Shown here in pieces: positions 1-64,000 of a stretch of 64,000 nucleotides of DNA. This DNA is from Alphaproteobacteria bacterium (GTDB lineage Bacteria; Pseudomonadota; Alphaproteobacteria; UBA828). The stretch is taken from positions 1-64,000 of the forward strand of contig CBDCRW010000002.1 of assembly GCA_965221125.1 (NCBI GenBank), written 5' to 3'. Under the pieces are notes generated by a model. It ran no database searches, was not told where the DNA came from, and worked only from the letters and a program-made list of their open reading frames with translations. The translations under genes were made by a program, and so were the position numbers. Position 1 is the stretch's first letter, and every line of letters starts with the position of its first letter.

Positions 1-3000
1 GACTTCGTCGACCGGACCGGGGGAACGGAGTGTTGGCTCGCCACCCTCCCGGCGGGCCAGACGACGCTGCGCCTGATGACGCTCCGGGTTCTTTCCGACT
101 CGGACATGCACGAGCGGCCCGAGCGGGTGACGGTTCGCCTGAAGCCGAGCACGGTGTCGGCCAAGCCGACCTCGGGCTTCATGGGCATCGTGCCCATCCC
201 GCCCAGGGGCCAGGCCCAGCCGCCCTACACGTCCTCGATGCTGATCATCAAGGACGACTTCCCCGTCGTGCGGGTCGAGCTGTCCGGCATCGACGGGTCG
301 GGAAGGCTGCTTTACACGGTGCGGGGCACGAGCGGCCCGCCGGTGGGCTACCCGAGGATTCACTGGGTGGTGGAGGACGACATCAGCGGCACGATCGGGA
401 GCGGCTCGTTCTCGTTCCAGAGGGGGCAAGACCGGCCTTCCAGGAGGGTGCGCTTCAAGCCTCCGCTCTATGATGCGTCGCATAACGGCTATATGATTTT
501 CAGGCTGACGGACGGCGAGTACCGGCTGGCGGATCCCTCGCACGGAACCTTCTGCTTGCCGCTCGGCTTCCACGGTTCGTGTCCCCAGCTCCAGACGCCG
601 GGCAGCAGCGACGACGCTGTCGAGGTCCCGGACACGCCGGTCGCCAACGTCCAGGTGACGGCGGTCGACGCCGCCAGCGCGACGGTGACGTGGGACGCGG
701 TGGAGCACGCAACGTCCTACCGGGTGGAGTACGAGTCGACCGGCACCCTGGCGTATCAGGGGAACTACGTTCAGGGCGCCTCGAACGGCCACACCGGCAC
801 GAGCTGGACGTTCACCCACAATGCCGCCGAGGCCATGACGCTCACTGTGACCGTGACGCCGGAGGTCCGGGAGGACGGCAATGTGCAGCTGTTCGACGAC
901 CTCGCGGGGACGGCGACCATCGACGTGGCGCCCGCCGGGACGCAGGACACCGTTCAGGCGCACGGCTGCGATCTGACATCGGTCAAGGCGGACGTGAACC
1001 GCTATATCGGGGAGACGCAGTACGGTAATGCGCACGTGGCGCGCTGGAAGCAGGCACTGGCCGGGCTGAACGAAGAGACCGGCGGCATGACGGCGGCGCA
1101 GGCGCGGCAGATGATGGCGACGTATTCGCCGGGCCGCTGGCAGCCGGTGGTGGACGCGCTCGACTGCCTGGAGGAAGCTGCCGCGGCGCAGCCGGAGACG
1201 CCGGCGGCGGTTCCCGAGGTTACGGTCTCGGGCGGCAGCGGGGTGACGGAGGGTGCCTCGGCGTCCTTCACCGTCACGGCGACACCCGCGCCTGCCGCAC
1301 CGCTCGCGGTGACGCTGACGGTGGGCCAGAGCGGGGATTACGCCGCATCGGGCGAGACCGGCACGCGGCAGGTCACCATCCCGACCGGGGGCAGCGTGGC
1401 GATAGAGGTCGCGACGGCGGACGACGCCGTGGACGAGCCGGACGGCTCGGTGAGCGCGACGGTCGAGGCCGACACGGGCTACACGGTCGGCGGCGCCGGC
1501 ACAGCCTCGGTGGCCGTGGCCGACGATGACGACCCGGTTCCGGACCCCGTGACGCCCGAGCTCCGGCTCTCGGCCGGGAGCCCCGTGGACGAGGGCGGCA
1601 ACGCGGTCTTCACCGTCCATGCCGACCGGGCGCCGGCGGGCAACCTCACGGTCGGGCTCACCGTTGCCCAGACCGGCGACGTGCTGAGCGCGCCCGGCAC
1701 GGGCAGCCGGCAGCTGACGCTGGCGGCGGGCGCGACGAGCGCCACGCTCGCCCTTGCCACGGCCGACGACGGCGTGGACGAGCCCGACGGCGCGGTGAGC
1801 GTCACGCTCGATGCGGGCGCGGGCTACACGGTGGCGGCGGGCCAGGCGGCCGGCACGGTCGCGGTGCGCGACAATGACGAGCCGGTGGTGAGCATCGCCG
1901 CCGGTGCCGGGGTGACGGAAGGAGCCCCGGCCTCGTTCACCCTGACGGCCACGCCGGCGCCGCACGCGGCGCTGACGGTGAGCCTCGCGGTGACCCAGAG
2001 CGGGGACTTTGCTGCTTCCGGCCAGACCGGCACGCGGGAGGTGGTGATCCCGACCGGGGGCAGCATCGCCTTCGAGGTCGCGACGGTGAACGACGGGGCG
2101 GACGAGCCCGACGGCTCGGTCACCGCGACCCTTGCCGCCGGCACGGGGTACGCGGTGGCGGTGTCGCCCAATGACGCGGCCTCGGTCGCGGTGGCGGACG
2201 ACGACGTGGCGGCGGCGGGCGTGCCGACGCTCTCGGTGAACGATGTCGAGGTGAAGGAGGGTCCGTACCGGCGGGTCGAGTTCACGGTGACGCTCAGCAA
2301 GGCGTTGGAGAAGGGCGCCTGGTTCTACTACCGGGTGCGGGAGTCGAGCCCGGTGTCGGCGAAGCGGGGCGTGGACTTTTCGGCCTCTACCGGAAAGAAA
2401 TTTGCGTCGATAAGAGCGGGCGCGACCGAGCACCGGATCATGGCGGCCCTGGTGATCGACGACAGCCATGACGAAGACCCGGAGACCTTCGAGGTCGTGC
2501 TGTCGGACGCGCATGGCGCGGCGATCGCGGATGCCGTGGGCGTGGCCACGATCGTCAACGACGACCCGATGCCGGCGGCGTGGCTCGCGCGCTTCGGGCG
2601 CACGGTGGCGGAGCAGGCGCTCGACGGGATCGCCGGCCGCATCGCGGCGCCGCGCACGGCGGGCGCGCAGGGCACGATCGCCGGGCAGGCGCTGAGCTTC
2701 GGAGCGGGCTCGGGGGCTGACGGCGCGGCCAACGGGTTCGGGGCGAGGTCCTTCGGATCGTTGTCGATGGCGGCCAACGACAATGCCGGCCTTGGCGGCG
2801 CGGGCCTCTCCGGCAGTGGCCTCGGCTCGCAATCCGGGACAGGCCTGCTTCTGGTGTTGTCCGAGTTCGGCACGCACGTCGAGGACCCCGGATCGGGTCC
2901 GGCTTTCGACGGCGGCCATGGACTGGACGATGCCCATGGGTTGGGCGAATCCCGCACCGTGACGTCGCACGAGCTGCTGCTGGGTTTGAGCTTCACCGCG

Positions 3001-4206
3001 ACGGGGGAGCAGGACGGCAGCGGCGGCAGCCTTGCCTTCTGGGGCCGGGCGGCGCAGTCAAGCTTCGACGGAAGAGAGGGCACCTTCTCGCTCGACGGCG
3101 AGACCACCACCGCCATGCTCGGCGCGGACTACGCGCGCGGCAACTGGCTCGCCGGGCTCGCGCTCATGCAGAGTTCCGGCGAGGGCGGCTACAACGATAG
3201 CGGCATCGGGGCCGAGCCCTGTCCCGACGACATGGACGGGAGTCTGTGCAACGGAGCGGTGCGGACGGGCGACGGCGATGTCGAGGCGTCGCTGACAGCC
3301 GCCGTTCCCTATGCGGCCATCCAGGCGTCCGAACGTCTCAAGCTCTGGGGCGCCGCCGGCTACGGCACGGGCGAGGTGACGCTGAAGCCTTCCGTGGGCG
3401 GCACGCTCAAATCGGACATCTCCTGGACCATGGCGGCGGCAGGCGCGCGCAGCGACCTTGTGACGCTGTCCAAGGAGGGGAGCGGCCTTGCGCTGGCGCT
3501 GACGTCGGACGCCTTGTGGGCGCGGACGAGCTCGGAGAAGACGCACGAGCTTGCGGCGTCGGACTCCGACGTGACGCGGCTCCGGGTCGGTCTGGAGGGC
3601 AGCTACGCCATCGCCACGGAGGGCGACGGTCATCTCACGCCCAGGCTTGAGATCGGCGCGCGCCATGACGGGGGCGATGCCGAGACCGGCTTCGGTGTCG
3701 AGCTCGGCGGCGGCATCGCCTGGGTCGATCCCGCGATGGGGCTCAGCCTCGACCTCTCGGGCCGCACGTTGATCGCGCACGGTGACGACGACCTGGAGGA
3801 CCGGGGCTTTGCGGCCTCGATGGTCTTCGACCCCGATCCGGGCACCGAGCGTGGTCTGTCGCTCACGCTGCGCCAGGACTGGGGCGGGTCGGCGCAGGGC
3901 GGTCTCGACGCGCTGTTCGCGACCGACCCGCTGGCCGACCGCACCGGCTTCGGCGAGGCGACCAGCCGCTGGCAGGCGGAGGCGGCGTATGGTCTCCCGG
4001 CCTTCTCGGGGCGCTTCACCGGCAGCCCGCATGTGGGACTGGGGCTTGCCACGGGCTCGCGCGACTACACGCTCGGCTGGCGGCTCTCACCGGCGGCCAA
4101 TGCCAACGCACCCGATGTCTCCTTCGGCGTGAAGGCGACGCGTCATGAGAGCGACGGGGCGGAGCCTGTGCATACCACCGGGCTGGAGGGCGTTCTCCGA
4201 TGGTAG
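1..4206 (+). CDS. Large surface/secreted protein (FN3-like domain, tandem Calx-beta repeats, C-terminal autotransporter-like beta-barrel); 5' end outside window
   Basis: Frame is open from base 1 (DFVDRTGG...). Repeated VTEG...DDAVDEPDG.V..T...GTGY.V...A.V.V.DDD units. The AWLARFGRTVAEQ helix is followed by an amphipathic beta-rich region ending in W. Confidence 0.8.
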   Translation, partial: DFVDRTGGTECWLATLPAGQTTLRLMTLRVLSDSDMHERPERVTVRLKPSTVSAKPTSGFMGIVPIPPRGQAQPPYTSSMLIIKDDFPVVRVELSGIDGSGRLLYTVRGTSGPPVGYPRIHWVVEDDISGTIGSGSFSFQRGQDRPSRRVRFKPPLYDASHNGYMIFRLTDGEYRLADPSHGTFCLPLGFHGSCPQLQTPGSSDDAVEVPDTPVANVQVTAVDAASATVTWDAVEHATSYRVEYESTGTLAYQGNYVQGASNGHTGTSWTFTHNAAEAMTLTVTVTPEVREDGNVQLFDDLAGTATIDVAPAGTQDTVQAHGCDLTSVKADVNRYIGETQYGNAHVARWKQALAGLNEETGGMTAAQARQMMATYSPGRWQPVVDALDCLEEAAAAQPETPAAVPEVTVSGGSGVTEGASASFTVTATPAPAAPLAVTLTVGQSGDYAASGETGTRQVTIPTGGSVAIEVATADDAVDEPDGSVSATVEADTGYTVGGAGTASVAVADDDDPVPDPVTPELRLSAGSPVDEGGNAVFTVHADRAPAGNLTVGLTVAQTGDVLSAPGTGSRQLTLAAGATSATLALATADDGVDEPDGAVSVTLDAGAGYTVAAGQAAGTVAVRDNDEPVVSIAAGAGVTEGAPASFTLTATPAPHAALTVSLAVTQSGDFAASGQTGTREVVIPTGGSIAFEVATVNDGADEPDGSVTATLAAGTGYAVAVSPNDAASVAVADDDVAAAGVPTLSVNDVEVKEGPYRRVEFTVTLSKALEKGAWFYYRVRESSPVSAKRGVDFSASTGKKFASIRAGATEHRIMAALVIDDSHDEDPETFEVVLSDAHGAAIADAVGVATIVNDDPMPAAWLARFGRTVAEQALDGIAGRIAAPRTAGAQGTIAGQALSFGAGSGADGAANGFGARSFGSLSMAANDNAGLGGAGLSGSGLGSQSGTGLLLVLSEFGTHVEDPGSGPAFDGGHGLDDAHGLGESRTVTSHELLLGLSFTATGEQDGSGGSLAFWGRAAQSSFDGREGTFSLDGETTTAMLGADYARGNWLAGLALMQSSGEGGYNDSGIGAEPCPDDMDGSLCNGAVRTGDGDVEASLTAAVPYAAIQASERLKLWGAAGYGTGEVTLKPSVGGTLKSDISWTMAAAGARSDLVTLSKEGSGLALALTSDALWARTSSEKTHELAASDSDVTRLRVGLEGSYAIATEGDGHLTPRLEIGARHDGGDAETGFGVELGGGIAWVDPAMGLSLDLSGRTLIAHGDDDLEDRGFAASMVFDPDPGTERGLSLTLRQDWGGSAQGGLDALFATDPLADRTGFGEATSRWQAEAAYGLPAFSGRFTGSPHVGLGLATGSRDYTLGWRLSPAANANAPDVSFGVKATRHESDGAEPVHTTGLEGVLRW
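1210..2565 (+). repeat. About four tandem Calx-beta-like coding repeats (approximate bounds)
   Basis: Near-identical DNA blocks recur, e.g. CCGACCGGGGGCAGC, GACGAGCC(G/C)GACGGC and CAGAGCGGGGA. Confidence 0.7.
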
Positions 4207-4230
4207 GGACGGCACGCCGGGATAGTTCCT

Positions 4231-4470
4231 GTGAGCGGCGGCCTCGCGGCCTTCGGCGCGGTCACCGCCTGGCGCATCCGCAGGCGCCACCCGGACTACC
4301 GCAGGCAGTGGCTGGCGGCGGCGGGACGCACGGGACGCGCTGAGGGCGGGCCGGTCCCGGTTCGCACCCAGACCGAGGCCGACCTCGAGGCCGCGCCCTG
4401 GGGCCTGCTTGCCTGGGAGGACTCCTTCGCGGACGACGGCCCCGCCTCGCCCTTCTGGGCAGACGCCACG
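4231..4470 (+). pseudogene. Truncated DUF6499 / FseA(Msi172)-like ICE activator N-terminal fragment
   Basis: AWRIRRRHPDYRRQW...AAPWGLLAWEDS...SPFW resembles the AWEFLRRN...WG motifs. Similarity stops just before the integrase 3' end. Confidence 0.45.
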
Positions 4471-4518
4471 ATACCCTGCCGGGCGCAGGGCCCGCATAGC
4501 GTCATCCGGCTGTGGCCG

Positions 4519-5664
4519 TTACAGGTCCATCAAGGCGGCGATCTCCTGGCCGACCCTTTCTGCGGCGGCCTCGATATCGCGGTCTCCGAGGTGGGCGTAG
4601 CGCAGGGTCATCCGGGTGTTGGAGTGCCCCAGCATGCGGGAGACGACGGGCACCGGCACGCCGTTCATCACCGCGTGGCTGGCGTGCGTATGCCGGAGAT
4701 CGTGAAGGCGCACGTCCTCGATGCCGACCTCGCGCCGGACCCGCTCCCAGAGAGGGAGTATGCGGCCGCGCGGCCGCGAAGGGTCGCGCGGCGAGGGGAA
4801 CACGAAGGGGCTTTCCGTTTGCGGCTGTCGTGCGAGGATGCGCCGGGCCTCGGTGCCGAGGGGAATCTTCCTCGGCCCGGTCTTGGTATCGACAAGCACG
4901 AGCATGTCACCATGAACTTCCGACCGGCGCAGCTCGACGATCTCGCCCCTGCGGCACCCGGTGAGCAGCAGGAGCCGGACAATGTCGGCCTGCTGCCGGA
5001 ACCTGTTTCCCTTCGCGGCCTCCCTGTCGAGTGCAACGTGAAGGCGGTCGACCTCCTCACGCGACAGGAAGCGGGTGAGCGCCGGGCGCGGGTTGGGCTT
5101 GGTGCCGCGCGCCGGGTTGGCGCCGACATGGCCGTGCGCGCCGGCGAAGTTCATGATCTGGCGCAGGAGGGCGAGAGCGTGGTTGGCGTTGCCCGGCGCG
5201 GTCCGGCTGAACGCGTCGAACCAGCGCCTGACATCGGCCTGGGCGATGCGGTCGAGCGGCTTCGGCCCGAAGGCTGGCAGCAGCCGGGCGTCGAGCAGCG
5301 AACGGTAGCCCTTCCTGGTCGAGGGCTTGCATCGCTCGAATTGAACCTCCCTCCACTCGCCCTCGACGAAGTCCCGGAACAGGGGAACGGTGCGCCTGGG
5401 CGCCGGTTCCGTTTCCGGGCTCGCGCGCCGCGCATGGCACTCCCGGCGCGCCTCCTCGACGCCCATTGCCGAGACCGGGCCGAGCGTCGTCCGCCGCGAC
5501 CCGTCCGCCGCTGCCCGCAACAGGACCCAGCTCTTCCCTCCGGAAGGACGAACCCGGACCCCGAGGCCGGGCATACGGCTGTCCCAGACGGTGTATTCAC
5601 GCTCGCGCGGGCGCAACCGGGCGACCGCCGTGTCGGTGAGGCGCACGCGGCGCGCGGCGCTCAT
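4519..5664 (-). CDS. Tyrosine integrase with N-terminal arm-binding (DUF4102-like) domain
   Basis: VWDSRMPGLGVRVRPSGGKSW arm domain; catalytic TGCRRGE, KTG, HDLRH, LGH and RYAH. Confidence 0.92.
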   Translation of the reverse strand: MSAARRVRLTDTAVARLRPREREYTVWDSRMPGLGVRVRPSGGKSWVLLRAAADGSRRTTLGPVSAMGVEEARRECHARRASPETEPAPRRTVPLFRDFVEGEWREVQFERCKPSTRKGYRSLLDARLLPAFGPKPLDRIAQADVRRWFDAFSRTAPGNANHALALLRQIMNFAGAHGHVGANPARGTKPNPRPALTRFLSREEVDRLHVALDREAAKGNRFRQQADIVRLLLLTGCRRGEIVELRRSEVHGDMLVLVDTKTGPRKIPLGTEARRILARQPQTESPFVFPSPRDPSRPRGRILPLWERVRREVGIEDVRLHDLRHTHASHAVMNGVPVPVVSRMLGHSNTRMTLRYAHLGDRDIEAAAERVGQEIAALMDL

Positions 5665-6788
5665 GGCCGGCCTCCGAGTACGGTACCGATGGTCTCGGCG
5701 GCGTCCATCGCCATGGCGTCGGCGAAATGGGTATATGCGAGGGTGGTCTGGGGGCTTCGGTGTCCGAGCAGCCGGGCGATGGCGAGAACGGTCTCGCCGT
5801 TCTTCAACGCGATGCTGGCGTAACTATGCCGCAGATCGTGAAGGCGGACATCCCGAAGACCGGCTTCGGTGCGCAGCGCGTCCCAGAAGCGGTCGAGCGA
5901 GGCGGAGCCTTCCGGCCCGCCGCTGCGGGCCGCCGGGAAGACCCACCGGCCGGTCCGTGGGAGGGAGTCGAGAACGTTCCTGGCGGGCTGGGAGAGCCAG
6001 ACCGTTCTGGGTCCGGACTTGGAGTCTCTGAGGAACAGGCGTCCTTCGCGGTAGTCCGACCATCGGAGCGTGAGGATCTCGCTCTTGCGGCATCCGGTCA
6101 GCAGAAGGAGGCGGACCGCGGCGACCTGCCGGGGATACTGATCGGCGTGGGCCGACAGCCGTTCGGACAGTCTGCGTATCTCGTCGTCGGAGAGGAAGCG
6201 CGCGCGCCCCTTGCGGCGGTATCGCCGGATGCCCCGGCAGGGGTTGGAGCCCTCGGGACGGAGACCCATGGCCTCGGCCTCGCGCATGACGACGGAGAGC
6301 ACGGGCATGGAGCGGTCGGCGGCTACCGGCGTGGCGTGGAGGGATGCGAACCAGTTCTTGACCTCGCGCGCGTCGATGTCGGCGATGGGACGTTTGGCGA
6401 AGTGGGGCAGTATCTGGTTGCGCAGGTAGTTGCGGTTGACCGTGAGCGTGCCCGCCTTCCAGAGCCGCCGGTGGCGATCGAACACGGTCTGGGCGACAGT
6501 CTCGAAGAGCGTCTCTTCGGGCCGTGCGGGCGCGGGCTCGCCCCGCCGGATCGCCGCGAGCATGCTGGCCGCGCGGGATCGCGCCTCTGCGACGCTCATC
6601 CCGGCGGCGTCGCCGACGATCTTCCAGACGCGCTCGCCGTCGTGCTGGCAGTGGACGAAGAAGCGCTTGCGGCCCGAGGGCAGCACCCTGACGCCGAAGC
6701 CCTTGAGCTTGCCGTCTCGGATGTCGCGTGCGGTCTTGCGGGGATTGAGCGCGGCTATGCGGGCGTCCGTGAGGTTGATCCTGGGCAT
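5661..6788 (-). CDS. Second tandem tyrosine integrase with arm-binding domain
   Basis: ATG at 6788 preceded by GGAGA; GFGVRVLPSGRK, TGCRKSE, HDLRH, LGH and AYTH; ATGA overlap with the downstream integrase. Confidence 0.92.
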   Translation of the reverse strand: MPRINLTDARIAALNPRKTARDIRDGKLKGFGVRVLPSGRKRFFVHCQHDGERVWKIVGDAAGMSVAEARSRAASMLAAIRRGEPAPARPEETLFETVAQTVFDRHRRLWKAGTLTVNRNYLRNQILPHFAKRPIADIDAREVKNWFASLHATPVAADRSMPVLSVVMREAEAMGLRPEGSNPCRGIRRYRRKGRARFLSDDEIRRLSERLSAHADQYPRQVAAVRLLLLTGCRKSEILTLRWSDYREGRLFLRDSKSGPRTVWLSQPARNVLDSLPRTGRWVFPAARSGGPEGSASLDRFWDALRTEAGLRDVRLHDLRHSYASIALKNGETVLAIARLLGHRSPQTTLAYTHFADAMAMDAAETIGTVLGGRP

Positions 6789-6901
6789 CGCATTCTCCCG
6801 GTTGCGGTTGCACCCGGGGGAACGGACTGTTGCGGCATCCGTCACCCGGTTGCACGATGAGGGAGAAAAAGCGACCCTGTGTCAGATAGTTAGCACCGAA
6901 G

Positions 6902-7951
6902 GTGCGTCGCGCGGTGTTCACCCCCGGCCATCACGACCACGCGCTCGACATCGCGGTGCGCGAGACCGCAGACCGCCCGCCGCTCCGCGTCAACGACGAC
7001 GCCTTCGGCGACTGGAGCCCGGGCGAGACCATGCTGGCCGACCGCTCCTCGCTCCCCTTCGACTGGCTGGATATCCAGGACCGCCAGGAGTCCTTCGCGG
7101 CGCTCCGGGCGTTGCCCGGGTCGGACAAGCAGCGCCTGTTCGCCGCCTGCGTCGCGCGCACGGTGAACGGCCAGCTCGCGTTCGAGGCGGACGCCCGGCC
7201 CGAGCTCGAAGCTACCGTCGCCCGGCTCGATATCGAGTTCGCGTCGCACGTCCGGCCGACCGCCGAGATGTTCTGGTCGCGCGTCCGCAAGGACAAGATG
7301 CTCGGCGTCGCCCGCGAGGTCCTCGGCGTCGAGTGGGCGCACACCCACCGCAAGGACAAGAAGGCGACGCTGGCGACCGCGATGGAGACCGCGTTCGCCA
7401 AGGGGGTTTCGCCGCCGCTGGGCGTCACGAAGGAGGGCCACGCCGCCGCGCTCGCATGGGCGCCGCCCGGCTTCGGCGCCTTCGACTCCGGCCACGTCGA
7501 CGACGAAGACGCGGCCTCTGCCGAGCCGGAAGCGCCGCCTGCGGACCAGCCGTCCCAGGACGCGGCACCTTCGGACGGGGCTCAGTCCGGTGCCCGGCAG
7601 GAGGCCGAAGCGGACCAGCCCGCGCCGGCCGCGGACGCCGAGGCTCCCGAGGGGCAGGCGTCGGATACCGCCGATGCGGAACCGGCTGAGCCGTCTTCAC
7701 CGCGCAACGGCACCTCTGACGGGGAAGCCATCGCCCCCACCGGCCACGAGGCGATCGACGCCGTGAACGCCGTCCCCGTCGGGGGCGGCGGACCCAGGGT
7801 GATCGTCAGCACCGTGGGCTTCGAGAACAGCGATGACGGCGACGGCGATGCGTCCACCGAGGACGTCCCGCCCGTGCCGCCGGTTCCTGGCAACGGCCAC
7901 GATACCGCCGGCGACGCGCTGGATATCCCCGCCTTCCTGCGCCGCACGTAG
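6902..7951 (+). pseudogene. C-terminal part of ICE/plasmid ParB-family protein, N-terminal ParB domain missing
   Basis: RPTAEMFWSRVRK...KKATLA..METAF is typical of the C-terminus of long ParB-like proteins; acidic tail ends LDIPAFLRR. No ParB box or convincing start. Confidence 0.6.
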
Positions 7952-8061
7952 GCGCCACGTTCGTTGCCTGCGCCCCGCCAGTCGGCGGCCCTTCGGGTCA
8001 GCGACCCCAGGCTCCGTTCGGCGGGGCGCCCTTCCGTCCACCGCTTTCATGGGAGACCACC

Positions 8062-9813
8062 ATGACCGATCCTTCCCATCTGCCCGCTACGATCCGGGCC
8101 CGCGTCCACGAAGGCGCCATCGACCGGGTCTCGAGATTCTTCAACGCCTCCGTCGCGGACGCGGCGGCAGAGCTGATCCAGAACTCACGCCGCAGCGGCG
8201 CGACCCGCCTCGACGTTGCCACCGAGGCCGTGCCCGAGGGCGGCACCGTCGTCACCGTAACCGACGACGGTTTCGGCATCGCCGACCCGGCCGTCCTGCT
8301 CTCCTTCGGCGAGAGCGGCTGGGACGCCCCCACGGCAAAGCGCGAGGACCCCGCCGGCATGGGGGTCTATGCGCTGTCCAAGCGCGGCTGTGTCATCTCA
8401 TCGCGGCCGAGCACCGCCGGGCGCGCACCCATGCCCGGTTGGCGGGTCGAACTCACGCCCGAGTGCTTCATCGGAAAGCAGGAGGCCCGGATTGTTTCCT
8501 GCGAAGATGCCCCCCTGCCCAGCGGCACCGCGATCTCCTTCCGCGCGGACCAGACCCGGGAAGGCATCCGGGCCGCCTTCGCCGCCGCCGCGCGGCACTG
8601 CCCGCTGGCCGCGGCCGTCAACGGCGAGGCCGTCGAGCGCCAGTCGTTCCTCGACGGCGCCCTTCACGTCGAGCGCTGGCAGGGACTCTCCTTCGGCGTC
8701 TTCGACAGCAGGTTCCCCGGCTTCAACAACTCCGACCTCAACTTCCACGGGCTCACGCTCTCCGTATGCCTGCCCACGATGGACACCATCGACGGCGGCA
8801 CCTGGTCGGTGGTCGCCGACGTCGACGCCTGCCCCGAGCTGGAGCTGGTCCTGCCCGCCCGCCGCGAGGCCGTGCAGACGCCCTTCCTGGACGAGATGCG
8901 CAAGGCGGCCCGTATCGCCATCTACCGGGCCATGCGCCGCGCCGACCCCACGCCTGCGCTCCCCCACGCCCATTTCACCGCGGCCCGAAAGGCGGGCATC
9001 GACATGCCGATCGCGCCGGCCGTGCTGCGTCCCTGGCGCCCGGCCATCGCCGATATCGACGACTGGCGCGACACGCCGAACCGTGAGCCGGTCAGCCCGG
9101 GCACCCTCGTCATGGCGGTCGATGCGGAGACCCAGGACCAGCAGTGCCTCTGGCGGGCGGCGGAACGGGCAGGGATCGCCGGCCGCCTGTTCGAGGCCGA
9201 CACGCGCCTGGAGGGCTACGCCTGGTACGACGCGCTCGCGCGGGTGGAGAGCGTGCGCATAGACATCACCGACGCCGGCGTTACCCATCCCCTCGATGCT
9301 CTGCGCGCCGGGTCCGAGCCGTGCTCCGACGTACCCACCGCGCCGGGCCTGCCGGACACGCTGGCGCGGCCCGAGGCCATCCACATTCACCTTGACGTGG
9401 TGCACAGGGACGGGCCGCCCGAGACCATCGCCATCCCGGCCGACATCGCCTTCATCGGCGAGGAGGGGACCTGGGTCGAGGACGCGTATCCGCTCGTTAC
9501 CAGGGACAGCGATCTGCAGCCCCCGGCACTCTGCCAACTCCTGCAGGCGGCGTATTTCTCGGTCTCGGACGACCCGGACGCGGACAGCTGCGACACCCAG
9601 CGCCGCCGTTTCCGCGAGGACGCGACCCACATGGCGATCAAGCTGCTGGCCAGCGAGGACGAGGCCAGGAAGCACACCATCGCAGAAGCCGTCTGGCGCG
9701 AGATCTTCTGGGTGATGCCGCGCGACCGCGAGGTCTCCATCAAGGTCAGCGGCGGCAAGGTCGCGGTGGAGTTAGGGCCCGAGACCCCGGCGCCGGAAGG
9801 GGCGGCGGCATGA
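8062..9813 (+). CDS. GHKL (HATPase_c-like) ATP-binding protein
   Basis: ELIQNSRRSGA (N box), VTDDGFGI (G1) and DPAGMG (G2); RBS GGGAGA. Confidence 0.8.
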   Translation: MTDPSHLPATIRARVHEGAIDRVSRFFNASVADAAAELIQNSRRSGATRLDVATEAVPEGGTVVTVTDDGFGIADPAVLLSFGESGWDAPTAKREDPAGMGVYALSKRGCVISSRPSTAGRAPMPGWRVELTPECFIGKQEARIVSCEDAPLPSGTAISFRADQTREGIRAAFAAAARHCPLAAAVNGEAVERQSFLDGALHVERWQGLSFGVFDSRFPGFNNSDLNFHGLTLSVCLPTMDTIDGGTWSVVADVDACPELELVLPARREAVQTPFLDEMRKAARIAIYRAMRRADPTPALPHAHFTAARKAGIDMPIAPAVLRPWRPAIADIDDWRDTPNREPVSPGTLVMAVDAETQDQQCLWRAAERAGIAGRLFEADTRLEGYAWYDALARVESVRIDITDAGVTHPLDALRAGSEPCSDVPTAPGLPDTLARPEAIHIHLDVVHRDGPPETIAIPADIAFIGEEGTWVEDAYPLVTRDSDLQPPALCQLLQAAYFSVSDDPDADSCDTQRRRFREDATHMAIKLLASEDEARKHTIAEAVWREIFWVMPRDREVSIKVSGGKVAVELGPETPAPEGAAA

Positions 9814-10307
9814 CCTGGTATTCGGTGCAGGCAGGCTACGCCGCCTACCACGGCAACACCGTCTCCGTCGAAGCCGACACGCTCGAGGAGGCGCTGGAGA
9901 AGGCTATCGAGGTCGCCAACCAGGACCCCAACTGGAAGTCCGTGGATCATTGCGGCCCGACTCACGTCCATGCGTGCTGCATGGGCCGGGACGAGGATCC
10001 CTGGGAGCGCGACAGGTCGCTGCCCGTCCCGGCCAGGTTCACGGAGAAGGGCGAGCCGCCGGTCGTCACCCTGACCGGCCCGCGCCCGCCCGGCGGCGTC
10101 GCGGTCACCGGGGGCACGGTGCTGATCCGGTTCGTCGATGACGCCGCCACCATCACCACGGAGGTTTCCGATCCGCCGCCGCCGCCCGGCAACAAGCCGG
10201 TAGTCACCGTCCGCCCAAGACCCGACGGAGCCCCCGACATCGAGGTCGCCGACGGCAAGGCCCTGGTTCGCGTCGAGCGTTGGGAGGGAATCGACCATGC
10301 CCCATAA
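9810..10307 (+). CDS. Hypothetical protein
   Basis: ATGA overlap with the upstream gene; protein-like composition. Confidence 0.7.
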   Translation: MTWYSVQAGYAAYHGNTVSVEADTLEEALEKAIEVANQDPNWKSVDHCGPTHVHACCMGRDEDPWERDRSLPVPARFTEKGEPPVVTLTGPRPPGGVAVTGGTVLIRFVDDAATITTEVSDPPPPPGNKPVVTVRPRPDGAPDIEVADGKALVRVERWEGIDHAP

Positions 10308-10716
10308 ACCCGGCAACGCCGCCGCATTCGGTCCCGTCATCTCCACCTATTCCCGTGCCCAGGCGATCGAGGACGGCATCCTCGTCGACGTCTCCGACAC
10401 CGCGCGCGAGGCCGGATTCACCATCCCCGTCGCGGTCACTCGCACCGTTTGGACCCGCCTGATCGCCCTCCCCGAGGGGTACCGCGGCTTCCAGGACGAG
10501 CGCGGGCGCCTGTGGGACGTCGTCTGGATGGCGCACCACTACGCGCGCCGCGCATCCAACCGCGACCGCGTGACCATGTGCGTGCTGGTGCGCGACGTCC
10601 GCAAGGACCTCCGCGACAGCCACCGGGCGCCCCGCAAGCACTTTCCCATCGTGGCGATCGGCGCCGGCGATGTCGGTGAGCCGGTGGTGACGGTGATGTT
10701 CCCCGAAGACGACTGA
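10297..10716 (+). CDS. DUF6573-like protein
   Basis: YSRAQAIEDGILVDVS..AREAGF..PVAVT and GRLWDVVWM; ends VTVMFPEDD. Confidence 0.7.
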   Translation: MPHKPGNAAAFGPVISTYSRAQAIEDGILVDVSDTAREAGFTIPVAVTRTVWTRLIALPEGYRGFQDERGRLWDVVWMAHHYARRASNRDRVTMCVLVRDVRKDLRDSHRAPRKHFPIVAIGAGDVGEPVVTVMFPEDD

Positions 10717-10890
10717 GCGCACCTTACCCCCGCTCTCTCCGGCGCCGCCAGGAGCGAAGGCCGGCTCCGGTCGGGCGAGCGGCGCGGAACCTGGAGGACT
10801 CCGGCGTCGCCTCCCGCTCTCCTTCGGCGCCCCGCCGCGGTCTCTCCTCCCGCGGCGGGGCGTTTCCATTCCGCTTCATGGAGCCGTGCC

Positions 10891-11250
10891 ATGCCCCATA
10901 CGAACGCCGCCCTCGCGATCCCCGACCTGCCTCCCGCACCGTCTCCGGCACGAGTGTCCCCGGCCATGCACCCCATGGACCCCCGCCGGGGCAAGAACCT
11001 CTCGCCGATGTTCGCGGCCTTCCTGTGCTGGCTGCTGGTCCTCGAACCGATGACCGACCCCGCCATCACCGGCATTGCCGTCTCCGGCAACTCTGTCCTC
11101 GCGGCCACGTCCGACGATCCGCTCTTCAACGCCCATCTTGGCGCGCTGGAAGAATTCGAGCGCAACCTGCGCGGCTGGGGCCAGGTCTGCGGCGCCGATC
11201 CGCACATGATCGACGCGCTGGTGGCCAGGCTCCGGAGAGCCGGGCGATGA
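10891..11250 (+). CDS. Hypothetical protein
   Basis: GGAG upstream; stop overlaps the radC start (ATGA). Confidence 0.5.
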   Translation: MPHTNAALAIPDLPPAPSPARVSPAMHPMDPRRGKNLSPMFAAFLCWLLVLEPMTDPAITGIAVSGNSVLAATSDDPLFNAHLGALEEFERNLRGWGQVCGADPHMIDALVARLRRAGR

Positions 11251-11990
11251 GTCTCTCCGATACGCCCACCACCGGCCTGCACGACGCGGCGCCGTTCCCC
11301 GCGCCCGCAGCGCAGCAGCTCGCCGGTATCGGCCACGACGAACTACGCGCGCGCTTCCTCCGCGCCGGGCGCGAGGCCGTCGACGACCGCGAGCTTCTCC
11401 AGCTCCTGCTGGCGGGATCGCACGCCGCCGCCGAAGCCTCGCTGCTCGCAACGGTCCTGCTGGACACCTTCGGATCGCCCGCCCGCGTCCTCGCGGCCCG
11501 GCCCGACACGCTCCGCGCCGTCGCCGGGCTGGGCGAGGCCGGCATCGCCGCCATCAAGACCGCCGAGGCGCTCGGAATCGCCATGGCCAGGGCCGCGCTG
11601 CCCGAGAGGTTTCATCCTCAGCTCGCGACCTACGAGAAGGTCGTCGAGTACTGCCGGTCGCTAACCGCGCACCGCGACATCGAGGAATTCCGGGCGTTAT
11701 ACTTGGACACCAAGAACCGGTTGATTCGCGACGAACTGCTTCAGACCGGCACGATCAACCACACCCCTGTCTATCCCCGCCAGGTCTGCGTTCGCGCGCT
11801 GGAGGTGGGTGCGTCCGCCCTGGTCGTCCTCCACGCGCATCCCTCGGGCGACCCCACGCCGTCGAGGGCGGACGTCGAGATGACCAACCGCCTGCGCGAC
11901 GCCCTCAAGACGATCGACGTCGACCTCCACGACCATATCGTCGTGACGCCCGGCGACGCCTTCAGCTTCAAGCAAAAAGGCCTGCTCTGA
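11247..11990 (+). CDS. radC: RadC-family (JAB/MPN) protein
   Basis: EEFRALYLD.KNRLI, GTINHTPVYPR, HAHPSGDPTPSRAD and DHIVV. Confidence 0.92.
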   Translation: MSLSDTPTTGLHDAAPFPAPAAQQLAGIGHDELRARFLRAGREAVDDRELLQLLLAGSHAAAEASLLATVLLDTFGSPARVLAARPDTLRAVAGLGEAGIAAIKTAEALGIAMARAALPERFHPQLATYEKVVEYCRSLTAHRDIEEFRALYLDTKNRLIRDELLQTGTINHTPVYPRQVCVRALEVGASALVVLHAHPSGDPTPSRADVEMTNRLRDALKTIDVDLHDHIVVTPGDAFSFKQKGLL

Positions 11991-12005
11991 AGCGTCCCGG
12001 CCCCG

Positions 12006-12284
12006 TCATCCGCCCGGCGCGCCGTCCGACCCGTCATTGCCGCCGCTCCGCCGCGGCGTCTTGAAGGGGTCCGGGATGCTGTGATGGGGCGCCGGAGCCC
12101 GCCGGTAGCAGCGCATGCGGCAGAGTTCCAGATGCTCCACCACCGCTCTGGCTACCGGCTTCATCCGGTCGTGGTCGCCGGGAACGCGCTTCCTCGGCCA
12201 CAAGCGCTTCGCCTTGAGCAACGCCATCTCGACGGTGAACAGCAGGTCGCTCCGCTCGACCGGGATATCGTACTTCTCGTCCAT
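12006..12284 (-). CDS. Small hypothetical protein divergent from SRAP
   Basis: ORF MDEKYDIPVERSDLLFTVEMAL... shares the LexA-box intergenic region. Confidence 0.55.
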   Translation of the reverse strand: MDEKYDIPVERSDLLFTVEMALLKAKRLWPRKRVPGDHDRMKPVARAVVEHLELCRMRCYRRAPAPHHSIPDPFKTPRRSGGNDGSDGAPGG

Positions 12285-12303
12285 GTGGCGAACACTACTA
12301 CAG

Positions 12304-12318
12304 GAACATTGCAAGAAC
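12304..12318. promoter_or_regulatory. Alphaproteobacterial LexA (SOS) box
   Basis: GAAC-ATTGCAA-GAAC (GAAC-N7-GAAC) about 40 bp upstream of an SOS-associated peptidase gene. Confidence 0.8.
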
Positions 12319-12357
12319 AATATGACAGCCCGCCGCCGCTGCGGGTAGTTTCGTGGA

Positions 12358-13050
12358 ATGTGCGGTCGCTTCACCCAACGCATGACATGGCGCGAGTTGC
12401 ACGAGCGGATGGACCTCATCGGCACGCCGCTCAACCTGCGGCCCCGCTACAACGTCGCGCCGAGCCAGGACGTCGCGGTTGCGCGCGCCGCGGGGGAGGG
12501 TCATACGCTCGCCATGCTGCGTTGGGGGCTGATCCCCGCGTGGGCCAAGGAGCCCAACATCGGCTACAGGCTGATCAACGCGCGCGCCGAGACTGCGCAC
12601 GAGAAACCCTCGTTCCGCGCTGCCTTCCGCGCGCGTCGCTGCCTGATCCCGGCGGACGGGTTCTATGAGTGGCGGCGCGAAGGCAAGACCCGCCAGCCCT
12701 GGCTGTTCGGGCTCAGGGACGGCGCGCCCTTCGCCTTCGCCGGCCTGTGGGAGCGCTGGACGGTGCCGGCGGGTGCGGCGCTTACGGGCTCCCTCGCCGA
12801 ACTCAGTCAGGGCGACGCCGTCGAGACCTGCACCATCCTGACGACCGCCGCCAACGAGACGGTGGCGCCGGTACATGGCCGCATGCCGGTCATCTTGCTG
12901 CCCGACGCCTACGGCCCCTGGCTCGCGGGGGAGGACGTGGCGCTCGCGCCCTACCCGGCGGACGACATGACCGCCCATCCGGTGAGCACGCTGGTCAACC
13001 GGCCGGCCAACGACGATCCCCGCTGCGTCGAGCCCGTCGCTCTGACCTGA
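12358..13050 (+). CDS. SOS response-associated peptidase (SRAP, YedK/HMCES family)
   Basis: N-terminal MCGRF; RYNVAPSQ, WGLIP.W, INARAET, RCLIPADGFYEW and HGRMPVIL. Confidence 0.95.
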   Translation: MCGRFTQRMTWRELHERMDLIGTPLNLRPRYNVAPSQDVAVARAAGEGHTLAMLRWGLIPAWAKEPNIGYRLINARAETAHEKPSFRAAFRARRCLIPADGFYEWRREGKTRQPWLFGLRDGAPFAFAGLWERWTVPAGAALTGSLAELSQGDAVETCTILTTAANETVAPVHGRMPVILLPDAYGPWLAGEDVALAPYPADDMTAHPVSTLVNRPANDDPRCVEPVALT

Positions 13051-13224
13051 TCCCCGGCCGCCCGGCAGCCTGAGCGCCTCCCCCGCGTCTCCGCGCCTCC
13101 CGCCGGCGATCGTCCGGCCAGCCGGCCGGGGGCAGTCCGGCGGTGCCGGCGCGGCCCACAAGGCGGATGAGGCAGACCGATGCAACGATCAACCGACCTT
13201 GAGGGCATTTGCGGCTTCGCCGCG

Positions 13225-15636
13225 TCACGCTCTCAATCGCTGGTTCCGGGCATCGTAAAGCGGCTCGGCGAGCACCCGGGCCGCGTGGCGGTCGCCCAGC
13301 ATCGCGATCTCGAGCTCGCTGCCGGGCTCGGCGCAATCGGCCTCGACGAAGGCGAAGGCGATGCTTTGGCCCACGGCGTATCCGTACGCGCCGCTGGTGG
13401 TGAGCCCGACCATGCGGCCGCCGGCATAGACCGGCTCGCTGCCGTGGGCGTCGGCGTCAACGGCGTCGACTGCGAGATAGACCAGCCGGCTCTCGACGCC
13501 CTTGCGGGCCCGCTCGCGCACGGCGTCGCGGCCGATGAACGGGCTGTCGAAATCGACGAAGCGCTCCAGCCCGCACTCGATCGGCGTGATCTCGGTCGTC
13601 AATTCCAGCCCCCAGGCCTTGTAGCCCTTCTCCATGCGCAACGCGTCGAGCGCGTAGAGGCCAACATCGGCGACGCCGAAGCCCTCGCCCGCTTCCATCG
13701 CAGCGTCGTAGAGCGCCGCCATGCCTTCCATCGGGTGGTGCAGCTCCCAGCCGAGTTCGCCCGCATAGGACACCCGGAGCGCCCGAGCGGGGACGCCCGC
13801 GACCTCGATCTCGCGCACCGACAGCCAGGGGAATGCACCGTTGTCGAGATCGGCGTCGGTCAGCCGGGCGAGCAGGTCGCGCGCGCGTGGGCCCGTGACC
13901 AGCAGAGCGCCGTAATCGTCGGTCACGTCGGTAATCTCCACATCCTCGTCCGCGTGCCGGTGCTGGACCAGCCAGTCGAAATCGTGGATCCGGGCGACGG
14001 CGGCGGACAGTAGATAGAACCGGTCGGCGCCCAGCCGCGTGGCAGTGAACTCGCTCTCGATGCCGCCGAGTTCGGTGAGCGCGTGGGCCAGTGCGATCCG
14101 GCCCTCGCCCGGCACGCGGTTGGCGAGGATACGGTCGAGGAACGAAGCCGCATCGGGGCCGGTCACGTCGAACTTGGAGAACGCCGTGAGGTCGAGCACG
14201 CCGACCCGCTCGCGCACCGCGCGGCATTCCTCGCCCACCGCGTCGAACCAGTTCATGCGCCGGAAGCCGTAGCGCTCCTCGACGCCTTCCGGCGCGAACC
14301 ACTTGGCGCGTTCCCAGCCGAACGTTTCGGCGAACACGGCGCCGCGCGCGGCGAGCCTGTCGTGGATCGGCGTGGTCCTGATCGGCCGCCCGGCCTCCCG
14401 GTACTCGCCGGGATAATGGACCTTGTACATCTGTTGGTACTCGTCGACCGCCTTTTCGACGCTGTACTTACCGACCGCCCAGTCGCCGAACCGCCGCGCC
14501 TCCATCTCGCGCACGTTGATCTCGGTCTGGCCGTGCACCATCCACTGCGCGAGATACTTGCCCGCGCCAGGCCCCTGGGTGATGCCGATCCCCGCCCCGC
14601 AGCACATCCAGAAATTGTCGAGCCCCGGCGCCGGCCCGATCAGGAATCCGCCATCCGGGGTGTGCGTGATCGGACCGCTGACAACCCGCCTGATGCCCGC
14701 GTTCTCGAAGACTGGGAGGCTCTTGGCGGCGCGCTCGAGCCACGGGATCAGCCGGTCGATATCGGGCGGCAGCAGTTCGGCGTCGAAAGACCAGTCGATC
14801 CCGTCGAGCGCCCAGGGCTGCGCGCCGTCGGTCTCGTAGGGGCCAACGATCAGCCCGTCCTGCTCCTGGCGGTAGTAGCAGGAGGCGCGCGGGTCACGGA
14901 CCACCGGCAGCTCCAGTTCCAGCGCCGCGACCTCGTCAAGGTTCTCGGTCACCAAGTACTGATGGACCATGTTGACGATGGGGACCCCGAGCCCGACCAT
15001 CGCGGCCACCTGCGGCGCGAACCCGCCTGCGGCGTTGACCACGTGCTCGGCGACGATGGTCCCCCGCTCGGTGACCACGTCCCACTCGCCGCCGGGGCGC
15101 CGGGCGATGTCGACCACGCGGTTGCGGAGCTCGATCCCGGCGCCGCCCCGGCGCGCGACGGCGGCCATCGCCATGGTGCTGCCGGCGGGATCGGTGTGCC
15201 CGTCGCCCGGCGTGTAGGCACCGAGCAGCACGCCTTCGGTGTCGAGCAGCGGGTGCAGCCGAGCGATCTCGGCCGGGCCGATCAGGTGGCACTCCGCGCC
15301 CACGCAGCGCAGCACGCCCTGCACATGGTGGAACCAGTCGACTTCGTCTTTGTTGGTCGCGAGCCGGATCGCACCGCAGCCGTGCCAGCCCGTGGCCTGG
15401 TCCGATTCCGCCTCCAGCTGCCGGTAGAGCTGGGAAGCGTAGAAATGCACCTTCGCCATGTTGAGGCTGCCGTTGAAATGGGGGATCAACCCCGCCGCGT
15501 GCCAGGTCGAGCCCGAGGTGAGCTCGCCCTTCTCGACCAGCAGGACGTCTTTCCACCCTTCCTCGACGAGGTGGTAGAGGAGCCCGACACCCATCACGCC
15601 GCCGCCGATCACGACCACGCGCGCCTGCGACTTCAT
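13225..15636 (-). CDS. GcvT-family FAD-dependent oxidoreductase (dimethylglycine/sarcosine dehydrogenase-like)
   Basis: VVIGGGVMG, LTSGSTWHAAG and SGPITHTPDG; C-terminal aminomethyltransferase domain (RVSYAGELGWE, LRMEKGY). Confidence 0.92.
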   Translation of the reverse strand: MKSQARVVVIGGGVMGVGLLYHLVEEGWKDVLLVEKGELTSGSTWHAAGLIPHFNGSLNMAKVHFYASQLYRQLEAESDQATGWHGCGAIRLATNKDEVDWFHHVQGVLRCVGAECHLIGPAEIARLHPLLDTEGVLLGAYTPGDGHTDPAGSTMAMAAVARRGGAGIELRNRVVDIARRPGGEWDVVTERGTIVAEHVVNAAGGFAPQVAAMVGLGVPIVNMVHQYLVTENLDEVAALELELPVVRDPRASCYYRQEQDGLIVGPYETDGAQPWALDGIDWSFDAELLPPDIDRLIPWLERAAKSLPVFENAGIRRVVSGPITHTPDGGFLIGPAPGLDNFWMCCGAGIGITQGPGAGKYLAQWMVHGQTEINVREMEARRFGDWAVGKYSVEKAVDEYQQMYKVHYPGEYREAGRPIRTTPIHDRLAARGAVFAETFGWERAKWFAPEGVEERYGFRRMNWFDAVGEECRAVRERVGVLDLTAFSKFDVTGPDAASFLDRILANRVPGEGRIALAHALTELGGIESEFTATRLGADRFYLLSAAVARIHDFDWLVQHRHADEDVEITDVTDDYGALLVTGPRARDLLARLTDADLDNGAFPWLSVREIEVAGVPARALRVSYAGELGWELHHPMEGMAALYDAAMEAGEGFGVADVGLYALDALRMEKGYKAWGLELTTEITPIECGLERFVDFDSPFIGRDAVRERARKGVESRLVYLAVDAVDADAHGSEPVYAGGRMVGLTTSGAYGYAVGQSIAFAFVEADCAEPGSELEIAMLGDRHAARVLAEPLYDARNQRLRA

Positions 15637-15869
15637 CGTCGGTTCCGCGGCGGCGGCTCAACGAACGGTATCGCGCTCGACATCGCTACACTCCTGCTTC
15701 GCGCCGCTGGTGCATCGGACGACCTCGCCCTTACCCCCGGCCTGGCGCCGCCACAAGCGGTATTTTCGAGGCAGCGCTCGCCGCGTGAAGGGGTTCCTCC
15801 ACACGGGTATGCGTCGGCGCAAATTTCACGCTGATCGGAACCTGGAGCCTCCGGTTCTGGCCCAAGGCG

Positions 15870-16030
15870 GTGCACACGAACGCGCGGAACCACTCGGCCT
15901 ATACGGTTATGGTCGACGGGACGCGCCGTGCGACCGGCAACACCTTCTGGGAAGACAACACGGTGGGCCTAGTGCTGGCGGCACCGCTGCGCCACGGCGA
16001 GACGGTCACGGTGGCCTATACGAAGGCTTT
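15870..16030 (+). pseudogene. Fragment resembling an SwmB-type surface repeat
   Basis: AYTVMVDG...NTVGLVLAAPLRHGETVTVAYTK; no intact gene context. Confidence 0.35.
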
Positions 16031-16328
16031 CGGGGGGATTCCGTTCCGCTTCGCCTGGACAGGCACGCGGGGCGTTGGTCGGGAAGGGCCATGCTGCGGA
16101 CCGCGTGCCGTCACGGTGTCTTCCAAACGGCGGGCACGATCCGCATTATGTTGGCGCTGCCGGCTCTCGTGGAAGGCGGTCGCAGCGAGCCTACGACGGC
16201 GGGGGCCTGGACGGCAGACGTCGGCGGGAAGGAGAGAACAGATACCTGTCTCCGGGAGCATCGGTCTCGATGGCTTCGGGGTGGGTGTGGCACGCATCGC
16301 CTGGAAAGTGTGTAAGGGAGAACCGATC

Positions 16329-16856
16329 ATGACACATCCATTTACCAGTCCTCGGCGGCTGCGCCGCGTGGCGGTCGCTGCGGCTGCCATGATCGCCCTG
16401 TGGTGCGCGGCAGGCACCGCCGCCGCAAGCGAAAGCGGCACCGTCGAGCTGGTCACCAGCTTCGAGCGCGACTACGTCACGTTCGACCACGCAGGTGGAA
16501 CGGTCACGGGTGGCATCTTGCGCGGGACGACGACCATCACGGAGAGCAGCGGCGGCCCCTTCGCGGAGGGCGAGAGTAGTCTCGTGGTGTGCCTGGTCTA
16601 CGCGAGGAAGACGGATGCCGGCCTGGACCTGGAAACACCCTGCACGAACACGGACACGTCGGGCGACACATGGTTCTGGATGGCGAAGAGGACTGCGGGC
16701 GATACGGAAGCCGGTGGCGGCGGCGACGGGCAACGGGAGCTTCTTGGTGGCACCGGCAAGTATGCCGGCGTCAGCGGCGCCTGCACCTACTCCGCCAGTT
16801 ATCTCGCGGACAACCGGTCCGTTTCGGTGGCGAGCTGCGAGTGGCGAAGGCCGTGA
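16329..16856 (+). CDS. Secreted beta-rich hypothetical protein
   Basis: RBS GGGAGA; basic-hydrophobic signal peptide; GGTGKYAG motif as in dirigent/allene-oxide-cyclase-like barrels. Confidence 0.7.
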   Translation: MTHPFTSPRRLRRVAVAAAAMIALWCAAGTAAASESGTVELVTSFERDYVTFDHAGGTVTGGILRGTTTITESSGGPFAEGESSLVVCLVYARKTDAGLDLETPCTNTDTSGDTWFWMAKRTAGDTEAGGGGDGQRELLGGTGKYAGVSGACTYSASYLADNRSVSVASCEWRRP

Positions 16857-17043
16857 CTCTCGAGTTCGGCGACGACATGGCATGGCGGCCTGCAGCTCCA
16901 GCGGGCGGCGTCCGGTGCGGCCCCTGGCGTGCCGCGAAAGGCTGGAAGCGCTCTCGGGACGGCCTTGCCGATTACGCCGACCTCTGGACCGCCATCCGAT
17001 CCTCACGCGGTAGGCCCCGCGCATGGATCATTCAGGACAAGCC

Positions 17044-17601
17044 ATGAACCGCGCACCAAAATCGTTACACGAAACTGAAAACTATCAGTCTTTAGACCCA
17101 GGCGTGAATATGGGGAAGATCGCCGCGTATGTGCACATTTCGGAGGAGTTCATGGAATTGGGGAAAGGGCGATTGGAAACATCGTCGTTCTCCCAAGAAG
17201 GATTGTATCGTTACAGCGTTGGCGTATTTTGTCTCGGCCATGCGTTTGAATTATTGTATAAGTCCTTATTGCTTCTGGAAGCGAAGAATGATCCTAAAGG
17301 ACATAATTTCGGATCCTTGTACAAAAAAATAAGTGAGACGCGTAGGAAGAGAATTAAGGAAATTATCGTTGGTGAAGGATGGTCGTCAGTGGATGAGTTC
17401 CACAAATTCATGCTGGAAACGATTAACCCCGTGCATAGGAAGTACTTTGATGTGAGTAGTGGCTGGGATATATGGAGCCATGATGGCACCGGAAAAAACA
17501 TAAGCCATAAGTTGTGGCCGGGCTTAGTTCAATTGTGGAAAGACATACACGATTACGCTGCGTCTCAAATTTGGAAGAATCCCAATCTTCCAATATGTTG
17601 A
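17044..17601 (+). CDS. HEPN-domain protein (start uncertain)
   Basis: GHAFELLYKSLL...KGHNFGSLY HEPN-type motifs; AT-rich relative to its flanks. Confidence 0.6.
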   Translation: MNRAPKSLHETENYQSLDPGVNMGKIAAYVHISEEFMELGKGRLETSSFSQEGLYRYSVGVFCLGHAFELLYKSLLLLEAKNDPKGHNFGSLYKKISETRRKRIKEIIVGEGWSSVDEFHKFMLETINPVHRKYFDVSSGWDIWSHDGTGKNISHKLWPGLVQLWKDIHDYAASQIWKNPNLPIC

Positions 17602-17731
17602 CCTTTGAGGATCATCTTGTATATGCTTTTCGCTGTTTGCGTTATCTCTACTGATATGCTGCCCTAGCAGTTTGCACATGCATGCAATCTCGATGTTCTT
17701 TTGGTTTGAGCTAATCAGGCTACGCCCTGCC

Positions 17732-18268
17732 CTAATCGAGGTTGAGGAGGCCCCGCAGATCCCGTGCTTCCCTGGAGCGGCGAGCCTGAGGACTGTTTAT
17801 AAGCCCGGGTATGACGACCTCCGTTGAGAAGGCAGTCCCACGTACATTTAGCAGATCGTCGTTAGCACTCAGGCAGTGGTGAATCAGCATGTTTTCCACT
17901 CAGTTAGCCTCCCTCGGTCCCAATTTGCTCGCGAATCGTCCTGTCGGCGTCATTCGTGCCAGAAGGAACAGGATTGGCGTTCCCTTCCTGTCAGTGAGTA
18001 CTTCGTTGTAGTGAACCAGCTTATGGGTCGTGAAACACTCCTGTCTGAATGTCTTCGTGGCTTGACCGACGTACCAGGGCTTTGCTCCCTTTCCCGCCCG
18101 GATCGCGAAAATATAGCAACCGCTGGCTGAGGCCAGGCCTTCGTTGTTCTGGTGCGGCGCCTCGACCTCGTTCCAGAAGTCCCTGAGAGCTTTTCTGTCG
18201 ACCCGCTGCCGATTTGCGGTACGCGGAATTTCAAATGGCCCGAACACATCGAATTTCCTATCTGGCAT
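17732..18268 (-). pseudogene. GIY-YIG-like nuclease with an internal in-frame TGA at 17900-17902
   Basis: GCYIF...WYVGQA motif. The frame continues after the TGA as VENMLIHHCLSANDDLLN... to TAG at 17732. Confidence 0.65.
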
Positions 18269-18540
18269 GAAACGCCCCCTTCCTTCTTCCCCGCATCGTC
18301 GTTTTCCCCGTTCTGTCCCGAAGAGTAGCGATTGTACCGCTCGAGAGGGACTGGAGACGTTCGAGCTACCGGACGAACCAACTGTGGCGTCCCGCCCGGC
18401 CCGCCGGGCCGCACGCTCCGCGATTTCGCTCGCTCCCGAATCGGGTCGCCGCTGCCGTCGCCGCAGTCGAGCCGGGCGTGCGATGCCGAAACGGCTTCTA
18501 CGGATAGACCGGAACGGCCTTTATCGCCAGAACGCAGTCA

Positions 18541-18972
18541 TCAGACTTCCTCGACGCTGACCACCAGGCGCTTCCGGAAGCGGGCCAGGGCCTGCTCCAG
18601 CCTGCCTATCTTGGTTGCATGGCGGGGGTCGAGCATTCTGCGGACCTCGCTTTCCTGAATGCCCATGGCGACCGCGAAGGCGCTGTTGGACAGCCGCTGC
18701 TCGCGCAGGGCCTCGTAGAAGGCCGTCTTCGCGGCCAGGACCGCGCCGGGGACCGCCACCGGGCGGCCTTCGGCTGGACTCCCGGCGGGAATGTCCTCGC
18801 GCCGCGCCATGCGGCCCACGAGCGCCTGCTCTAACCGCTCCCGGGCGTTTGTGATTGCCTCGGCGAACGAGTCGCCATCCGTGAACGCCTCCTCGAAGTC
18901 TGGAAACGTGACCGAGAAGCCGCCTCCGCGTGCCCTTTTGAGGTCGATGGGATAGCTGTACCGGGTTGCCAT
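18541..18972 (-). CDS. hicB: HicB-family antitoxin with C-terminal HTH
   Basis: GGFSVTFPDFEEAFTDGDS..EA...A; C-terminal VRRMLDPRHATKI. Confidence 0.88.
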   Translation of the reverse strand: MATRYSYPIDLKRARGGGFSVTFPDFEEAFTDGDSFAEAITNARERLEQALVGRMARREDIPAGSPAEGRPVAVPGAVLAAKTAFYEALREQRLSNSAFAVAMGIQESEVRRMLDPRHATKIGRLEQALARFRKRLVVSVEEV

Positions 18973-19607
18973 GATCGGGGTTCCTCAACGCTCGTCCGGC
19001 TTGATGCCGGCCCGTTTGCGCGTGCCGACGAGCCGTAGATTCGCACAAAAATGCGCGAGCGTGCAAGAGTTGCCGCAACCGCCTTCGTGTGCAGCGAGAA
19101 ACATCCTGTCGCGGAGACCGGGACCGGGCGCCTATAGCCGCATCGAGCGCCCTCTGCCGCCGCCACGGCCTTCGTGGCAAGAGGCGGTCTTGCCGGCCTC
19201 TTGCGTGCGCTCCTCGGCCTTGCGGCGCGCCAGCTCGGCCGTGACGGAGGCTGCGATGCCCTCCAGGCTGAACGACCCGCCGCGCGCCGGTCGCCCATGC
19301 CCTTCCAGCCCGGAGACCGCCCTGCTGCCAGGATCATCGGCCGCACCGTCAGGTACACCCCAGCCGCGATTTGCGCGATCGCCGCGCTGCCGACCCCCGC
19401 TCCGGGCCTGACCGCAGCCGTCCGACCGACCCGCCTCTTCCATCCTGAACTTGTCGACCCCGCCCCCTTCCGATCTGCTCCCCCGCCGCGCCCCGCCACG
19501 AATTTAGGTCGTCCAGCCGGCCTGGGGCAGTCCGGCGGGGCGGGGCGGGAGTGGTGCTTCGCGTCCGGCCTGCGCCGGTTCCATGCATTTACAGCACGGA
19601 GCCTGCC

Positions 19608-22600
19608 ATGCTCGACGCCCACCCGGCGCCGGATGCCCCCGCGCGTCCGCCCGCCGTTCCCGTCTCCCCGATCGCCGAACCCGCCGCGCTGCAGCCCGCC
19701 TCCGCGCCCGCCGCGCTGCTGGCCGCGGCCCGCACCCTGCTGCCGGTCCTCGAAGCCGGCCGGGCGCTCGATGCCGCGACCCTCCGCAACGCCATGACGA
19801 ATGCCTTCGGCGCCTCCGACGCGGACGGCGCCTGGCTCTGGAAGGATTCCTACGAAGCGGCCGAGGCCGCGCTGGTGCTCTTCCTCCAGCGCTACGGCCG
19901 CGCCATGCGGCGCGAGGCCGGTGCAGGTCCGGCCGGACCCGCCGCCATGTTGCGGATGCTGGAGACCCTGGCGGCGCTGGAGCCCTCGCAGACGCGCCGC
20001 TCCGAGCAGCAGCTCAAGTATCAGCAGTTCTCGACGCCTCTGCCTCTGGCCTACGCCTCGCTGCAGGCCGCCATGATCCGGCCCGGCGACGTGGTGCTGG
20101 AACCCTCGGCAGGCACCGGCATGCTGGCCGTCATGGCGCAGCTTGCGCTCGGCAAGGACACCAACGCGCTGCACCTCAACGAGATCGCCGCCGTCCGCGC
20201 CTGCCTCCTCACCGGCCTGTTTCCGGGCTGCACGGTCACCCGCCACAACGCGGAGACGATCAGGGACCGGCTGTCGGAACTCAGGCCCACCGTGGTGCTG
20301 ATGAACCCGCCCTTCTCGGCAAGCCCCGGCGTGGACCGCATCCGCCATCATGTCGATCTGCACCACATAAGGTCGGCCGTCTCGATGCTGCCGCCGGGCG
20401 GACGGCTCGTGGCGATCTCATCCGCGCACTGCGTCCCCGGCGACGCCGCATGGCAAGACGCCTTCGCCTCCCTCGACCCGCCGGCTCATGCGGTGTTCAC
20501 GGCGCCCATCGACGGGCGCGCCTATGCGCGGCGCGGAACCACCTTCGACACCCGCCTCACCGTCCTCGACAGGGGAGGCGAGAAGCCTGCGCGGGTCTAT
20601 GCCGGCCACCCCGTGCGCGACGCCGGCCACCTTCTTCAGGCGCTCACCCGCACCGTGCCGGCGCGGCGTCCCATCGAGCCCGTGCCGGGCGCCGATCTGT
20701 TCGGCCAGGCGCCGGCGCCGTCGAGACGGTCCCGGCCCACGCGGGCCAGGCGGACTCGCACCACCCCGCAGGAGACGCCCCCAGTTGAGCACGACTGGGG
20801 TCCTGTCTCGGAGCTCGCCTACGAGGCGGTGCCTGCCGGCGGCGGTCCCGCCAAGGGCGCCCAACCCTCCGGCCCCTACGCCCGGTGGCGGGCATCGAGC
20901 ATCCACGTGCCAGGGGCGACGGAGCATCCGACGCCACTGGTGCAGTCGGGCGCCATGGCGGCGGTGCCGCACCCCATGCCGTCCTACCGTCCAATGCTGC
21001 CGGAGAGGGTGGTGACCGAGGGTCTGCTGTCCGACGCCCAGCTCGAGAGCGCGATCCTCGCCGGCCAGGCGCACGACCGCCACCTCGCCGCCGAGTACCG
21101 CATCGGCGCCGGCTGGGAGACCGTGCAGCGCGTCGACGCCGACGGCGATGACGGCAGTGATGAATCCGCTTCCGCCTCCGAAGACGACGGCAAGACCGTC
21201 GACGCCGACGAGCTGCTGTCCGAACCGGTGCGCTTCCGGCGCGGCTGGATGCTGGGCGACGGCACCGGCTGCGGCAAGGGCCGGCAGGTCGCCGCCATCG
21301 TCCTCGACCAGTGGCTGAGGGGACGGAGGCGCGCGCTCTGGCTCTCCCAGTCCGACAAGCTGCTGGAGGACGCGCGCCGGGACTGGTGCGCCATCGGCGG
21401 ACGCGAAGAAGACGTCATCCCCCTCGGCAAGGTGCGCCAGGGGGCCGACATCCCCCATGCAGAGGGAATCCTGTTCGCCACCTATGCCACGCTGCGCTCC
21501 CCCGCACGGCAAGGGAAGCCCTCCAGGCTCGACCAGATCGTGGCCTGGCTCGCGGACGGCGAGGACGAGGACGAGCGCCACGCCTATCAGGGCGTGATCG
21601 TCTTCGACGAGGCCCACGCCATGGCGAATGCGGCGGGGTCGAAGGGCTCGCGCGGCGAGGTGAAGCCCTCGCAGCAGGGACGTGCGGGCCTGCGGCTGCA
21701 GAACGCGCTCCCCGACGCCCGCATCCTCTACGTCTCCGCCACCGGCGCCACCACCGTCCCCGGCCTCGCCTACGCCAGGCGCCTCGGGCTCTGGGCCTCC
21801 GGCGAGACCCCCTTCGAGACCCGCACCGCCTTCATCGCCGCCATGGAGGCGGGCGGCGTCGCGGCCATGGAAGTGGTGGCGCGCGACCTCAAGGCCCTGG
21901 GTCTCTACCAGGCACGGGCGCTCTCATACGACGGTGTCGAGGTCGACATCCTTGAGCACCCGCTCACGGACGAACAGCGGCACATCTACGACTCCTATGC
22001 CGGCGCCTTCAAGATCATCCACCAGAACATCCAGGAGGCCCTGAAGGCCACCGGCATCGTCGACGGCGAGTCCACCCTCAACAAGAACGCGAAGTCGGCC
22101 GCGCTGTCTGCCTTCGAGGGCGCGAAGCAGCGCTTCTTCGGCCACCTGCTGACCTCCATGAAGTGCCCCTCGCTGATCCGCGCCATCGAGGCAGATTTGG
22201 ACGAGGGCCGCTCCGCCGTGGTGCAGCTGGTCTCCACCGGGGAGGCGCTGATGGAGCGCCGCATCGCCGAGATCCCCGCGTCCGAGTGGGACGACCTCTC
22301 CATCGACCTGACGCCCCGCGAATACGTGCTCGATTTTCTCGAGCACGCCTTCCCGGTGCAGCTGCAGGAGCCCTTCGAGGACGACGAGGGCAACCTCATG
22401 TCGCGCCCCGTCTTCGACGCCGACAACAACCCGGTTCTCTGCCAGGAGGCACTGGCCAGGCGCGACGCGCTGATCCAGAAGCTCGGCGCCCTGCCCCCGG
22501 TGCAGTCGGCGCTCGACCAGATCGTCCACCGTTTCGGGCACGACGCCGTGGCCGAGATCACCGGGCGCTCGCGCCGCGTGCTCAGGATCGAGGACGCCAG

Positions 22601-24134
22601 GGGCGAGCGCCTGGCGCTGCGCAGCCGGCCCGGTTCCGCCAACCTCGCAGAGACCGCCGCCTTTATGGACGGCGACAAGCGCATCCTGGTGTTCTCGATG
22701 GCGGGCGGGATCGGGCGCAGCTACCACGCCGATCTCGGCTGCGCCAACACCGAACGGCGCATCCACTACCTGCTGGAGCCGGGGTGGCGGGCCGACCAGG
22801 CGATCCAGGGGCTGGGCCGGACCCATCGCACGCACCAGGCGTCCGCCCCGCTCTTCCGCCCCGTCGCCACCGACGTGAAGGGGGAGAGGAGGTTCATCGC
22901 CACCATCGCGCGGCGTCTCGACAGTTTGGGCGCGATCACGCGGGGCCAGCGCGATTCCCAGACCGCCATGGGGGGCGACGACACCGCGCTGTTCAGGGCC
23001 AGCGACAACCTCGAGAGCCTCTACGCCAAGTCCGCGCTCAGGCAGTTCTACATCGCCCTCTGGCGCGGCCACATCGAGGGCTGGTCCCTCAAGGACTTCG
23101 AGGAGGCCACCGGGCTCAAGCTCACCTGGGAGGGCAGCCTCAAGGAGGACCTGCCGCCCATGCCCCAGTTCCTCAACCGCCTGCTGGCGCTCCCCATCGA
23201 CGAGCAGAACCAGCTCTTTGCGGCTCTTGAGACTCGGATCGAGGCCAACATCGAGATCGCGGTCGAGGCCGGCACCTTCGAGCGCGGCGTCGAGACCATC
23301 GTCGCCGACTCGCTCACCGTCGCCTCGCGCGAGTCCGTGTTCACCCACGAGCACTCGGGCGCCGAAACCGAGATCGTCGAGATCGCGCGCAAGGACCGGC
23401 TGGAGCCGCTCGCCGCCGACGCGGCGATCGAGCTCCACGCGGCCACGTCCAAGCACCCGCCGCTCCTCATCGTCAACGGCCAGTCGAAGCGGGCGGCGCT
23501 GGTCATGGACGCGCCCGCGCGCACGCTCGACGACGGCGACGTGCAGGAGCGCGCGCGCCTTGTCCGTCCCGCCACGCGCGAGACCGTCCCGCAAGCCGCC
23601 CTCGACGCCTCCAACTGGCGGAGGGCGCACGGCCACGAATGGCGCGCCCTCTGGGACGCCGAGATCGCGGGCCTGCCGTCCCACCGCGAATCCCGCTTCT
23701 GGCTGGTCGCGGGCTTGCTGCTTCCCATCTGGGACCGCCTCCCCGACGAGAGCATGCGGGTCCGCCGTCTGGTCTGCGACGACGGGGAGCACCTGATCGG
23801 CCGCGTCCTCGGCCCCGCCGAGCTCGGCGAGTTCCGCGCCGCCCTCGGTCTCGACGGCGGCCCCGGCCTCACCGCCGCCGAGGTCCACGACGAGATCATG
23901 GTGCGCGGCGCGTCCTTCCCGCTCGCCAACGGCTGGAGGCTGGCTCGGCGCCGCCTCATGGGGGCCAACCGCATCGAGATCGAGGGCCCCGCGGACGGCG
24001 ACACCGACGCGCTCAAGCGCATGGGCTGCATCGCCGAGATCGTCTCCTGGCGCACCCGCCTGTTCGCGCCCGACCGCGACACGCTCGAACGAGTCGTCGA
24101 ACGCTGGCCCATCGCGGCGCCGGAGGCGTCCTGA
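19608..24134 (+). CDS. Strawberry-notch-family NTPase/helicase fused to N-terminal methyltransferase-like domain
   Basis: QQFSTP, VLEPSAGTG and MNPPF; LGDGTGCGKGR, FDEAH, YVSATGA and IQGLGRTHR. Confidence 0.92.
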   Translation: MLDAHPAPDAPARPPAVPVSPIAEPAALQPASAPAALLAAARTLLPVLEAGRALDAATLRNAMTNAFGASDADGAWLWKDSYEAAEAALVLFLQRYGRAMRREAGAGPAGPAAMLRMLETLAALEPSQTRRSEQQLKYQQFSTPLPLAYASLQAAMIRPGDVVLEPSAGTGMLAVMAQLALGKDTNALHLNEIAAVRACLLTGLFPGCTVTRHNAETIRDRLSELRPTVVLMNPPFSASPGVDRIRHHVDLHHIRSAVSMLPPGGRLVAISSAHCVPGDAAWQDAFASLDPPAHAVFTAPIDGRAYARRGTTFDTRLTVLDRGGEKPARVYAGHPVRDAGHLLQALTRTVPARRPIEPVPGADLFGQAPAPSRRSRPTRARRTRTTPQETPPVEHDWGPVSELAYEAVPAGGGPAKGAQPSGPYARWRASSIHVPGATEHPTPLVQSGAMAAVPHPMPSYRPMLPERVVTEGLLSDAQLESAILAGQAHDRHLAAEYRIGAGWETVQRVDADGDDGSDESASASEDDGKTVDADELLSEPVRFRRGWMLGDGTGCGKGRQVAAIVLDQWLRGRRRALWLSQSDKLLEDARRDWCAIGGREEDVIPLGKVRQGADIPHAEGILFATYATLRSPARQGKPSRLDQIVAWLADGEDEDERHAYQGVIVFDEAHAMANAAGSKGSRGEVKPSQQGRAGLRLQNALPDARILYVSATGATTVPGLAYARRLGLWASGETPFETRTAFIAAMEAGGVAAMEVVARDLKALGLYQARALSYDGVEVDILEHPLTDEQRHIYDSYAGAFKIIHQNIQEALKATGIVDGESTLNKNAKSAALSAFEGAKQRFFGHLLTSMKCPSLIRAIEADLDEGRSAVVQLVSTGEALMERRIAEIPASEWDDLSIDLTPREYVLDFLEHAFPVQLQEPFEDDEGNLMSRPVFDADNNPVLCQEALARRDALIQKLGALPPVQSALDQIVHRFGHDAVAEITGRSRRVLRIEDARGERLALRSRPGSANLAETAAFMDGDKRILVFSMAGGIGRSYHADLGCANTERRIHYLLEPGWRADQAIQGLGRTHRTHQASAPLFRPVATDVKGERRFIATIARRLDSLGAITRGQRDSQTAMGGDDTALFRASDNLESLYAKSALRQFYIALWRGHIEGWSLKDFEEATGLKLTWEGSLKEDLPPMPQFLNRLLALPIDEQNQLFAALETRIEANIEIAVEAGTFERGVETIVADSLTVASRESVFTHEHSGAETEIVEIARKDRLEPLAADAAIELHAATSKHPPLLIVNGQSKRAALVMDAPARTLDDGDVQERARLVRPATRETVPQAALDASNWRRAHGHEWRALWDAEIAGLPSHRESRFWLVAGLLLPIWDRLPDESMRVRRLVCDDGEHLIGRVLGPAELGEFRAALGLDGGPGLTAAEVHDEIMVRGASFPLANGWRLARRRLMGANRIEIEGPADGDTDALKRMGCIAEIVSWRTRLFAPDRDTLERVVERWPIAAPEAS

Positions 24135-24227
24135 CCGCCCGCCTCCTACGTCGATCCCACCGTCGTCTCACCTTGCCGCCCGCACTCATTCGCGCGGCCC
24201 CGCCCCACCGCAACAAGGACACAATCG

Positions 24228-24488
24228 ATGGCCACGCACGAGCTTCCCGAGGAGCCGGTCTTCGCCTTCGCGCCGGCCTACGAGCTGCCCGACCAGCCGC
24301 AGCAGATCCGCATCGTCTTCGAGGGCATGGACGGCTACATCCCCACCGCGCTCGTTGCACTCTCGCTCGCAGATGCGGAGCGGCTGTGCGACAGGCTCAA
24401 CCGCCGCCTCGGACTGGACCGCGAGGCGTGGAGCCGGCTGGTCGCGCGGTCCATGGCCGCCGGCCGGGGCGACGCGCCGCTGCATTGA
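24228..24488 (+). CDS. Hypothetical protein
   Basis: RBS AAGGA; compact ORF in backbone orientation. Confidence 0.65.
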   Translation: MATHELPEEPVFAFAPAYELPDQPQQIRIVFEGMDGYIPTALVALSLADAERLCDRLNRRLGLDREAWSRLVARSMAAGRGDAPLH

Positions 24489-24605
24489 GAACGGTCACGG
24501 CCCGTCCCTTCAGGAATTCTCAAACCGTCGCGAGCAGAAGTCGATAGACGCATCGCTTACCGCGTACCGATCATTCGATCCGCTCGACGCGCGAAGGATA
24601 CCGAC

Positions 24606-25400
24606 ATGACGAGAAGACCGACCCCGCCCCGGCGGCGCCGGGCGGCGATCCTCTCTGCCGGCCTGGCGCTCGCCACTGCCATCGTCGCGACAGGCCTCGC
24701 CGTCCACGCCCCGGCGCTCGGCGCCGAGACCTGGAACGGCCTCACCGTTGCGCCCGAGCACCGCTGCGCCTCCTACGACCGGGCCGACTACCCCTACCCG
24801 CAGTCGGTCGAGCGCGAGATCGTCGCTTCGATGGGCGGCAGGATCTACGGACCCTACACGGGCCGGCATTACCGGAGCATGCGCGACACCGACATCGAGC
24901 ACATCGTCGCCGTCTCCGAGGCCCACGACAGCGGACTCTGCGCCGCCGGCCCCGCCGAACGGCGCCGCTTCGCGTCCGACCTCCTCAACCTAACCCTCGC
25001 CGCGCCGGAGGTGAACCGCTGCGGCGCCGGCGGCAAGTGCGCTTTCGACGCTGCGGACTGGCTTCCCGCAGTTAACAAATGCTGGTTCGCCGCGCGCGTC
25101 GTCGCCGTGAAGCAGAAATACGCGCTCAGCGTCGACAGCCGCGAGGCCGCCGCGCTCGAGCGGGTCCTCGCGGGCTGCGCCTCCGCCGCAATGATCGTTA
25201 CTGCGCCGGGCGGGCCCACGGCCACGCCGCGGGGTGCGCCCGCCGCATCCTCCGATGCGCTGGCCCGGTGGGACGACAACGGCAACGGGCGCATCACCTG
25301 CAAGGAGGCGCGGCGCCACGGAATTGCCCCCGTGCCGCGGGGCCACCCGGCCTACCAGTTCATGCGGGATGGGGACGGCGACGGGGTGGTCTGCGAGTAG
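24606..25400 (+). CDS. Secreted DUF1524/HNH-type nuclease with C-terminal Excalibur Ca-binding domain
   Basis: Signal peptide; DIEHIV...EAHDSG and NLTLA...VN; C-terminal MRDGDGDGVVCE. Confidence 0.8.
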   Translation: MTRRPTPPRRRRAAILSAGLALATAIVATGLAVHAPALGAETWNGLTVAPEHRCASYDRADYPYPQSVEREIVASMGGRIYGPYTGRHYRSMRDTDIEHIVAVSEAHDSGLCAAGPAERRRFASDLLNLTLAAPEVNRCGAGGKCAFDAADWLPAVNKCWFAARVVAVKQKYALSVDSREAAALERVLAGCASAAMIVTAPGGPTATPRGAPAASSDALARWDDNGNGRITCKEARRHGIAPVPRGHPAYQFMRDGDGDGVVCE

Positions 25401-25415
25401 CTCCCCGTCCGGGCT

Positions 25416-25859
25416 TCAGCTGTCCAGCCCACGCTGCCGGCGGCGGCCCGCACAGATCAGCCACGCCGGCAGGCTCGTAGCAGCCGCAACCGTCGCAACC
25501 GCGAACGGCCCGAATCCCTCAAGCGCCAGCGTTCCCGCCACCGCCCCCGTTCCCAGCGCGGCGAAAGCCGTGCAGGCAGCCCGCGTCCGGCCCCGCCGCC
25601 ACAGAATCATGCACGCGAGCGCCAGCGGCACGCCTCCCGCCGCGAGCGCCGCCACCTGCAGCCACCCCTCGGCATCCCCCGCCGACCCCAAGCCTCCGGT
25701 CAGCGCCTGGACGAGGTGGAAGCCGGCCGGCAGCCAGAGAAGGCCGGCCGCCGCGGCCCCGATGCCCCGAAGCGGAACCCGCACCTGCCGCCTGCTGCGC
25801 ACCCCGGCGAGCATTCGCGGCGGATAGCGAACAAGAGTAAGCGTGACCGGATCGGTCAT
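25416..25859 (-). CDS. Small membrane protein
   Basis: About four hydrophobic segments; RBS GGAGA. Confidence 0.55.
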   Translation of the reverse strand: MTDPVTLTLVRYPPRMLAGVRSRRQVRVPLRGIGAAAAGLLWLPAGFHLVQALTGGLGSAGDAEGWLQVAALAAGGVPLALACMILWRRGRTRAACTAFAALGTGAVAGTLALEGFGPFAVATVAAATSLPAWLICAGRRRQRGLDS

Positions 25860-26070
25860 CGACGATTCTCCTTCCCGGCCGGCGGCCAGCTGACACCCAT
25901 TTAGGGACGAGGTCGCCGGGGCGCAACCGCAGCCTCCCCCGTTGCCTCCCGATGTGTCCCGATTCCGCCACACGGCCGCCCCGCACAGCCTCGATTCCGA
26001 CACTCACGGGTCGGCAGGGGAGGTGAAGAGGGGCTTCCGTCGGGCGAGCCATCTCAGGGAGGAGAGGACC

Positions 26071-26619
26071 ATGACGCAGCTCGTCTATGCCGGCATCGGA
26101 TCGCGCGCCACGCCGCCTTCCGTGCTCGAAGCGATGACCACCATGGCCGCCTGGCTCGCGCGCCGCGGCTGGCACCTTCACTCCGGTGGGGCGGCGGGGG
26201 CCGACTCGGCATTCGCGGCTGGAGTCCCGGCCCAGCGCCGCACCCTCTTCCTGCCGTGGCCCGGATATCGCGGGAACGCGGGCCCGGATTGCCGCACGCT
26301 CAGTGCCGAGCGCGCAGCCCGCTGCCTCGCCATCGCGGCCGCGCTGCATCCCGCGTGGCACCGGTGCTCGCCGGCCGCCCGCAAACTGCACGCGCGCAAC
26401 GCGGCGATCCTGCTCGGCCAGGACGCCGACACGCCCGTCCATGCCGTGGTCGCCTTCACCTCCGGGGGCGCCATCACCGGAGGCACCGGCATGGGCATCC
26501 GCATCGCGCACGACCGGGGCATTCCCGTGCTGAACCTCGGCGCCATGCACCCGCGCGCGGTGTGCGAGCGGCTGGAGGAGATCCGCGCCGCGGCATCCCC
26601 GGGCATCCGCCACGTCTGA
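26071..26619 (+). CDS. SLOG-superfamily (DprA/Smf-like) protein
   Basis: YAGIGSR, SGGAAGADSAF, LHARN and GGTG; RBS GGAGGAG. Confidence 0.8.
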   Translation: MTQLVYAGIGSRATPPSVLEAMTTMAAWLARRGWHLHSGGAAGADSAFAAGVPAQRRTLFLPWPGYRGNAGPDCRTLSAERAARCLAIAAALHPAWHRCSPAARKLHARNAAILLGQDADTPVHAVVAFTSGGAITGGTGMGIRIAHDRGIPVLNLGAMHPRAVCERLEEIRAAASPGIRHV

Positions 26620-26648
26620 TCCCCGCACTTCGAACATCGGAGCACGCC

Positions 26649-27725
26649 ATGATCCGTTTCACGCACGGCGATATCTTCGCCCAACCTGCCGACGCCATCG
26701 TCAATCCCGTCAACTGCGTCGGCGTCGCAGGCGCGGGCCTCGCCCGCCAGTTCAGGCGCCGCCACCCCGACGCCTTCCTCGCCTACCGCCGGGCCTGCTC
26801 CGAGGGCCGCCTGCGGCCGGGCCGCATGTTCACGTTCGACACCGGCCGCGACCGGCCCCGGTGGATCGTCCACTTCCCCACCAAGCGTCACTGGCGCGAC
26901 CGCAGCGCGATCGGCGACATCGAGGCCGGGCTTCGCGGCCTCGCCGCAACCCTCGCCAGCCACGGCATCGGCTCCGTCGCCATCCCGCCGATCGGATGCG
27001 GCCTGGGCGGTCTCGACTGGCGCGCGGTGCGCCCCCTCATCACCGACTGTCTCGCGGACATCGCGGGCACGGTCATCGTTCTCGAGCCGGCGCCGGAGGC
27101 GGAGCCATGCGCAGGTGCGGGCGTCCGCTTACGAGAGGAGAGAGAGCCCATGCCCCGCAACACCACGAGCATCTTCGACCACGGCGCCACGCTGGTGCCC
27201 GACATCGTCACCGAGGCCGAGGAGCGCCGCATCCTGCTGCGCATCTCCCAGGCGCCCTGGATGACCGACCTCAGCCGCCGCGTGCAGCACTACGGATATC
27301 GCTATCAGTACCGCGGCCCCGCCAACGGGCGGCACGACCCGGCGCCCCCGTTCCCGCGCTGGGCCGAGGTCGTTGCCGATCGCCTGGCGCCGCACTTCGA
27401 CGGGCGGCGGCCCGAGCAGTGCATCGTCAACGAGTACCGGCCCGGCCAGGGCATCGGCATGCACGCCGACCATGCGTCCTTTGGCGACATCGTCGTGTCG
27501 CTCTCGCTCGGCGACGCCTGGACGATGAACTTCCGGCCCCGTTCGGCCCGCCCCTACGTCCGCGACGGGCTGGCGTCCGACGAGGTGGCGCTGCTGCCGC
27601 GCCGCTCCGCCCTCGTCCTGCGAGGGCCCGCCAGGAGCGCGTGGATGCACGGGATCGATCCCGCCGCCACTGCAGGCCGCAGCGAGACCCGCGTCTCCGC
27701 CACGTTCCGGACCCTGGCCGCTTGA
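26649..27725 (+). CDS. DarG/TARG1-type macrodomain read in frame into an AlkB-family 2OG-Fe(II) dioxygenase (internal RBS and ATG at 27150)
   Basis: GDIF, VNPVNCVGVAGAGLA.QF, FPTK.HW and GCGLGGLDW; then RRVQHYG, VNEY.PGQGIGMHAD, W.HGI and RVSATFR, with no stop between them. Confidence 0.85.
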   Translation: MIRFTHGDIFAQPADAIVNPVNCVGVAGAGLARQFRRRHPDAFLAYRRACSEGRLRPGRMFTFDTGRDRPRWIVHFPTKRHWRDRSAIGDIEAGLRGLAATLASHGIGSVAIPPIGCGLGGLDWRAVRPLITDCLADIAGTVIVLEPAPEAEPCAGAGVRLREEREPMPRNTTSIFDHGATLVPDIVTEAEERRILLRISQAPWMTDLSRRVQHYGYRYQYRGPANGRHDPAPPFPRWAEVVADRLAPHFDGRRPEQCIVNEYRPGQGIGMHADHASFGDIVVSLSLGDAWTMNFRPRSARPYVRDGLASDEVALLPRRSALVLRGPARSAWMHGIDPAATAGRSETRVSATFRTLAA

Positions 27726-27908
27726 CCTCCGCCGCCGTTGTCGTCCGTGCCGGCGGCAAGGTCGTCGGCCACTCGGCAGGCGTCGGGGCGGACGGCGGAG
27801 GAGAGGTTGAGAGGAGCTTTGGAGGGGTGAACGGGAAGGGGACCGAGAAGGGTTCCCGACCCCTTCGTCAACCCATCGTCATCAACCAGGATGTGAAGGA
27901 GACGAACC

Positions 27909-28364
27909 ATGGCTTTCGGAGAGAACAGGGTGGTGCTGATCGGCCGCCTCGGCGACGACGTCGCCATCAACCAGCTGCAGAGCGGCGGGCGCGTTGCCAA
28001 CATGAGCATCGCGACCGACGAGTCCTACATCGACAAGCAGACCGGCGAGCGGGTCGACCGGACGGAGTGGCACCGCTGCGTCACCTTCCAGAACGGTCTG
28101 GTCGACATGCTGGAGAAGCACGCGAAGAAGGGCCGCCTGGTCTACGTCGCGGGCAAGCTCCAGACCCGGCGCTGGCGCAAGGACGGCGAGGACTCCGACC
28201 GGTTCTCGACCGAGGTCCTGCTGGTCCCCGGCGGGCGCGTGCAGTTCCTCGACAAGCCGGCCGGCGCCAACGGCAACGGCGCCCCGCCCGCCAACGGTGA
28301 GGCGGCCGCGACCGCCGAGACCGGCACCGCCGATCCCGTCGACGACGGAACGATCCCCTTCTAA
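27909..28364 (+). CDS. ssb: Single-stranded DNA-binding protein (resident copy)
   Basis: NRVVLIGRLG, TEWHR and VYVAGKLQTRRW; acidic tip DDGTIPF. Confidence 0.95.
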   Translation: MAFGENRVVLIGRLGDDVAINQLQSGGRVANMSIATDESYIDKQTGERVDRTEWHRCVTFQNGLVDMLEKHAKKGRLVYVAGKLQTRRWRKDGEDSDRFSTEVLLVPGGRVQFLDKPAGANGNGAPPANGEAAATAETGTADPVDDGTIPF

Positions 28365-28385
28365 GGGGAAGTTAGGTAGAAATGT

Positions 28386-28426
28386 AAAGCTCGCAGGGGT
28401 AACACCTTGCGGGCTTTCATTTTTTG
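28386..28426 (+). terminator. Intrinsic terminator inside the element's left end, serving ssb
   Basis: AAAGCTCGCAGG...CCTTGCGGGCTTT hairpin followed by a T run. Confidence 0.75.
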
Positions 28427-28439
28427 TTGAATTTCATGA

Positions 28440-28489
28440 TTGACACGTTTGGAGTCGCAATTCTAGGTAAGCCGGAACAAGGCAAGAGC
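28440..28489 (+). promoter_or_regulatory. Putative sigma70 promoter with imperfect LexA box upstream of the recombinase operon
   Basis: TTGACA at 28440-28445; GAAC-AAGGCAA-GAGC at 28475-28489. Confidence 0.4.
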
Positions 28490-28500
28490 GTAAACTTTCG

Positions 28501-29745
28501 ATGCCCGAGAGCGTCCGCAGAATCAGACTTCCCGGCGGCGAGACGCTCCCCGCCCTGGTCGAGCCCGGCTCGGCCCCCGCGCCCGAGCCGATACGGTATG
28601 CGGTCTCCATTCTCAGAAACGCCGGCCGCGCCGAGAACACGATCGAGGCGCACATGCGCGCGATCGCGGCGGCCCGGGTGTGGGCGCACTCGAACGGGCT
28701 CTCCCTCGAAGCACGCATGGCCACGGGCGCCGGTCTGGAGCTGCGGGAGGTCGAGAGTCTTTCCCATGCGCTGAAGACCGCCCGGGTTCCGGATCGGACC
28801 GAGCGTCCCCACCAAGCCAATGTCCTGCCGCTTTCCAGATCGGGCAAGGAGCTTCATCGGCACCTTCCCCACGACTGCGATGAGATGCTGGACCCCCAGA
28901 CCGGAGCCAACCGTGTGCGGTCCGTCGCTGCCTATCTCGACTGGCTTGCAAGCCACAGCCGTGCCGCCGGATCGCAGCAGCTCCTTCGCGACACCGTCAA
29001 GGCTCTGACCGCCCGGGCGAAGGTGGGCGCGCGTCAACCGTCCGAGCCCAGGAAGGGCCTGTCGCCGGAACAGCGCGACCGGCTGTTCGCCGTCATCGAT
29101 CCGTCCTCGCCGGAAAACCCGTTCCGGAGCGAGGCGGTTCGCTATCGCAACCTTGCCGTTGTTGCCTGCCTTGACGAGACCGGCATGCGCAGGGGCGAGC
29201 TTTGCGGCCTGAAGATCCCGGACATCGACTTCAGGAAACTGACGATCTCGATCCATCGGCGCCCTCCGGACCCCCGGGACCCTCGTCGGCAGAAGCCGAA
29301 GACCAAGTCCGGCGCACGGCCCGTGCCGATCAGGCCGGAGCTGGCGGACATCCTCTTCGCCTACCTGTCGGATTGGCGCCGGACCGAACCCGGCGCCCGG
29401 ATGCACGCCTATGTCTTCGTGTCCCATGCAGGAATCAGGCCGGGAGCGCCGTTGACCCCGAGAAGCGTGGGCAACGTCTTCGCTGCGCTCGAAAGCGTTC
29501 TCGGCTTCCGTCTCCATCCTCACCTGTTGCGCCACACCTGGAACGACAGGTTCTCGGCCGCGATCGACGGCAGGGCGGAGCGTGGCGATCGCACCCCCGA
29601 GGCGAGCGAGGAGCGCATCCGCAACTTCCTGATGGGATGGAGTCCGGATTCGAAGATGGCGGCGGTCTACACGCACCGTCACGTCGAACGGGCGGCCGAG
29701 GCCGCCCTGAGAGGCATGCACCAGGGATTGTTCGAGGGTGAGTAG
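28501..29745 (+). CDS. Tyrosine recombinase 1 (Tn554 TnpA-like)
   Basis: TGMRRGE, KTK, HLLRH, MGW and AVY. Confidence 0.9.
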   Translation: MPESVRRIRLPGGETLPALVEPGSAPAPEPIRYAVSILRNAGRAENTIEAHMRAIAAARVWAHSNGLSLEARMATGAGLELREVESLSHALKTARVPDRTERPHQANVLPLSRSGKELHRHLPHDCDEMLDPQTGANRVRSVAAYLDWLASHSRAAGSQQLLRDTVKALTARAKVGARQPSEPRKGLSPEQRDRLFAVIDPSSPENPFRSEAVRYRNLAVVACLDETGMRRGELCGLKIPDIDFRKLTISIHRRPPDPRDPRRQKPKTKSGARPVPIRPELADILFAYLSDWRRTEPGARMHAYVFVSHAGIRPGAPLTPRSVGNVFAALESVLGFRLHPHLLRHTWNDRFSAAIDGRAERGDRTPEASEERIRNFLMGWSPDSKMAAVYTHRHVERAAEAALRGMHQGLFEGE

Positions 29746-31225
29746 TCCGGGCGGATTGCAGCCTGCCGGCGCTCCGCGAGAGCGCGGCATCCATGCGGGA
29801 TTCGATTCCGGCGGCGACGTCTGGAAGATCGTGCTGGAGAAGGGCGTGACCCGCATCTCCTTCAAGCCGATACGAGATCATTGGGGCGCCGGGCACGCCG
29901 ACAACGTCAAGCAGGCTGCCCTTGCCTACATGGAAGATCGCTCCCCCGACACCGTGTTGGGGGGCGTCCAGGCCCTCGCAAGAATGGCGCGGGATGTCCC
30001 GGTCGGCGCCACCATCTCTGCGGCGGCTCTCATGGACTACCGGTCGCTGCTCGCTCGCGAGCAACTGCACTATCTGGGCCACGTCGCGGCGTTCCTGAAG
30101 TTCTGGGTCGCACGCGGCTACGCCGGGGTCGACCGCGACGTGCTGCAGTTCTTCAGCAGCATCAAGATACCCGGGAACGTCAAGGGCGCCGCCGTCCGCA
30201 CGCACCACCCCACGAAGGGTCCCTTCACCGATGTGGAGTTGCAGAGCATCACCCTTGCGGCACGCGAGGCGTATGGCGAGGGCCGCGTGAGCAGGCAGGA
30301 CTTCGGCATTCTTCTCACGCTGACCGCAACGGGGGCCCGGCCCGGCCAGCTGTCGATGCTGACTTGTGGCGATCTGGTTCCGCCTGCACCGGGATCGGCC
30401 GCATCTCGCCTCCTGGTGCCGTCTCTCAAGAAGAGGACGCCGAAGCGCCTCACGCGCGAGCGGGTCATCCCTGGCGAGCTTGCCGTTCTGCTTAGGGAAC
30501 TCGTCGAGGAGCGATCCCGCGACGAGCGCTTCCGGGGCATTCCGGTCGACCGGCGTCCGATCTTTGCCGTCGAGGCGACCGCCTTCGCATCGCTCGCGGA
30601 GGCACACATCGGCAGGGGCGGTGCCGGCCGCGCTCTGAGGCGCATCCAGAGCGCGCTCGGCCTTCGGTCGGCGCGCACTGCCGCTCCGATCAACCTGGCG
30701 CCCCGGCGGTTCCGGAGCACTCTCGGGACGCGTGCTGCCGATGTGGGTCACCCTCCTGTTCTGATCGCTCACCTTCTCGATCACACCGACCTCCAGCACG
30801 TCGGCGTGTATGTGGAGTCGCGCGGCTCGATCCAGGACCGCATGGACGCCGCCCTTCATGGCCGGGCGGAGCCGCTGGCCGGGCTGTTCAGGGGCACGAT
30901 CGTTGCGGGCGAGGTCGAATCCGGCGCCGGGGAAGCGCCGTCGCGTCGCGTTGCGTCCGCCGCCGGCGGAGGCGTGGGAACCTGCGCGGGCCCGCGCAGC
31001 TGTGTCCGTCTGGCGCCGCTTGCATGCTACACCTGCGCCGCGTTCCGTCCCTGGCGTGACGCGCCTCACGAGGATCTGCTGCAGTCCCTGGTCGAGGAGC
31101 GCAGGACGCTTCTCGCGGACGGGATCTCCCCGCAGGTGGCCGCCGCCAACGACGCAACCATCATGGCCGTCGCGGAGGTCGCCGATCGTTGCCGCGCGAT
31201 GCGGACGGGGGTGGCTCATGGCTGA
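29738..31225 (+). CDS. Tyrosine recombinase 2 with C-terminal Cys cluster
   Basis: TGARPGQ, RRFRST, LLDH and GVY; GTC...SC...ACYTC tail; overlaps the upstream stop. Confidence 0.88.
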   Translation: MSSPGGLQPAGAPRERGIHAGFDSGGDVWKIVLEKGVTRISFKPIRDHWGAGHADNVKQAALAYMEDRSPDTVLGGVQALARMARDVPVGATISAAALMDYRSLLAREQLHYLGHVAAFLKFWVARGYAGVDRDVLQFFSSIKIPGNVKGAAVRTHHPTKGPFTDVELQSITLAAREAYGEGRVSRQDFGILLTLTATGARPGQLSMLTCGDLVPPAPGSAASRLLVPSLKKRTPKRLTRERVIPGELAVLLRELVEERSRDERFRGIPVDRRPIFAVEATAFASLAEAHIGRGGAGRALRRIQSALGLRSARTAAPINLAPRRFRSTLGTRAADVGHPPVLIAHLLDHTDLQHVGVYVESRGSIQDRMDAALHGRAEPLAGLFRGTIVAGEVESGAGEAPSRRVASAAGGGVGTCAGPRSCVRLAPLACYTCAAFRPWRDAPHEDLLQSLVEERRTLLADGISPQVAAANDATIMAVAEVADRCRAMRTGVAHG

Positions 31226-33272
31226 GCTCGCGCTCTTCCGGCCGGCGGAGGCGCTCGATGCCGAAGCGAGGCTCGCCGAGTTCATCCGTCATGCGCGCGA
31301 CGACCTCACGGTGTTCGGCGCCGAGCTCGACTGGGACGCGCCGAGATGGGAGCTGCGCGGAGTTGCCACTGTGTCGGGCCGCAGCAAGAGCGTGCTTCGC
31401 CTCAACTGGGGTCATCCCCTGAAGAAAGCGCCAAGGTCGATCGAGCACTACGCGCCGTTCGGCGCCCGCAACGCCGACTTCTTCAAGGCGTACCTGCGCT
31501 ACAGGTATGGTCTTGCCCCACAGATGGCCCCTCAGCTGATGCTCTCGGCGATGCGGCATCTCGACAAGACTCTCGCCGAAGCTGGCAAATCGATTGCCGA
31601 CGCGCGGCCCGACGACTTCAACGCCGCCGCCGCGGCCTCTCGCTCTGCTTACAGCCGCCACACTGCGTATCGCGTCGGCCTGCAGCTTCAAGCGATCGCC
31701 GGCTTTCTCGACCATCACGGCCTCGTCGCGCGGCCTCTCGTCTGGACCTGCCCCATCAGGCGGCCGACGAGCTTCGATCGCATCGGCGTCGAACGCGAGC
31801 GGGCTCGGGCCCGGAAACTTCCCTCGGAACGCGCGCTTGCCGCGCTCGGAGAGGCATACCGCCGCGCCGAGCATCCAATGGACGTGATTGCCGCTTCCGC
31901 ATACGCCCTTCTCCTGGTGACGCACAGCCGCATCTCCGAGCTGCACCGGCTCGACGCCTACGATTGCGAAGTGGAGGCCGTCGAGAGCGGCAAGGACCGC
32001 TACGGCCTGCGCTGGTATCCGTCGAAGGGCGGCGAGCCCGAGACGCGCTGGATCCCGAGCGCGTTCGTGCCGCTGGCGAGGGACGCGCTGAAGCGCATTC
32101 GAGACGTCACCGAGCCCGCCCGCGCGCTTGCGCGCAGGTACATGGCCGGCGAGGACATCCTCCCGGGCGACGCCCCGGACGATCCTCTCGCCCGCGAGGG
32201 CTACATCAGCATGAGGAGTCTCGGAACGGCCGCCGATCCGAGGACCGTGCTTGTCGCGCTGCGCAGAAACGGATTCGATGTTCGCGCGGACCACGCAACA
32301 CAGCTGGGCGTCAAGCTCGCAATGAACGCCAAGCTTTATCTCCGCGCGCCGATCGAAGAAGGCTTTCGGGCGGAGCTCCCGCAAGGCTTCCCGCTGGCCG
32401 ATCCCAGATCCGGCCTCGGATACGACCGCGCGCTGCTCGTACGCACCGCTGACATGGCCCGGCAATCGTGCACTCTCTTCTGGCGCCTTTCCTGCGTCTC
32501 GACCAGCGAGATCAAGAACACCATGAACGGGAGAGACTGCACGAGCGATCAAAAGGCTGGATTGTTCGGCCGTCTCGGGCTGGTGGACGACGATGGCGAG
32601 ACCGTCCGCATCACGCCTCACCAGCTGCGCCACTACATGACCACGCTGGCGAACGAGGGGAACCTGTCGCAGCTCGACATCGCGAGATGGGCGGGCCGCA
32701 AGGACATCCGGCACAACGCGTACTACGACCACGAAACCGCCGATTCCCTCGTCTCCAAGGCGCGCTCTCTCGGCGGGGACATCTTCGGCAGCCCGATGAC
32801 GGCAACCCCTCAGCGGCCGGTGACCCCGCGGCAGCTGATCGAGGGCAGTCTCGCCGGGGTGCATCTGACGCGTTACGGCGCCTGCCTGCACGACTTTGCG
32901 GCGTCGCCCTGCCCGATGTACCGGGACTGCCTGAACTGCGTCGAGCACGCCTGCGTCAAGGGAGACGAGCGCGCCGAGCGCGCCCTGCGCGACCGCCTAG
33001 CCGTCATCCAGAAAGCTGTCGCGTCCGCGGAAGAGGCCGCAGCTATCGGCGAAGGCAACTCGGAGATCTGGCTCTCCCGCAAGAGGACCGAGCTTGCGCG
33101 CCTGCGCGAGCTCGTCGCCCTGATCGACGACGCGGCGATCGCGCCGGGCGCCGTCCTGAGGCTCGACGGCGCGGCACGCTATGCGATCGGCGGCGACGGG
33201 GCCGGTTCGGCGAAAGCCCTGCCCGGCCCCGGCCCGGCTCCCGATTCCTTACCCCGGCTACGGAAACCGTGA
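31218..33272 (+). CDS. Tyrosine recombinase 3 (large) with C-terminal Cys cluster
   Basis: HSRISE, HQLRH, WAGR and AYYDH; GACLHD...PCP...CLNC.EHAC; ATG 31218 overlaps the previous stop. Confidence 0.88.
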   Translation: MAELALFRPAEALDAEARLAEFIRHARDDLTVFGAELDWDAPRWELRGVATVSGRSKSVLRLNWGHPLKKAPRSIEHYAPFGARNADFFKAYLRYRYGLAPQMAPQLMLSAMRHLDKTLAEAGKSIADARPDDFNAAAAASRSAYSRHTAYRVGLQLQAIAGFLDHHGLVARPLVWTCPIRRPTSFDRIGVERERARARKLPSERALAALGEAYRRAEHPMDVIAASAYALLLVTHSRISELHRLDAYDCEVEAVESGKDRYGLRWYPSKGGEPETRWIPSAFVPLARDALKRIRDVTEPARALARRYMAGEDILPGDAPDDPLAREGYISMRSLGTAADPRTVLVALRRNGFDVRADHATQLGVKLAMNAKLYLRAPIEEGFRAELPQGFPLADPRSGLGYDRALLVRTADMARQSCTLFWRLSCVSTSEIKNTMNGRDCTSDQKAGLFGRLGLVDDDGETVRITPHQLRHYMTTLANEGNLSQLDIARWAGRKDIRHNAYYDHETADSLVSKARSLGGDIFGSPMTATPQRPVTPRQLIEGSLAGVHLTRYGACLHDFAASPCPMYRDCLNCVEHACVKGDERAERALRDRLAVIQKAVASAEEAAAIGEGNSEIWLSRKRTELARLRELVALIDDAAIAPGAVLRLDGAARYAIGGDGAGSAKALPGPGPAPDSLPRLRKP

Positions 33273-33273
33273 C

Positions 33274-33693
33274 ATGGCCCGGCACCTCACCGAGACCAAC
33301 GTCGAAACGCTCGCCAGGACCATCGGCACGCTCGAGGTGGCCACGTGGGGCGCGGTCGTGAGGCTGGCGCGGCGACGGCTCGGCCACGCCTACTCGCGCC
33401 AGGCGCTGTCCAGGCATGAACGGATAAGGACGGCGCTCGCGGCCCGCAGGGAGCAACTCAGGGGCAGCGGGGCGGGGCGGCGGCCGAGACCGAAGACCGA
33501 CACCGAAGCGGCCCTCCTCGAGCGCATCGATTCCCTGGAAGCGGACCTCTGCCGGCTTCGCGCCGAGAACGAGGCGATGATGACCCGGTTCGCCGTCTGG
33601 GCCTACAACACGCACGTTCTCGGCATTCCCGACCATCGGCTGGACGCTCCGCTTCAGCCGGTCGATCGAGAATATAGCGAGCATGACGCATGA
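33274..33693 (+). CDS. Small HTH/coiled-coil accessory protein (TnpC-like role inferred)
   Basis: TW...YSRQAL.RHERI followed by a coiled coil; directly follows recombinase 3. Confidence 0.7.
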   Translation: MARHLTETNVETLARTIGTLEVATWGAVVRLARRRLGHAYSRQALSRHERIRTALAARREQLRGSGAGRRPRPKTDTEAALLERIDSLEADLCRLRAENEAMMTRFAVWAYNTHVLGIPDHRLDAPLQPVDREYSEHDA

Positions 33694-34229
33694 GCAGGGG
33701 CAGCGGCGCGGAACGCGGCCGGCAGGCGGTGCTGCGCCTGCGCGAAGAGATCGACGCGCGCGAGGCGGCCGGCGAGACCTTGCCCATGAACGGCCGGGCT
33801 CTCCATCTGGCGAAGATCTGCCAGCTGGTCGGGGTTGGCCGGTCGACGGTGACGCAGAACCCGTCCTTCCGCGCCATGCTCAAGGACTACGCCGGCCGGA
33901 AGGGCGTGGCCTTCTCCGCCAGAGGATCGCCGCCCTCCGTGCACGACCGCCAGACCACGGGAGCTGTCGAGGCGCCGGGCGACGCCGGCGGGGAGGCCAT
34001 GGTGCCGGCCTCCCGCCTGCGCGAGGAACAGCGGCGCAGCGCGGCCGCCGAGCGCCGCGTCAGCGAGCTGGTCGCCAGGAACGCGGCGCTCATCGCCCGC
34101 CTGAGGCGCTATGAGGCTACCGATCAAGCGCTGATCGCCGCCGGTCGCCGCTACAGGCCCAGGCCGCCGGAGAAAGAGAACTCCGGCCCCGGACAGAGCC
34201 GCCTTCAGCTCGACGAGACGTCCGAATGA
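33690..34229 (+). CDS. Small HTH/coiled-coil protein
   Basis: LAKICQLVGVGRSTVTQNP HTH-like segment; C-terminal coiled coil; ATGA overlaps on both sides. Confidence 0.7.
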   Translation: MSRGSGAERGRQAVLRLREEIDAREAAGETLPMNGRALHLAKICQLVGVGRSTVTQNPSFRAMLKDYAGRKGVAFSARGSPPSVHDRQTTGAVEAPGDAGGEAMVPASRLREEQRRSAAAERRVSELVARNAALIARLRRYEATDQALIAAGRRYRPRPPEKENSGPGQSRLQLDETSE

Positions 34230-36205
34230 GCCGGCCGGGCGCAGCCGCCCGTGCCGCCGTCGAGGCCCCGATGCCGCGAAGGCCCGGCGCGCTCGCGGCG
34301 TACCTTGCCGAGGACCGGGACTTCCGCGGCATCGGCCCCGCGAAGGCCGCTGCCCTGGCAGCCGCATTCGGCGACGGCCTGCGTAACGCGCTCGACCGGA
34401 AACATCCCGAGGTCACCGCCATCCTCGGCGAGGAAACCGCCACCAACGCGTTCGCGGCCTACGAGTTGAAGAGCCCCGAGATCGAGCTTCTCGACTGGCT
34501 GGAAAGCCGGGGGGTCGCCCCCGCTGTCGGGACGCGTACCGCGATCAGGATCGCCCGCTGCTGGGGCCATGACGGCATCGACGCCCTGAAGGACAATCCC
34601 TACCTCCTCGCGAGCTTCCTGCCCTGGCCTGCAACCGACAGGGTCTGCCGCGCTCTCGGCGTCGCGCCCGACGATCCCCGCCGCGCCGTCGCCGCCGTCG
34701 AGGCCACCCTCTACCGCCGCCTCGACCGGAACCATACATGGACGTCCCGCGCCTCGGCAGAGGCCGGGGCCGCGAAGCTGCTCACCGGCGTAGCGGCTCC
34801 GGACGGCAGCCCTGCCGGACCCTGGGCGGTCGAGAGCGCCGTCGAAGCCGGCGGCGCCGAGCCCTTCGAGGACGGCGTTCAGCCCATGGGCGCGGCCGCC
34901 ATGGAGGCCTTCCTTGCCGAAGAGCTCGCACGCTTCGCCGCCGAAGTTCCGGCGTCCGACCTGGCCTTGCCAGCTGTTGCCGGCGAGGAGATCGGGCACG
35001 CCGTTGACGAGTATGAACGCCGCCGGCCGCACCGCCTCACGGGCCCGCAGAAAGCCGCCATCGCGGGCGCCTTCCGGCACCGGCTGTCGGTGCTGGGCGG
35101 CTATGCCGGCTCCGGCAAGACCACGTCCCTGCGCGGCATCTGCGAGCTGGCGGAACGCTTCGGCCGCGACACCGTGCTCATCGCGCTCTCGGGCCGCGCG
35201 GCGCAGCGCATGGCCCAATCGGCGGGGCGCCCCGCGATGACGATCGCCCGCTTCCTCAAGGAGACCTCCGGCGGCGCGGGTGCGCGCTTGCATGCAGGCA
35301 ACATCGTCATCGTCGACGAGGCGTCCATGGTCGACCTTCCCCTGCTCTGGCAGGTGGTGAGACGCATCGGGGACGCCTCCCTCGTTCTCGTCGGCGATCC
35401 CGCGCAGCTTCCGCCCATCGGCTTCGGCCTGACCTTCCACGTGCTCATCGAACATCCCGCCATCCCGAAGACCGTCCTCGACCGCGTGATGCGTCAATCG
35501 GCCGAGACCGGGATACCGGTCGTGGCCGAGGCCATTCGCAACGGCCGCCGCCCGGAGCTCGGCCCCTTCCGCGGCCTGGCGCCGGGGGTGACGTTCATCG
35601 ACGCCGCCCCGGAGGAGGCGTTCGACGTCATCTTCGATGCCGGCGCGCGGCTCGCCAAGAACGGATTGCGCCGGGGCGACGCTCAGATCGTCGCGCCGGT
35701 CAACGCAGGACCGGCGGGCATCCTCGCCATCAACCGCCGGTTCCACGAACTGCGGATGCAGGGCAGCGCCCATACCCCCCGTCTCGTTCCCGGCCGTGCC
35801 GACATCGCCGAAGGCGATCCCGTCATCTGGACCCGCAACGACTACGAGCGCGACCTCATGAACGGCTCCACCGGCCGTATCGTCGAAGCGCACCGGGACC
35901 ATGCGACGGCGGTCATCGACAGCCAGGAGCACCGGCTGGGCGCCGCCGACGCCACCAACATCGAGCTCGCCTACGCGATCTCCGTGCACAAGGCGCAGGG
36001 CTCGCAGTGGCCCCTGGTGATCGTGCCCGTCTACCGGTCCAGGATCCTCGACAGAACGCTGATCTACACCGCGGCCACGCGGGCCTCGGAGCAGGTCGTC
36101 TTCGTCGGAGACCGAAACGTCTTCGACGCTGCCGTCGCAACGGCGCCAAGGAATCTGAAGCGCGACATCACCCTGGCGTCGCGCTTGAGATCGATCGGGC
36201 AATGA
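34226..36205 (+). CDS. RecD2-like SF1B helicase
   Basis: HhH RGIGPAKA; GYAGSGKTT, VDEASM, GDPAQLPPIG, MRQ and AYAISVHKAQGSQW. Confidence 0.9.
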   Translation: MSRPGAAARAAVEAPMPRRPGALAAYLAEDRDFRGIGPAKAAALAAAFGDGLRNALDRKHPEVTAILGEETATNAFAAYELKSPEIELLDWLESRGVAPAVGTRTAIRIARCWGHDGIDALKDNPYLLASFLPWPATDRVCRALGVAPDDPRRAVAAVEATLYRRLDRNHTWTSRASAEAGAAKLLTGVAAPDGSPAGPWAVESAVEAGGAEPFEDGVQPMGAAAMEAFLAEELARFAAEVPASDLALPAVAGEEIGHAVDEYERRRPHRLTGPQKAAIAGAFRHRLSVLGGYAGSGKTTSLRGICELAERFGRDTVLIALSGRAAQRMAQSAGRPAMTIARFLKETSGGAGARLHAGNIVIVDEASMVDLPLLWQVVRRIGDASLVLVGDPAQLPPIGFGLTFHVLIEHPAIPKTVLDRVMRQSAETGIPVVAEAIRNGRRPELGPFRGLAPGVTFIDAAPEEAFDVIFDAGARLAKNGLRRGDAQIVAPVNAGPAGILAINRRFHELRMQGSAHTPRLVPGRADIAEGDPVIWTRNDYERDLMNGSTGRIVEAHRDHATAVIDSQEHRLGAADATNIELAYAISVHKAQGSQWPLVIVPVYRSRILDRTLIYTAATRASEQVVFVGDRNVFDAAVATAPRNLKRDITLASRLRSIGQ

Positions 36206-36509
36206 CCTCGTTCAGCGACACCCGCCTGCCGGCTGGCCCCATCGCGCCCTGATCGCCCCCATCCCGCGCCCCCCTGATCAAAACTGCGCCCTGGCGGCTT
36301 CCAATGCCGGCGCACGCCCGGCCGCAGCCGGCCTCTCGTCGCGTGCGATCCGTGAAGCCGTCGGCTACCTGTCGGCCACCGGGGCGCCGGGCCTGGCAGA
36401 GGTGGAGAGTGGCTGGAGGAGGATGAACGGAGAAGGGCGGGGAGAGAGATCCCCCGGCCCGCTTCGTTCCGCAACCATCGTCAGAAACTCGGATGAACAG
36501 GAGACGATC

Positions 36510-36929
36510 ATGAGCTTCGGGATGAACAGGGCTGAGCTCATCGGACGCTTGGGCGCCGATGCGACCATCACCAATCTCACGTCCGGCGGGCGCGTCGCCA
36601 ATATGAGCGTGGCGACCGACGAGGGGTACATCGACAAGACCGGCGAGCGCGTCGATCGCGTGGAATGGCACAAGGCGGTGACCTTCCAGGACGGGCTCAT
36701 CGGCATGCTCGAAAAGCACGCGAAGAAGGGTCGCCTGGTCTACGTCAGCGGCAAGCTCCAGACGCGCAGGTGGCGGAAGGAGGGCGAGGACAGCGACCGC
36801 TTCTCCACCGAGATCCTGCTGGTGCCCGGTTCGCGGATCCAGTTCCTCGAGCGCACCAACGGCACCGCCGCCACCCAGGACGACCGCCGGCCGGCAGAAG
36901 CCGGCCATGCCTCCGATTCGCCGTTCTAG
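36510..36929 (+). CDS. ssb: Single-stranded DNA-binding protein (element-borne copy)
   Basis: Close paralogue of 27909-28364; RBS AGGAG; ends DSPF. Confidence 0.93.
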   Translation: MSFGMNRAELIGRLGADATITNLTSGGRVANMSVATDEGYIDKTGERVDRVEWHKAVTFQDGLIGMLEKHAKKGRLVYVSGKLQTRRWRKEGEDSDRFSTEILLVPGSRIQFLERTNGTAATQDDRRPAEAGHASDSPF

Positions 36930-37019
36930 GAGCATGATCGCCGTCTACTCCCGATCGGGCCGGCGCTTCGCGCGTCGGCCCGTCCTTCCTGGCCTCGCAT
37001 CGGGTGCCGACGACAAAAG

Positions 37020-37068
37020 TGTAAACAATGTCGCCCATATCGGGCCAATCTCGGCGGCATTGTTTACA
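37020..37068. repeat. 16-bp inverted repeat near the element's right end
   Basis: TGTAAACAATGTCGCC ... GGCGGCATTGTTTACA (15/16). Confidence 0.75.
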
Positions 37069-37192
37069 AGAGATCCGCACGGAAGGGCACCGGAACACCA
37101 AAAGATCGTTGTGAATCAAACCACTCACTCAAACGTTACACGGTCCAACTTCCCATAACCGTTCTAGGCGGGTCCCTCCCTCCCGCTGACCC

Positions 37193-37236
37193 TGGCCGGT
37201 GCCGCGTCCCTCCCTGCGCGGCATCGGCCATTTTTT
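37193..37236 (+). terminator. Intrinsic terminator, probably the original ssb terminator displaced by the insertion
   Basis: TGGCCGGTGCCGCG-loop-CGCGGCATCGGCCA-TTTTTT about 25 bp after the orphan CCG TTC TAG. Confidence 0.8.
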
Positions 37237-37439
37237 CTGCAGCCCATTCAGAGCCGTCTCCGGCCGGACGGCACGGCTCGCGCTTCGCGCGTCGCCCGCC
37301 GTCCCGGCACCCCCAGGAGCCGAGAGGGGCCGGGACCCTGGCGCTCCCCCGGCAGCCGCGAGCGAGGTGCTCCCATGCTCTCCGATCCCGTCCATCGTCC
37401 CGGCCGCGCCAGTGCCGTCATGCGCGCCGGAGGCGCGCC

Positions 37440-38453
37440 ATGAACGCCACCGCCATCGCCGCAGCCCTCGGCGCGCGCGCCGAGGAGGTCTGCCGCCGCT
37501 ACCTCCCCCACGGCCGCAAGAACGGCCGCTACTGGACCGCCGGCGACATTCGCGGCGCCAAGGGGCGCTCGCTCTTCGTCCGCCTCTCACCGCCCGGCGT
37601 CCCCGGCAAGTGGACCGATGCCGCCGAGGGAACGCACGGCGACCTGCTCGACCTCATCCGCATCGCCTCCGGCGCGGGCTCCCTCCGCGCCGCCCTCGCC
37701 GAGGCGCGCGCCTTCCTCTCCCTGCCGCCCGCGGCCGCCGCTGCCGCCTCCGACACCTACGACCGCACGGAGGCGGCGCGCCGCCTGTGGCAGCGCTGCC
37801 GCGCCATCGACGGCACTCATGCCGAGGCCTATCTCCACGCCCGGGCGATCCACCGCTGCCGCTTCCCCGCGCTCCGCTTCCACCCCGCGCTCTTCTACCG
37901 CGACGGCGGCGCCATGCGCCGCCTGCCGGCGCTGGTCGCCGCCGTCACCGGCGCCGCAGGGGAACACCCTGGTCACGGCTCCATCACCGGCGTCCACCGC
38001 ACCTGGCTCGATCCCTTGCGGCCGGCCAAGGCGCCCGTGGCGCGTCCGCGCAAGGCGCTCGGCCGCGTCCACGGACTGGCCGTTCGCTTCGGCGGCTCGG
38101 GGCCCGCCACGCTGCTGGTGGGCGAGGGCATCGAGACGGTGCTCTCGCTGGTCACCGCCATGCCGGACACCGTCGCCGCCGCCGCGCTGTCTGCCGGCAG
38201 TCTCGGCGCGTTCGCGCCTCCTGCCGGCACCGCCCGGCTCGTCATCGCCCGCGACAACGACCCCGAAGGCGAGCGGGCGGCCGAACGCCTTGCCCGCCGC
38301 TGTGCGCGGGCCGGCGTCCCCGCCCATGTCCTCGTTCCCGAAGGCGCAGACTTCAACGACGACCTGCTCGCGCTCGGCTCCGCCGCGCTACGCGCGCGCC
38401 TCGCGCCCCTCTTCCGCTTCGCGGGAGAGAGAGGAGAGCAGGAGTCGGTGTGA
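37440..38453 (+). CDS. Primase-like TOPRIM domain protein
   Basis: GKWTDAAEG.HGDLLDLI, GVHRTWL, VGEGIET, ARDND and DFND. Confidence 0.88.
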   Translation: MNATAIAAALGARAEEVCRRYLPHGRKNGRYWTAGDIRGAKGRSLFVRLSPPGVPGKWTDAAEGTHGDLLDLIRIASGAGSLRAALAEARAFLSLPPAAAAAASDTYDRTEAARRLWQRCRAIDGTHAEAYLHARAIHRCRFPALRFHPALFYRDGGAMRRLPALVAAVTGAAGEHPGHGSITGVHRTWLDPLRPAKAPVARPRKALGRVHGLAVRFGGSGPATLLVGEGIETVLSLVTAMPDTVAAAALSAGSLGAFAPPAGTARLVIARDNDPEGERAAERLARRCARAGVPAHVLVPEGADFNDDLLALGSAALRARLAPLFRFAGERGEQESV

Positions 38454-38505
38454 ACAGGGCGAAGGAAGAGAGAACCCGCCCGCCAGGCACGAAGGGAGCA
38501 CCCGG

Positions 38506-38742
38506 ATGGGACGCTATCGCACCGATCTCACCTTCCGGCGCATCACGCCGGAGGAATCCCGCATCTACCAGGACGGCACCATCGTCGGCGAGGTCTACCG
38601 GCAGGAAGACGTCCTGAATGCGGGCTCGCACTACTACGTCATTCACCTGTCGGAGGACCATCGCGGCCCCGTCAAGGTCCACGACCGCGCGCGCATCCGC
38701 GCCGAGGCCCAGCGCCTCGTCGACACGCATCCCCTCTGGTGA
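38506..38742 (+). CDS. Hypothetical protein
   Basis: RBS GGGAG; MGRYRTDLTFRRIT... Confidence 0.6.
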   Translation: MGRYRTDLTFRRITPEESRIYQDGTIVGEVYRQEDVLNAGSHYYVIHLSEDHRGPVKVHDRARIRAEAQRLVDTHPLW

Positions 38743-38970
38743 GCGCCATGACGCTCGTGCCGGGGAACCGCCTTCCGGCGGTCGCGGCCAGGGCCGCGAA
38801 GCGGCTGCCGCCGCTCAGGAGTGGGGAGGGACTGCCCCCCGTCGTGACGCTTTATTGTCCCACGCCGTGCTCCTCCCTCAACCCCGCCAAGCGGCGGGGT
38901 CCTCCGCTTCGCTTCGGCCTCTCGCAAGGGCCCGGCCGCGCGCGCGCCAAGATTCAAGCGCGCGCGGCCT

Positions 38971-39320
38971 GTCTAGGGCGGGCCGTGAAAGTCGCCGACC
39001 GTGAAGTTGGCTTACGCGAACTCTCCACCGCTTCGCGTGAGGCACGCCGGCCCCTGAAGAGCGGGGCCGGCGCGTCGGCGCAGCGCTCCCTGCCCCCGGC
39101 GACTCGAACGGCTCGCCGCCCGGCGCTGATAGAGCGCCGGATCGGCGTCCGTCCGGTCGCCTCGATGCCCACTCATAACGCGGCTCAAGAACCCGAGGCA
39201 CTGCGCGCGCGGAACCACGCGCGCGCGGCGCCTCGCATCGCGCTGCGCCTCCCCAGGCCCGCAGAACGCCAACTTCCGCACCGAAATCGGCGACTTTCCG
39301 CACCGACTCCCGCCCAAGAC
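38971..39320. promoter_or_regulatory. Long fold-back structure, candidate ssDNA promoter (Frpo-like) or single-strand origin
   Basis: Nested complementary pairs GTCTAGGGCGGG/CCCGCCCAAGAC, GAAAGTCGCCGA/TCGGCGACTTTC and GAAGTTGGC/GCCAACTTC. Confidence 0.55.
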
Positions 39321-39415
39321 ACCCTACCGAGAGGTGAGTCGTGCGCGCGCCGTGAGCCAACAAAAGCATCACGACGGGGCACAGGGTCCCGGAGGATGAA
39401 CAGAAGGAGAGCGTC

Positions 39416-40435
39416 ATGCTCGATACAGACAGCCAGACCGCCGAGACCACCGAGACCTCGATGACCCACGCCTTCGCGAAGGCCGGATACACCATCCCCG
39501 GCATCGACCCCTACGACGTCGACGTCCGCGAGCCCCGGCACTACGCATCGCCCACCGCCGCCATCTGCGACCACGCAGCGCTGCACGGCGCCACCCCCGG
39601 CCCGGACGAGATCGACAACCGCTTCGTCTGGGACGAGGACGAGGCCATCGCCGGCATCGAGCAGACGGTGCACACGCTGATCCAGAGCGTCGCCCCGGAC
39701 GGCACGCAGCTCGCCGACGAGCGCGAACCGCTGCTGTGGGGCTTCGCGAACATGCTGCACGCACAGGCGCAGCGGATCGACCGCACCGTCGAGCGGATCG
39801 CCCAGCAGATGCGCGACCTCGAACGCGCCCAGGACGGCACCGAGGTGAAGGCCGTCGAGCTCGAGCGCCTCACCGATCGCGCCCACGATCTCGGCCGGCG
39901 CCGCGACGCGTTCGAGAAGATGCGCGACTTCGCCTCGGACGCCTACCGCGTCGAGACCGGCCAGGTCTGGCGCCCCCGCCACGGATCGCACACCTCGCAG
40001 ACGCGCCGGCTCACCTCGGCCGCCATCGACGCCCGCGACTTCCGGCGCGCGCGGAAGGACCGCGAGACCCAGGCGCATCTGCCCGACGGCACCCTCGTCG
40101 CCATCACCGGCGGGAAGAACGTCGCCGACGCGGACGCGGTCTGGACCACGCTGGACCGTGCGCGCGAGAAGTACGGCGACATGGTGCTGCTGCACGGCGG
40201 CGGCCCGGGCTACGAGAAGATCGCGGCGAGCTGGGCGGACGCGCGCGGCGTCGACCAGGTGGTCTGCCGCCCGGACTGGACCGCACACGGGAAGGCCGCG
40301 CCGTTCAGGAGGAACGACGAGCTTCTGAACCTGCTGCCGAAGGGCGTGATTGCGTTCCCCGGTTCGGGCATCACCGGGAACCTGGTCGACAAGGCCCGGC
40401 AGCTCGGCATCCCGGTCATGAGCGTCGCCGCCTGA
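39416..40435 (+). CDS. DUF2493 (YspA-like SLOG) domain protein
   Basis: C-terminal VAITGG, LLHGG, AAPFRRND and AFPGSGITGNL; RBS AAGGAG. Confidence 0.85.
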   Translation: MLDTDSQTAETTETSMTHAFAKAGYTIPGIDPYDVDVREPRHYASPTAAICDHAALHGATPGPDEIDNRFVWDEDEAIAGIEQTVHTLIQSVAPDGTQLADEREPLLWGFANMLHAQAQRIDRTVERIAQQMRDLERAQDGTEVKAVELERLTDRAHDLGRRRDAFEKMRDFASDAYRVETGQVWRPRHGSHTSQTRRLTSAAIDARDFRRARKDRETQAHLPDGTLVAITGGKNVADADAVWTTLDRAREKYGDMVLLHGGGPGYEKIAASWADARGVDQVVCRPDWTAHGKAAPFRRNDELLNLLPKGVIAFPGSGITGNLVDKARQLGIPVMSVAA

Positions 40436-41294
40436 TGGCGACGCTTCCGCGATCCGTCAGGGCCGGTCCTTCGCTTCGGCGAGGGATCGGCCTTTCTTTA
40501 TGCACCGTGCCAGGTGTCGCGCGTCGCGGCGCAGCGCTTCGCGCCGCTGCCGCTCGCGCTCCCGGCGGCGCCATCCCGCCATGCGTCAGCGCCTCAGCCT
40601 CGCGGCCAGCTCGGCGCTAACGCGCCGTCGCCGGCCGCTCGCCGGTCCTTCCTCTCCGCCGCCGCGCTTCACGCGCTGCCATCGGCAACTTCCCCCGTTC
40701 TCCCTCTTTCGGTCATCGCGTTCAACGCCGCCATCAACACATCGCTCCGAGCCCCGTTCGGCGAATTCTGGATCACCTTAGCCTGTCCGTAATCCTCGGC
40801 CGTGGTCGATGATGGCCCTTTGTCGTCCGCTGTTCCGGTCGGAAGGTATGGGCGCCCGCCCGGTCCTTCGGACCGGTCGCCGGGCTCTATTCCGCCGGGC
40901 GCGGCTTCGCCCCGCCCGGCTCCACGAAGCCCGCTTCGCGGTCTTCGCCGTCCCGGTGACGATCCCTGGCGCCTTCGCTCCCTTCGGTCGCTGCGCGCTG
41001 CGCTTGCGGGTGCGGGCATGAAATCCCGTGTCTCACCGCCGCCGTTGCTCGGTCGCTCCGCTCCCATCGCCGCCGGCTCCTCCCCACACCTTGCCCAGGC
41101 GCATTGCGTCGCGTCGCTCCGCCGCCGCTTACGCTCGCCTCGCCGCCCTTCGGCGGCTCGCGGTCCTCCACGGCCTCGCAACAGGCTCGGCGCTTTCGCG
41201 CCATCGCCGTTGCTCGCTCTCCCCACATCGACCGCGGCTCATCGCTCTTCGAGCGATATCGCCCCCTTGCGCTCGGCGCTTCGCGCCATGGCGC

Positions 41295-41600
41295 TCAGAA
41301 GGGATCCCCGCCTTCCCCCGAAGCCGCGGCATTCGCCACAGACTTCGCGGCCTTCCGTCCCGGCAGATCGCCCTTGTCGAGGAACGCCTTGAGGCTCCTT
41401 TCCCCGATCTCGATGCCTCGTGCTTTCAGCACTTCGTGCATCTGCGCCACCGTGACGCCCCTGGCCCGTTGCTCGACCATGCGGTCTCGCAGACGGTCCA
41501 GGACGTCCTTCAGCGACAGCTTCGGCGGCGCCAGCTTCGCCAGGTCCCCGTCTATGGCCTCGAAATCCACATCGGCTTCGTTGAAGCGCCTCGCCACCAT
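41295..41600 (-). CDS. Small oriT-adjacent DNA-binding protein (StbA/Mob accessory-like)
   Basis: RARGVTVAQMHEVLKARGIEIGERSLKAFL helical motif; divergent from the relaxase across oriT. Confidence 0.6.
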   Translation of the reverse strand: MVARRFNEADVDFEAIDGDLAKLAPPKLSLKDVLDRLRDRMVEQRARGVTVAQMHEVLKARGIEIGERSLKAFLDKGDLPGRKAAKSVANAAASGEGGDPF

Positions 41601-41701
41601 TGTATCCCCTTCCTTTTCCGACCACTACATCTGGTATGTCGCATGATCGCCCGACCGCCCCACCATGTCAACGGACGCCCCTTTCGGTCCCTGCGATGGG
41701 G

Positions 41702-41741
41702 CCCCACCCCGTGCGACCTCTCCCCACCCCGTGCGACCTCT
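41702..41741. repeat. Perfect 20-bp tandem direct repeat beside oriT
   Basis: CCCCACCCCGTGCGACCTCT x2. Confidence 0.85.
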
Positions 41742-41814
41742 CCCCGTCCCTGCCTTTGAACCCGCGCCTTGCGCGGAGTCTCCCCTGTTGAAACCACATA
41801 ACGTAGAAAAAGCC

Positions 41815-41840
41815 TTGTCACACCTATGCACTAAAGTGCG
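41815..41840 (-). other. MOBF-type oriT; predicted nic between 41820 and 41819 on the minus strand
   Basis: Minus strand reads CGCACT-TT-AGTGCATAGGTGT^GACAA: a short hairpin plus a sequence resembling F/R46-type nic sites, upstream of a MOBF relaxase. Confidence 0.7.
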
Positions 41841-42005
41841 AGTTGCCGATAAGTATGGCCAATGCTACAGTCGACGACGCATGGATGTCACGAGTCCATT
41901 GGGTAACGGTCTGAAGCACATGAGCACTCCCTCAATCGCTCTTGGCGCTGCGGCGCTGCCTGCAAGTACGGCCGCCCCGTATCCTCCCAGCAGGGCCACC
42001 GCACC

Positions 42006-45000
42006 GTGGTAGCCACCCTCGCCCAGGCCGCCTCCGCCGCATACTACCTGGAGAGCCAGCGCTCGTTCCGTCATCCCAACGAGTACTACACGGCGGGCGA
42101 GGAGCCGGACGGGGGATGGTTCAATCCTGCGGGCCTGCTCGGCCTCAAGAACGGCGGCAAGGTCGACAGCAGCGATTTCCAGCGTCTCTACAACGGCTTC
42201 GCGCCGGACGGCTCCACCAGGCTCACCAGGAACGCGGGCAGCGAGAGCCGCTCGCCGGGTGTGGACATGACCTTTTCGGCCGACAAGAGCGTGTCCACGC
42301 TTTGGGCCATCGCCGATCCCGAACTGCGTGGCGAAATCGAGCAGGCGCACAACGACGCCGCCCGGGTGGCGCTGGAAGAGACCGTGTTCCGCTACTGCGC
42401 CTATACCCGGATCCGGGACGAGGAGGGTCGCATCAGGGTCCTACCTGCCGACATCTCCGTGGCCATGTTCCAGCACGGCACCAGCCGGGAGAACGACCCG
42501 CAGCTTCACACCCACTGCGTGATCTTCAACGCGGCCCGCACGCACGAGGACGGCAAGTGGCGGGCCATGCACCAGTACCCGGTCTACAGCTGGGCCAAGG
42601 CTGCGGGCGCAGTCTACCGCAATGCCCTCGCCTGGAACCTGCGCGAGCGCCTCGGCATTCGCATGGAGCAGTACGGTCCCAATGCCGAGTACACCCGCAT
42701 CGAGGGCATGCCGGAGGACCTGCAGGCCTTCTGGTCGAAGCGGCGGAAGGCGATCGTCGCCAAGGCCGGAGAGCTGAGCATTCCGTCACTCGGCAATGCC
42801 TCGCGCATGGCCGGCGTCAACAAGCTGACGCGGGCGGGGAAATCCCATGACAACGACCCGGAGGTACGTCATCGACGCTGGCACGAAGAGGCCGGGGGGT
42901 TTGTCGAGCGCGAGGAACTGATCGCCTCCGTGACCGGGCACGAGGTGAAGATCGATCAAGAGGCGATCCGGGCGCTGACCGACCGGCTCGACGCTCTTCC
43001 CGCCCACCTGGCCCGGGAGGAGGCCGTGTTCCGCCGCCCGGACATGGTGGAAGCGGCGGCGAATGCGGCGGCGGGCCTGATCGGCCCCGAAGCCCTGAAG
43101 ACCGCCATCGAGCGGCTGCGCCGCAATTCCGAGATCGAGCGGCTGGAGCCGAAGAAGCCCACACCTGAGTCCAGGGCCGGCATGGTCCACACGGAGGTCT
43201 ATTCCACCCGCCACAACCTCGGGCTGGAACAGGCGGTCAGGGACATGGCCCAGACGATGGCCGTCGATACCGGCCACGGGCTCCCGGAACAGGCGGTCAA
43301 GGAGAAGGTGGAGACTCTGCTAGAGCAGGGATATCCGCTGAGTCAGGAGCAGTCGCTGGCGATCCGTCATGCGACGATAAAGGGCGGCCGCGTGGCGGTG
43401 ATCGAGGGCGCGGCGGGGTCGGGCAAGACCACCACGCTCAGGCCCATCACCGATCTTCACAAGGAGCACGGCTACGAGATTGTGCCCACCGCCGTCGCCT
43501 GGCGGACCGCCGTGGCCCTCGGCGACGACTGCGACGCCCGTGCTTACTGTGTCGACAAGCTGCTGAAGCTTGCGGCGAAGGAGCAAGTCCAGATCGGCGC
43601 CAGGACACTCATCGTGGTGGACGAGGCGGGCATGCTGTCGACGCGGCAGGCCCATCACATCCTGCAGCTCTCCGAGAGGCACGGCGCGAAGGTGGTGTTC
43701 GCCGGCGACACGCGGCAGCAGCAGCCGGTGGAGGCGGGGCCGGGATTGAGACTCATCCGCGACGTCGCCGGCAGCGTTCGCGTGGACCGCATCAGGCGCC
43801 AGAAGGCCGGCCTCGAGGACGTGCTGGTCCATGTGCACAAGGAGACGCCGGAGCGGGCACGCTTCCGGGCGGGGCTGACCAACGCCGAGGAGCGAGACGC
43901 GATCCTCGCCGAGTACGAAGCGATGGACCGAAAGCCGGTGTTCACGCCGTGGCAAGTGGCGGTCTCGGAGGCGCTCAGGGACGGAGAGGCGGAGAAGGCG
44001 ATCGAGGCGTGGCATGTGCGGGGCCGCCTCCATCTCTGCCACGACGAGGAGAAGACCCTCACCCGTCTCGTGGACGACTGGGAGCGCCATGTGCGCGCAG
44101 AGCCCGGCACATCCACCGTCGTGCTCGCGCGCACGAAGGCCGAGGGACGGGCGCTGTCGTGGCTCATGCGGCAGCGCGTGCTTGCGCAGACCCCCGACGC
44201 GAAGCGCGCCGTCATCGAGGTGAGCCGGGACCTGGACGGGCGTGTCACCGAGCCGCTGGAGATCGCGGTGGGCGACCGCATCCGCATCGGCGCCACGCAG
44301 TGGGAGAAACAGCTCTTCAACGGCACCGTAGTCACGGTTGAGAACCTGGAGGTCAGGCCCGCGGAAGCCGAAGCGGTGTCGCGAAAGGCCCGGAACCGGC
44401 AAGCCGGCGGGCGCACGCCGGAGCCGGACAGCGGAGCTTCCGAGCCCGAGTATTCCGTCCACATCGCGGCGCGGACCGACGACGGCAGGCGGGTCACGTT
44501 CCGGCACGACGAGATCCGCGACTGGCACGACAACATCCGTCTCGACTACGGCTACGCCATGACCATCGCCTCCGCCCAGGGACTGACCGTGGATCGGGCC
44601 TTCCTGCTGGCCGACGATCGGCCGGCGCGGGAGACGATTTATCCGGCCGCCACCCGGCATCGCGAGGCGCTCGACATCTACGTCAACCGTGCGCCGCTCG
44701 CCTTCGACATCGCCGAGCACCGGCCCGAGGACGAGGCGGAGCGGCCGGTGCTGGACAGCGACGTCCGGGCCTATCTGGCCGAGCGCTGGTCGCGCTCGCA
44801 GCCCAAGGAGGCGGCTCTCGACTACGTCTCCGACGGCATGTGGCGGGATGCGCGGGAGGACGCGCAGCATCACGGGCGCGGCGCCGGAGAGGCGCAGCAA
44901 GGGGCGGCCGAGGCCCACGCTGCCGCCAACGACAACGCGATCGTGCGCATCGCCCAGGAAATCCGTCACGCGGTCAACGGTTGGCGCCACGGCGCAGACG

Positions 45001-46106
45001 TCGACGCGTTCGCGGCGGAGCGCGCGGAGGTCCTGGCGGCGTGGGACGAGCTGCGCGAGCGGGCCCGCGACCAGGGCGACGCGGTGGCGCTGAGCCCCGC
45101 CTTCCGCGACACCCTGGACAGGCACGGTGCGCTGATGAAGCAGGCAAGAATGTTCCGTGCCAGGCCGCAAGTGTATGAGCGCCTGCTGGCCGAGCGCGCC
45201 GGCATCGGGGAAACCGAGCTGCAAGAGCTGCGCGACGTCCATGCCCGCGCCGGCAGCTACCTGCGCTCGGTCAGCGTCAGGACGGCTTCCGCGGCGCGTC
45301 ACGCCGCGCAGCCCGAGGAATCAAGAACCAAGACCGTTCTGGCGGATGCGCCGGTTCATACCCCCGAGCCGCCCGTCGAGGAACACGCACAGGTCCAGCC
45401 GAGCGAGCCGGCCGCTCCCAACAGCAAACACGACGACGAAACCACCTGGGAAGTCCTGTACGACCGGTTGGAGCGCGACTGGAACCATCTTGTCGCCGGC
45501 GCCAACCGGGCCGGACTGCCGCTTCCCCTCGTTCGTGGATACGACGAACTGATCGGGCGCGTGCGGGACCTCGCCAAGCATCCGCGACTCCCCTCAACGG
45601 AGCACCGGGAACTGACAGGGCTGCTGGACTACCACCGCACGGAGACGGCCGCGCGCATCGCCGTCCATGACTACCTCGCGGCGGCGGAGCGTCACGTGAA
45701 AGCCTGCGAGCCCCTCCAGCGGGAAGCCGAAAGCCAGGGCGTGCATATTTCCGAGGTCGCCGGTTGGACGGATTGGCAGAAAAAGGCTCAACGTCTTGAA
45801 AAGGCAGGCAGTGCCATTCTCACGGACGAGGAAACCTACGGTGCCTGGCTCGATGCCGTTGCCGCCGGAAAGCCCCGCGCCCGCTTGACCGTCGACCAGT
45901 TGCGCAGCCGCATCGAGGACGGGCGTGTCAAGGCAGCCGAGGCGGAGAAACGGGGGCCCCGTCGCGACCCCGCGCCCAAGCGGCAGGAAGGTATCGCCTA
46001 CATCCTCGACGACCCAGAGAGGCTCCGCGAACTGCGGGAGCAACTCAAGAAGCGCGGGCGCAAGGTCGGTCGGCAGCACAGGAGGGGCCGCGGTCTAGGC
46101 ATGTAA
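42006..46106 (+). CDS. MOBF (TrwC/TraI-type) relaxase-helicase
   Basis: YY...EYY, DMTFSADKSVS and HGTSRENDPQLHTH; helicase motifs GAAGSGKTT, VDEAGM and YAMTIASAQG.TVD. Confidence 0.95.
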   Translation: MVATLAQAASAAYYLESQRSFRHPNEYYTAGEEPDGGWFNPAGLLGLKNGGKVDSSDFQRLYNGFAPDGSTRLTRNAGSESRSPGVDMTFSADKSVSTLWAIADPELRGEIEQAHNDAARVALEETVFRYCAYTRIRDEEGRIRVLPADISVAMFQHGTSRENDPQLHTHCVIFNAARTHEDGKWRAMHQYPVYSWAKAAGAVYRNALAWNLRERLGIRMEQYGPNAEYTRIEGMPEDLQAFWSKRRKAIVAKAGELSIPSLGNASRMAGVNKLTRAGKSHDNDPEVRHRRWHEEAGGFVEREELIASVTGHEVKIDQEAIRALTDRLDALPAHLAREEAVFRRPDMVEAAANAAAGLIGPEALKTAIERLRRNSEIERLEPKKPTPESRAGMVHTEVYSTRHNLGLEQAVRDMAQTMAVDTGHGLPEQAVKEKVETLLEQGYPLSQEQSLAIRHATIKGGRVAVIEGAAGSGKTTTLRPITDLHKEHGYEIVPTAVAWRTAVALGDDCDARAYCVDKLLKLAAKEQVQIGARTLIVVDEAGMLSTRQAHHILQLSERHGAKVVFAGDTRQQQPVEAGPGLRLIRDVAGSVRVDRIRRQKAGLEDVLVHVHKETPERARFRAGLTNAEERDAILAEYEAMDRKPVFTPWQVAVSEALRDGEAEKAIEAWHVRGRLHLCHDEEKTLTRLVDDWERHVRAEPGTSTVVLARTKAEGRALSWLMRQRVLAQTPDAKRAVIEVSRDLDGRVTEPLEIAVGDRIRIGATQWEKQLFNGTVVTVENLEVRPAEAEAVSRKARNRQAGGRTPEPDSGASEPEYSVHIAARTDDGRRVTFRHDEIRDWHDNIRLDYGYAMTIASAQGLTVDRAFLLADDRPARETIYPAATRHREALDIYVNRAPLAFDIAEHRPEDEAERPVLDSDVRAYLAERWSRSQPKEAALDYVSDGMWRDAREDAQHHGRGAGEAQQGAAEAHAAANDNAIVRIAQEIRHAVNGWRHGADVDAFAAERAEVLAAWDELRERARDQGDAVALSPAFRDTLDRHGALMKQARMFRARPQVYERLLAERAGIGETELQELRDVHARAGSYLRSVSVRTASAARHAAQPEESRTKTVLADAPVHTPEPPVEEHAQVQPSEPAAPNSKHDDETTWEVLYDRLERDWNHLVAGANRAGLPLPLVRGYDELIGRVRDLAKHPRLPSTEHRELTGLLDYHRTETAARIAVHDYLAAAERHVKACEPLQREAESQGVHISEVAGWTDWQKKAQRLEKAGSAILTDEETYGAWLDAVAAGKPRARLTVDQLRSRIEDGRVKAAEAEKRGPRRDPAPKRQEGIAYILDDPERLRELREQLKKRGRKVGRQHRRGRGLGM

Positions 46107-46298
46107 CCCCAACTCTGCCAACCGAGTCCTGGCAAGATCCACATGCTCTCGCCCGCTCCGTTCGAGAAAACCTGCCCAAATTTCCGACTGCCGCGTACCA
46201 TTGGAGTAGAATCGAGAAGGCTCTTCGCGGCAGCTGCGTCACAAGACTCTCATATAGTCGTCGCGAAGCCCACTCGCAGCAGCCTGATAGCAGCGGAC

Positions 46299-46492
46299 TT
46301 AGTCCTTAGCGATTTTGTCAGAAAGCCGGTCCTGGACGGCCTTTCGAATGCGAATGTGCCCCAAATCATCGAGCACTGTTTGCAACTGTTCGCCATCTTT
46401 TGGATCGAGCAGACGCTGCGCAGCGTTATCTGAACTGAGCAACGCCAGTAGATTGACAGCTGCGTGATGGTCACGATCTGCAAGGTGATAGG
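46299..46492 (-). pseudogene. Detached 3' end of the STAND NTPase gene
   Basis: Removing 46493-51113 and one ATAGG copy rejoins LLGAY to HLADRDHH...KIAKD* in frame. Confidence 0.85.
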
Positions 46493-46897
46493 TGTTGTTT
46501 CGCACGTTATTTGACGCCGAATCTCCCAGATTATTTGACGTGATCGCTGCCCTGATTTCCCAGATTGCTCGGTCTTTTCCGGATCGAAGCGTAGGAGCTC
46601 ATGGTCTCTGCGGGCGGTCCGGGGTCGCTGTCTGATTGAGGTTTGGACTGGTGCTTGAGGAGAGCTGACGAGGTGTCGCGCGGCCGTCGGCGCGTCAAGC
46701 GGCTGCGCCGCTCCTGCGCTTCGCTTCGGCCCTTCGGGTGACTCGCCACCGTCCACACGACGAAGTGCTGCCATGGCCTGAAGCAAGCTTCCGGCCACGG
46801 ACTGGCCGCTCACCTGACGTAGTATCCCGGTGGAGGCGCAGCGCCTTCCGGACCGTTGGGGAAGGGTGGTTCCCGACGGCGGTTCCGGCTCGAACCC

Positions 46898-47938
46898 CTA
46901 GGCGTTGGCGGAACCGGGCTCCGGGAACCGCGGGGCCTGCGGCCGACTGCTGCCGTTGGCGGCGGCGGCCGCCGCCCGCTTGTCCGCTGCGCCTGCGACG
47001 ACGCTGTAGCCGCCCTCGGCGTTGCGCGCGACGCGACCCTCCTGGACGAGCTTTTGCAAGATTACGCCGACGGTCTTGTGCCGGGTCGCGGCGCGTTCCC
47101 GGATCTGGCGTTGCGAGAGCGGCGCCCCGGCGTCGGCGAGCGCCTTGAGAACGCGGCATTCGGGTGTTTCGGGCTGAGGCGCCCCGCCGCCGGCCGTGGG
47201 CGGCTGGCGCAGCCGGAAGGAGGGCTCCTCTCCGTCTTCCTTGAGCTCGATCTCGATGTCGTCGAGACCGCGTGCGGCGCGATGCTCGACGGTCATGAGG
47301 GTCTGCCGGTCCCGGCGGCGCAGGTAGAGGTTCGAGTCCCCCCAGGCGTGCAGCTCACTGCTGCCCCGCAGGGCCTGCCCCGGCCTCGTGGCCCCGCTCT
47401 TGCGGGCGTGGTGGACGAGGAGGACGGCGGTCTCGAAGCGGCGTTGCAGGTCGCGCAGGAAGCCGAGGATCGGGGCGACGTCCGCAACCGTGTTCTCGTC
47501 CACGCCGTGCAGGCGGACCAGGGGGTCGAGGACCACGAGGCGCGGTGCGATGCGCTCCACGGTCTGCTGCAGGCGGCGGCGGTCGTCGAGATGGTCGAGG
47601 CGCAGTGTGGGCACGTCGATGACGGCGATGTCGAGGGTCTCGAAGCGGGCGCCTGCGGCGCGGGCGATCCCCTGCAGGCGCTTGCGCACGAGGTGGCCGG
47701 CGTCTTCTGCGGCGAACAGCAGGACCGGGCCAGGCCGGGCCGGGGCGAAGTGCCGCAGGCATGGGACGCCGGCGGCGACTGCGACCGCGAGGTCCAGCGC
47801 CAGGATGGACTTGCCGCACTTCGGCTCGCCGCCGACGATGCCGACGGCCTGCTCGCCCCATAGCGTGTCCACCAGCCATTGCTGCTCGCGCGGCCGCTCC
47901 TCCAGCTCGATCGGGGCGCGGGTCGGGAAGCCGGTCAT
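46898..47938 (-). CDS. AAA_25 / RepA-helicase-like ATPase with C-terminal HTH
   Basis: GEPKCGKS, AAED, VVLDPL, LVHH.RK and LRGSS; ATGA-coupled to the upstream ATPase. Confidence 0.85.
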   Translation of the reverse strand: MTGFPTRAPIELEERPREQQWLVDTLWGEQAVGIVGGEPKCGKSILALDLAVAVAAGVPCLRHFAPARPGPVLLFAAEDAGHLVRKRLQGIARAAGARFETLDIAVIDVPTLRLDHLDDRRRLQQTVERIAPRLVVLDPLVRLHGVDENTVADVAPILGFLRDLQRRFETAVLLVHHARKSGATRPGQALRGSSELHAWGDSNLYLRRRDRQTLMTVEHRAARGLDDIEIELKEDGEEPSFRLRQPPTAGGGAPQPETPECRVLKALADAGAPLSQRQIRERAATRHKTVGVILQKLVQEGRVARNAEGGYSVVAGAADKRAAAAAANGSSRPQAPRFPEPGSANA

Positions 47939-48735
47939 GGCCGCAGTTCCTCGAGCGCGTGCTGCAGGTGGTCGGCACTGACGGTCCTCGCCTCGTCGAG
48001 AGCGGCGGCGGAGAGCGCGTAGTGGGCGATGCGGTTGATCTGGCGCGGCAGGCCGCGCGCGCCCTGGAACAGGGCCTCGACGGCGGGCTCTTCGAACAGC
48101 GGCAGTTCGCATCCCGCGAGCCTGAGGCGGTGCTTGATGTAAGCGTCGACCTCGTCGCGGTCGAGACCGCTCAGGTGGTGGCGGACGACGAGGCGCTGGC
48201 TGAGGGATTCGTGCATGGCCATGGCCAGGCGGCGCCTGAGCTCGGTCAGACCGACGAGGACGAGGCACAGGCGCTGCTCTGCATCCATGGCGAAGTTGGT
48301 GAGCAGGCGCAGGTCCTCAAGGACGTCGTTGCGCAGATGATGGGCCTCGTCGATGACGAGGACCGGCAGCTGCTTGGCCTCGGTGACGAGGCGGGAGATC
48401 TCGTTTCGGATGGCCTGATAGGCCGAGGCGCGGGAGCGCTCGATGGGCAGGCCGATCTCCCACGCGATCGCCTTGTACATGTCGAGCACGTTGCCCGTGG
48501 TCAGCGAGACGTAGTGGACCCGGTAGAGGCCTGGATGAAGCTGCGCGGTCAGATGCCGGCACACGGTGGTCTTGCCGGAGCCCACCTCGCCGGTGAGCAG
48601 GCCGATGCCGCGCAGGTCGATGAGGTGGCCGAGCCTGGCCTCGGCCTCGCGGCGCGCGTTGGACTCGAACAGCTCGTCGGTCTCTGCCGGGGTCTCGAAG
48701 GGCAGGCGGGTGAAGGCGAAGTGGCGCAGGTACAT
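47935..48735 (-). CDS. ExeA/MuB-like AAA+ transposition ATPase
   Basis: GEVGSGKTT, VIDEAH and GLPRQIN. Confidence 0.9.
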   Translation of the reverse strand: MYLRHFAFTRLPFETPAETDELFESNARREAEARLGHLIDLRGIGLLTGEVGSGKTTVCRHLTAQLHPGLYRVHYVSLTTGNVLDMYKAIAWEIGLPIERSRASAYQAIRNEISRLVTEAKQLPVLVIDEAHHLRNDVLEDLRLLTNFAMDAEQRLCLVLVGLTELRRRLAMAMHESLSQRLVVRHHLSGLDRDEVDAYIKHRLRLAGCELPLFEEPAVEALFQGARGLPRQINRIAHYALSAAALDEARTVSADHLQHALEELRP

Positions 48736-50063
48736 CACTCGTCCTCCTTCTTGTCCTTGAGGTTGCGCATGGCCAGCGGCGAGGGCGGAGGCTCGGGCGC
48801 CGGATCTTCGGCCTCGATCTCCCTGGCCGGGTAGGTGCGCCTGACGGCGGTATTGGCGTAGGCGTCGAGAGGGCTGGCCTTGCCGGCCGGCTTGCCGTCA
48901 TGGACCACGTCGAGAGGGCGCGAGGGCGGCGCGGCCGGGTCGTAGCGCAGGATGACGTTCTGACCCACCAGGAGGGCGTCGACCTCGTAGACGCGGCCGT
49001 TCAGACTAACGGTGCGGTCCTTGTAGACACGGCGCCTGGCCTCGAAGAGGAACAGATCGTCGAGGTCCATGGTGGCGTCGGGATAGCGCACGCCGGCCGA
49101 GGCCAGCGCCCACTGCTCAAGCGGGGTGCGCCCCTCGTCGAGGCCACGATGCGGGCTGTTGTGATACTCCCCCTCGATCCAGGCCCAGAGGCTGCGGTTG
49201 AGCGCCTCCAGGCTGTCGACGTCATCGCCGAGGTGGCGGAGCCAGCCGGCCCGGAGGGTGCGGAAGAAGCGCTCGATCTTACCCTTTCCCGCTGGCTGGA
49301 ACGCCCTTGCGTGAATCAACGCAACGCCGAGCCTGGCGCAGACCAGGGAGAGATGACGGGAGCGGTAGGCGCTTCCGTTGTCGACGTACAAGCGGGCCGG
49401 GAGGCCGCGCCGGATCAGCGCGTCCTTGAACACCGGCAGGAACGCCGCAGTGTTCTCCGCCATGGCGAAGGCGGCGAACGGGATGACGCGGGTGGCGTCG
49501 TCGATGAAGGCGATCAGGTAGGTCTTGCGCCGGGTTCGGCCGTGCCGGACCTTGGGTCCGTGCATGACGTCGCTCATCCACATCTCGCCGGCATGCCGGA
49601 AGGCGAAGCGGCGGCGATCCGCCCCGTCGGGCGGCTTCTTGTCGAACAGGCCCTCGCGGCTGAAGAGGCGGTGCACGGTGGACGAGGCGAGCGGGTGGTC
49701 GATACCCTCCTCCTTGACCTTCTGGATGATGGCGCGAACCGACAATGCGTCGTTCTCGGTCTTCAGCGCGATGAGGCGCTCGGCGACCTCGGGCGGCAGC
49801 CGCCGGGGCTTCCCCCGGTCGGTGCGGGGCTTGGGGTAGAGCGCGTCGAAGCCGCCGTAGCGGTAGTCCTTGATCCAGCGCCGCATGGTCTCGGCGGCGA
49901 CCCGGGTCCTGGTGGTTCCGGGGATCGTGTAGGTCTTCTCGGCTTTGGCGCGCATCATCGCGCCGGCACCCGGTGCACCCACGGGCAGATGCACCAGATC
50001 GGCGATGACGTCGTATCGGAAGAGCGCGATCTGTTGGCGAAGGTCGTCGTCTGAGCTGTTCAT
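48735..50063 (-). CDS. DDE transposase (rve core, Mu-like C-terminus)
   Basis: WMSD, FIDDATR, YVDNGSAY and GKGKIERFF. Confidence 0.92.
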   Translation of the reverse strand: MNSSDDDLRQQIALFRYDVIADLVHLPVGAPGAGAMMRAKAEKTYTIPGTTRTRVAAETMRRWIKDYRYGGFDALYPKPRTDRGKPRRLPPEVAERLIALKTENDALSVRAIIQKVKEEGIDHPLASSTVHRLFSREGLFDKKPPDGADRRRFAFRHAGEMWMSDVMHGPKVRHGRTRRKTYLIAFIDDATRVIPFAAFAMAENTAAFLPVFKDALIRRGLPARLYVDNGSAYRSRHLSLVCARLGVALIHARAFQPAGKGKIERFFRTLRAGWLRHLGDDVDSLEALNRSLWAWIEGEYHNSPHRGLDEGRTPLEQWALASAGVRYPDATMDLDDLFLFEARRRVYKDRTVSLNGRVYEVDALLVGQNVILRYDPAAPPSRPLDVVHDGKPAGKASPLDAYANTAVRRTYPAREIEAEDPAPEPPPSPLAMRNLKDKKEDE

Positions 50064-50108
50064 GGTGCGATCCTCGTTCAGGGACTCCCTGGCCCCGGGA
50101 TCGTCACG

Positions 50109-50744
50109 CTACGAACTCTCCGGCGGCGGGTCCGGCCCCGCCCGTTGTTGGAACTGCGGTTTGCGATTCCCCACGTCGATGCCGTGGGGTTGGAAGCCCA
50201 GAGGCGCGGGTAGCGTCCGGAGCTGCCCGGCGACCAGGCCGCGCAGTTCCATCAACGCGCTGTCGCTCTTCAGACGCTCGCGCACCGCGCTCATGGTGGG
50301 CGCGCAGCCCGCGAGCAGGTCGGGGATCAGGCCGATGACGCGCACAAGCGCGTCGTGCACAAGCTTCAGCCTGCGGCGGATCCAACGCACGGCGCCGGGA
50401 AGCTCGATGGCGTCCTCGTCCTCGGGGCAGCGCACCTCGTCCGCTGCCTCCTCCAGGCTGCCGGCCTCCTCCGCCACGACAACAACCGCTTCCAGCGCAT
50501 CGAGCGTGCCCGGCAGCCGCGCCGCCAGACAGTCGGCCAGCAGGCCGATGGTCGTATGGCTCTCACGGCAATACCAGCGAGGAACCCTTGCGCCGGGCGG
50601 GGTCTTCCGCTCGTAGGTGCCGTGGCTTGCCACAGAACATCCGCCGTGCGGGTGATTCGGGCAGCGCTCAAGCCTTGCGTCGCGCCACGCCTCGGTCTTA
50701 ACGTATTCCTCGCTGGTGAGCCCCGTTTCGTAGCGAAGCTGCAC
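50109..50744 (-). CDS. Transposon accessory protein with N-terminal Cys/His cluster
   Basis: CPNHPHGGC...HG.Y.RK...RWYC; first gene of the transposon operon. Confidence 0.65.
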   Translation of the reverse strand: MQLRYETGLTSEEYVKTEAWRDARLERCPNHPHGGCSVASHGTYERKTPPGARVPRWYCRESHTTIGLLADCLAARLPGTLDALEAVVVVAEEAGSLEEAADEVRCPEDEDAIELPGAVRWIRRRLKLVHDALVRVIGLIPDLLAGCAPTMSAVRERLKSDSALMELRGLVAGQLRTLPAPLGFQPHGIDVGNRKPQFQQRAGPDPPPESS

Positions 50745-50833
50745 CGGCCCTGGCCCGGCGGGAGTTCCGTCCCCCGGGCCTCTCTTTGTCGTTCAGTGAG
50801 AGGCCAAGATTACGGACGCTCCCCGCCGCCGCC

Positions 50834-50967
50834 AAGCTGTGGAGCCGTGGACGCGTCCTGCGGACCGATCGGCGTCCTGCGGACCGTGTGGACAGCCCGT
50901 GGACAAGCTGGCGCTTGCCCACCGCCTGACCACACTCGCCGATCTCGCGCCCACCGCTCCACAGCTT
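50834..50967. repeat. Multi-stem palindrome in the transposon 5' non-coding region
   Basis: AAGCTGTGGAGC...GCTCCACAGCTT closing stem with internal GTGG/CCAC pairs. Confidence 0.7.
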
Positions 50968-51113
50968 CAACAGCAATGAGGATTCTGCTGAGGATCAAAA
51001 AAATGCCGCAGGCAGCGTCCTTCCCGCACTCGGCCACCATCCCGGGAAATCCACCAACCAATCAAAGTGAGAAAAAAACCCGTGCTTCTATCCGGCTAGA
51101 CCGGAAAACAACA

Positions 51114-54100
51114 ATAGGCCCCTAGCAGCAGCAGAGCGCAACTCTTCGTCGACTGCGCAATTCGTTCCATCGCCGCGACCACTGCGGCGACCTGTCCATG
51201 AATCGCAAGTAGAACGCAAGCAGAGGCGGCCAAAGGTGGCCCAAGTTGCAAAAGAAGCTTGGCAGTGATCGCATCTAGAATGTCGCTTTCGACCACATCC
51301 GCCCGGCTCAAGGCGTCGATGGCGTCGACGCGGACCCAACGGAGCTGATCAACGAACGATAGGGCCCATATTGCTTTGCGGATCGCTGGGCCGCAGCATT
51401 GCGCAGCAGTGTTGAGTGCGACAATGCCGAGCGAGCGATCGTCCGTGCGCTCGGCTCGCAACAACAGCGTTTCTCCGATTTCATCTGATAGGCTGCCGTA
51501 GGCAGCCAGCCCGACTATCGCCTCGCGCGCGATCGGATAAGATGGCGGCTCATTGTAGAAGGCTTCGGCGTCGGACCAATTGTCGTCGATCAATCGGAGT
51601 AGCACGTTCATATGATGCCCATGAGGCCGGTCCGTAAGAATGTCGACTAGGCTGCGGCGAACTCGGCTACTGGGATCGGTCGCCATATATAGAAGTCGCT
51701 GCGGCAGCGGGCTTGGCAGGCAGTTGGCGAGATAGACGAGCGCCGCCTCGCGAGCATCCGCACGCGCATGGTCAAGTGCGAGCCACACAAGCTCTTCGTT
51801 CCGAATGCAAATTGCTGCCTCGACGGCAGCTTTCGCGAGTTTACGGTCCTCGGTCTCCGCGAGCCATCGCCGAATGACTGCCGCTGGAGTGGAACCACTG
51901 ACGATCATCATCGGTACGATCTTGTCGAGGATAATGGGCGGTACCATCTCCGCAGCCTCATTCAACAGATGAAGAGTCGTCTGGCCGACAGGGCGTGGAG
52001 GTTCGTCCTTGATGGATAGAGCCTGGAAAATCTCTTTGCCAGCACTCGAGATCGACTTCAGGACGTGCCTCGCTCGCCGCGCGCGCTTCTTGCGGGAGAT
52101 CCGGAGATGCGCCGCATGCGTATCCACTAGTAGGTGGACGAAATCTGCCGGTGCGGTAGACAATCTCTCCAAGCAGAGGCCAAGCGTCGCTGGCGATTTC
52201 TTCAAGGCGCAATAGATAAGTGAATGGCGCAAGCGATCGTCGTCCGGATTGGAAAGGAGCCGCTCTTCAAGGTCGGAGGCCAGCGTAGATTGCCAATGCT
52301 GGCGCGCAGCTTCCCAAGCATGCTGTTCGTCATCGCCCGGCTGCGTGACAGCGATGACGCTCCGAAGCTCCTCCGGCGACACCGACCGGCTCGTGTGTGA
52401 GATGTCCTGGGCCCAAGCACGGCCCAGTTCCAATATTCGGGAGTGTTTTGCCAAGGATTTCCAGTGGCCTAGCGACCTAACCTGTCTTACGTAGGCTTCA
52501 ACGAAAGTACTCGCCGCATAACCGTCATCTTGGTGCTGCCATTGATAGCCTTCCTTAAAAGCTACATCGCATTCTCCGTCTTCGATCGCCCGCCATTGAT
52601 TCAGGCCCTCTCGCTCGTGGGATCGACTAACGCGCGCAAGTTCTTCAAGCGCCGCATCAAGCACACCTTCATAGAGATCAAGGTCCCGCACTGCCCCAGC
52701 CGCCACCGCACGGACATTACTAACGAAGCCAGAGTCTACCAGCTTGCGTGCTGCCGCGACGAAGGCCGGCGTGAGGTCGCTCGCGATTCGATCGAGTTGG
52801 TTTGCAAAGTCATCGCCAAAGCCGTCCCGATCCTGCGGCAACAGCTCGCGAACAAACCGATCAGCGATCGCAAAAGACCGTGAATCGGCGGAGACCCGCG
52901 CATACCACGCATCATTGACAGGCGGTGGCTTCCAATCGTCGAGGGAGAATTGACCACCATGCCGGTTGCCATTGATGAACCAGCGCGCAAGTTCTGCCGG
53001 GATCGATATCTGCGTACCCACATCCGACGCCAGTTGCAGCACGGGTCCGAAATCGGCTCGTGGATCAACCAAGCTCTCTTCCAGCCACGCATCGATTGCC
53101 TCATGGCTGGCACTGTCAGCCTCAAATTCCGCATAAGGGCTCTCAATGTCGGAAGTGAGATCGGCGATTGCCTTGAGCGACCGGGCGGCGGTCTCCAGCG
53201 CCCAATCCTGATGCGATCCACCGAGTTGAGTCAAAGCAGAGATCATTGACGTCAAGGCGGCTTCGCTGCGTCCCCAATTCTCTTTTATGAATGTCTCGAA
53301 GCCAGCCCGGACGCTCGGATGAGAGAAGCTGACGGTCTGGCCGGGCTGGCGCAGATGACGCGTGGCGACGAGCCGGTTCACCAGCTTCTCCAGCCCGTCG
53401 AAGAAGGTCGGATCGCCGCTCCGCAGCTGCCGGTTGAGTCTGACCAGCTGATTGCGGTCGAACTGCGATCTCGCTGCCAGCAGTGCCCAGATGATCGCTG
53501 ACGCGCCGGTTTGATCGCTGTCGCTCAGATAGGAGATAACCACATCTTCCACGGCCTCACGATGCGCCAGTGCAAGAGTACGTTTGAAGAAAGCACGGTC
53601 GATCTCACCCGGTTGCGGACGGTCGCCGATGTAGCTGATAAACAACTCGACTTCGAGTGGCGTTTGGAGCGCGTCGAGAGCGCCCGCGCGGAAATCCAGC
53701 GCCTTGGCTTGCAAATCCTTTGCCAACAGCTCGATGCGATTGTCGTAGATTCTTGCGAGTTCACCATCGCGATATTGATCGGCGTCCAGCACGACGGTCC
53801 AACGCTTCAGGCCCTCGCCGGCCCTAGACTGATCCAGCATGTCTGTGCGCGAAGTGACGACGTACTGGTGTCCGGCATGCGCCTCCCGCAACAACCGAGG
53901 AAGCTGCTCGGTCCAGATGTCGGCGCCGACCCGGAGGCTCGACTGCCCCCAAGGATCCTCAACGTAGTAGAGCCTCGGTCCGGTGTCGGAGAGCGCTCGC
54001 GTACTCGACGGACCGTTGTTGACATTGACCTCAATGATTTCAGGCGCTGAAGGTCCCTGTCGTGCCTGATCGACGAGCGCCCGCGCCGTCCAGGTCTTGC

Positions 54101-54908
54101 CTGTACCTGACGGGCCGGCGATAACGAGGGCGTTTTGGCGTTCGAGCAGATCGCTCATGGTTTCGTAGTTCGCTGGCGGCACGAACGACTTGAGCTGCGG
54201 AGCGCTAGCTAGATAACCACCACAGTCGCGAATGACACTCAGCAAGTCCTCGCGCGTCCACTCGCCTACTTCCGTTCCGCGCATGCGCTGAAGTGCCTCG
54301 TCTCTCAACCGCGCACGACATTCTGCTCTCCGGTTCTGGGGTACCCGCAGAAGAGACCCGAGGATTTCGTTTGTTTCCAGATCCAGAAGGCGCTCAGTAA
54401 GAACGCCCCAGATAGCGACCCGACCCTCTGGTCTATAGGGTAAGGTTTCTGATAGGAGAGCTGGAAAAGTCTGCTCTTCCGGCCATTCTTCCAAGCCCTG
54501 TACGCCCAGGTTGCGAGCCTCCCCAGTTGTGTCAGCGTTGGTGATCAACAAATAACGCGTGCCGGGATGGTCAAGATGGCATCTGGCCGGTTCCCGAGTC
54601 GTACCGCGTTTGAGCAGGGCATCGAAGTCGGCGATCGACCACGGGCCACTGTTGCGGAGCTTCACCTGCACGACAAGCTTGTAGCCCGCCGCCATATTCG
54701 CGCTAGGCCGCACCCGGCCCGGCGTAGCTGGTTCAAGGTCCGCCGCCAGATCTTCCTCGTTAGCGGGTTCGAGTGTGATCTGGGTCGCCGACTTCGTGAT
54801 CAGCATCAATTGCAGGGCTATCAACACCGAGACACCGAGCTGGTACTCAAAGCCGTCGAGCGCTGCTTTAGCCCCGCCTGCTGCAGATGTTGGAGCTCGC
54901 GATTTCAA
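51114..54908 (-). pseudogene. PD-(D/E)xK-like nuclease plus STAND NTPase (nSTAND3-like) plus helical repeats; transposon-interrupted near the 3' end
   Basis: GFEYQ...LE...ED...QVK N-terminus; GPSGTGKT, YVEDPWG and VTSR; HEAT-like C-terminus. Confidence 0.75.
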
Positions 54909-55189
54909 ATCCGTACGTCCATCAATGATGATTGATCATCAATAGGGATATGTAACAACAGTTCAACTCGGCTTCTTTCGTGCACGGCCAGAACTTCCTC
55001 ATTCTCTTTGTGTAGGAGAGAGCAACGTTCTCATGATCGAGCATCCATTCATACCGTAAGTGCACCGTCGTTCAAGTATGACGACACGGTCCCTCCAAAC
55101 GGCTAGCCCATGGGCCTTCGGGGGGAGGGGTACCAGCATCATCGACGCCAGCGCGCAACCAGACCGGAACGAGCTGCGTAAGCAGCCTC

Positions 55190-55589
55190 AACCGCGCGCT
55201 GCGCGCGCTCCCAAACGAGATGGCCGACGACGTCTAGGTCCGCCGCCTTGAGGCCGGCGCAGGGAAGATGCGCAGTTTCGCTCCCTTCCCCTACTCCGCC
55301 CGCTCCTGGGGCCGCGAACGCCGAATCATCGCCCGGCTCGAGGCGAGCACCCGCGTCCGCATCCACTTCGCCTCGGCCTGTCCCGACGCCGCCCTCTTCT
55401 GCTTGTTCGCAGGTCGCCTCGCCGCAGCAGGCCCCTGAGCACTGGGACGGCGTGCCCCCGATCACCCAAGCTCGTTCGACCCTCAAACCAATCACGACCA
55501 TCCTAAGTTCCCGCCGCCAAACCGCGTTAGGACCCGACGCGCCCAATTGATCGAGCCTCGAGCGCAAGGCCGCCCGTGAATAGGTCGGG
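55190..55589 (+). mobile_element. Internally deleted IS1380-family remnant
   Basis: YSARSWGRERRIIARLEA joined to RIHFASACPDAALF...AAGP*, with an internal TAG; end-like GTGAATAGGTCGGG. Confidence 0.6.
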
Positions 55590-55794
55590 TTAGTGCGAAC
55601 ACGGCCTGTGCGCCCCTTTTTCAACTCGTCCAAATGAACAAGCGAAATTCCCTTCTATCTCAGCCAGTTGTTTGCTATGCATCTTCCCGTCCAGCAATCT
55701 TCCGCTCGCTGGCCCACGCAAGCCTGGGCGACGCATTCAGAGCACTAGACTGGGTTGCCCCAAGATCTTCTCGACACGGTGAAAGTAAGGTGAA

Positions 55795-58700
55795 ATGACG
55801 ATATCTTTCGCGGAAGCAACACAGACGCTGCTCGCGGGTGAGCCGCTAGCATGGAGCGGATTTGAAGGCCACGCAGCGGGATCCCTTACCTTAACCTCAT
55901 CTGGCCAGAGACGCCTCTTCGCATTCCTCATGAGCCAAGACCGTGCGAAAGTCGCTCGCGGCGATGAAAGTCTCTTTGCTGGACTAACTTCGGCCTGGAA
56001 CAACGAGGGCTCAGATCCAGCCTCGACCGCAACCACTAAGACTCAAGCGTCACCTACGGATGTATGGAGATTAGATAAAATCGAAGCATCCGGTTTCGGT
56101 GGCCTGACGCTCTGTGGTGGGCCCACATTTGAACTGCGAACGAATGGTCGGAACTGGTGTCTGAATGGACAGAACGGCTCGGGAAAGACTTCCATAGTTA
56201 GCGCTATCCTGTGGGCACTAACAGGTCAGCGCATCCGCGAGCAAGATGGCCCAATCAAAGAGAACGGTGAACGCTCTGCAGTCATCAACAAGGCCGGAAC
56301 GATAATTGGCACTTGGCCTTCTTTCGCGTCATATCCAGCAGAAGAACATCAATTGGCCAATTCGGTCGAGGTCTGGGTGCGGCTAACCTTTGTGAACCAA
56401 AATGGCGAAGCTGCTAGTGCCTTTCGGCGAATGGTGTGTCCGACAGCCGGAGACTCCATTACAGATACTACGATCGATCCCAGGTTACTAAGCGCCCCTC
56501 AGTTGTTAGAATCAGGCTTGCTAATGCCAGCACGGTTGGCCGGAATCGGGTTTGGCGAAAAGAGTAGTTCGTTGTATGAAGCAGTTAAAATGCTCACTGG
56601 TCTTGACCAACTATCCGATGTTGCCGAAGGGAGCAGCCAATTTACGCACCGAGGTAGACGTTTCCTCAAGTACGGCAAGGATAGCGGTCTCGATCGTTGG
56701 AGTGACACGTTTGTTGACGAGATGACTAAGGCAGTTGAGACAGCGGAAGCGCTGCGCTTCAAGCTGCCCGTCAATCGACAGTTGGGCAACAATACTCTTG
56801 TCTCTGATCTTCAACACGCTGCCAAGAATGCCTCGGATCAAGCAGCCACTCATTTTCGCGCTCTAAAGTCTGATATTGCACCCGATATTGATACATCTAC
56901 CGCCGAGGATCGTGAGACAGTGCGCAATGCGGTAGCAACAGCCCGAATGCTTGTGAACCAGGGCACAAAGGGCGTCTCACTGTTCGATGCATGGACAGCC
57001 CTGGAAGAAGCTAGCGAGGATACGAACTGGGCGAAACTTCCCAATGCCATTGCAAATGCCCGTATCATGTTGAAGTCTGCTATCAACTGGCACACGATGC
57101 AAATGGCCGACGAGAAATTCAGACTCAAGGCCTTAGCAGCACAATATTTCGTTCCTCCGCACCGTCATTCCGATTCTGCTCGGTGTCCTTTGTGTGAGGG
57201 GCTCTTGTCCACCAAGGAGCAGGAGGCATTAGCAGCACAACTGACTGAACTTCAGAAGGACGCCGAAGAAGCGGAACGCAAGCTGGACGATGTTTGTCGG
57301 CGCTTGGAAGCCGATTTGCTGGATTGTTTTCCGCGAGGGATGAAACAGCACCGTGACCGTCTAGCTACCATGAATCCAAGGAAGAGTTACGGTATTGCTG
57401 CTCGCGAACGCTTCTGTGAGCAACCTCCCTTCGTTGATGTTCTTGTAGCACTCTCGGCGCATAATCGGACCAAGATTGAAGAACAGGAGGCTTTGCTACC
57501 TGAGTTTGAGTTTTCTAAATTTGAAGAGGATGAGAAAGGGGAGTCTGAAAGCGTTGCCCGCTTGCGCCGTAGTTTCCATAGCATAGATCGGCTCTTGGCG
57601 CTCGTTGCTTGGTGGAGTCAACATCGTGAGAACTTTCGGGCGGCATGGGCGGAACTTATCGGGATCGTACCAGATGACTATGAAGGTCCGGCCTTAGGTA
57701 TTGTTGCCCGGATTGATTTGCTTGAGGAAGCGCTGTCCAAGGCTGCCCCGGCGGACCAGCTAGCCAAGTCTCTTCTTGGTGCCGCGGTAGCGGCAGAGAA
57801 GTGGGCGGAGATCAGAAAGGTGCAGGACTTACGTGAGGAAATCGCCAAAGCGTTACAGCCCCTCAAGGACCTGCGCCATTTAGTAGGGGCCGAGACGGCC
57901 CGCTCTATTGCGAACCTGTCGGGTCGGATAAGAGATATCGTGGAGCGAATCCATCTCAGGGAACGTTTGATATACGAGCAAACTTCACTTGGGAGGAAAG
58001 TTGTACATGTAGGAGGTAGTTTTGCACCAGGCCTGCAAATAGATGCGGCTCTAGTCGCTAACTCATCGTGGATACGAGCCATTTTGTGGGCTTTTATCTT
58101 TGCTCTGCGGGAAGAAGCAATCGAGACCCTTAATGCCAACCCGTTTCCGTTGATGGTACTCGATGATCCTCAAGCAAGCTTTGATCCTCGCAACAAGCGC
58201 AAATGGGCAGAGGAGCTAGCTCGCCTGGCCAACATGGGCCGAACGTGCACGCAGGGGGTGCAACTCTTCCTAGTTACGCACGAACGCCAATTCTACCAAT
58301 GCATGGTGGATGTGGAGCGACTGGAAGGAGAGCAGGGTTTAATCGGCGGTGTCAACAGCACTGCCGGCGTCGTTACCATCGTAAATGCCGGATGGCTTCA
58401 GCGAGCGTGGCAGGAGGCAAGTGAAAATAACGACGATTCGCGCGCGCGTGATTACATATCTGACGTCCGAATCTATTGTGAAGATCTTCTCAAATTTATG
58501 TTGAGAGGTGAGGGTCCAGACATTCCACATTTCAGTTTAGGCGGGCTGATAAGGAAACTCAAGGATTTGCATGACGATCATGTGCCACCTTTTGATCGAA
58601 AAGTATTTTCACAACTCATCAATACGTTTTGTGGTGGTGGCGGCAAGCCGATGAACTTGATAAATGAGACTCACCACAAAGACGATGAGAGCATTGGATT

Positions 58701-59682
58701 AGCGCAAGCAAGTGAAGTAAAGAACTTTTGGGAAGGCAAGTTAATGGGGCAGATTCACGACGCTTTTGCAGTCTATGATCGCTATGAGTCCTTTTATGGT
58801 GAACCGAGGACGTTTCCCTGGGCCAAGACAGTGGTCGATTTCCCGATTGGCTTCCGAGACGAGTTGAGAGAGGTGGCGTTGCAGCAGTCAGGGATTGCCG
58901 CCGCGGCAAGAACTGACGGCAGGGCTGGCGACGGTGTTATGACCATCACGGAATGGGATGCCGCCAGTACGGTTGCTTTACCAAATCATGAAGTGTTTCA
59001 GCTGGCGGCTGGAACTCTAGAGCCGGTCGCGAGTCTGGGCGATTTGCTGATAGTGTGTAATCATGCGAAAGTGAATCCTCGCAATTTGGTTGTTGCAGCA
59101 CACGGAGATGCGTTGTTAGCTCGTCGCTACAACGAGATGGGCGAGCATCCCGAGATTGCGGTACTGACTGGAGAGGTAGTTGACCCGTATTCTCTACCAG
59201 AGCCATTGATTATCGCACCGAACACAACGAAGTTGCGCAAAGTTGTTGGAACCCTTTTTGCCGCACATCAGCTGCCGGTTCCCGCCATTGAGGAGAATGC
59301 AGAGATTGTGCCACTCAGAGACCCGACAGTTCCAAGACGAATCCTCCAGGGTGCGCGTTTATTTCAAGTTGAAGGACGGAGCGCGGAACCCATTGCATTA
59401 GATGGCCAGTTCTTGATCACCAGCGATGTGGAGTTGGGCATCGAACACGTTCGGACATTGGACGGTCGACTTGTAGTTGCGATCGATGAAGATGGCACAA
59501 GGTACTTTAAGAGATTGCGCTGCATAAGGGAAGTTGTGGTATTGGAAAGCCTGAATCAGGATGGCAGTACAAGTAGCGAGTTGTTGGGCTTAGACGGAAG
59601 CAGCGGGCTGCCAATGCTATCTCACGTACGCGAAGTTGTTGGGGTATTGTTTGAGGTGAACAGTGGGAATATTAGTGCTTGA
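55795..59682 (+). CDS. SMC/Rad50-like ABC ATPase with zinc hook, helical HEPN-like region and two C-terminal S24 peptidase-like domains
   Basis: GQNGSGKTS, coiled coils around CPLC, LDDPQASFD and VTHE; AGTLEPVASLGDLLIV and VEGRSAEPIALDGQFLI...YFKRL. Confidence 0.8.
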   Translation: MTISFAEATQTLLAGEPLAWSGFEGHAAGSLTLTSSGQRRLFAFLMSQDRAKVARGDESLFAGLTSAWNNEGSDPASTATTKTQASPTDVWRLDKIEASGFGGLTLCGGPTFELRTNGRNWCLNGQNGSGKTSIVSAILWALTGQRIREQDGPIKENGERSAVINKAGTIIGTWPSFASYPAEEHQLANSVEVWVRLTFVNQNGEAASAFRRMVCPTAGDSITDTTIDPRLLSAPQLLESGLLMPARLAGIGFGEKSSSLYEAVKMLTGLDQLSDVAEGSSQFTHRGRRFLKYGKDSGLDRWSDTFVDEMTKAVETAEALRFKLPVNRQLGNNTLVSDLQHAAKNASDQAATHFRALKSDIAPDIDTSTAEDRETVRNAVATARMLVNQGTKGVSLFDAWTALEEASEDTNWAKLPNAIANARIMLKSAINWHTMQMADEKFRLKALAAQYFVPPHRHSDSARCPLCEGLLSTKEQEALAAQLTELQKDAEEAERKLDDVCRRLEADLLDCFPRGMKQHRDRLATMNPRKSYGIAARERFCEQPPFVDVLVALSAHNRTKIEEQEALLPEFEFSKFEEDEKGESESVARLRRSFHSIDRLLALVAWWSQHRENFRAAWAELIGIVPDDYEGPALGIVARIDLLEEALSKAAPADQLAKSLLGAAVAAEKWAEIRKVQDLREEIAKALQPLKDLRHLVGAETARSIANLSGRIRDIVERIHLRERLIYEQTSLGRKVVHVGGSFAPGLQIDAALVANSSWIRAILWAFIFALREEAIETLNANPFPLMVLDDPQASFDPRNKRKWAEELARLANMGRTCTQGVQLFLVTHERQFYQCMVDVERLEGEQGLIGGVNSTAGVVTIVNAGWLQRAWQEASENNDDSRARDYISDVRIYCEDLLKFMLRGEGPDIPHFSLGGLIRKLKDLHDDHVPPFDRKVFSQLINTFCGGGGKPMNLINETHHKDDESIGLAQASEVKNFWEGKLMGQIHDAFAVYDRYESFYGEPRTFPWAKTVVDFPIGFRDELREVALQQSGIAAAARTDGRAGDGVMTITEWDAASTVALPNHEVFQLAAGTLEPVASLGDLLIVCNHAKVNPRNLVVAAHGDALLARRYNEMGEHPEIAVLTGEVVDPYSLPEPLIIAPNTTKLRKVVGTLFAAHQLPVPAIEENAEIVPLRDPTVPRRILQGARLFQVEGRSAEPIALDGQFLITSDVELGIEHVRTLDGRLVVAIDEDGTRYFKRLRCIREVVVLESLNQDGSTSSELLGLDGSSGLPMLSHVREVVGVLFEVNSGNISA

Positions 59683-59769
59683 GTATGTGTGAGACGGCGG
59701 AACATGACGTTGCAAGAGAACCCAGGAATAGTTTACTTCATGGTATCCATCCGAGCAGTACCGCAGCTG

Positions 59770-60016
59770 GTAAGGCACCACCGTCCAGCCGATGGGCCCT
59801 GCGGGAGCTTTCAGCGAGTGACGGAGATCAGGCCGCGAGGTCTTGATACTGTCGGGTCTTCCAGTGCCAAGGTAGGAGTTCCGGCAGGCGGGTCTGCGGC
59901 TGCTCGGCGATGCGATCGAGCACGTCGGCGAGCCAGGCCTGGGGGTCGACGTCGTTGAGCGTGGCGGTGCCGATGAGGGTGTACATCACCGCCGCCCGCT
60001 CGCCGCCGCGGTCCGA
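59770..60016 (-). mobile_element. IS66-family remnant (transposase C-terminus and terminal sequence)
   Basis: SDRGGERAAVMYTLIGTA.LNDVDPQAWLADVL.RI...ELLPW on the minus strand, stop at 59828; GTAA end at 59770. Confidence 0.8.
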
Positions 60017-60830
60017 CGAGGTGCGGTTGATCCCGCCGATCTACGTGAAGCCATTCGTGAAGCGGCAGAAGAACGACGCTACGGACGCGGAGGCGATCTG
60101 CGAGGCGGCGCAGCGTCCGACCATGCGCTTCGTGACGGTGAAGGGGGAAGAGCAGCAGGCCCGGGGCATGCTGTTCCGCACGCGCGACCTGCTGGTGCGC
60201 CAACGCACACAGACGATCAATGCGCTGCGTGCTCACCTGGCGGAGTTCGGCGTTGTCGCTCCGCAGGGGCCGGCCCATGTCCGCCGGTTGGCATCGGCAC
60301 TTGAGGATCCGAGTTCGGGCTTGCCGGGGCCGGTTCGCGAGCTGGGCGCCCTTCTGCTCGATCGGATTGCCGACCTCGATACGAAGATCGCCGGCCTGGA
60401 GAGGGAGATCCGCGCGTGCGCACGCCGGGACGAAGAGGCAGCGCGGCTGATGACGATCCCGGGGACCGGGTCGATCAGCGCGATGGCGCTGCAGGCCTTT
60501 GCGCCGCCGATGGAGAGCTTCCGGCGCGGGCGCGACTTCTCGGCCTGGCTCGGCCTCGTGCCGCGGCAACATACGACGGGCGGCAAGCCACGGCTGGGGA
60601 GGATATCGAAGATGGGTCAGCGCGATCTGAGAAGGTTGCTGATCACGGGCGCCATGGCCGTTGTCAGCTGGGCGGCTCGGCGCGGCGAGACGAGGGACCC
60701 CTGGTTGGCCCGGATGCTCGCACGTAAGCCCAGGCTGCTGGTCGCGGTGGCGCTGGCCAACCGGATGGCGCGCATCGTCTGGGCGCTGATGACGAAGAAG
60801 GAGAGCTACCAGGCACCCGCCTTCGCCTGA
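60017..60830 (+). pseudogene. IS110/IS1111-family transposase, 5'-truncated
   Basis: VKPFVKRQKND..DAEAI and AWLGLVPRQHTTGGK.RLGRISKMG; N-terminal DEDD part missing. Confidence 0.9.
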
Positions 60831-61097
60831 GAGAGCGGCGAAGGCAGGAAGCCGTCGGGGGTGTGAGCAGGTCGGAGGACAGTCAAGGGCAAACGGTCGA
60901 TCGAGACGGGATCGGGAAAACCAGAGTCGGGGTCAGGGGCCTTCAAGCCCGCAATTTTGATCTTGGACTCGGTCCGCGCATCTCCATACGGGCCTGCGGC
61001 GCTGAACCAGCCGCATCATGAGACCGGACAGATGACCGCACCTGACCACATGCCCGAGACGTTCAAAGAAATGCTTGCATCAACGGAGGCGTCCACA
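60831..61097 (+). ncRNA. IS1111-type downstream non-coding region (candidate seek/bridge RNA)
   Basis: About 270-bp non-coding stretch after the transposase, ending in GGAGGCGTCCACA like IS1111 subterminal repeats. Confidence 0.5.
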
Positions 61098-61608
61098 GAT
61101 GACCCCTCGCCAACCGAAATCCGAATCCCATCGCTAACCGATTCACCGTGGCCGATCCCTCGCGACACTCGACACACTCCTGAGCCCATGGACCGCGTCG
61201 CCCGCGCCGGTCGAGCACACTAACACGGGCACCGACTGGGGCGGCGACGGCAACAAAATGTGGAAGGGCTACGCGCCCATCGCCCTCAGCGCCAGCTCGG
61301 CCAGCTGCTCGTTGGTGCCACGCGACTGGCTATCCAACGGGATGGCGACGGCGTCGCCGGGCTCGACCGCGGACAGGCCGAACACCGTATCGAACGCCCG
61401 GATCCACTTCGCCTCGACCCGCTCCTACAACATGATGCCCTCCCCGCCGCAACGCTCCGACCCCAGCAACACGCCAAGCCGCGGACGGAGCCAACGGGGC
61501 AGGCGGCATGCCGGGCGTGTCAACCGCGCTGAGCCGGTTGGGGCTTCCGTTTCGCGCGGCCGATCTGTATCAGTCCACCGGACCGGACCAAACCGACAGG
61601 CCCCTGCC

Positions 61609-64000
61609 ATGTCCACGCCCGACTTCGATGCCTATCTCCGCGCGCTTCGCGAAATTCCGCTGGACGAACATACGGAATTTACTGGCCGGACGGCGCTGGA
61701 AACTCTGTTACGGGGCGTCGCCTCCCGGCAAACGGGCGGACGGATCGGAGTCCAGCAGGAACCCAAGAGAGAAGCCGGCAAGGGCGCACCGGATTTCAAG
61801 GTTTCGCGCCAGGGCATGATCCTCGGCTATGTCGAGACCAAGCCTGTCGGCGAAAATCTCGACCGGGTTCTGAAATCCGATCAATTGAAGAAATACGGGA
61901 GCCTTTCCGACAACATCCTGGTTACGGACTATCTGCATTTTGTATGGATAAACAAAGACGGCGTACAACGCGAAACGCTGTGCCACGCGACGGATCTCGA
62001 ATCTCCACAATTCAGGGCGCGGGAGGACCGAGCGGCAGAGGTCGCGCGATTGCTGAACGGGTTCTTTTCGACGGCCCCGCAGGGAATCGGCCGGTCGCAG
62101 ATTCTGGCTCAGGCGCTTGCCGTGCGCAGCCGATTGCTGCGGGACAGTCTCGGCGGGGAACTGGTCCGGCAAAGGAAAGATGACCAACGAGGCCGGTTAT
62201 ACGGGCTGTTTGAAGTCTTCCGCGATCAGGTCTTCCACGAACTGGAACTCCCGGAGTTTGCCGACGCCTTTGCACAGATGCTGGCCTACGGACTGTTTCT
62301 GGCAAGAATCAATTCTGGAACCGATGCCGTCACCTTGCAGAACGCCCGGCAATTCGTGCCGGGCTCGTTCCGCCTGATCCGGGAACTGGTCGAATTTCTG
62401 CCCGAACTGGAAGGCCCGGAATACCGAGATGTCCGCTGGGTGGTCGAGGAAATCCTGTCCATCGTCAACGGCCTCGACATGGCGGCGATCCATGACGACC
62501 TGTCGTTCCGGCAGCGCCGGGCGATCAGCAGGAATGTGCGCGCCGGGGATGAGGAAGAGCACCGGTTGTTCGAGCGCGACCCCTTCATCTACTTCTACGA
62601 GGACTATCTCAAGGCGTACGACGCAAGGACGCGCAAGAGCCGCGGCGTCTACTACACGCCGCCGCCGGTCGTGAACTTCATCGTCCGGGCCATCGACGAC
62701 ATCCTCAAGGACAGCTTCGGCATCGAGGACGGCCTCGCCGACCATAAACGGGTAACGGTACTCGACTTCGCCTGCGGCACCGGAACCTTCCTGCTGGAAG
62801 TCTTCGAGCGAATCTTCGACCAGATCGGCGGACCCGCAGCTGGCCGTGCCAACTTGATTGTCCGCGAGCATTTGCTCAAGAACATATTCGGGTTCGAATT
62901 TTTGATTGCGCCATACACCATCGCCCATCTGAAATTATCTCAATATCTAGGCGACAAGGGGCATTCTCTTGAAGACGGAGATCGGCTCAAGATCTTTCTT
63001 ACAAACACTCTGGAGCCGATCGCACCGCAGCCAAACCTGCTGCTTCCTGCGGTTACCGCGGAAGTAGAGGCTGCGCAAGAAATCAAAGAAAAACCTATCC
63101 TCGTCATTACCGGGAATCCACCCTACGCCGGACACTCAAAGAACAATGGCGAGTGGATCACTTCAAGAATCGAAGATTACAAGTTTGTCGACGGCAAACA
63201 CTTTGGAGAACGTAAACACTGGCTCCAGGATGACTACGTCAAGTTTATTCGTTTTGCGCAAGAAAAAATGAAAGATGTCCCTAGAGGTATCGTAGCATTG
63301 ATTTCAAATCATTCCTGGCTTTCCAGTCCGACTTTCCGCGGTATGCGACAATCATTACTGAACTCATTTCATCAGATACACGTTATAGATTTGCACGGCA
63401 GCACAAAGCCGAAAGAAACCCCTCCAGGTGGCGAACGAAACGAGAATGTGTTTGACATTATGAAGGGTGTGGCGATATCACTGTTCATTAAAGACGAAAA
63501 TTTGGAACGCGGCGTGTGGCACGGTGACATTTGGGGTCGTCGTCTCGAAAAATATCAATTTTGTGCCGCCGCAGACTACCGAACAGCAACCTCGGCTCGA
63601 ATAGAGCCAGAAACTCCGTATTATTTTCTTCGACCTCATAGCTCGGATGAAGTGTGGAAGGGATTTTTGTCACTGGAGGAAATTTTCATGCGACAAAGCG
63701 TTGGAATGTTGACCGCGAGAGACAAGTTCAATGTCGAGTTCAGTAAGTCCGAATTAATTCAGAAGTTGAACGAATTTGCAACACTTTCGCAGGAAAGAGC
63801 ACGTACGCGTTTTTCTCTAGGCCAAGACTCGAGAGATTGGAAAGTATCGTTGGCGCAAGATGATTTACGTTCTTCGGGTATCGAAGAAGGAAATTTAATT
63901 TCCGTTTTCTATCGACCATTTGATAACCGATTTGTATATTACACGGGAAAGTCCAAGGGGTTAATTGGTCAACCGGCAAAGGTTTTGTTTGACGCAATTG
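61609..64000 (+). CDS. Fused restriction endonuclease / N6-adenine methyltransferase (type IIG/ISP-like); runs off the window
   Basis: Translated by hand because it is absent from the ORF track: MSTPDFDAYL..., GAPDF...GYVETK, GVYYTP, LDFACGTGTF and GNPPY. Confidence 0.9.
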   Translation, partial: MSTPDFDAYLRALREIPLDEHTEFTGRTALETLLRGVASRQTGGRIGVQQEPKREAGKGAPDFKVSRQGMILGYVETKPVGENLDRVLKSDQLKKYGSLSDNILVTDYLHFVWINKDGVQRETLCHATDLESPQFRAREDRAAEVARLLNGFFSTAPQGIGRSQILAQALAVRSRLLRDSLGGELVRQRKDDQRGRLYGLFEVFRDQVFHELELPEFADAFAQMLAYGLFLARINSGTDAVTLQNARQFVPGSFRLIRELVEFLPELEGPEYRDVRWVVEEILSIVNGLDMAAIHDDLSFRQRRAISRNVRAGDEEEHRLFERDPFIYFYEDYLKAYDARTRKSRGVYYTPPPVVNFIVRAIDDILKDSFGIEDGLADHKRVTVLDFACGTGTFLLEVFERIFDQIGGPAAGRANLIVREHLLKNIFGFEFLIAPYTIAHLKLSQYLGDKGHSLEDGDRLKIFLTNTLEPIAPQPNLLLPAVTAEVEAAQEIKEKPILVITGNPPYAGHSKNNGEWITSRIEDYKFVDGKHFGERKHWLQDDYVKFIRFAQEKMKDVPRGIVALISNHSWLSSPTFRGMRQSLLNSFHQIHVIDLHGSTKPKETPPGGERNENVFDIMKGVAISLFIKDENLERGVWHGDIWGRRLEKYQFCAAADYRTATSARIEPETPYYFLRPHSSDEVWKGFLSLEEIFMRQSVGMLTARDKFNVEFSKSELIQKLNEFATLSQERARTRFSLGQDSRDWKVSLAQDDLRSSGIEEGNLISVFYRPFDNRFVYYTGKSKGLIGQPAKVLFDAI

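What the first reader, a model, noticed from the sequence alone, without database searches (positions are those of the whole stretch)
28356..37168. Three-recombinase element that targets the conserved Pro-Phe-stop tip of ssb
Seen: the left junction is ATC CCC TTC|TAAGGGGAAGTT, where the ssb stop codon is the first three bases of the element arm. The right junction is AACTTCCCATAA|CCG TTC TAG G, an orphan second Pro-Phe-stop followed by a strong terminator. The arms match 10/12 as inverted repeats, and the two 6-bp cores differ only at the Pro wobble position. Excision would give a junction AACTTCCCATAA-CCsTTC-TAAGGGGAAGTT (12-6-12, a dif/lox-like layout) and restore ssb to its own terminator. 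Established: the SSB C-terminal PF tip is highly conserved; Tn554-type elements target a conserved gene (radC) and leave non-identical 6-7 bp cores; RIT elements carry recombinase trios. Inference: this family uses plasmid/ICE ssb 3' ends as a harmless landing site and so rides conjugative leading regions. I do not know of a described ssb-tip-targeting element with this gene set.
Basis: partly seen in the sequence, partly recalled or inferred. Interest (0 to 1): 0.9.

Follow-up and report, generated by a model that had tools for sequence, protein, structure and literature searches.

The report
Three-integrase island at ssb gene tips
An 8.8-kb mobile island with three integrase genes sits exactly on the last two codons of a conjugative-element ssb gene; the element is real and active-looking, but it belongs to the already described GInt family, which is known to prefer this site.

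Summary
The same 8,795 bases occur at 100% identity in four full copies, one IS-interrupted copy and one contig-end copy in this genome. Two related species carry the empty allele, with ssb joined directly to the right flank.

The element encodes three tyrosine recombinases of 414, 495 and 684 aa and a 139-aa fourth protein. It ends in a 230-bp, lower-GC 3' segment.

In all 6 homologous loci from three sister species, an ssb tip (IPF-stop) abuts the left end. Of 71 testable loci of the middle recombinase family, drawn from many phyla, 67 do the same.

The novelty claim fails. Bardaji et al. 2017 defined GInts (ginABCD, imperfect 10-17 nt repeats, 6-nt staggered cuts) and reported 6 of 11 analysed GInts at the end of ssb.

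This is therefore a new member of a known kind. Modest extras: an alphaproteobacterial lineage, about five copies per genome, conserved helicase and ssb cargo, and a hint of a Tn554/SE-like donor footprint at attR.

The parts
27909..28364 (+). Target gene ssb1 (151 aa, ends DDGTIPF). Its stop codon TAA (28362-28364) is supplied by the element.
   Evidence: Pfam SSB 1.3e-25. TAA is constant at all own-genome copies while the upstream flanks differ.
28356..28361 (+). attL core CCCTTC (the Pro-Phe codons). It is target-derived.
   Evidence: The empty alleles in G011 and G006 also read CCC TTC.
28362..28373 (+). Left arm TAAGGGGAAGTT, an inverted repeat of the right arm (10 of 12).
   Evidence: The arms co-vary in the G019 and G009 elements.
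28383..28427 (+). Subterminal TGTAAAG motif, followed by a terminator-like hairpin and T-run that now ends the ssb1 transcript.
   Evidence: Hairpin at 28386-28417. TGTAAA occurs only 5 times on both strands of the 64-kb window, 3 of them in the element ends. A GTAAA-type motif about 20 nt after the stop is visible at most of the left junctions printed (not counted).
28501..29745 (+). intA (ginA-like), a 414-aa tyrosine recombinase with R230, H341-x-x-R344, W380 and Y390.
   Evidence: Pfam PF00589 1.9e-14. Alignment A3.
29738..31225 (+). intB (ginB-like), 495 aa, with R201, K231, R326, H349 and Y358, plus a Cys-rich C-terminus.
   Evidence: NCBIfam NF041502 355 bits, above its 350-bit cut-off. 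Alignment A1.
31218..33272 (+). intC (ginC-like), a large 684-aa recombinase with R238, K270, H468-x-x-R471, W491 and Y503, plus a Cys-rich C-terminus.
   Evidence: Frame set by GC3. Translation. Pfam PF00589 weak, 0.0012, over profile positions 122-169 of 172. Motifs align to XerA 4a8e. Invariant in A2 and in two more distant families.
33274..33693 (+). orfD (ginD-like), the 139-aa fourth core gene.
   Evidence: 35-36% identical (E 6e-23 and 1e-19) to the small ORF that follows the third integrase in the pPAD8 and pETN48 elements. No Pfam family at E below 0.1.
33690..34229 (+). Cargo ORF of 179 aa, with a weak VPA1267-family match.
   Evidence: NCBIfam NF040697 32 bits, below its 90-bit cut-off. 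76-86% identical in the sister-species elements.
34226..36205 (+). Cargo RecD2-like SF1B helicase, 659 aa.
   Evidence: Pfam AAA_30 1.2e-39 and UvrD_C_2. TIGR01448 338 bits, below its 500-bit cut-off. 82-87% identical in relatives.
36510..36929 (+). Cargo ssb2, 139 aa, ending SDSPF-stop (CCG TTC TAG). No insertion at its tip in this copy.
   Evidence: Translation. Pfam SSB 2.3e-21. 76% identical to ssb1.
36930..37158 (+). Lower-GC 3' end (GC 0.57 against 0.68 for the element). It holds an inverted TGTAAACAATG/CATTGTTTACA pair (37020-37068) and the right arm AACTTCCCATAA (37147-37158).
37159..37167 (+). attR core CCGTTC followed by the native ssb stop TAG (the orphan Pro-Phe-stop).
   Evidence: The stop differs between copies, so it belongs to each target.
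37193..37240 (+). Native ssb terminator, now separated from ssb1 by the element.
   Evidence: It follows ssb directly in the empty alleles L111 and L112.

Best explanation
This is a GInt-type integrative element (genomic island with three integrases; Tn6488/Tn6571-type, a relative of Tn554). It is about 8.8 kb long.

Structure:
- Four overlapping or abutting core genes: intA, intB, intC and orfD.
- Three cargo genes: a 179-aa ORF, a RecD2-like helicase and an ssb paralogue.
- A 230-bp 3' end.

Proposed mechanism (inferred): the element circularises to give the junction AACTTCCCATAA-CCNTTC-TAAGGGGAAGTT. The recombinases then exchange strands between this site and the 9-10 bases CCNTTYTAR(G) that encode the Pro-Phe-stop tip of ssb genes carried by conjugative elements.

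The SSB protein is unchanged by the insertion (shown). The element supplies the stop codon and a terminator, and the native stop and terminator are left as an orphan at the right end.

The site is probably shared by distant relatives because the SSB tip is under strong protein-level constraint (inference).

Shown here: the element's limits, its copies, the empty alleles, the site preference across relatives, and the conserved catalytic-type residues. Inferred only: circular intermediate, cleavage positions and the role of each protein.
For: Copies and limits
- There are four full 100%-identical copies, one interrupted copy and one contig-end copy. All share the same limits but have different flanks.
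- The element contig has about 5 times the flank depth.

Empty alleles
- G011 (L111) and G006 (L112) read ...ATC CCC TTC TAG CGGG..., followed by the same terminator.

Site preference
- 6 of 6 loci in G004, G009 and G019 carry the same 7-gene order behind an IPF-stop ssb tip.
- 67 of 71 testable intB-family loci do the same. 80 loci were fetched, and 9 with less than 2000 bp of upstream flank were dropped.
- ssb lies immediately upstream in pPAD8, pKOX-86d, pETN48 and E. coli plasmid P3.

Conserved parts
- The four-gene core is conserved between alpha- and gammaproteobacterial elements.
- The arms co-vary between lineages.

Context
- The insertion lies in a conjugative element: a TrwC relaxase at 41907..46106, a Toprim/DUF7146 gene at 37440..38453 and a Strawberry-notch-like helicase at 19449..24134.

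Literature
- The GInt definition and the ssb-end preference are in PMC5385486.
Against: - No circle junction or excision product of this copy was seen. Only Logan contigs were available, and contigs drop rare forms.
- Sequence homology to the type GInt proteins (Pht-PAI, P. stutzeri DSM 4166) could not be tested, because those sequences and Table S3 were not available.
- Idola et al. 2023 found no ginC-ginD blocks in Alphaproteobacteria and describe GinC as lacking the catalytic motif. The third protein here keeps R, HxxR, W and Y.
- One own-genome copy (C5:57122) has no ssb on its left.
- 2 of 71 surveyed loci (L066, L107) show no ssb tip.
- Three ICE-type ssb tips in the same genome are unoccupied. 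The same holds for ssb2 in the window's copy. The 9-10 bp alone may therefore not suffice, or insertion may be rare.
Confidence: 0.85

Rival explanations
1. Same element, different mechanism. It may move by a strand-biased, copy-out route like the SEs and, as proposed, Tn554. In that route the 6 bases next to attL go into the circle and are deposited at the new attR as a donor footprint, the donor copy stays in place, and the copy number therefore rises. The cargo helicase and SSB might serve the replicating intermediate.
For: - The window's attL core CCC equals the native core in both empty alleles, while attR carries a foreign CCG.
- In G019 the second copy has attL CCGTTT but attR CCCTTC, which is the core of the first copy.
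- Every own-genome attR wobble (A, G, A, G) is found as the attL wobble of another copy.
- There are about five identical copies per genome.
- The SE rule and the statement that strand bias in GInts remains elusive are in PMC10214605.
- Bardaji et al. could not detect empty sites for several GInts.
Against: - Only one or two junction pairs are informative.
- The own-genome attL wobbles include all four bases, so the genealogy match is uninformative.
- A classical double exchange with a heteroduplex gives the same pattern in half of the daughters.
- Empty alleles do exist in relatives.
- No reads of intermediates are available.
- A role for the cargo is pure inference.
Confidence: 0.3
2. [quoted passage not shown]
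For: The gene order resembles that of SEs: an ordinary recombinase, a middle protein, a large recombinase and a small protein. The short imperfect terminal inverted repeats and the 6-bp spacer also match.
Against: - SE synteny blocks were found only in Gammaproteobacteria (abstract).
- The middle protein here keeps R, K, R, H and Y, unlike Tfp as described.
- ssb occurs nowhere in the main text of the SE paper (0 occurrences), whereas the ssb end is the published GInt habit.
Confidence: 0.05
3. It is a RIT (recombinase in trio) element.
For: There are three adjacent, overlapping tyrosine recombinase genes.
Against: - A fourth conserved core gene and 3.2 kb of cargo are present.
- The terminal inverted repeats are only about 12 bp long.
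- The site specificity is strict.
- The sizes of 414, 495 and 684 aa are unequal.
- The RIT features used for this comparison are recalled, not taken from a call.
Confidence: 0.02
4. It is not an autonomous mobile element but a fixed module of the conjugative element, multiplied by duplication of the whole ICE.
For: Two copies on contig C7 lie in a larger inverted duplication with identical flanks.
Against: - Three further copies have unrelated flanks with sharp limits at the same bases.
- Orthologous ssb-Toprim modules occur without the element.
Confidence: 0.02

Closest known systems
[quoted passage not shown] 2017, Sci Rep 7:46254; called a Tn6571-family transposon in Hochhauser et al. 2023, PMC10121019, passages seen)
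   Same: - A four-gene operon at the left end: three integrase-type genes and a small protein.
- Cargo, followed by a 0.2-0.4 kb poorly conserved 3' end.
- Imperfect direct repeats of about 10 nt formed from attI and attB.
- A 6-nt core with mismatches between attL and attR.
- Insertion at the end of ssb without changing the product.
   Different: - The host is alphaproteobacterial, judged from the record titles of the closest loci.
- There are about five identical copies in one genome.
- The cargo is a conserved helicase plus an ssb paralogue, not resistance, virulence or defence genes.
- The third protein keeps all catalytic-type residues.
- Homology to the type GInt proteins was not tested.
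Tn554 (tnpA, tnpB, tnpC)
   Same: [quoted passage not shown]
- A single conserved target.
- No target duplication, and non-identical 6-bp cores with a donor footprint (as summarised in PMC10214605).
- ginABCD transposons are filed in the Tn554 family by Jing et al. 2022.
   Different: - Tn554 has two recombinases, not three.
- Its target is att554, not ssb.
- Its hosts are Firmicutes.
- No sequence comparison was made here.
[quoted passage not shown] 2023, Mob DNA 14:7)
   Same: - A four-gene core at the left end.
- 13-19 bp imperfect terminal inverted repeats.
- A 6-bp spacer.
- The pattern of attL core from the target and attR core from the donor.
   Different: - The SE middle protein (Tfp) is described as lacking the catalytic motif.
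- SEs are restricted to Gammaproteobacteria.
- SEs have other target sites.
Integrative mobilizable elements that target genes of conjugative elements (Guedon et al. 2017, PMC5704250; search listing only; content recalled)
   Same: They parasitise a conserved gene of a conjugative element and so travel with it.
   Different: Those elements use one integrase or a serine or DDE recombinase, together with oriT or relaxase functions. No relaxase or oriT was found in this element.

Membership tests
GInt | ginABCD-like operon at the 5' end: three integrase-type genes plus a small fourth gene, co-oriented and overlapping | tested here: met
   intA 28501..29745, intB 29738..31225, intC 31218..33272 and orfD 33274..33693.
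GInt | Tripartite structure: core operon, cargo, and a short (0.2-0.4 kb) AT-richer 3' end | tested here: met
   Cargo at 33690..36929. The 3' end at 36930..37158 has GC 0.57, against 0.68 for the element.
GInt | Flanked by imperfect direct repeats of 10-17 nt that are attI/attB hybrids | tested here: met
   CCCTTCTAAGG at attL and CCGTTCTAGG at attR. The same pattern holds at the other copies.
GInt | Site-specific integration, preferentially at the end of ssb without altering the product | tested here: met
GInt | Excision as a circular molecule, with all four genes required | not testable with these tools
   Only Logan contigs were served. No circle junction was seen among them.
GInt | Sequence homology to GinA-D of the type islands (Pht-PAI, P. 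stutzeri DSM 4166) | not tested
Indirect support: 30-34% identity to trios behind ssb in Pseudomonas, Klebsiella and E. coli plasmids.
GInt | GinC lacks part of the catalytic motif: the first Arg (Bardaji et al.) or the RHRY motif and Tyr (Idola et al.) | tested here: not met
   R238, H468, R471, W491 and Y503 are invariant in 5 of 5 aligned sequences and are present in two more distant families. The two papers disagree with each other, so the weight of this feature is unclear.
Tn554 | tnpA-tnpB-tnpC, with only two recombinases | tested here: not met
   Three recombinase genes are present.
SE | intA-tfp-intB-srap, with a middle protein that lacks RHRY | tested here: not met
   The middle protein keeps R201, K231, R326, H349 and Y358. 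Homology to Tfp and Srap was not tested.
RIT | A recombinase trio alone, between long terminal inverted repeats (feature recalled, not from a call) | tested here: not met
   The arms are 12 bp long, and a fourth core gene and cargo are present.

The most novel reading that the evidence does not exclude
The element may represent a distinct alphaproteobacterial GInt lineage with three features:
- All three recombinases are catalytically competent.
- It multiplies within a genome by a strand-biased copy-out route. attL keeps the target core, and attR receives the donor's attL core.
- Its cargo (RecD2-like helicase, SSB with a degenerate tip, 179-aa protein) is unusually conserved because it is part of the transposition or replication machinery of the circular intermediate rather than passenger DNA.

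If so, this would be the first natural-copy evidence for strand bias in a GInt and the first accessory replication module in this class.
Probability: 0.2. Interest if true: 0.55.

Novelty: new member of a known kind. Interest (0 to 1): 0.33.

Why it matters
The tools confirm this in detail.

The kind of element and its liking for the end of ssb were published in 2017, so the main claim is not new. What this case adds is modest:
- Scale. 67 of 71 testable loci of this recombinase family, drawn from many phyla, sit on a Pro-Phe-stop ssb tip. The 2017 paper called the shared target of distant GInts remarkable. The likely reason (inference) is that the recognition sequence is the coding sequence of the conserved SSB C-terminal tip.
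- Vehicle. The ssb genes used are those of plasmids and ICEs. Such islands therefore ride conjugative elements, and in the E. coli plasmid pETN48 one carries an Avs4 defence gene.
- A test bed. A genome with about five identical copies and several empty sites is a natural system for testing whether GInts transpose with the strand bias shown for SEs.

Tried and rejected
- Wrong-frame ORFs. The first Pfam, NCBIfam and PHROG scans included 31346-32452, 32468-33361 and 36168-36935(-). These gave nothing. GC3 analysis showed the real genes are intC in the frame of 30810..33272 and ssb2 on the + strand.
- Megablast of 27000-38500 against PLSDB gave no match.
- A regex for the window's own left arm in the relatives' loci failed, because the arms differ between lineages.
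- NF041502 in 14 control genomes gave no hit above the cut-off, so this was uninformative.
- Circle junction or excision in reads. All 23 runs found were Logan contigs. Laying X18, X19, X20 and X1 gave no back-joint at the element ends. One low-depth X20 contig joins 28318 to 37168 with 11 other letters. This is probably a strain or paralogue without the element, not proof of excision. The joints from 36823 and 36601 to about 28267 and 28009 are ssb paralogue chimeras.
- Empty orthologues for the C4:651k site were not found. Those for the C7 site (L146, L141) are uninformative for the footprint question, because attL and attR are identical there.
- The idea that the 230-bp 3' end is a miniature element inserted at the ssb2 tip was rejected. 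Its first bases match the right arm in only 5 of 12 positions as an inverted repeat (hand count output).
- The idea that ssb2 is a portable landing site was weakened. In the G019 and G009 elements the cargo ssb ends LTF-stop (ACG TTC), and in L035 it ends LPS-stop.
- PADLOC gave only generic RecD-type matches for the helicase and nothing for the other four proteins scanned (o179, ssb2, orfD, intC).
- The supplementary tables of Bardaji et al. (S1-S4), which list the ssb-inserted GInts, and the additional files of Idola et al. are closed and may bear on the membership test.

Full report
**What is in the sequence**

The left junction reads ...ACG ATC CCC TTC TAA GGGGAAGTT. The right junction reads AACTTCCCATAA CCGTTC TAG GCGGG.

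The ORF 27909..28364 is an SSB (Pfam 1.3e-25) that ends in DDGTIPF. A terminator-like hairpin with 15 pairs and a T-run follows the orphan Pro-Phe-stop at 37193-37230. A second such hairpin lies just inside the left end at 28386-28417.

**Gene content**

Codon-position GC corrects the naive ORF list. The genes are:
- intA, 28501..29745, 414 aa (PF00589 1.9e-14).
- intB, 29738..31225, 495 aa (NCBIfam NF041502, 355 bits against a cut-off of 350).
- intC, 31218..33272, 684 aa. It is read in the frame of ORF 30810..33272. It has a weak PF00589 match over the catalytic end.
- orfD, 33274..33693, 139 aa.
- A 179-aa ORF, 33690..34229.
- A RecD2-like helicase, 34226..36205.
It ends in SDSPF-stop.

A 230-bp segment of lower GC (0.57) closes the element.

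**It is a discrete repeated element with exactly these limits**

- The stretch 28365-37159 occurs at 100% identity at C7:816-9610, C5:57122-65916 and C4:642536-651330, as well as in the window.
- One further copy on C7 is interrupted by a 2802-bp IS21-like insertion.
- A sixth copy is cut by the end of contig C4.
- The two C7 copies and the C4 contig-end copy share one left flank. The two C7 copies lie in an inverted duplication. I therefore count at least four independent sites.
- In Logan contigs of runs X18-X20 the element is a single contig, 28359-37160. Its depth is 97.6, 101.7 and 50.7, against flanks of about 19, 17-20 and 11.5, which is roughly five copies.
- On the left, all copies read CCN TTC TAA followed by the element. 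On the right they read CCA TTC TAA, CCG TTC TAG, CCA TTC TGA and CCG TTC TAG.
- The stop on the left therefore belongs to the element, and the stop on the right belongs to each target.

**Empty alleles**

A search of the 21 genomes of the genus with the right flank gave loci in which the ssb1 orthologue runs straight into that flank. The orthologue is 88% identical to ssb1 and the flank 87% identical.
- G011 (L111) reads ...CCT ATC CCC TTC TAG CGGGTCC...
- G006 (L112) reads ...GAT ATC CCC TTC TAG CGGGCTCC...
- Both are followed by the same terminator.
- G014 and G004 have more distant versions of the same arrangement.

The own genome also keeps three unoccupied ICE-type ssb tips, at C4:32k, C4:982k and C5:722k.

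**Relatives**

intB homologues were found in 4 of 60 other related genomes searched. Larger stretches were fetched from three of them. All 6 loci (G004, three in G009, two in G019) show the same order of intA, intB, intC, orfD, the 179-aa ORF and the helicase, most with the cargo ssb. All 6 sit directly behind an ssb that ends in IPF-stop.

Within a lineage the stop after Phe is constant: TGA in G009, TAA in G019 and TAA here.

The two G019 copies are identical over 9257 bases. They end ...GGGCCTATAA CCCTTC TAG and ...TATAA CCCTTC TGA.

The arms differ between lineages but stay complementary. Here they are GGGGAAGTT and AACTTCCC. In G019 they are AAGGCCCTTT and AAAGGGCC. This is covariation and argues for function.

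**Wider survey**

A scan of one genome per species with an intB alignment kept 80 loci. They carry titles from Alpha-, Beta- and Gammaproteobacteria, Desulfobacteria, Acidobacteria, Sulfurimonas, Solirubrobacterales and Myxococcales.
- Nine loci with less than 2000 bp upstream were dropped.
- Of the remaining 71, 67 have an ORF that matches an SSB profile and ends in Pro-Phe-stop 1.2-2.0 kb upstream of intB.
- Of the other four, L034 has an IPF-stop tip without a profile hit. L064 lies in tandem behind the element of L063. L066 and L107 show no ssb tip.
- The cores seen are CCGTTC 35, CCGTTT 10, CCCTTC 9 and five other variants, 13 in all.
- A GTAAA-type motif about 20 nt after the stop is visible at most of the left junctions printed; I did not count it.
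- In the window, TGTAAA or its complement occurs five times in 64 kb, and three of these are in the element ends.

In PLSDB, 64 records match intB. Of five loci inspected, four have ssb immediately upstream: P. aeruginosa pPAD8, K. oxytoca IncC pKOX-86d, E. coli IncF pETN48 and E. coli plasmid P3. The fifth, pCF39S, lies among resistance genes.

**The proteins**

Each alignment below has five sequences: the window, G019 and three plasmids, at about 30% identity between the alpha- and gammaproteobacterial members.
- intA: R230, H341-x-x-R344, W380 and Y390 are invariant.
- intB: R201, K231, R326, H349 and Y358 are invariant.
- intC: R238, K270, H468-x-x-R471, W491 and Y503 are invariant.
- The intC motifs line up with the catalytic residues of the archaeal XerA structure 4a8e, although the match is weak (E 0.61).
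- The intC motifs persist in the third proteins of two more distant families that are annotated as hypothetical.
- intB and intC both carry a conserved Cys-rich C-terminal stretch.
- orfD is 35-36% identical to the small ORF after the third integrase in pPAD8 and pETN48 (E 6e-23 and 1e-19).

**What it is**

These features are the published definition of a GInt. Bardaji et al. 2017 (PMC5385486; Results, Discussion and figure legends read) describe the following:
- A ginABCD operon of three integrases and a small TnpC-like protein, all needed for excision and integration.
- Cargo, followed by a 0.2-0.4 kb 3' end.
- Imperfect direct repeats of 10-17 nt.
- Six-nt staggered cuts with heteroduplex repair.
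[quoted passage not shown] The authors call this remarkable, given less than 35% identity between the elements.

Later papers add context.
- Hochhauser et al. 2023 (passages) call GInts Tn6571-family transposons that carry defence systems in E. coli.
- Jing et al. 2022 (passages) file the ginABCD transposons under the Tn554 family.
- Searches for GInt with ssb found only the 2017 paper. A search for 'three tyrosine recombinases' with ssb found none.

**What does not fit neatly**

- Idola et al. 2023 (abstract and sections 3 and 12 read, plus passages) found ginC-ginD blocks in Gamma- and Betaproteobacteria but none in Alphaproteobacteria. The closest loci here carry Alphaproteobacteria titles.
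- The same paper describes GinC as lacking the catalytic motif. Bardaji et al. say only that the first arginine is missing. Here the third protein keeps all of these residues.
- I could not obtain the type sequences, so direct homology to the type GInt remains untested.
- One own-genome copy (C5:57122) has no ssb on its left. Its left flank is a 20-codon ORF ending in FPF-stop, 22 bp from a 1.65-kb IS that has six copies in the genome. Its right flank is a normal post-ssb region. This fits either a secondary-site event or a later rearrangement.

**Mechanism**

Shown: the switch between target and element sequence lies between the Phe codon and the stop at both ends.

At the window site the attL core (CCC) equals the native core of both empty alleles, and the attR core (CCG) does not. 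In G019 the second copy has attL CCGTTT and attR CCCTTC, which is the core of the first copy.

This is the pattern described for SEs and Tn554: the target core ends up next to attL and the donor spacer next to attR. It would suit a copy-out route and the high copy number.

The evidence is thin, however. There are only one or two informative cases. A classical heteroduplex gives the same outcome half of the time. The own-genome attL wobbles include all four bases, so the apparent genealogy proves nothing. I rate this mechanism at about 0.3.

**Context and cargo**

The insertion lies in a conjugative element:
- A Strawberry-notch-like helicase at 19449..24134.
- ssb1.
- A Toprim/DUF7146 gene at 37440..38453.
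- A TrwC relaxase at 41907..46106.

Such ssb-Toprim modules are very numerous in this genus, with up to 20 matches in one genome.

Across the sister-species elements the cargo is better conserved than the recombination genes:
- 179-aa ORF 76-86% and helicase 82-87% identical.
- intA 62-72%, intB 66-73%, intC 69-74% and orfD 53-67% identical.

The cargo SSB has a degenerate tip: SPF here, LTF in G019 and G009, and LPS in L035. I have no evidence for what the cargo does.

**Verdict**

The element is a new member of the known GInt kind, not a new class. The alphaproteobacterial lineage, the multi-copy state, the conserved helicase-ssb cargo and the footprint hint are modest additions.

Noticed in passing
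G000:C5:55454-57121 (left of the copy at C5:57122-65916): This copy has no ssb on its left. Its left flank is a 20-codon ORF ending in FPF-stop, 22 bp from a 1646-bp IS that has at least six copies in the genome. A paralogous gene at C5:718k carries the same IS at the same place. The right flank is a normal post-ssb region. This could be a secondary-site insertion, an adjacent deletion or recombination between copies.
   Followed up: partly
G000:C7:37017-39818: A 2802-bp IS21-like element, with a second identical copy at C3:6374-9175, interrupts one copy of the island. The break is at about 36961-36973 in window coordinates, in the hairpin after ssb2.
   Followed up: partly
window 36510-36929; L025:11329-11757; L023; L035:4549-5103: The cargo ssb lacks the acidic DDDIPF tip. 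It ends SDSPF here, ELTF in the G019 and G009 elements, and DLPS in a smaller relative where ssb directly follows the core genes. This could reflect avoidance of self-targeting or an SSB that does not bind host partners.
   Followed up: partly
L021-L026 against window 28501-36929: Between sister-species elements the cargo is more conserved than the recombinases. The 179-aa ORF is 76-86% and the helicase 82-87% identical, against 53-74% for the recombination genes.
   Followed up: no
L063/L064 (Tepidimonas fonticaldi, one contig) and L066 (Pandoraea horticolens): These look like tandem arrays. The left flank of the second element looks like the right end of another element rather than an ssb (for example ...TATACAA CCGTTC TAG in L064).
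   Followed up: partly
L151 (E. coli plasmid P3, NZ_OX030731.1) and L029 (pETN48): A second, distant trio family (28% identity in intB, third protein annotated as hypothetical) also sits directly behind an IncF ssb. The pETN48 element is followed by an Avs4 anti-phage gene and has an IS3-family insertion between its second and third integrase genes.
   Followed up: no
window 47935-50108 (- strand): A Mu/Tn-type transposase (rve, Mu-transpos_C) lies next to a TniB-like AAA ATPase. This is another transposon in the same conjugative element.
   Followed up: no
window 37160-38460: The ssb-Toprim/DUF7146 module is present in all 21 genomes of the genus, with up to 20 matches in one genome. This is an unusually high load of related conjugative-element modules.
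   Followed up: no
run X1 laid on window 28362-30297: A contig from another study starts exactly at the element's first base (28362) and differs by 91 letters in 1936. Variants of the element that are about 95% identical therefore occur in other public samples.
   Followed up: no
L113 (G018) and L119 (G005), upstream of the homologous right flank: In place of ssb, the sequence before the GGCGGGTCCC terminator ends in a hairpin similar to the island's left-end hairpin. A different element may be inserted at the same place.
   Followed up: no

Follow-up and report, generated by a model that had tools for sequence, protein, structure and literature searches.

A probable GInt at the end of ssb genes carries ORF B and a RecD2-like helicase as a paired, probably dispensable accessory module

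GInts comprise three recombinases, a small fourth protein and a slot for cargo, and their insertion at ssb ends has already been described, as in P. syringae UMAF0158, where a GInt is inserted at ssb (PMC5385486). PMC10121019 also names them the Tn6571 family and reports that they carry defence systems. In a published minimal GInt, the synthetic pGInt0, ginABCD and the two ends integrate and excise without a helicase. Excision of some GInts may be replicative (PMC5385486). How GInts, SEs, Gamma-Mobile-Trio (GMT) islands and Tn554, all of them site-specific islands, move is still largely obscure; a replicative route has been suspected in several papers, none of which names a driving protein.

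The DNA studied here, a 64,000-nucleotide stretch of an alphaproteobacterial genome (the window), contains an 8.8-kb element at 28359-37167 whose ends were set from the flanks of its copies in its own genome. By its architecture, target, ends and NCBIfam match, the element appears to be a GInt, the type Pseudomonas GInts being compared by description. The premise of the original prediction cited Tn554 and RIT elements and left out GInts, a described family with matching anatomy (PMC5385486). All genes of the element lie on the + strand:

28501..29745, + strand: ginA (YR1), tyrosine recombinase, 414 aa (PF00589, 54 bits)
29738..31225, + strand: ginB (YR2), recombinase-like, 495 aa, GTG start (NF041502 'integrase_1', 355 bits, cut-off 350)
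31218..33272, + strand: ginC (YR3), large recombinase-like, 684 aa, ATG start (PF00589 at 18 bits, under the cut-off)
33274..33693, + strand: ginD (ORF A), fourth core gene, 139 aa (position after ginC; alignment A4)
33690..34229, + strand: ORF B, 179 aa (NF040697 VPA1267_fam, 32 bits, cut-off 90)
34226..36205, + strand: RecD2-like SF1B helicase, 659 aa (AAA_30, AAA_19, HHH_RecD2, SH3_13, UvrD_C_2)
36510..36929, + strand: the element's own ssb, 139 aa (PF00436)

GinA retains the motifs GMRRGE, HLLRH and VYTH, and its homologues occupy the same position in related loci. GinB reaches 21 bits against PF00589, under the cut-off. GinC, whose homologues form 96 clusters, has a Cys/His-rich C-terminal part, and in alignment A1 its residues R238, K270, H468, R471, H472 and Y503 show no variation. 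GinD matched no Pfam or NCBIfam family, and a ginD-type match lies directly 3' of ginC in 78 of 80 loci by tblastn; the two loci that lack one, L026 and L074, end within 262 nt of ginC. The gene order of the element recurs in 80 loci from other genomes, far exceeding chance. As originally predicted, the three recombinase genes, the two small genes and the helicase gene are linked by overlapping or abutting starts and stops: ginA/ginB and ginB/ginC overlap by 8 nt each, 1 nt separates the ginC stop from the ginD start, and ATGA overlaps join ginD to ORF B and ORF B to the helicase. The predicted ssb does follow 3' of the helicase, at a distance of 304 nt, and is not translationally coupled to it.

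As in GInts, one operon at the 5' end holds three genes of recombinase type and a fourth, small one, the cargo (here 33690-36929, with B, helicase and ssb) lies 3' of ginD, and the 3' end is short and AT-rich. The 10-11-nt imperfect direct repeats, the variable attachment-site cores, the strict site specificity with the ssb end as a favoured target and the lack of own transfer genes are also shared. In contrast to the published median of 34.9 kb (as quoted in PMC10214605), the element is only 8.8 kb long, with B, helicase and ssb as its only cargo, and the hosts of its clade are alphaproteobacterial and Gemmatimonadota assemblies. Its GinC has the full set of recombinase-type residues, whereas PMC5385486 reports the first arginine missing.

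Other families match less well. The Tn554 family shares tyrosine recombinases accompanied by a small TnpC-like protein (GinD is reported to be TnpC-like; PMC5385486), a strict target site and a short core whose sequence need not be the same at both junctions. However, it has two recombinases (TnpA and TnpB) with TnpC, is found in Firmicutes at another target and lacks a helicase; membership was rejected, the element having three recombinase-like genes and a small gene. RIT elements (RitA, RitB, RitC) likewise carry three tyrosine recombinase genes in series, but according to the description quoted by PMC10214605 their proteins measure 315-410 aa, all with the catalytic tyrosine, their terminal inverted repeats span 34 bp, and they have neither a fourth gene nor cargo. 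With proteins of 414, 495 and 684 aa, repeats of 8-9 nt, a fourth gene and cargo, the element was not assigned to them. SEs, compared here by description, likewise have a 6-bp footprint and a recombination core of four genes, with a large and unusual protein in the middle, and their copy-out-like behaviour may be shared by the element; the published SE work offers a setting in which help from a helicase would be plausible; their proteins cluster apart from GInt proteins according to the SE paper, in whose text the word helicase does not occur. GMT islands (VPaI-6 type; bioRxiv 10.1101/2023.03.28.534373), also compared by description, resemble the element in that recombinase-type genes define the island at its 5' border and a homologue of the insertion-target gene is often carried; their transfer is replicative via a circle, which may also apply here. 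They differ in having two recombinases, a small StbA-like GmtX and inverted repeats at insertion sites, and in sequence only ORF B ties the two together, through its weak similarity to a family named after VPA1267, which is numbered next to gmtX (vpa1268).

The ends and the target site of the element comprise the following features:

27909..28364, + strand: target ssb of the host mobile region (PF00436, 90 bits), product end ..DDGTIPF-TAA
28355..28365, + strand: attL CCCCTTCTAAG, left copy of an imperfect 11-nt direct repeat, the copies being identical from TTCTAA onward
28365..28500, + strand: left end of the element, 45% GC
28365-28373, + strand: inner inverted repeat GGGGAAGTT of the left end, from the inverted-repeat search
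28383-28389, + strand: motif TGTAAAG in the left-end sequence
28386-28417, + strand: terminator-like hairpin in the left-end sequence
36930..37167, + strand: 3' end of the element, its last 150 nt at 49% GC
37020-37043 and 37045-37068, + strand: arms of the palindrome TGTAAACAATG..CATTGTTTACA in the 3'-end sequence
37134-37140, + strand: motif CGTTACA in the 3'-end sequence
37147-37154, + strand: inner inverted repeat AACTTCCC of the 3' end, from the inverted-repeat search
37162-37167, + strand: attR core TTCTAG in the 3'-end sequence
37193..37230, + strand: native terminator of the target ssb, displaced to the far side and outside the element (terminator prediction; flank homology)

The insertion point is exactly the stop codon of the target ssb, whose reading frame is uninterrupted despite the insertion, the attL core TTCTAA (28359-28364) consisting of its Phe codon and stop codon. 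The direct repeats CCCCTTCTAAG (28355-28365) and ACCGTTCTAGG (37158-37168) share the same base at 8 of 11 positions, positions 37161-37167 differ between copies that are otherwise identical, and the longest terminal inverted repeat measures 8-9 nt. Both ends are AT-rich, at 45% and 49% GC against 67% for the window. Most relatives have a GTAAA(C/T) motif 20-27 nt past the ssb stop. Relatives share the right end ATAACCnTTCTRR; this motif located right ends better than an exact inverted-repeat search, which found few. Island sizes are known for a minority of relatives, many right ends lying beyond the 10-kb flank.

The host region around the insertion contains a TrwC relaxase 5 kb downstream of the target ssb, and the genome has 10 TrwC matches. 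VirB4 had no match in a Pfam search of this genome, and we therefore term the mobile region relaxase-bearing rather than conjugative. Since the target is the ssb of such a region, the island can travel with it. No relaxase or oriT was seen within the element, and a megablast search of plasmids with the whole element as query gave no match. Past attR, the flank is homologous to the DNA directly 3' of the stop of an unoccupied ssb at C4:982540. That the element's ssb might restore read-through into downstream host-element genes was considered and rejected, as a terminator belonging to the native ssb lies immediately beyond attR.

Five full copies in the own genome are identical over 28359-37160, and given the ends at 28359-37167 the original claim of no other cargo holds. 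One full copy carries a later insertion of about 2.8 kb in its 3' end. In reads of run X1, a single unitig of 8802 nt corresponds exactly to 28359-37160, with a depth of 97.6 against 18-21 in the flanks. The copies lie in four distinct flank contexts (C2, C4:651 kb, C7 and C5), with five occupied ssb ends and three different ssb alleles at the target position beside other copies; three copies beside the SGQPFPF allele are at or near contig ends and may partly be one locus assembled repeatedly. The genome also holds unoccupied ssb genes at C4:982540 and C5:723302, and the DNA 3' of them shares homology with the right-hand flanks of two copies, the one in the window and C7a. The island has thus spread to at least three ssb alleles, in about five copies, in its own genome. 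Among contigs of the read runs, no trustworthy circle junction or empty-site joint was seen, and joints skipping about 8.6 kb were discarded, as they connect two ssb paralogues with sides of at most 30 letters. Close relatives carry one or two copies, as far as draft assemblies, which are not reliably countable, allow, so that five copies are not general for helicase-bearing elements. A tie between the helicase and high copy number was dropped on the same grounds.

ORF B is predicted to have a helix-turn-helix-like region followed by a long C-terminal helix (model pLDDT 73). It appears to be a distant GinD paralogue, with an hhalign probability of 92% and an E value of 5e-7, profile scores that a shared coiled coil can inflate. 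In three relatives the B genes reach 132-193 bits against NF040697 and can be aligned with ORF B, which is therefore probably a distant member of the wider VPA1267 family. Foldseek found no PDB match to its model at E 0.001 or better, and the ESM Atlas gave leads only, in VPA1267 and DUF6262 clusters. The helicase retains intact Walker A, DEASM, GDPAQLPP and VHKAQGS motifs. Among solved structures its best match is RecD2 of Deinococcus radiodurans (3e1s; E 1e-47), with which it shares the domain order HHH, 1A/2A motor, SH3 and C-terminal domain. Against TIGR01448 (RecD2) it scores 338 bits over its full length; the cut-off of 500 is missed while the domain set is equal, and we therefore call it RecD2-like. 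It differs from RecD2 in forming a lineage of its own, tied to gin operons and ORF B, and its core also resembles the helicase part of the TraA and TraI relaxases (TIGR02768, 117 bits).

The two genes are closely associated among relatives. B is present in 21 of 22 helicase loci, and the single B without a helicase sits at a contig end. A helicase-seeded search of 400 other genomes found B in 7 of 14 loci, with gin genes upstream in six of those seven, and the seven VPA1267-family matches in these genomes are all the same B genes. The module occupies a fixed place, first after ginD and ahead of variable cargo, and is the sole cargo of three 8.3-kb elements (L020, L055 and L077). In the helicase tree, one branch (SH-aLRT 100) parts 25 B- or gin-linked helicases from seven unlinked ones. 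Distances between helicases are correlated with those between GinC proteins (Mantel r 0.80, or 0.70 with distant rows only; 0 of 2000 permutations as high), and the two trees broadly agree, for which both genes tracking their hosts may partly account. In the main texts searched, no paper connecting GInts with a helicase was found and the module was absent.

The element-borne ssb behaves differently. Its start is probably the ATG at 36510 rather than 36402, by alignment with the upstream ssb, and its product ends in a non-canonical tail (..SDSPF); odd tails also occur in the element-borne ssb genes of relatives. Its identity is 76% to the target ssb and 67-76% to those ssb genes of its own genome, occupied or empty, whose products end in ..PF, and it is of the mobile-element ssb type. 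It is separate cargo, present or absent regardless of the helicase: L017 carries ssb but neither B nor helicase, L015 carries B and helicase but no ssb, and L010 has no ssb within 7 kb downstream of the helicase. The original view of the SSB as core machinery together with the helicase is thus contradicted by this independent variation, which speaks against a coupled pair. Distant helicase-bearing elements have no ssb where the right end was found, and tblastn detected none in the available DNA of the others.

We favour a GInt at the ssb end, with B and helicase as a paired, dispensable accessory and ssb as independent cargo, and give this explanation as a whole a probability of about 0.78. 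The original prediction instead took helicase and SSB for core machinery, such that helicase-assisted or replicative transposition would be obligatory, which we now regard as very improbable. The tight translational coupling of ginD, B and helicase, retention of the helicase by 8 of 9 close relatives, the roughly five identical copies and the possibly replicative excision of some GInts would fit such a role. Yet at least 10 gains or losses fall on the GinC tree, and most distant homologues lack the helicase: of the 63 distant loci with enough downstream DNA to be counted, 50 are without it and 13 carry it. Elements of about 5.7 kb have ginABCD only (L021 and L080), L017 lacks B and helicase within the close clade, ssb is missing from L015 and from the sampled DNA of L010, and pGInt0 moves on ginABCD and its ends. 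What survives of the prediction is that the helicase appears to belong to the element, bound to it in a fixed place and paired with B, rather than being random passenger DNA; it does not appear to be core machinery. Because pGInt0 represents another GInt family in a different host, the case for dispensability in this clade comes from natural variants of presumed mobility. Conversely, B and helicase could be ordinary cargo with a host, anti-phage or anti-mobile-DNA function and no part in island movement, which we consider unlikely. Plasmid pSD_88 has ssb followed by two integrases, two hypothetical proteins and avs4, and L010 has after its helicase what we take, from its N-terminal sequence, to be a type I restriction-modification methylase. 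These neighbours, the defence systems of GInts, the repeated gain or loss of the module and the PADLOC matches of the helicase (typeIV_RecD at 171 bits; candidate systems PDC-S68 and PDC-M16A) would suit a cargo role. However, the PADLOC matches span the generic helicase core only and no PADLOC model matched ORF B, which is GinD-like; the constant first position after ginD, the gathering of linked helicases on one side of a branch and distances that follow GinC would be unexpected for swapped cargo.

Two further explanations carry less weight than ordinary cargo. Plasmid leading-region ssb genes are considered to work on the single-stranded DNA that enters the recipient. Helicase and SSB might similarly aid an island riding on conjugative DNA, by acting on the transferred strand in the recipient or by replacing the helicase part of a relaxase, an idea we hold to be quite improbable. 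The relaxase near the target ssb, the 10 TrwC matches of the genome, the resemblance to the TraA/TraI helicase part and the 42 plasmid records that contain a GinC relative, 29 of them typed as conjugative, lend it some appeal. It is at odds with several helicase-bearing relatives that adjoin presumed chromosomal ssb genes, which are 38-41% identical to the element's own ssb and differ in type from the 67-76% identical genes of its own genome. The element itself shows no relaxase or oriT, and the distant helicase-bearing elements, as described above, are without ssb. Barely conceivable is the reading of the many copies as an assembly artefact, with the element single-copy and inert. Two copies do lie at contig starts (C7:816 and C4:1-1847) and the left flank beside the SGQPFPF allele is common to three, but the unitig depth of about five times that of the flanks, the four distinct flank contexts and the copy set apart by its 2.8-kb insertion all argue for true multiplicity.

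In the favoured explanation, GinA, GinB, GinC and the small GinD would carry out site-specific recombination between the joined element ends and the last ssb codons (..ATH CCN TTC stop). B and the RecD2-like helicase would form one old, strictly paired accessory module, inherited alongside the gin genes and lost many times, that may serve the element without being required for recombination itself. As to its job, we tentatively suggest, at odds well below even, that the GinD-like B, binding DNA or the complex, recruits the 5'-3' helicase to the recombination complex or to nicked ends, favouring copy-out release or upkeep of a circle. A bolder and rather doubtful version makes the pair the copy-out motor of the island: B, a duplicated GinD, would dock the helicase on the recombination complex, the helicase would peel off or help to replicate a circular copy after one-strand exchange while the donor stays in place, and the SSB, its tail codons having drifted from the ..ATH CCN TTC target, would coat the strand without offering a second landing site. 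If true, this would account for the signs that GInts, SEs and GMT islands may excise replicatively and for the spread to five sites seen here, and would provide a defined two-gene handle on island multiplication. A helicase with a dedicated GinD-like partner could in any case be a concrete candidate for the suspected replicative route.

Our reading of the window is mostly corrective, in that the element probably belongs to a described family in which helicase and SSB are optional. The window also shows the spread of an island without transfer genes, whose landing site is near-universal SSB-tail DNA that is also found on plasmids and transferable elements. Among the 58 related loci whose flank is long enough, at least 45 have an ssb gene that ends shortly before ginA; 44 of the 45 finish in ..PF-stop, and in 40 the stop lies 120-200 nt from ginA. 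Pseudomonas loci at ssb (L042, L049, L050 and L052) are among the relatives at 30-36% identity, and the B-helicase module is inherited together with the recombinase genes in Alpha-, Beta- and Gammaproteobacteria as well as outside these classes.

The element in the window consists of seven genes, all on the plus strand.

28501-29745, + strand, ginA, tyrosine recombinase (PF00589, 54 bits)
29738-31225, + strand, ginB, second recombinase-like gene (NF041502 'integrase_1', 355 bits against a cut-off of 350)
31218-33272, + strand, ginC, third recombinase-like gene, large (684 aa)
33274-33693, + strand, ORF A (GinD), 139 aa
33690-34229, + strand, ORF B, 179 aa
34226-36205, + strand, helicase with RecD2-type domains, 659 aa
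36510-36929, + strand, element ssb, after a gap of 304 nt

Gene calls and domain matches confirm this gene set and its overlapping or abutting starts and stops, as the original prediction had described them, and nothing besides the seven genes lies within 28359-37167, in agreement with its remark that no other cargo is present. From ginA to the helicase, neighbouring genes overlap by 8 nt twice, are then 1 nt apart, and overlap by ATGA at the last two joints. The predicted coupling thus holds as far as the helicase; the ssb gene follows, but is separated by its 304-nt gap.

The genome of the window contains the 8145-base stretch that separates the two ssb genes five times at 100% identity (contigs C2, C4, C5 and twice C7), and a sixth, partial copy stands at the start of C4. 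When the flanks of the five full copies are aligned, identity starts at TTCTAA (28359), the Phe and stop codons of the upstream ssb gene (27909-28364), and stops at ..CCCATAACC (37160). The 7-nt stretch that follows differs between copies, reading G or A, then TTCT, then AG, AA or GA. Four of the five full copies abut the 3' end of an ssb gene on their left side, and this gene is represented by three different alleles in the genome. The C5 copy (G000 C5:55514-57121) has no ssb on its left, where a transposase gene of the IS110 type and an ORF of 21 codons, ending ..GGFPF-TAA, are found; its right flank matches that of the window, and its location is probably a rearranged site. The DNA after two unoccupied ssb genes of the same genome (C4:982540 and C5:723302) resembles by homology the right flanks found at occupied copies, and these two genes serve as empty sites. 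Among the contigs of run X1, one 8802-nt unitig corresponds exactly to 28359-37160, with zero differences and a depth of 97.6 against 18-21 for neighbouring unitigs, which supports both these end points and a total of about five copies. Together, the flank alignment, the empty sites and the unitig place the element at 28359-37167.

The ends are AT-rich, with 45% and 49% G+C in a window of about 67%. Short inverted repeats adjoin the core (GGGGAAGTT on the left, AACTTCCC on the right), with TGTAAA-type motifs slightly further inside; a terminator-like hairpin lies within the left end, and the native ssb terminator just beyond the right end. A palindrome occupies 37020-37068. A circle or tandem junction would read ..CCCATAACCnTTCTAR joined to GGGGAAGTTAGG.. 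in this arrangement. The right-hand core (37161-37167) differs among the otherwise identical copies of the window, C7, C5 and C4, as G-TTCTAG, A-TTCTAA and A-TTCTGA, covering all three stop codons. The left core is TTCTAA in every copy, whereas TAG or TGA is the stop codon of the genome's unoccupied ssb genes, so that the stop codon at attL, the left junction core, may be supplied by the element. One of the C7 copies (C7b, G000 C7:37016-39819) carries about 2.8 kb of inserted DNA in its 3' end, immediately past the ssb stop.

By its anatomy, target, ends and NCBIfam match, the features on which membership rests, the element is probably a variant of the described GInt family. According to the published description, GInts have a cargo region of at least 2.5 kb, a short AT-rich 3' end and 10-11-nt imperfect direct repeats; they excise as a circle, with variable attachment-site cores, and movement needed all four gin genes (PMC5385486). 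A synthetic GInt that combined the leading 5,802 nt with the final 481 nt and carried a vector as its cargo both integrated and excised (PMC5385486). The original prediction compared the element with Tn554 and RIT as the known recombinase trios, a premise that overlooked this family (PMC5385486). In the clade of the window, GinC has invariant R238 (in HSRISE), K270, H468, R471, H472 and Y503 across 14 sequences. The first arginine is reported missing in published GInt GinC (PMC5385486).

A large protein collection holds 96 clusters of GinC homologues, many of them from contigs of 8.7-8.9 kb. A scan with one genome per species gave 80 loci, comprising nine close relatives (68-80% identity), which come from assemblies of Alphaproteobacteria and Gemmatimonadota, and 71 distant ones (30-38%), distributed over the Proteobacteria and several further phyla in small number. 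The order GinA, GinB, GinC, ORF A (GinD) is repeated wherever the contig allows. Of the 58 loci with at least 900 nt of flank, at least 45 have an ssb gene that stops a short way upstream of ginA; 44 of these 45 ssb genes have a ..PF-stop tail, and in 40 the stop is located 120-200 nt before ginA. By eye, three further loci show an ..IPF-stop tail, and one other stands behind another GInt, in tandem. Tandem GInts behind one ssb are seen at locus L077, where a helicase-bearing 8.3-kb island is directly followed by a second ginABCD-B unit; loci L034 and L035 share one contig. Parts of the stretch were found in 20 runs from nine studies, many labelled sponge metagenome.

The helicase is present in eight of the nine close loci. 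The exception, L017, has ginABCD, ssb and a recognisable right end in about 6.1 kb in total. Among the 63 distant loci having at least 2600 nt past ginD, 13 carry the helicase; one further helicase gene runs off the end of its contig, and another contig stops directly behind B. Some elements could be sized through the conserved right-end motif ATAACCnTTCTRR. Two are about 5.7 kb and hold ginABCD only (L021, L080), three are about 8.3 kb with B and helicase as the only cargo after ginABCD (L020, L055, L077), and three are 9.2-9.4 kb with the gene content of the window's element (L011, L016, L013). A cultured Paraburkholderia strain is among the hosts of the 8.3-kb type. L015 has B and an IS-broken helicase, without ssb. 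At L010, no ssb lies within the 7 kb of downstream sequence examined, and the gene after the helicase is, from its N-terminal sequence, presumably a type I restriction-modification methylase. When the helicase trait is placed on a GinC tree of 73 rows (21 with helicase, 46 without, six unknown), 11 changes are needed, at least ten of which are forced by well-supported branches. The original prediction proposed that the helicase may be core machinery, a view to be refuted if most homologous elements lacked it. Most of the distant loci do lack it, and by that criterion the helicase is not core.

The helicase is instead closely associated with ORF B. In a profile search, B lies directly after ginD in 21 of 22 helicase loci and in none of the helicase-free loci, save one cut by a contig end. 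A reverse search from the helicase across 400 other genomes of the phylum (E 1e-40 or better) returned 14 loci in 12 genomes. B is upstream of the helicase in seven of these, with gin-type recombinase genes further upstream in six and ssb in two; the other seven, without B, have neither gin-type genes nor ssb. The NCBIfam model VPA1267 has seven matches in those genomes, all of them these B genes, three above the curated cut-off. At one locus (L108, G328:C10), the layout of three recombinase-like genes, a small gene, a B that passes the VPA1267 cut-off and a helicase of RecD2 type stands behind nth (endonuclease III) and not ssb, with an rnf gene adjoining, so that the module is not confined to islands that target ssb.

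A tree built from 32 helicases has one branch (SH-aLRT 100) that splits the 25 linked to B or gin genes from the seven unlinked ones; L066, the sole linked helicase without B, is the one closest to the unlinked group, though this placement is weakly supported. The helicase and GinC trees contain the same major groups. Their distances are correlated (Mantel r 0.80; 0.70 among 11 distant rows; 0 of 2000 permutations as high), although hosts are partly shared within groups, so that the correlation fits joint inheritance and is not proof of it. B also resembles GinD in a profile comparison (probability 92%, E 5e-7, 78 columns including the coiled coil). It is modelled with a helix-turn-helix-like region and a long helix, and a structure search with this model gave no solved look-alike. 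By these data the helicase is an element-linked accessory, more than mere cargo. The earlier interpretation is partly supported: the helicase belongs with the element, but as an accessory instead of core machinery, and the ssb is a separate cargo.

Recombination would be carried out by GinA-D through a circle, as in the published family (PMC5385486), and the B-helicase pair may assist the island's own cycle. Our preferred guess is that the GinD-like B recruits the helicase, which would favour replicative release or upkeep of the circle. Replicative movement is hinted at in the GInt paper (PMC5385486) and in those on the SE and GMT island classes. Alternatively, the pair could have a defence or host function, or could help the island ride on transferred DNA. 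GinC relatives (30-33% identity) were found on 42 plasmid records, of which 29 are classed as conjugative. On the IncF plasmid pSD_88 (NC_019105.1 16454-27213, L120), the plasmid ssb is followed by two integrases, two hypothetical proteins and then the defence gene avs4 as first cargo. The word 'helicase' is absent from the main texts of PMC5385486, PMC10214605 and a 2024 GInt preprint, and among the papers searched none joins Tn6571, or a three-integrase GInt, with a helicase.

The ssb cargo is found inside elements of the close clade only. The window's copy of it shares 67-76% identity with those ssb genes of its own genome, occupied or empty, whose products end in ..PF, and just 38-40% with the target ssb genes of L010, L011, L013 and L016. 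A DDIPF or DEIPF tail is present in 41 of 45 target ssb genes. Element-borne tails are all odd, with SDSPF in the window (36915-36929), where the last codons are ..TCG CCG TTC TAG, and TELTF, SDLPF and DLPS in relatives (L011, L013, L016, L017). Their drift may spare the element from insertion by its own kind, or may have occurred without selection, under relaxed constraint.

Several other features lie around the island. Two adjacent P4-type integrase genes (Arm-DNA-bind_3, Phage_int_M, Phage_integrase) stand in tandem on the minus strand at 4519-6881. Upstream of the targeted ssb, at 19551-24134 and 24606-27725, are a Strawberry-notch-type helicase of 1527 aa (AAA_34, Helicase_C_4) that also matches a methyltransferase weakly, a GmrSD_C/Excalibur protein, and an ORF that combines Macro and 2OG-Fe(II) oxygenase domains. 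Downstream of the island (36930-46106) are a DUF7146-Toprim protein, a YAcAr (SLOG) protein and a 1399-aa TrwC relaxase-helicase; across the genome, TrwC has ten matches and PF03135 VirB4 none. A Mu/Tn7-like module on the minus strand (47935-50792) comprises an rve gene with Mu-transposase C, a TniB-like AAA_22 ATPase and finally an ORF of 227 aa. A gene for an IS110-family transposase is located at 59847-60830.
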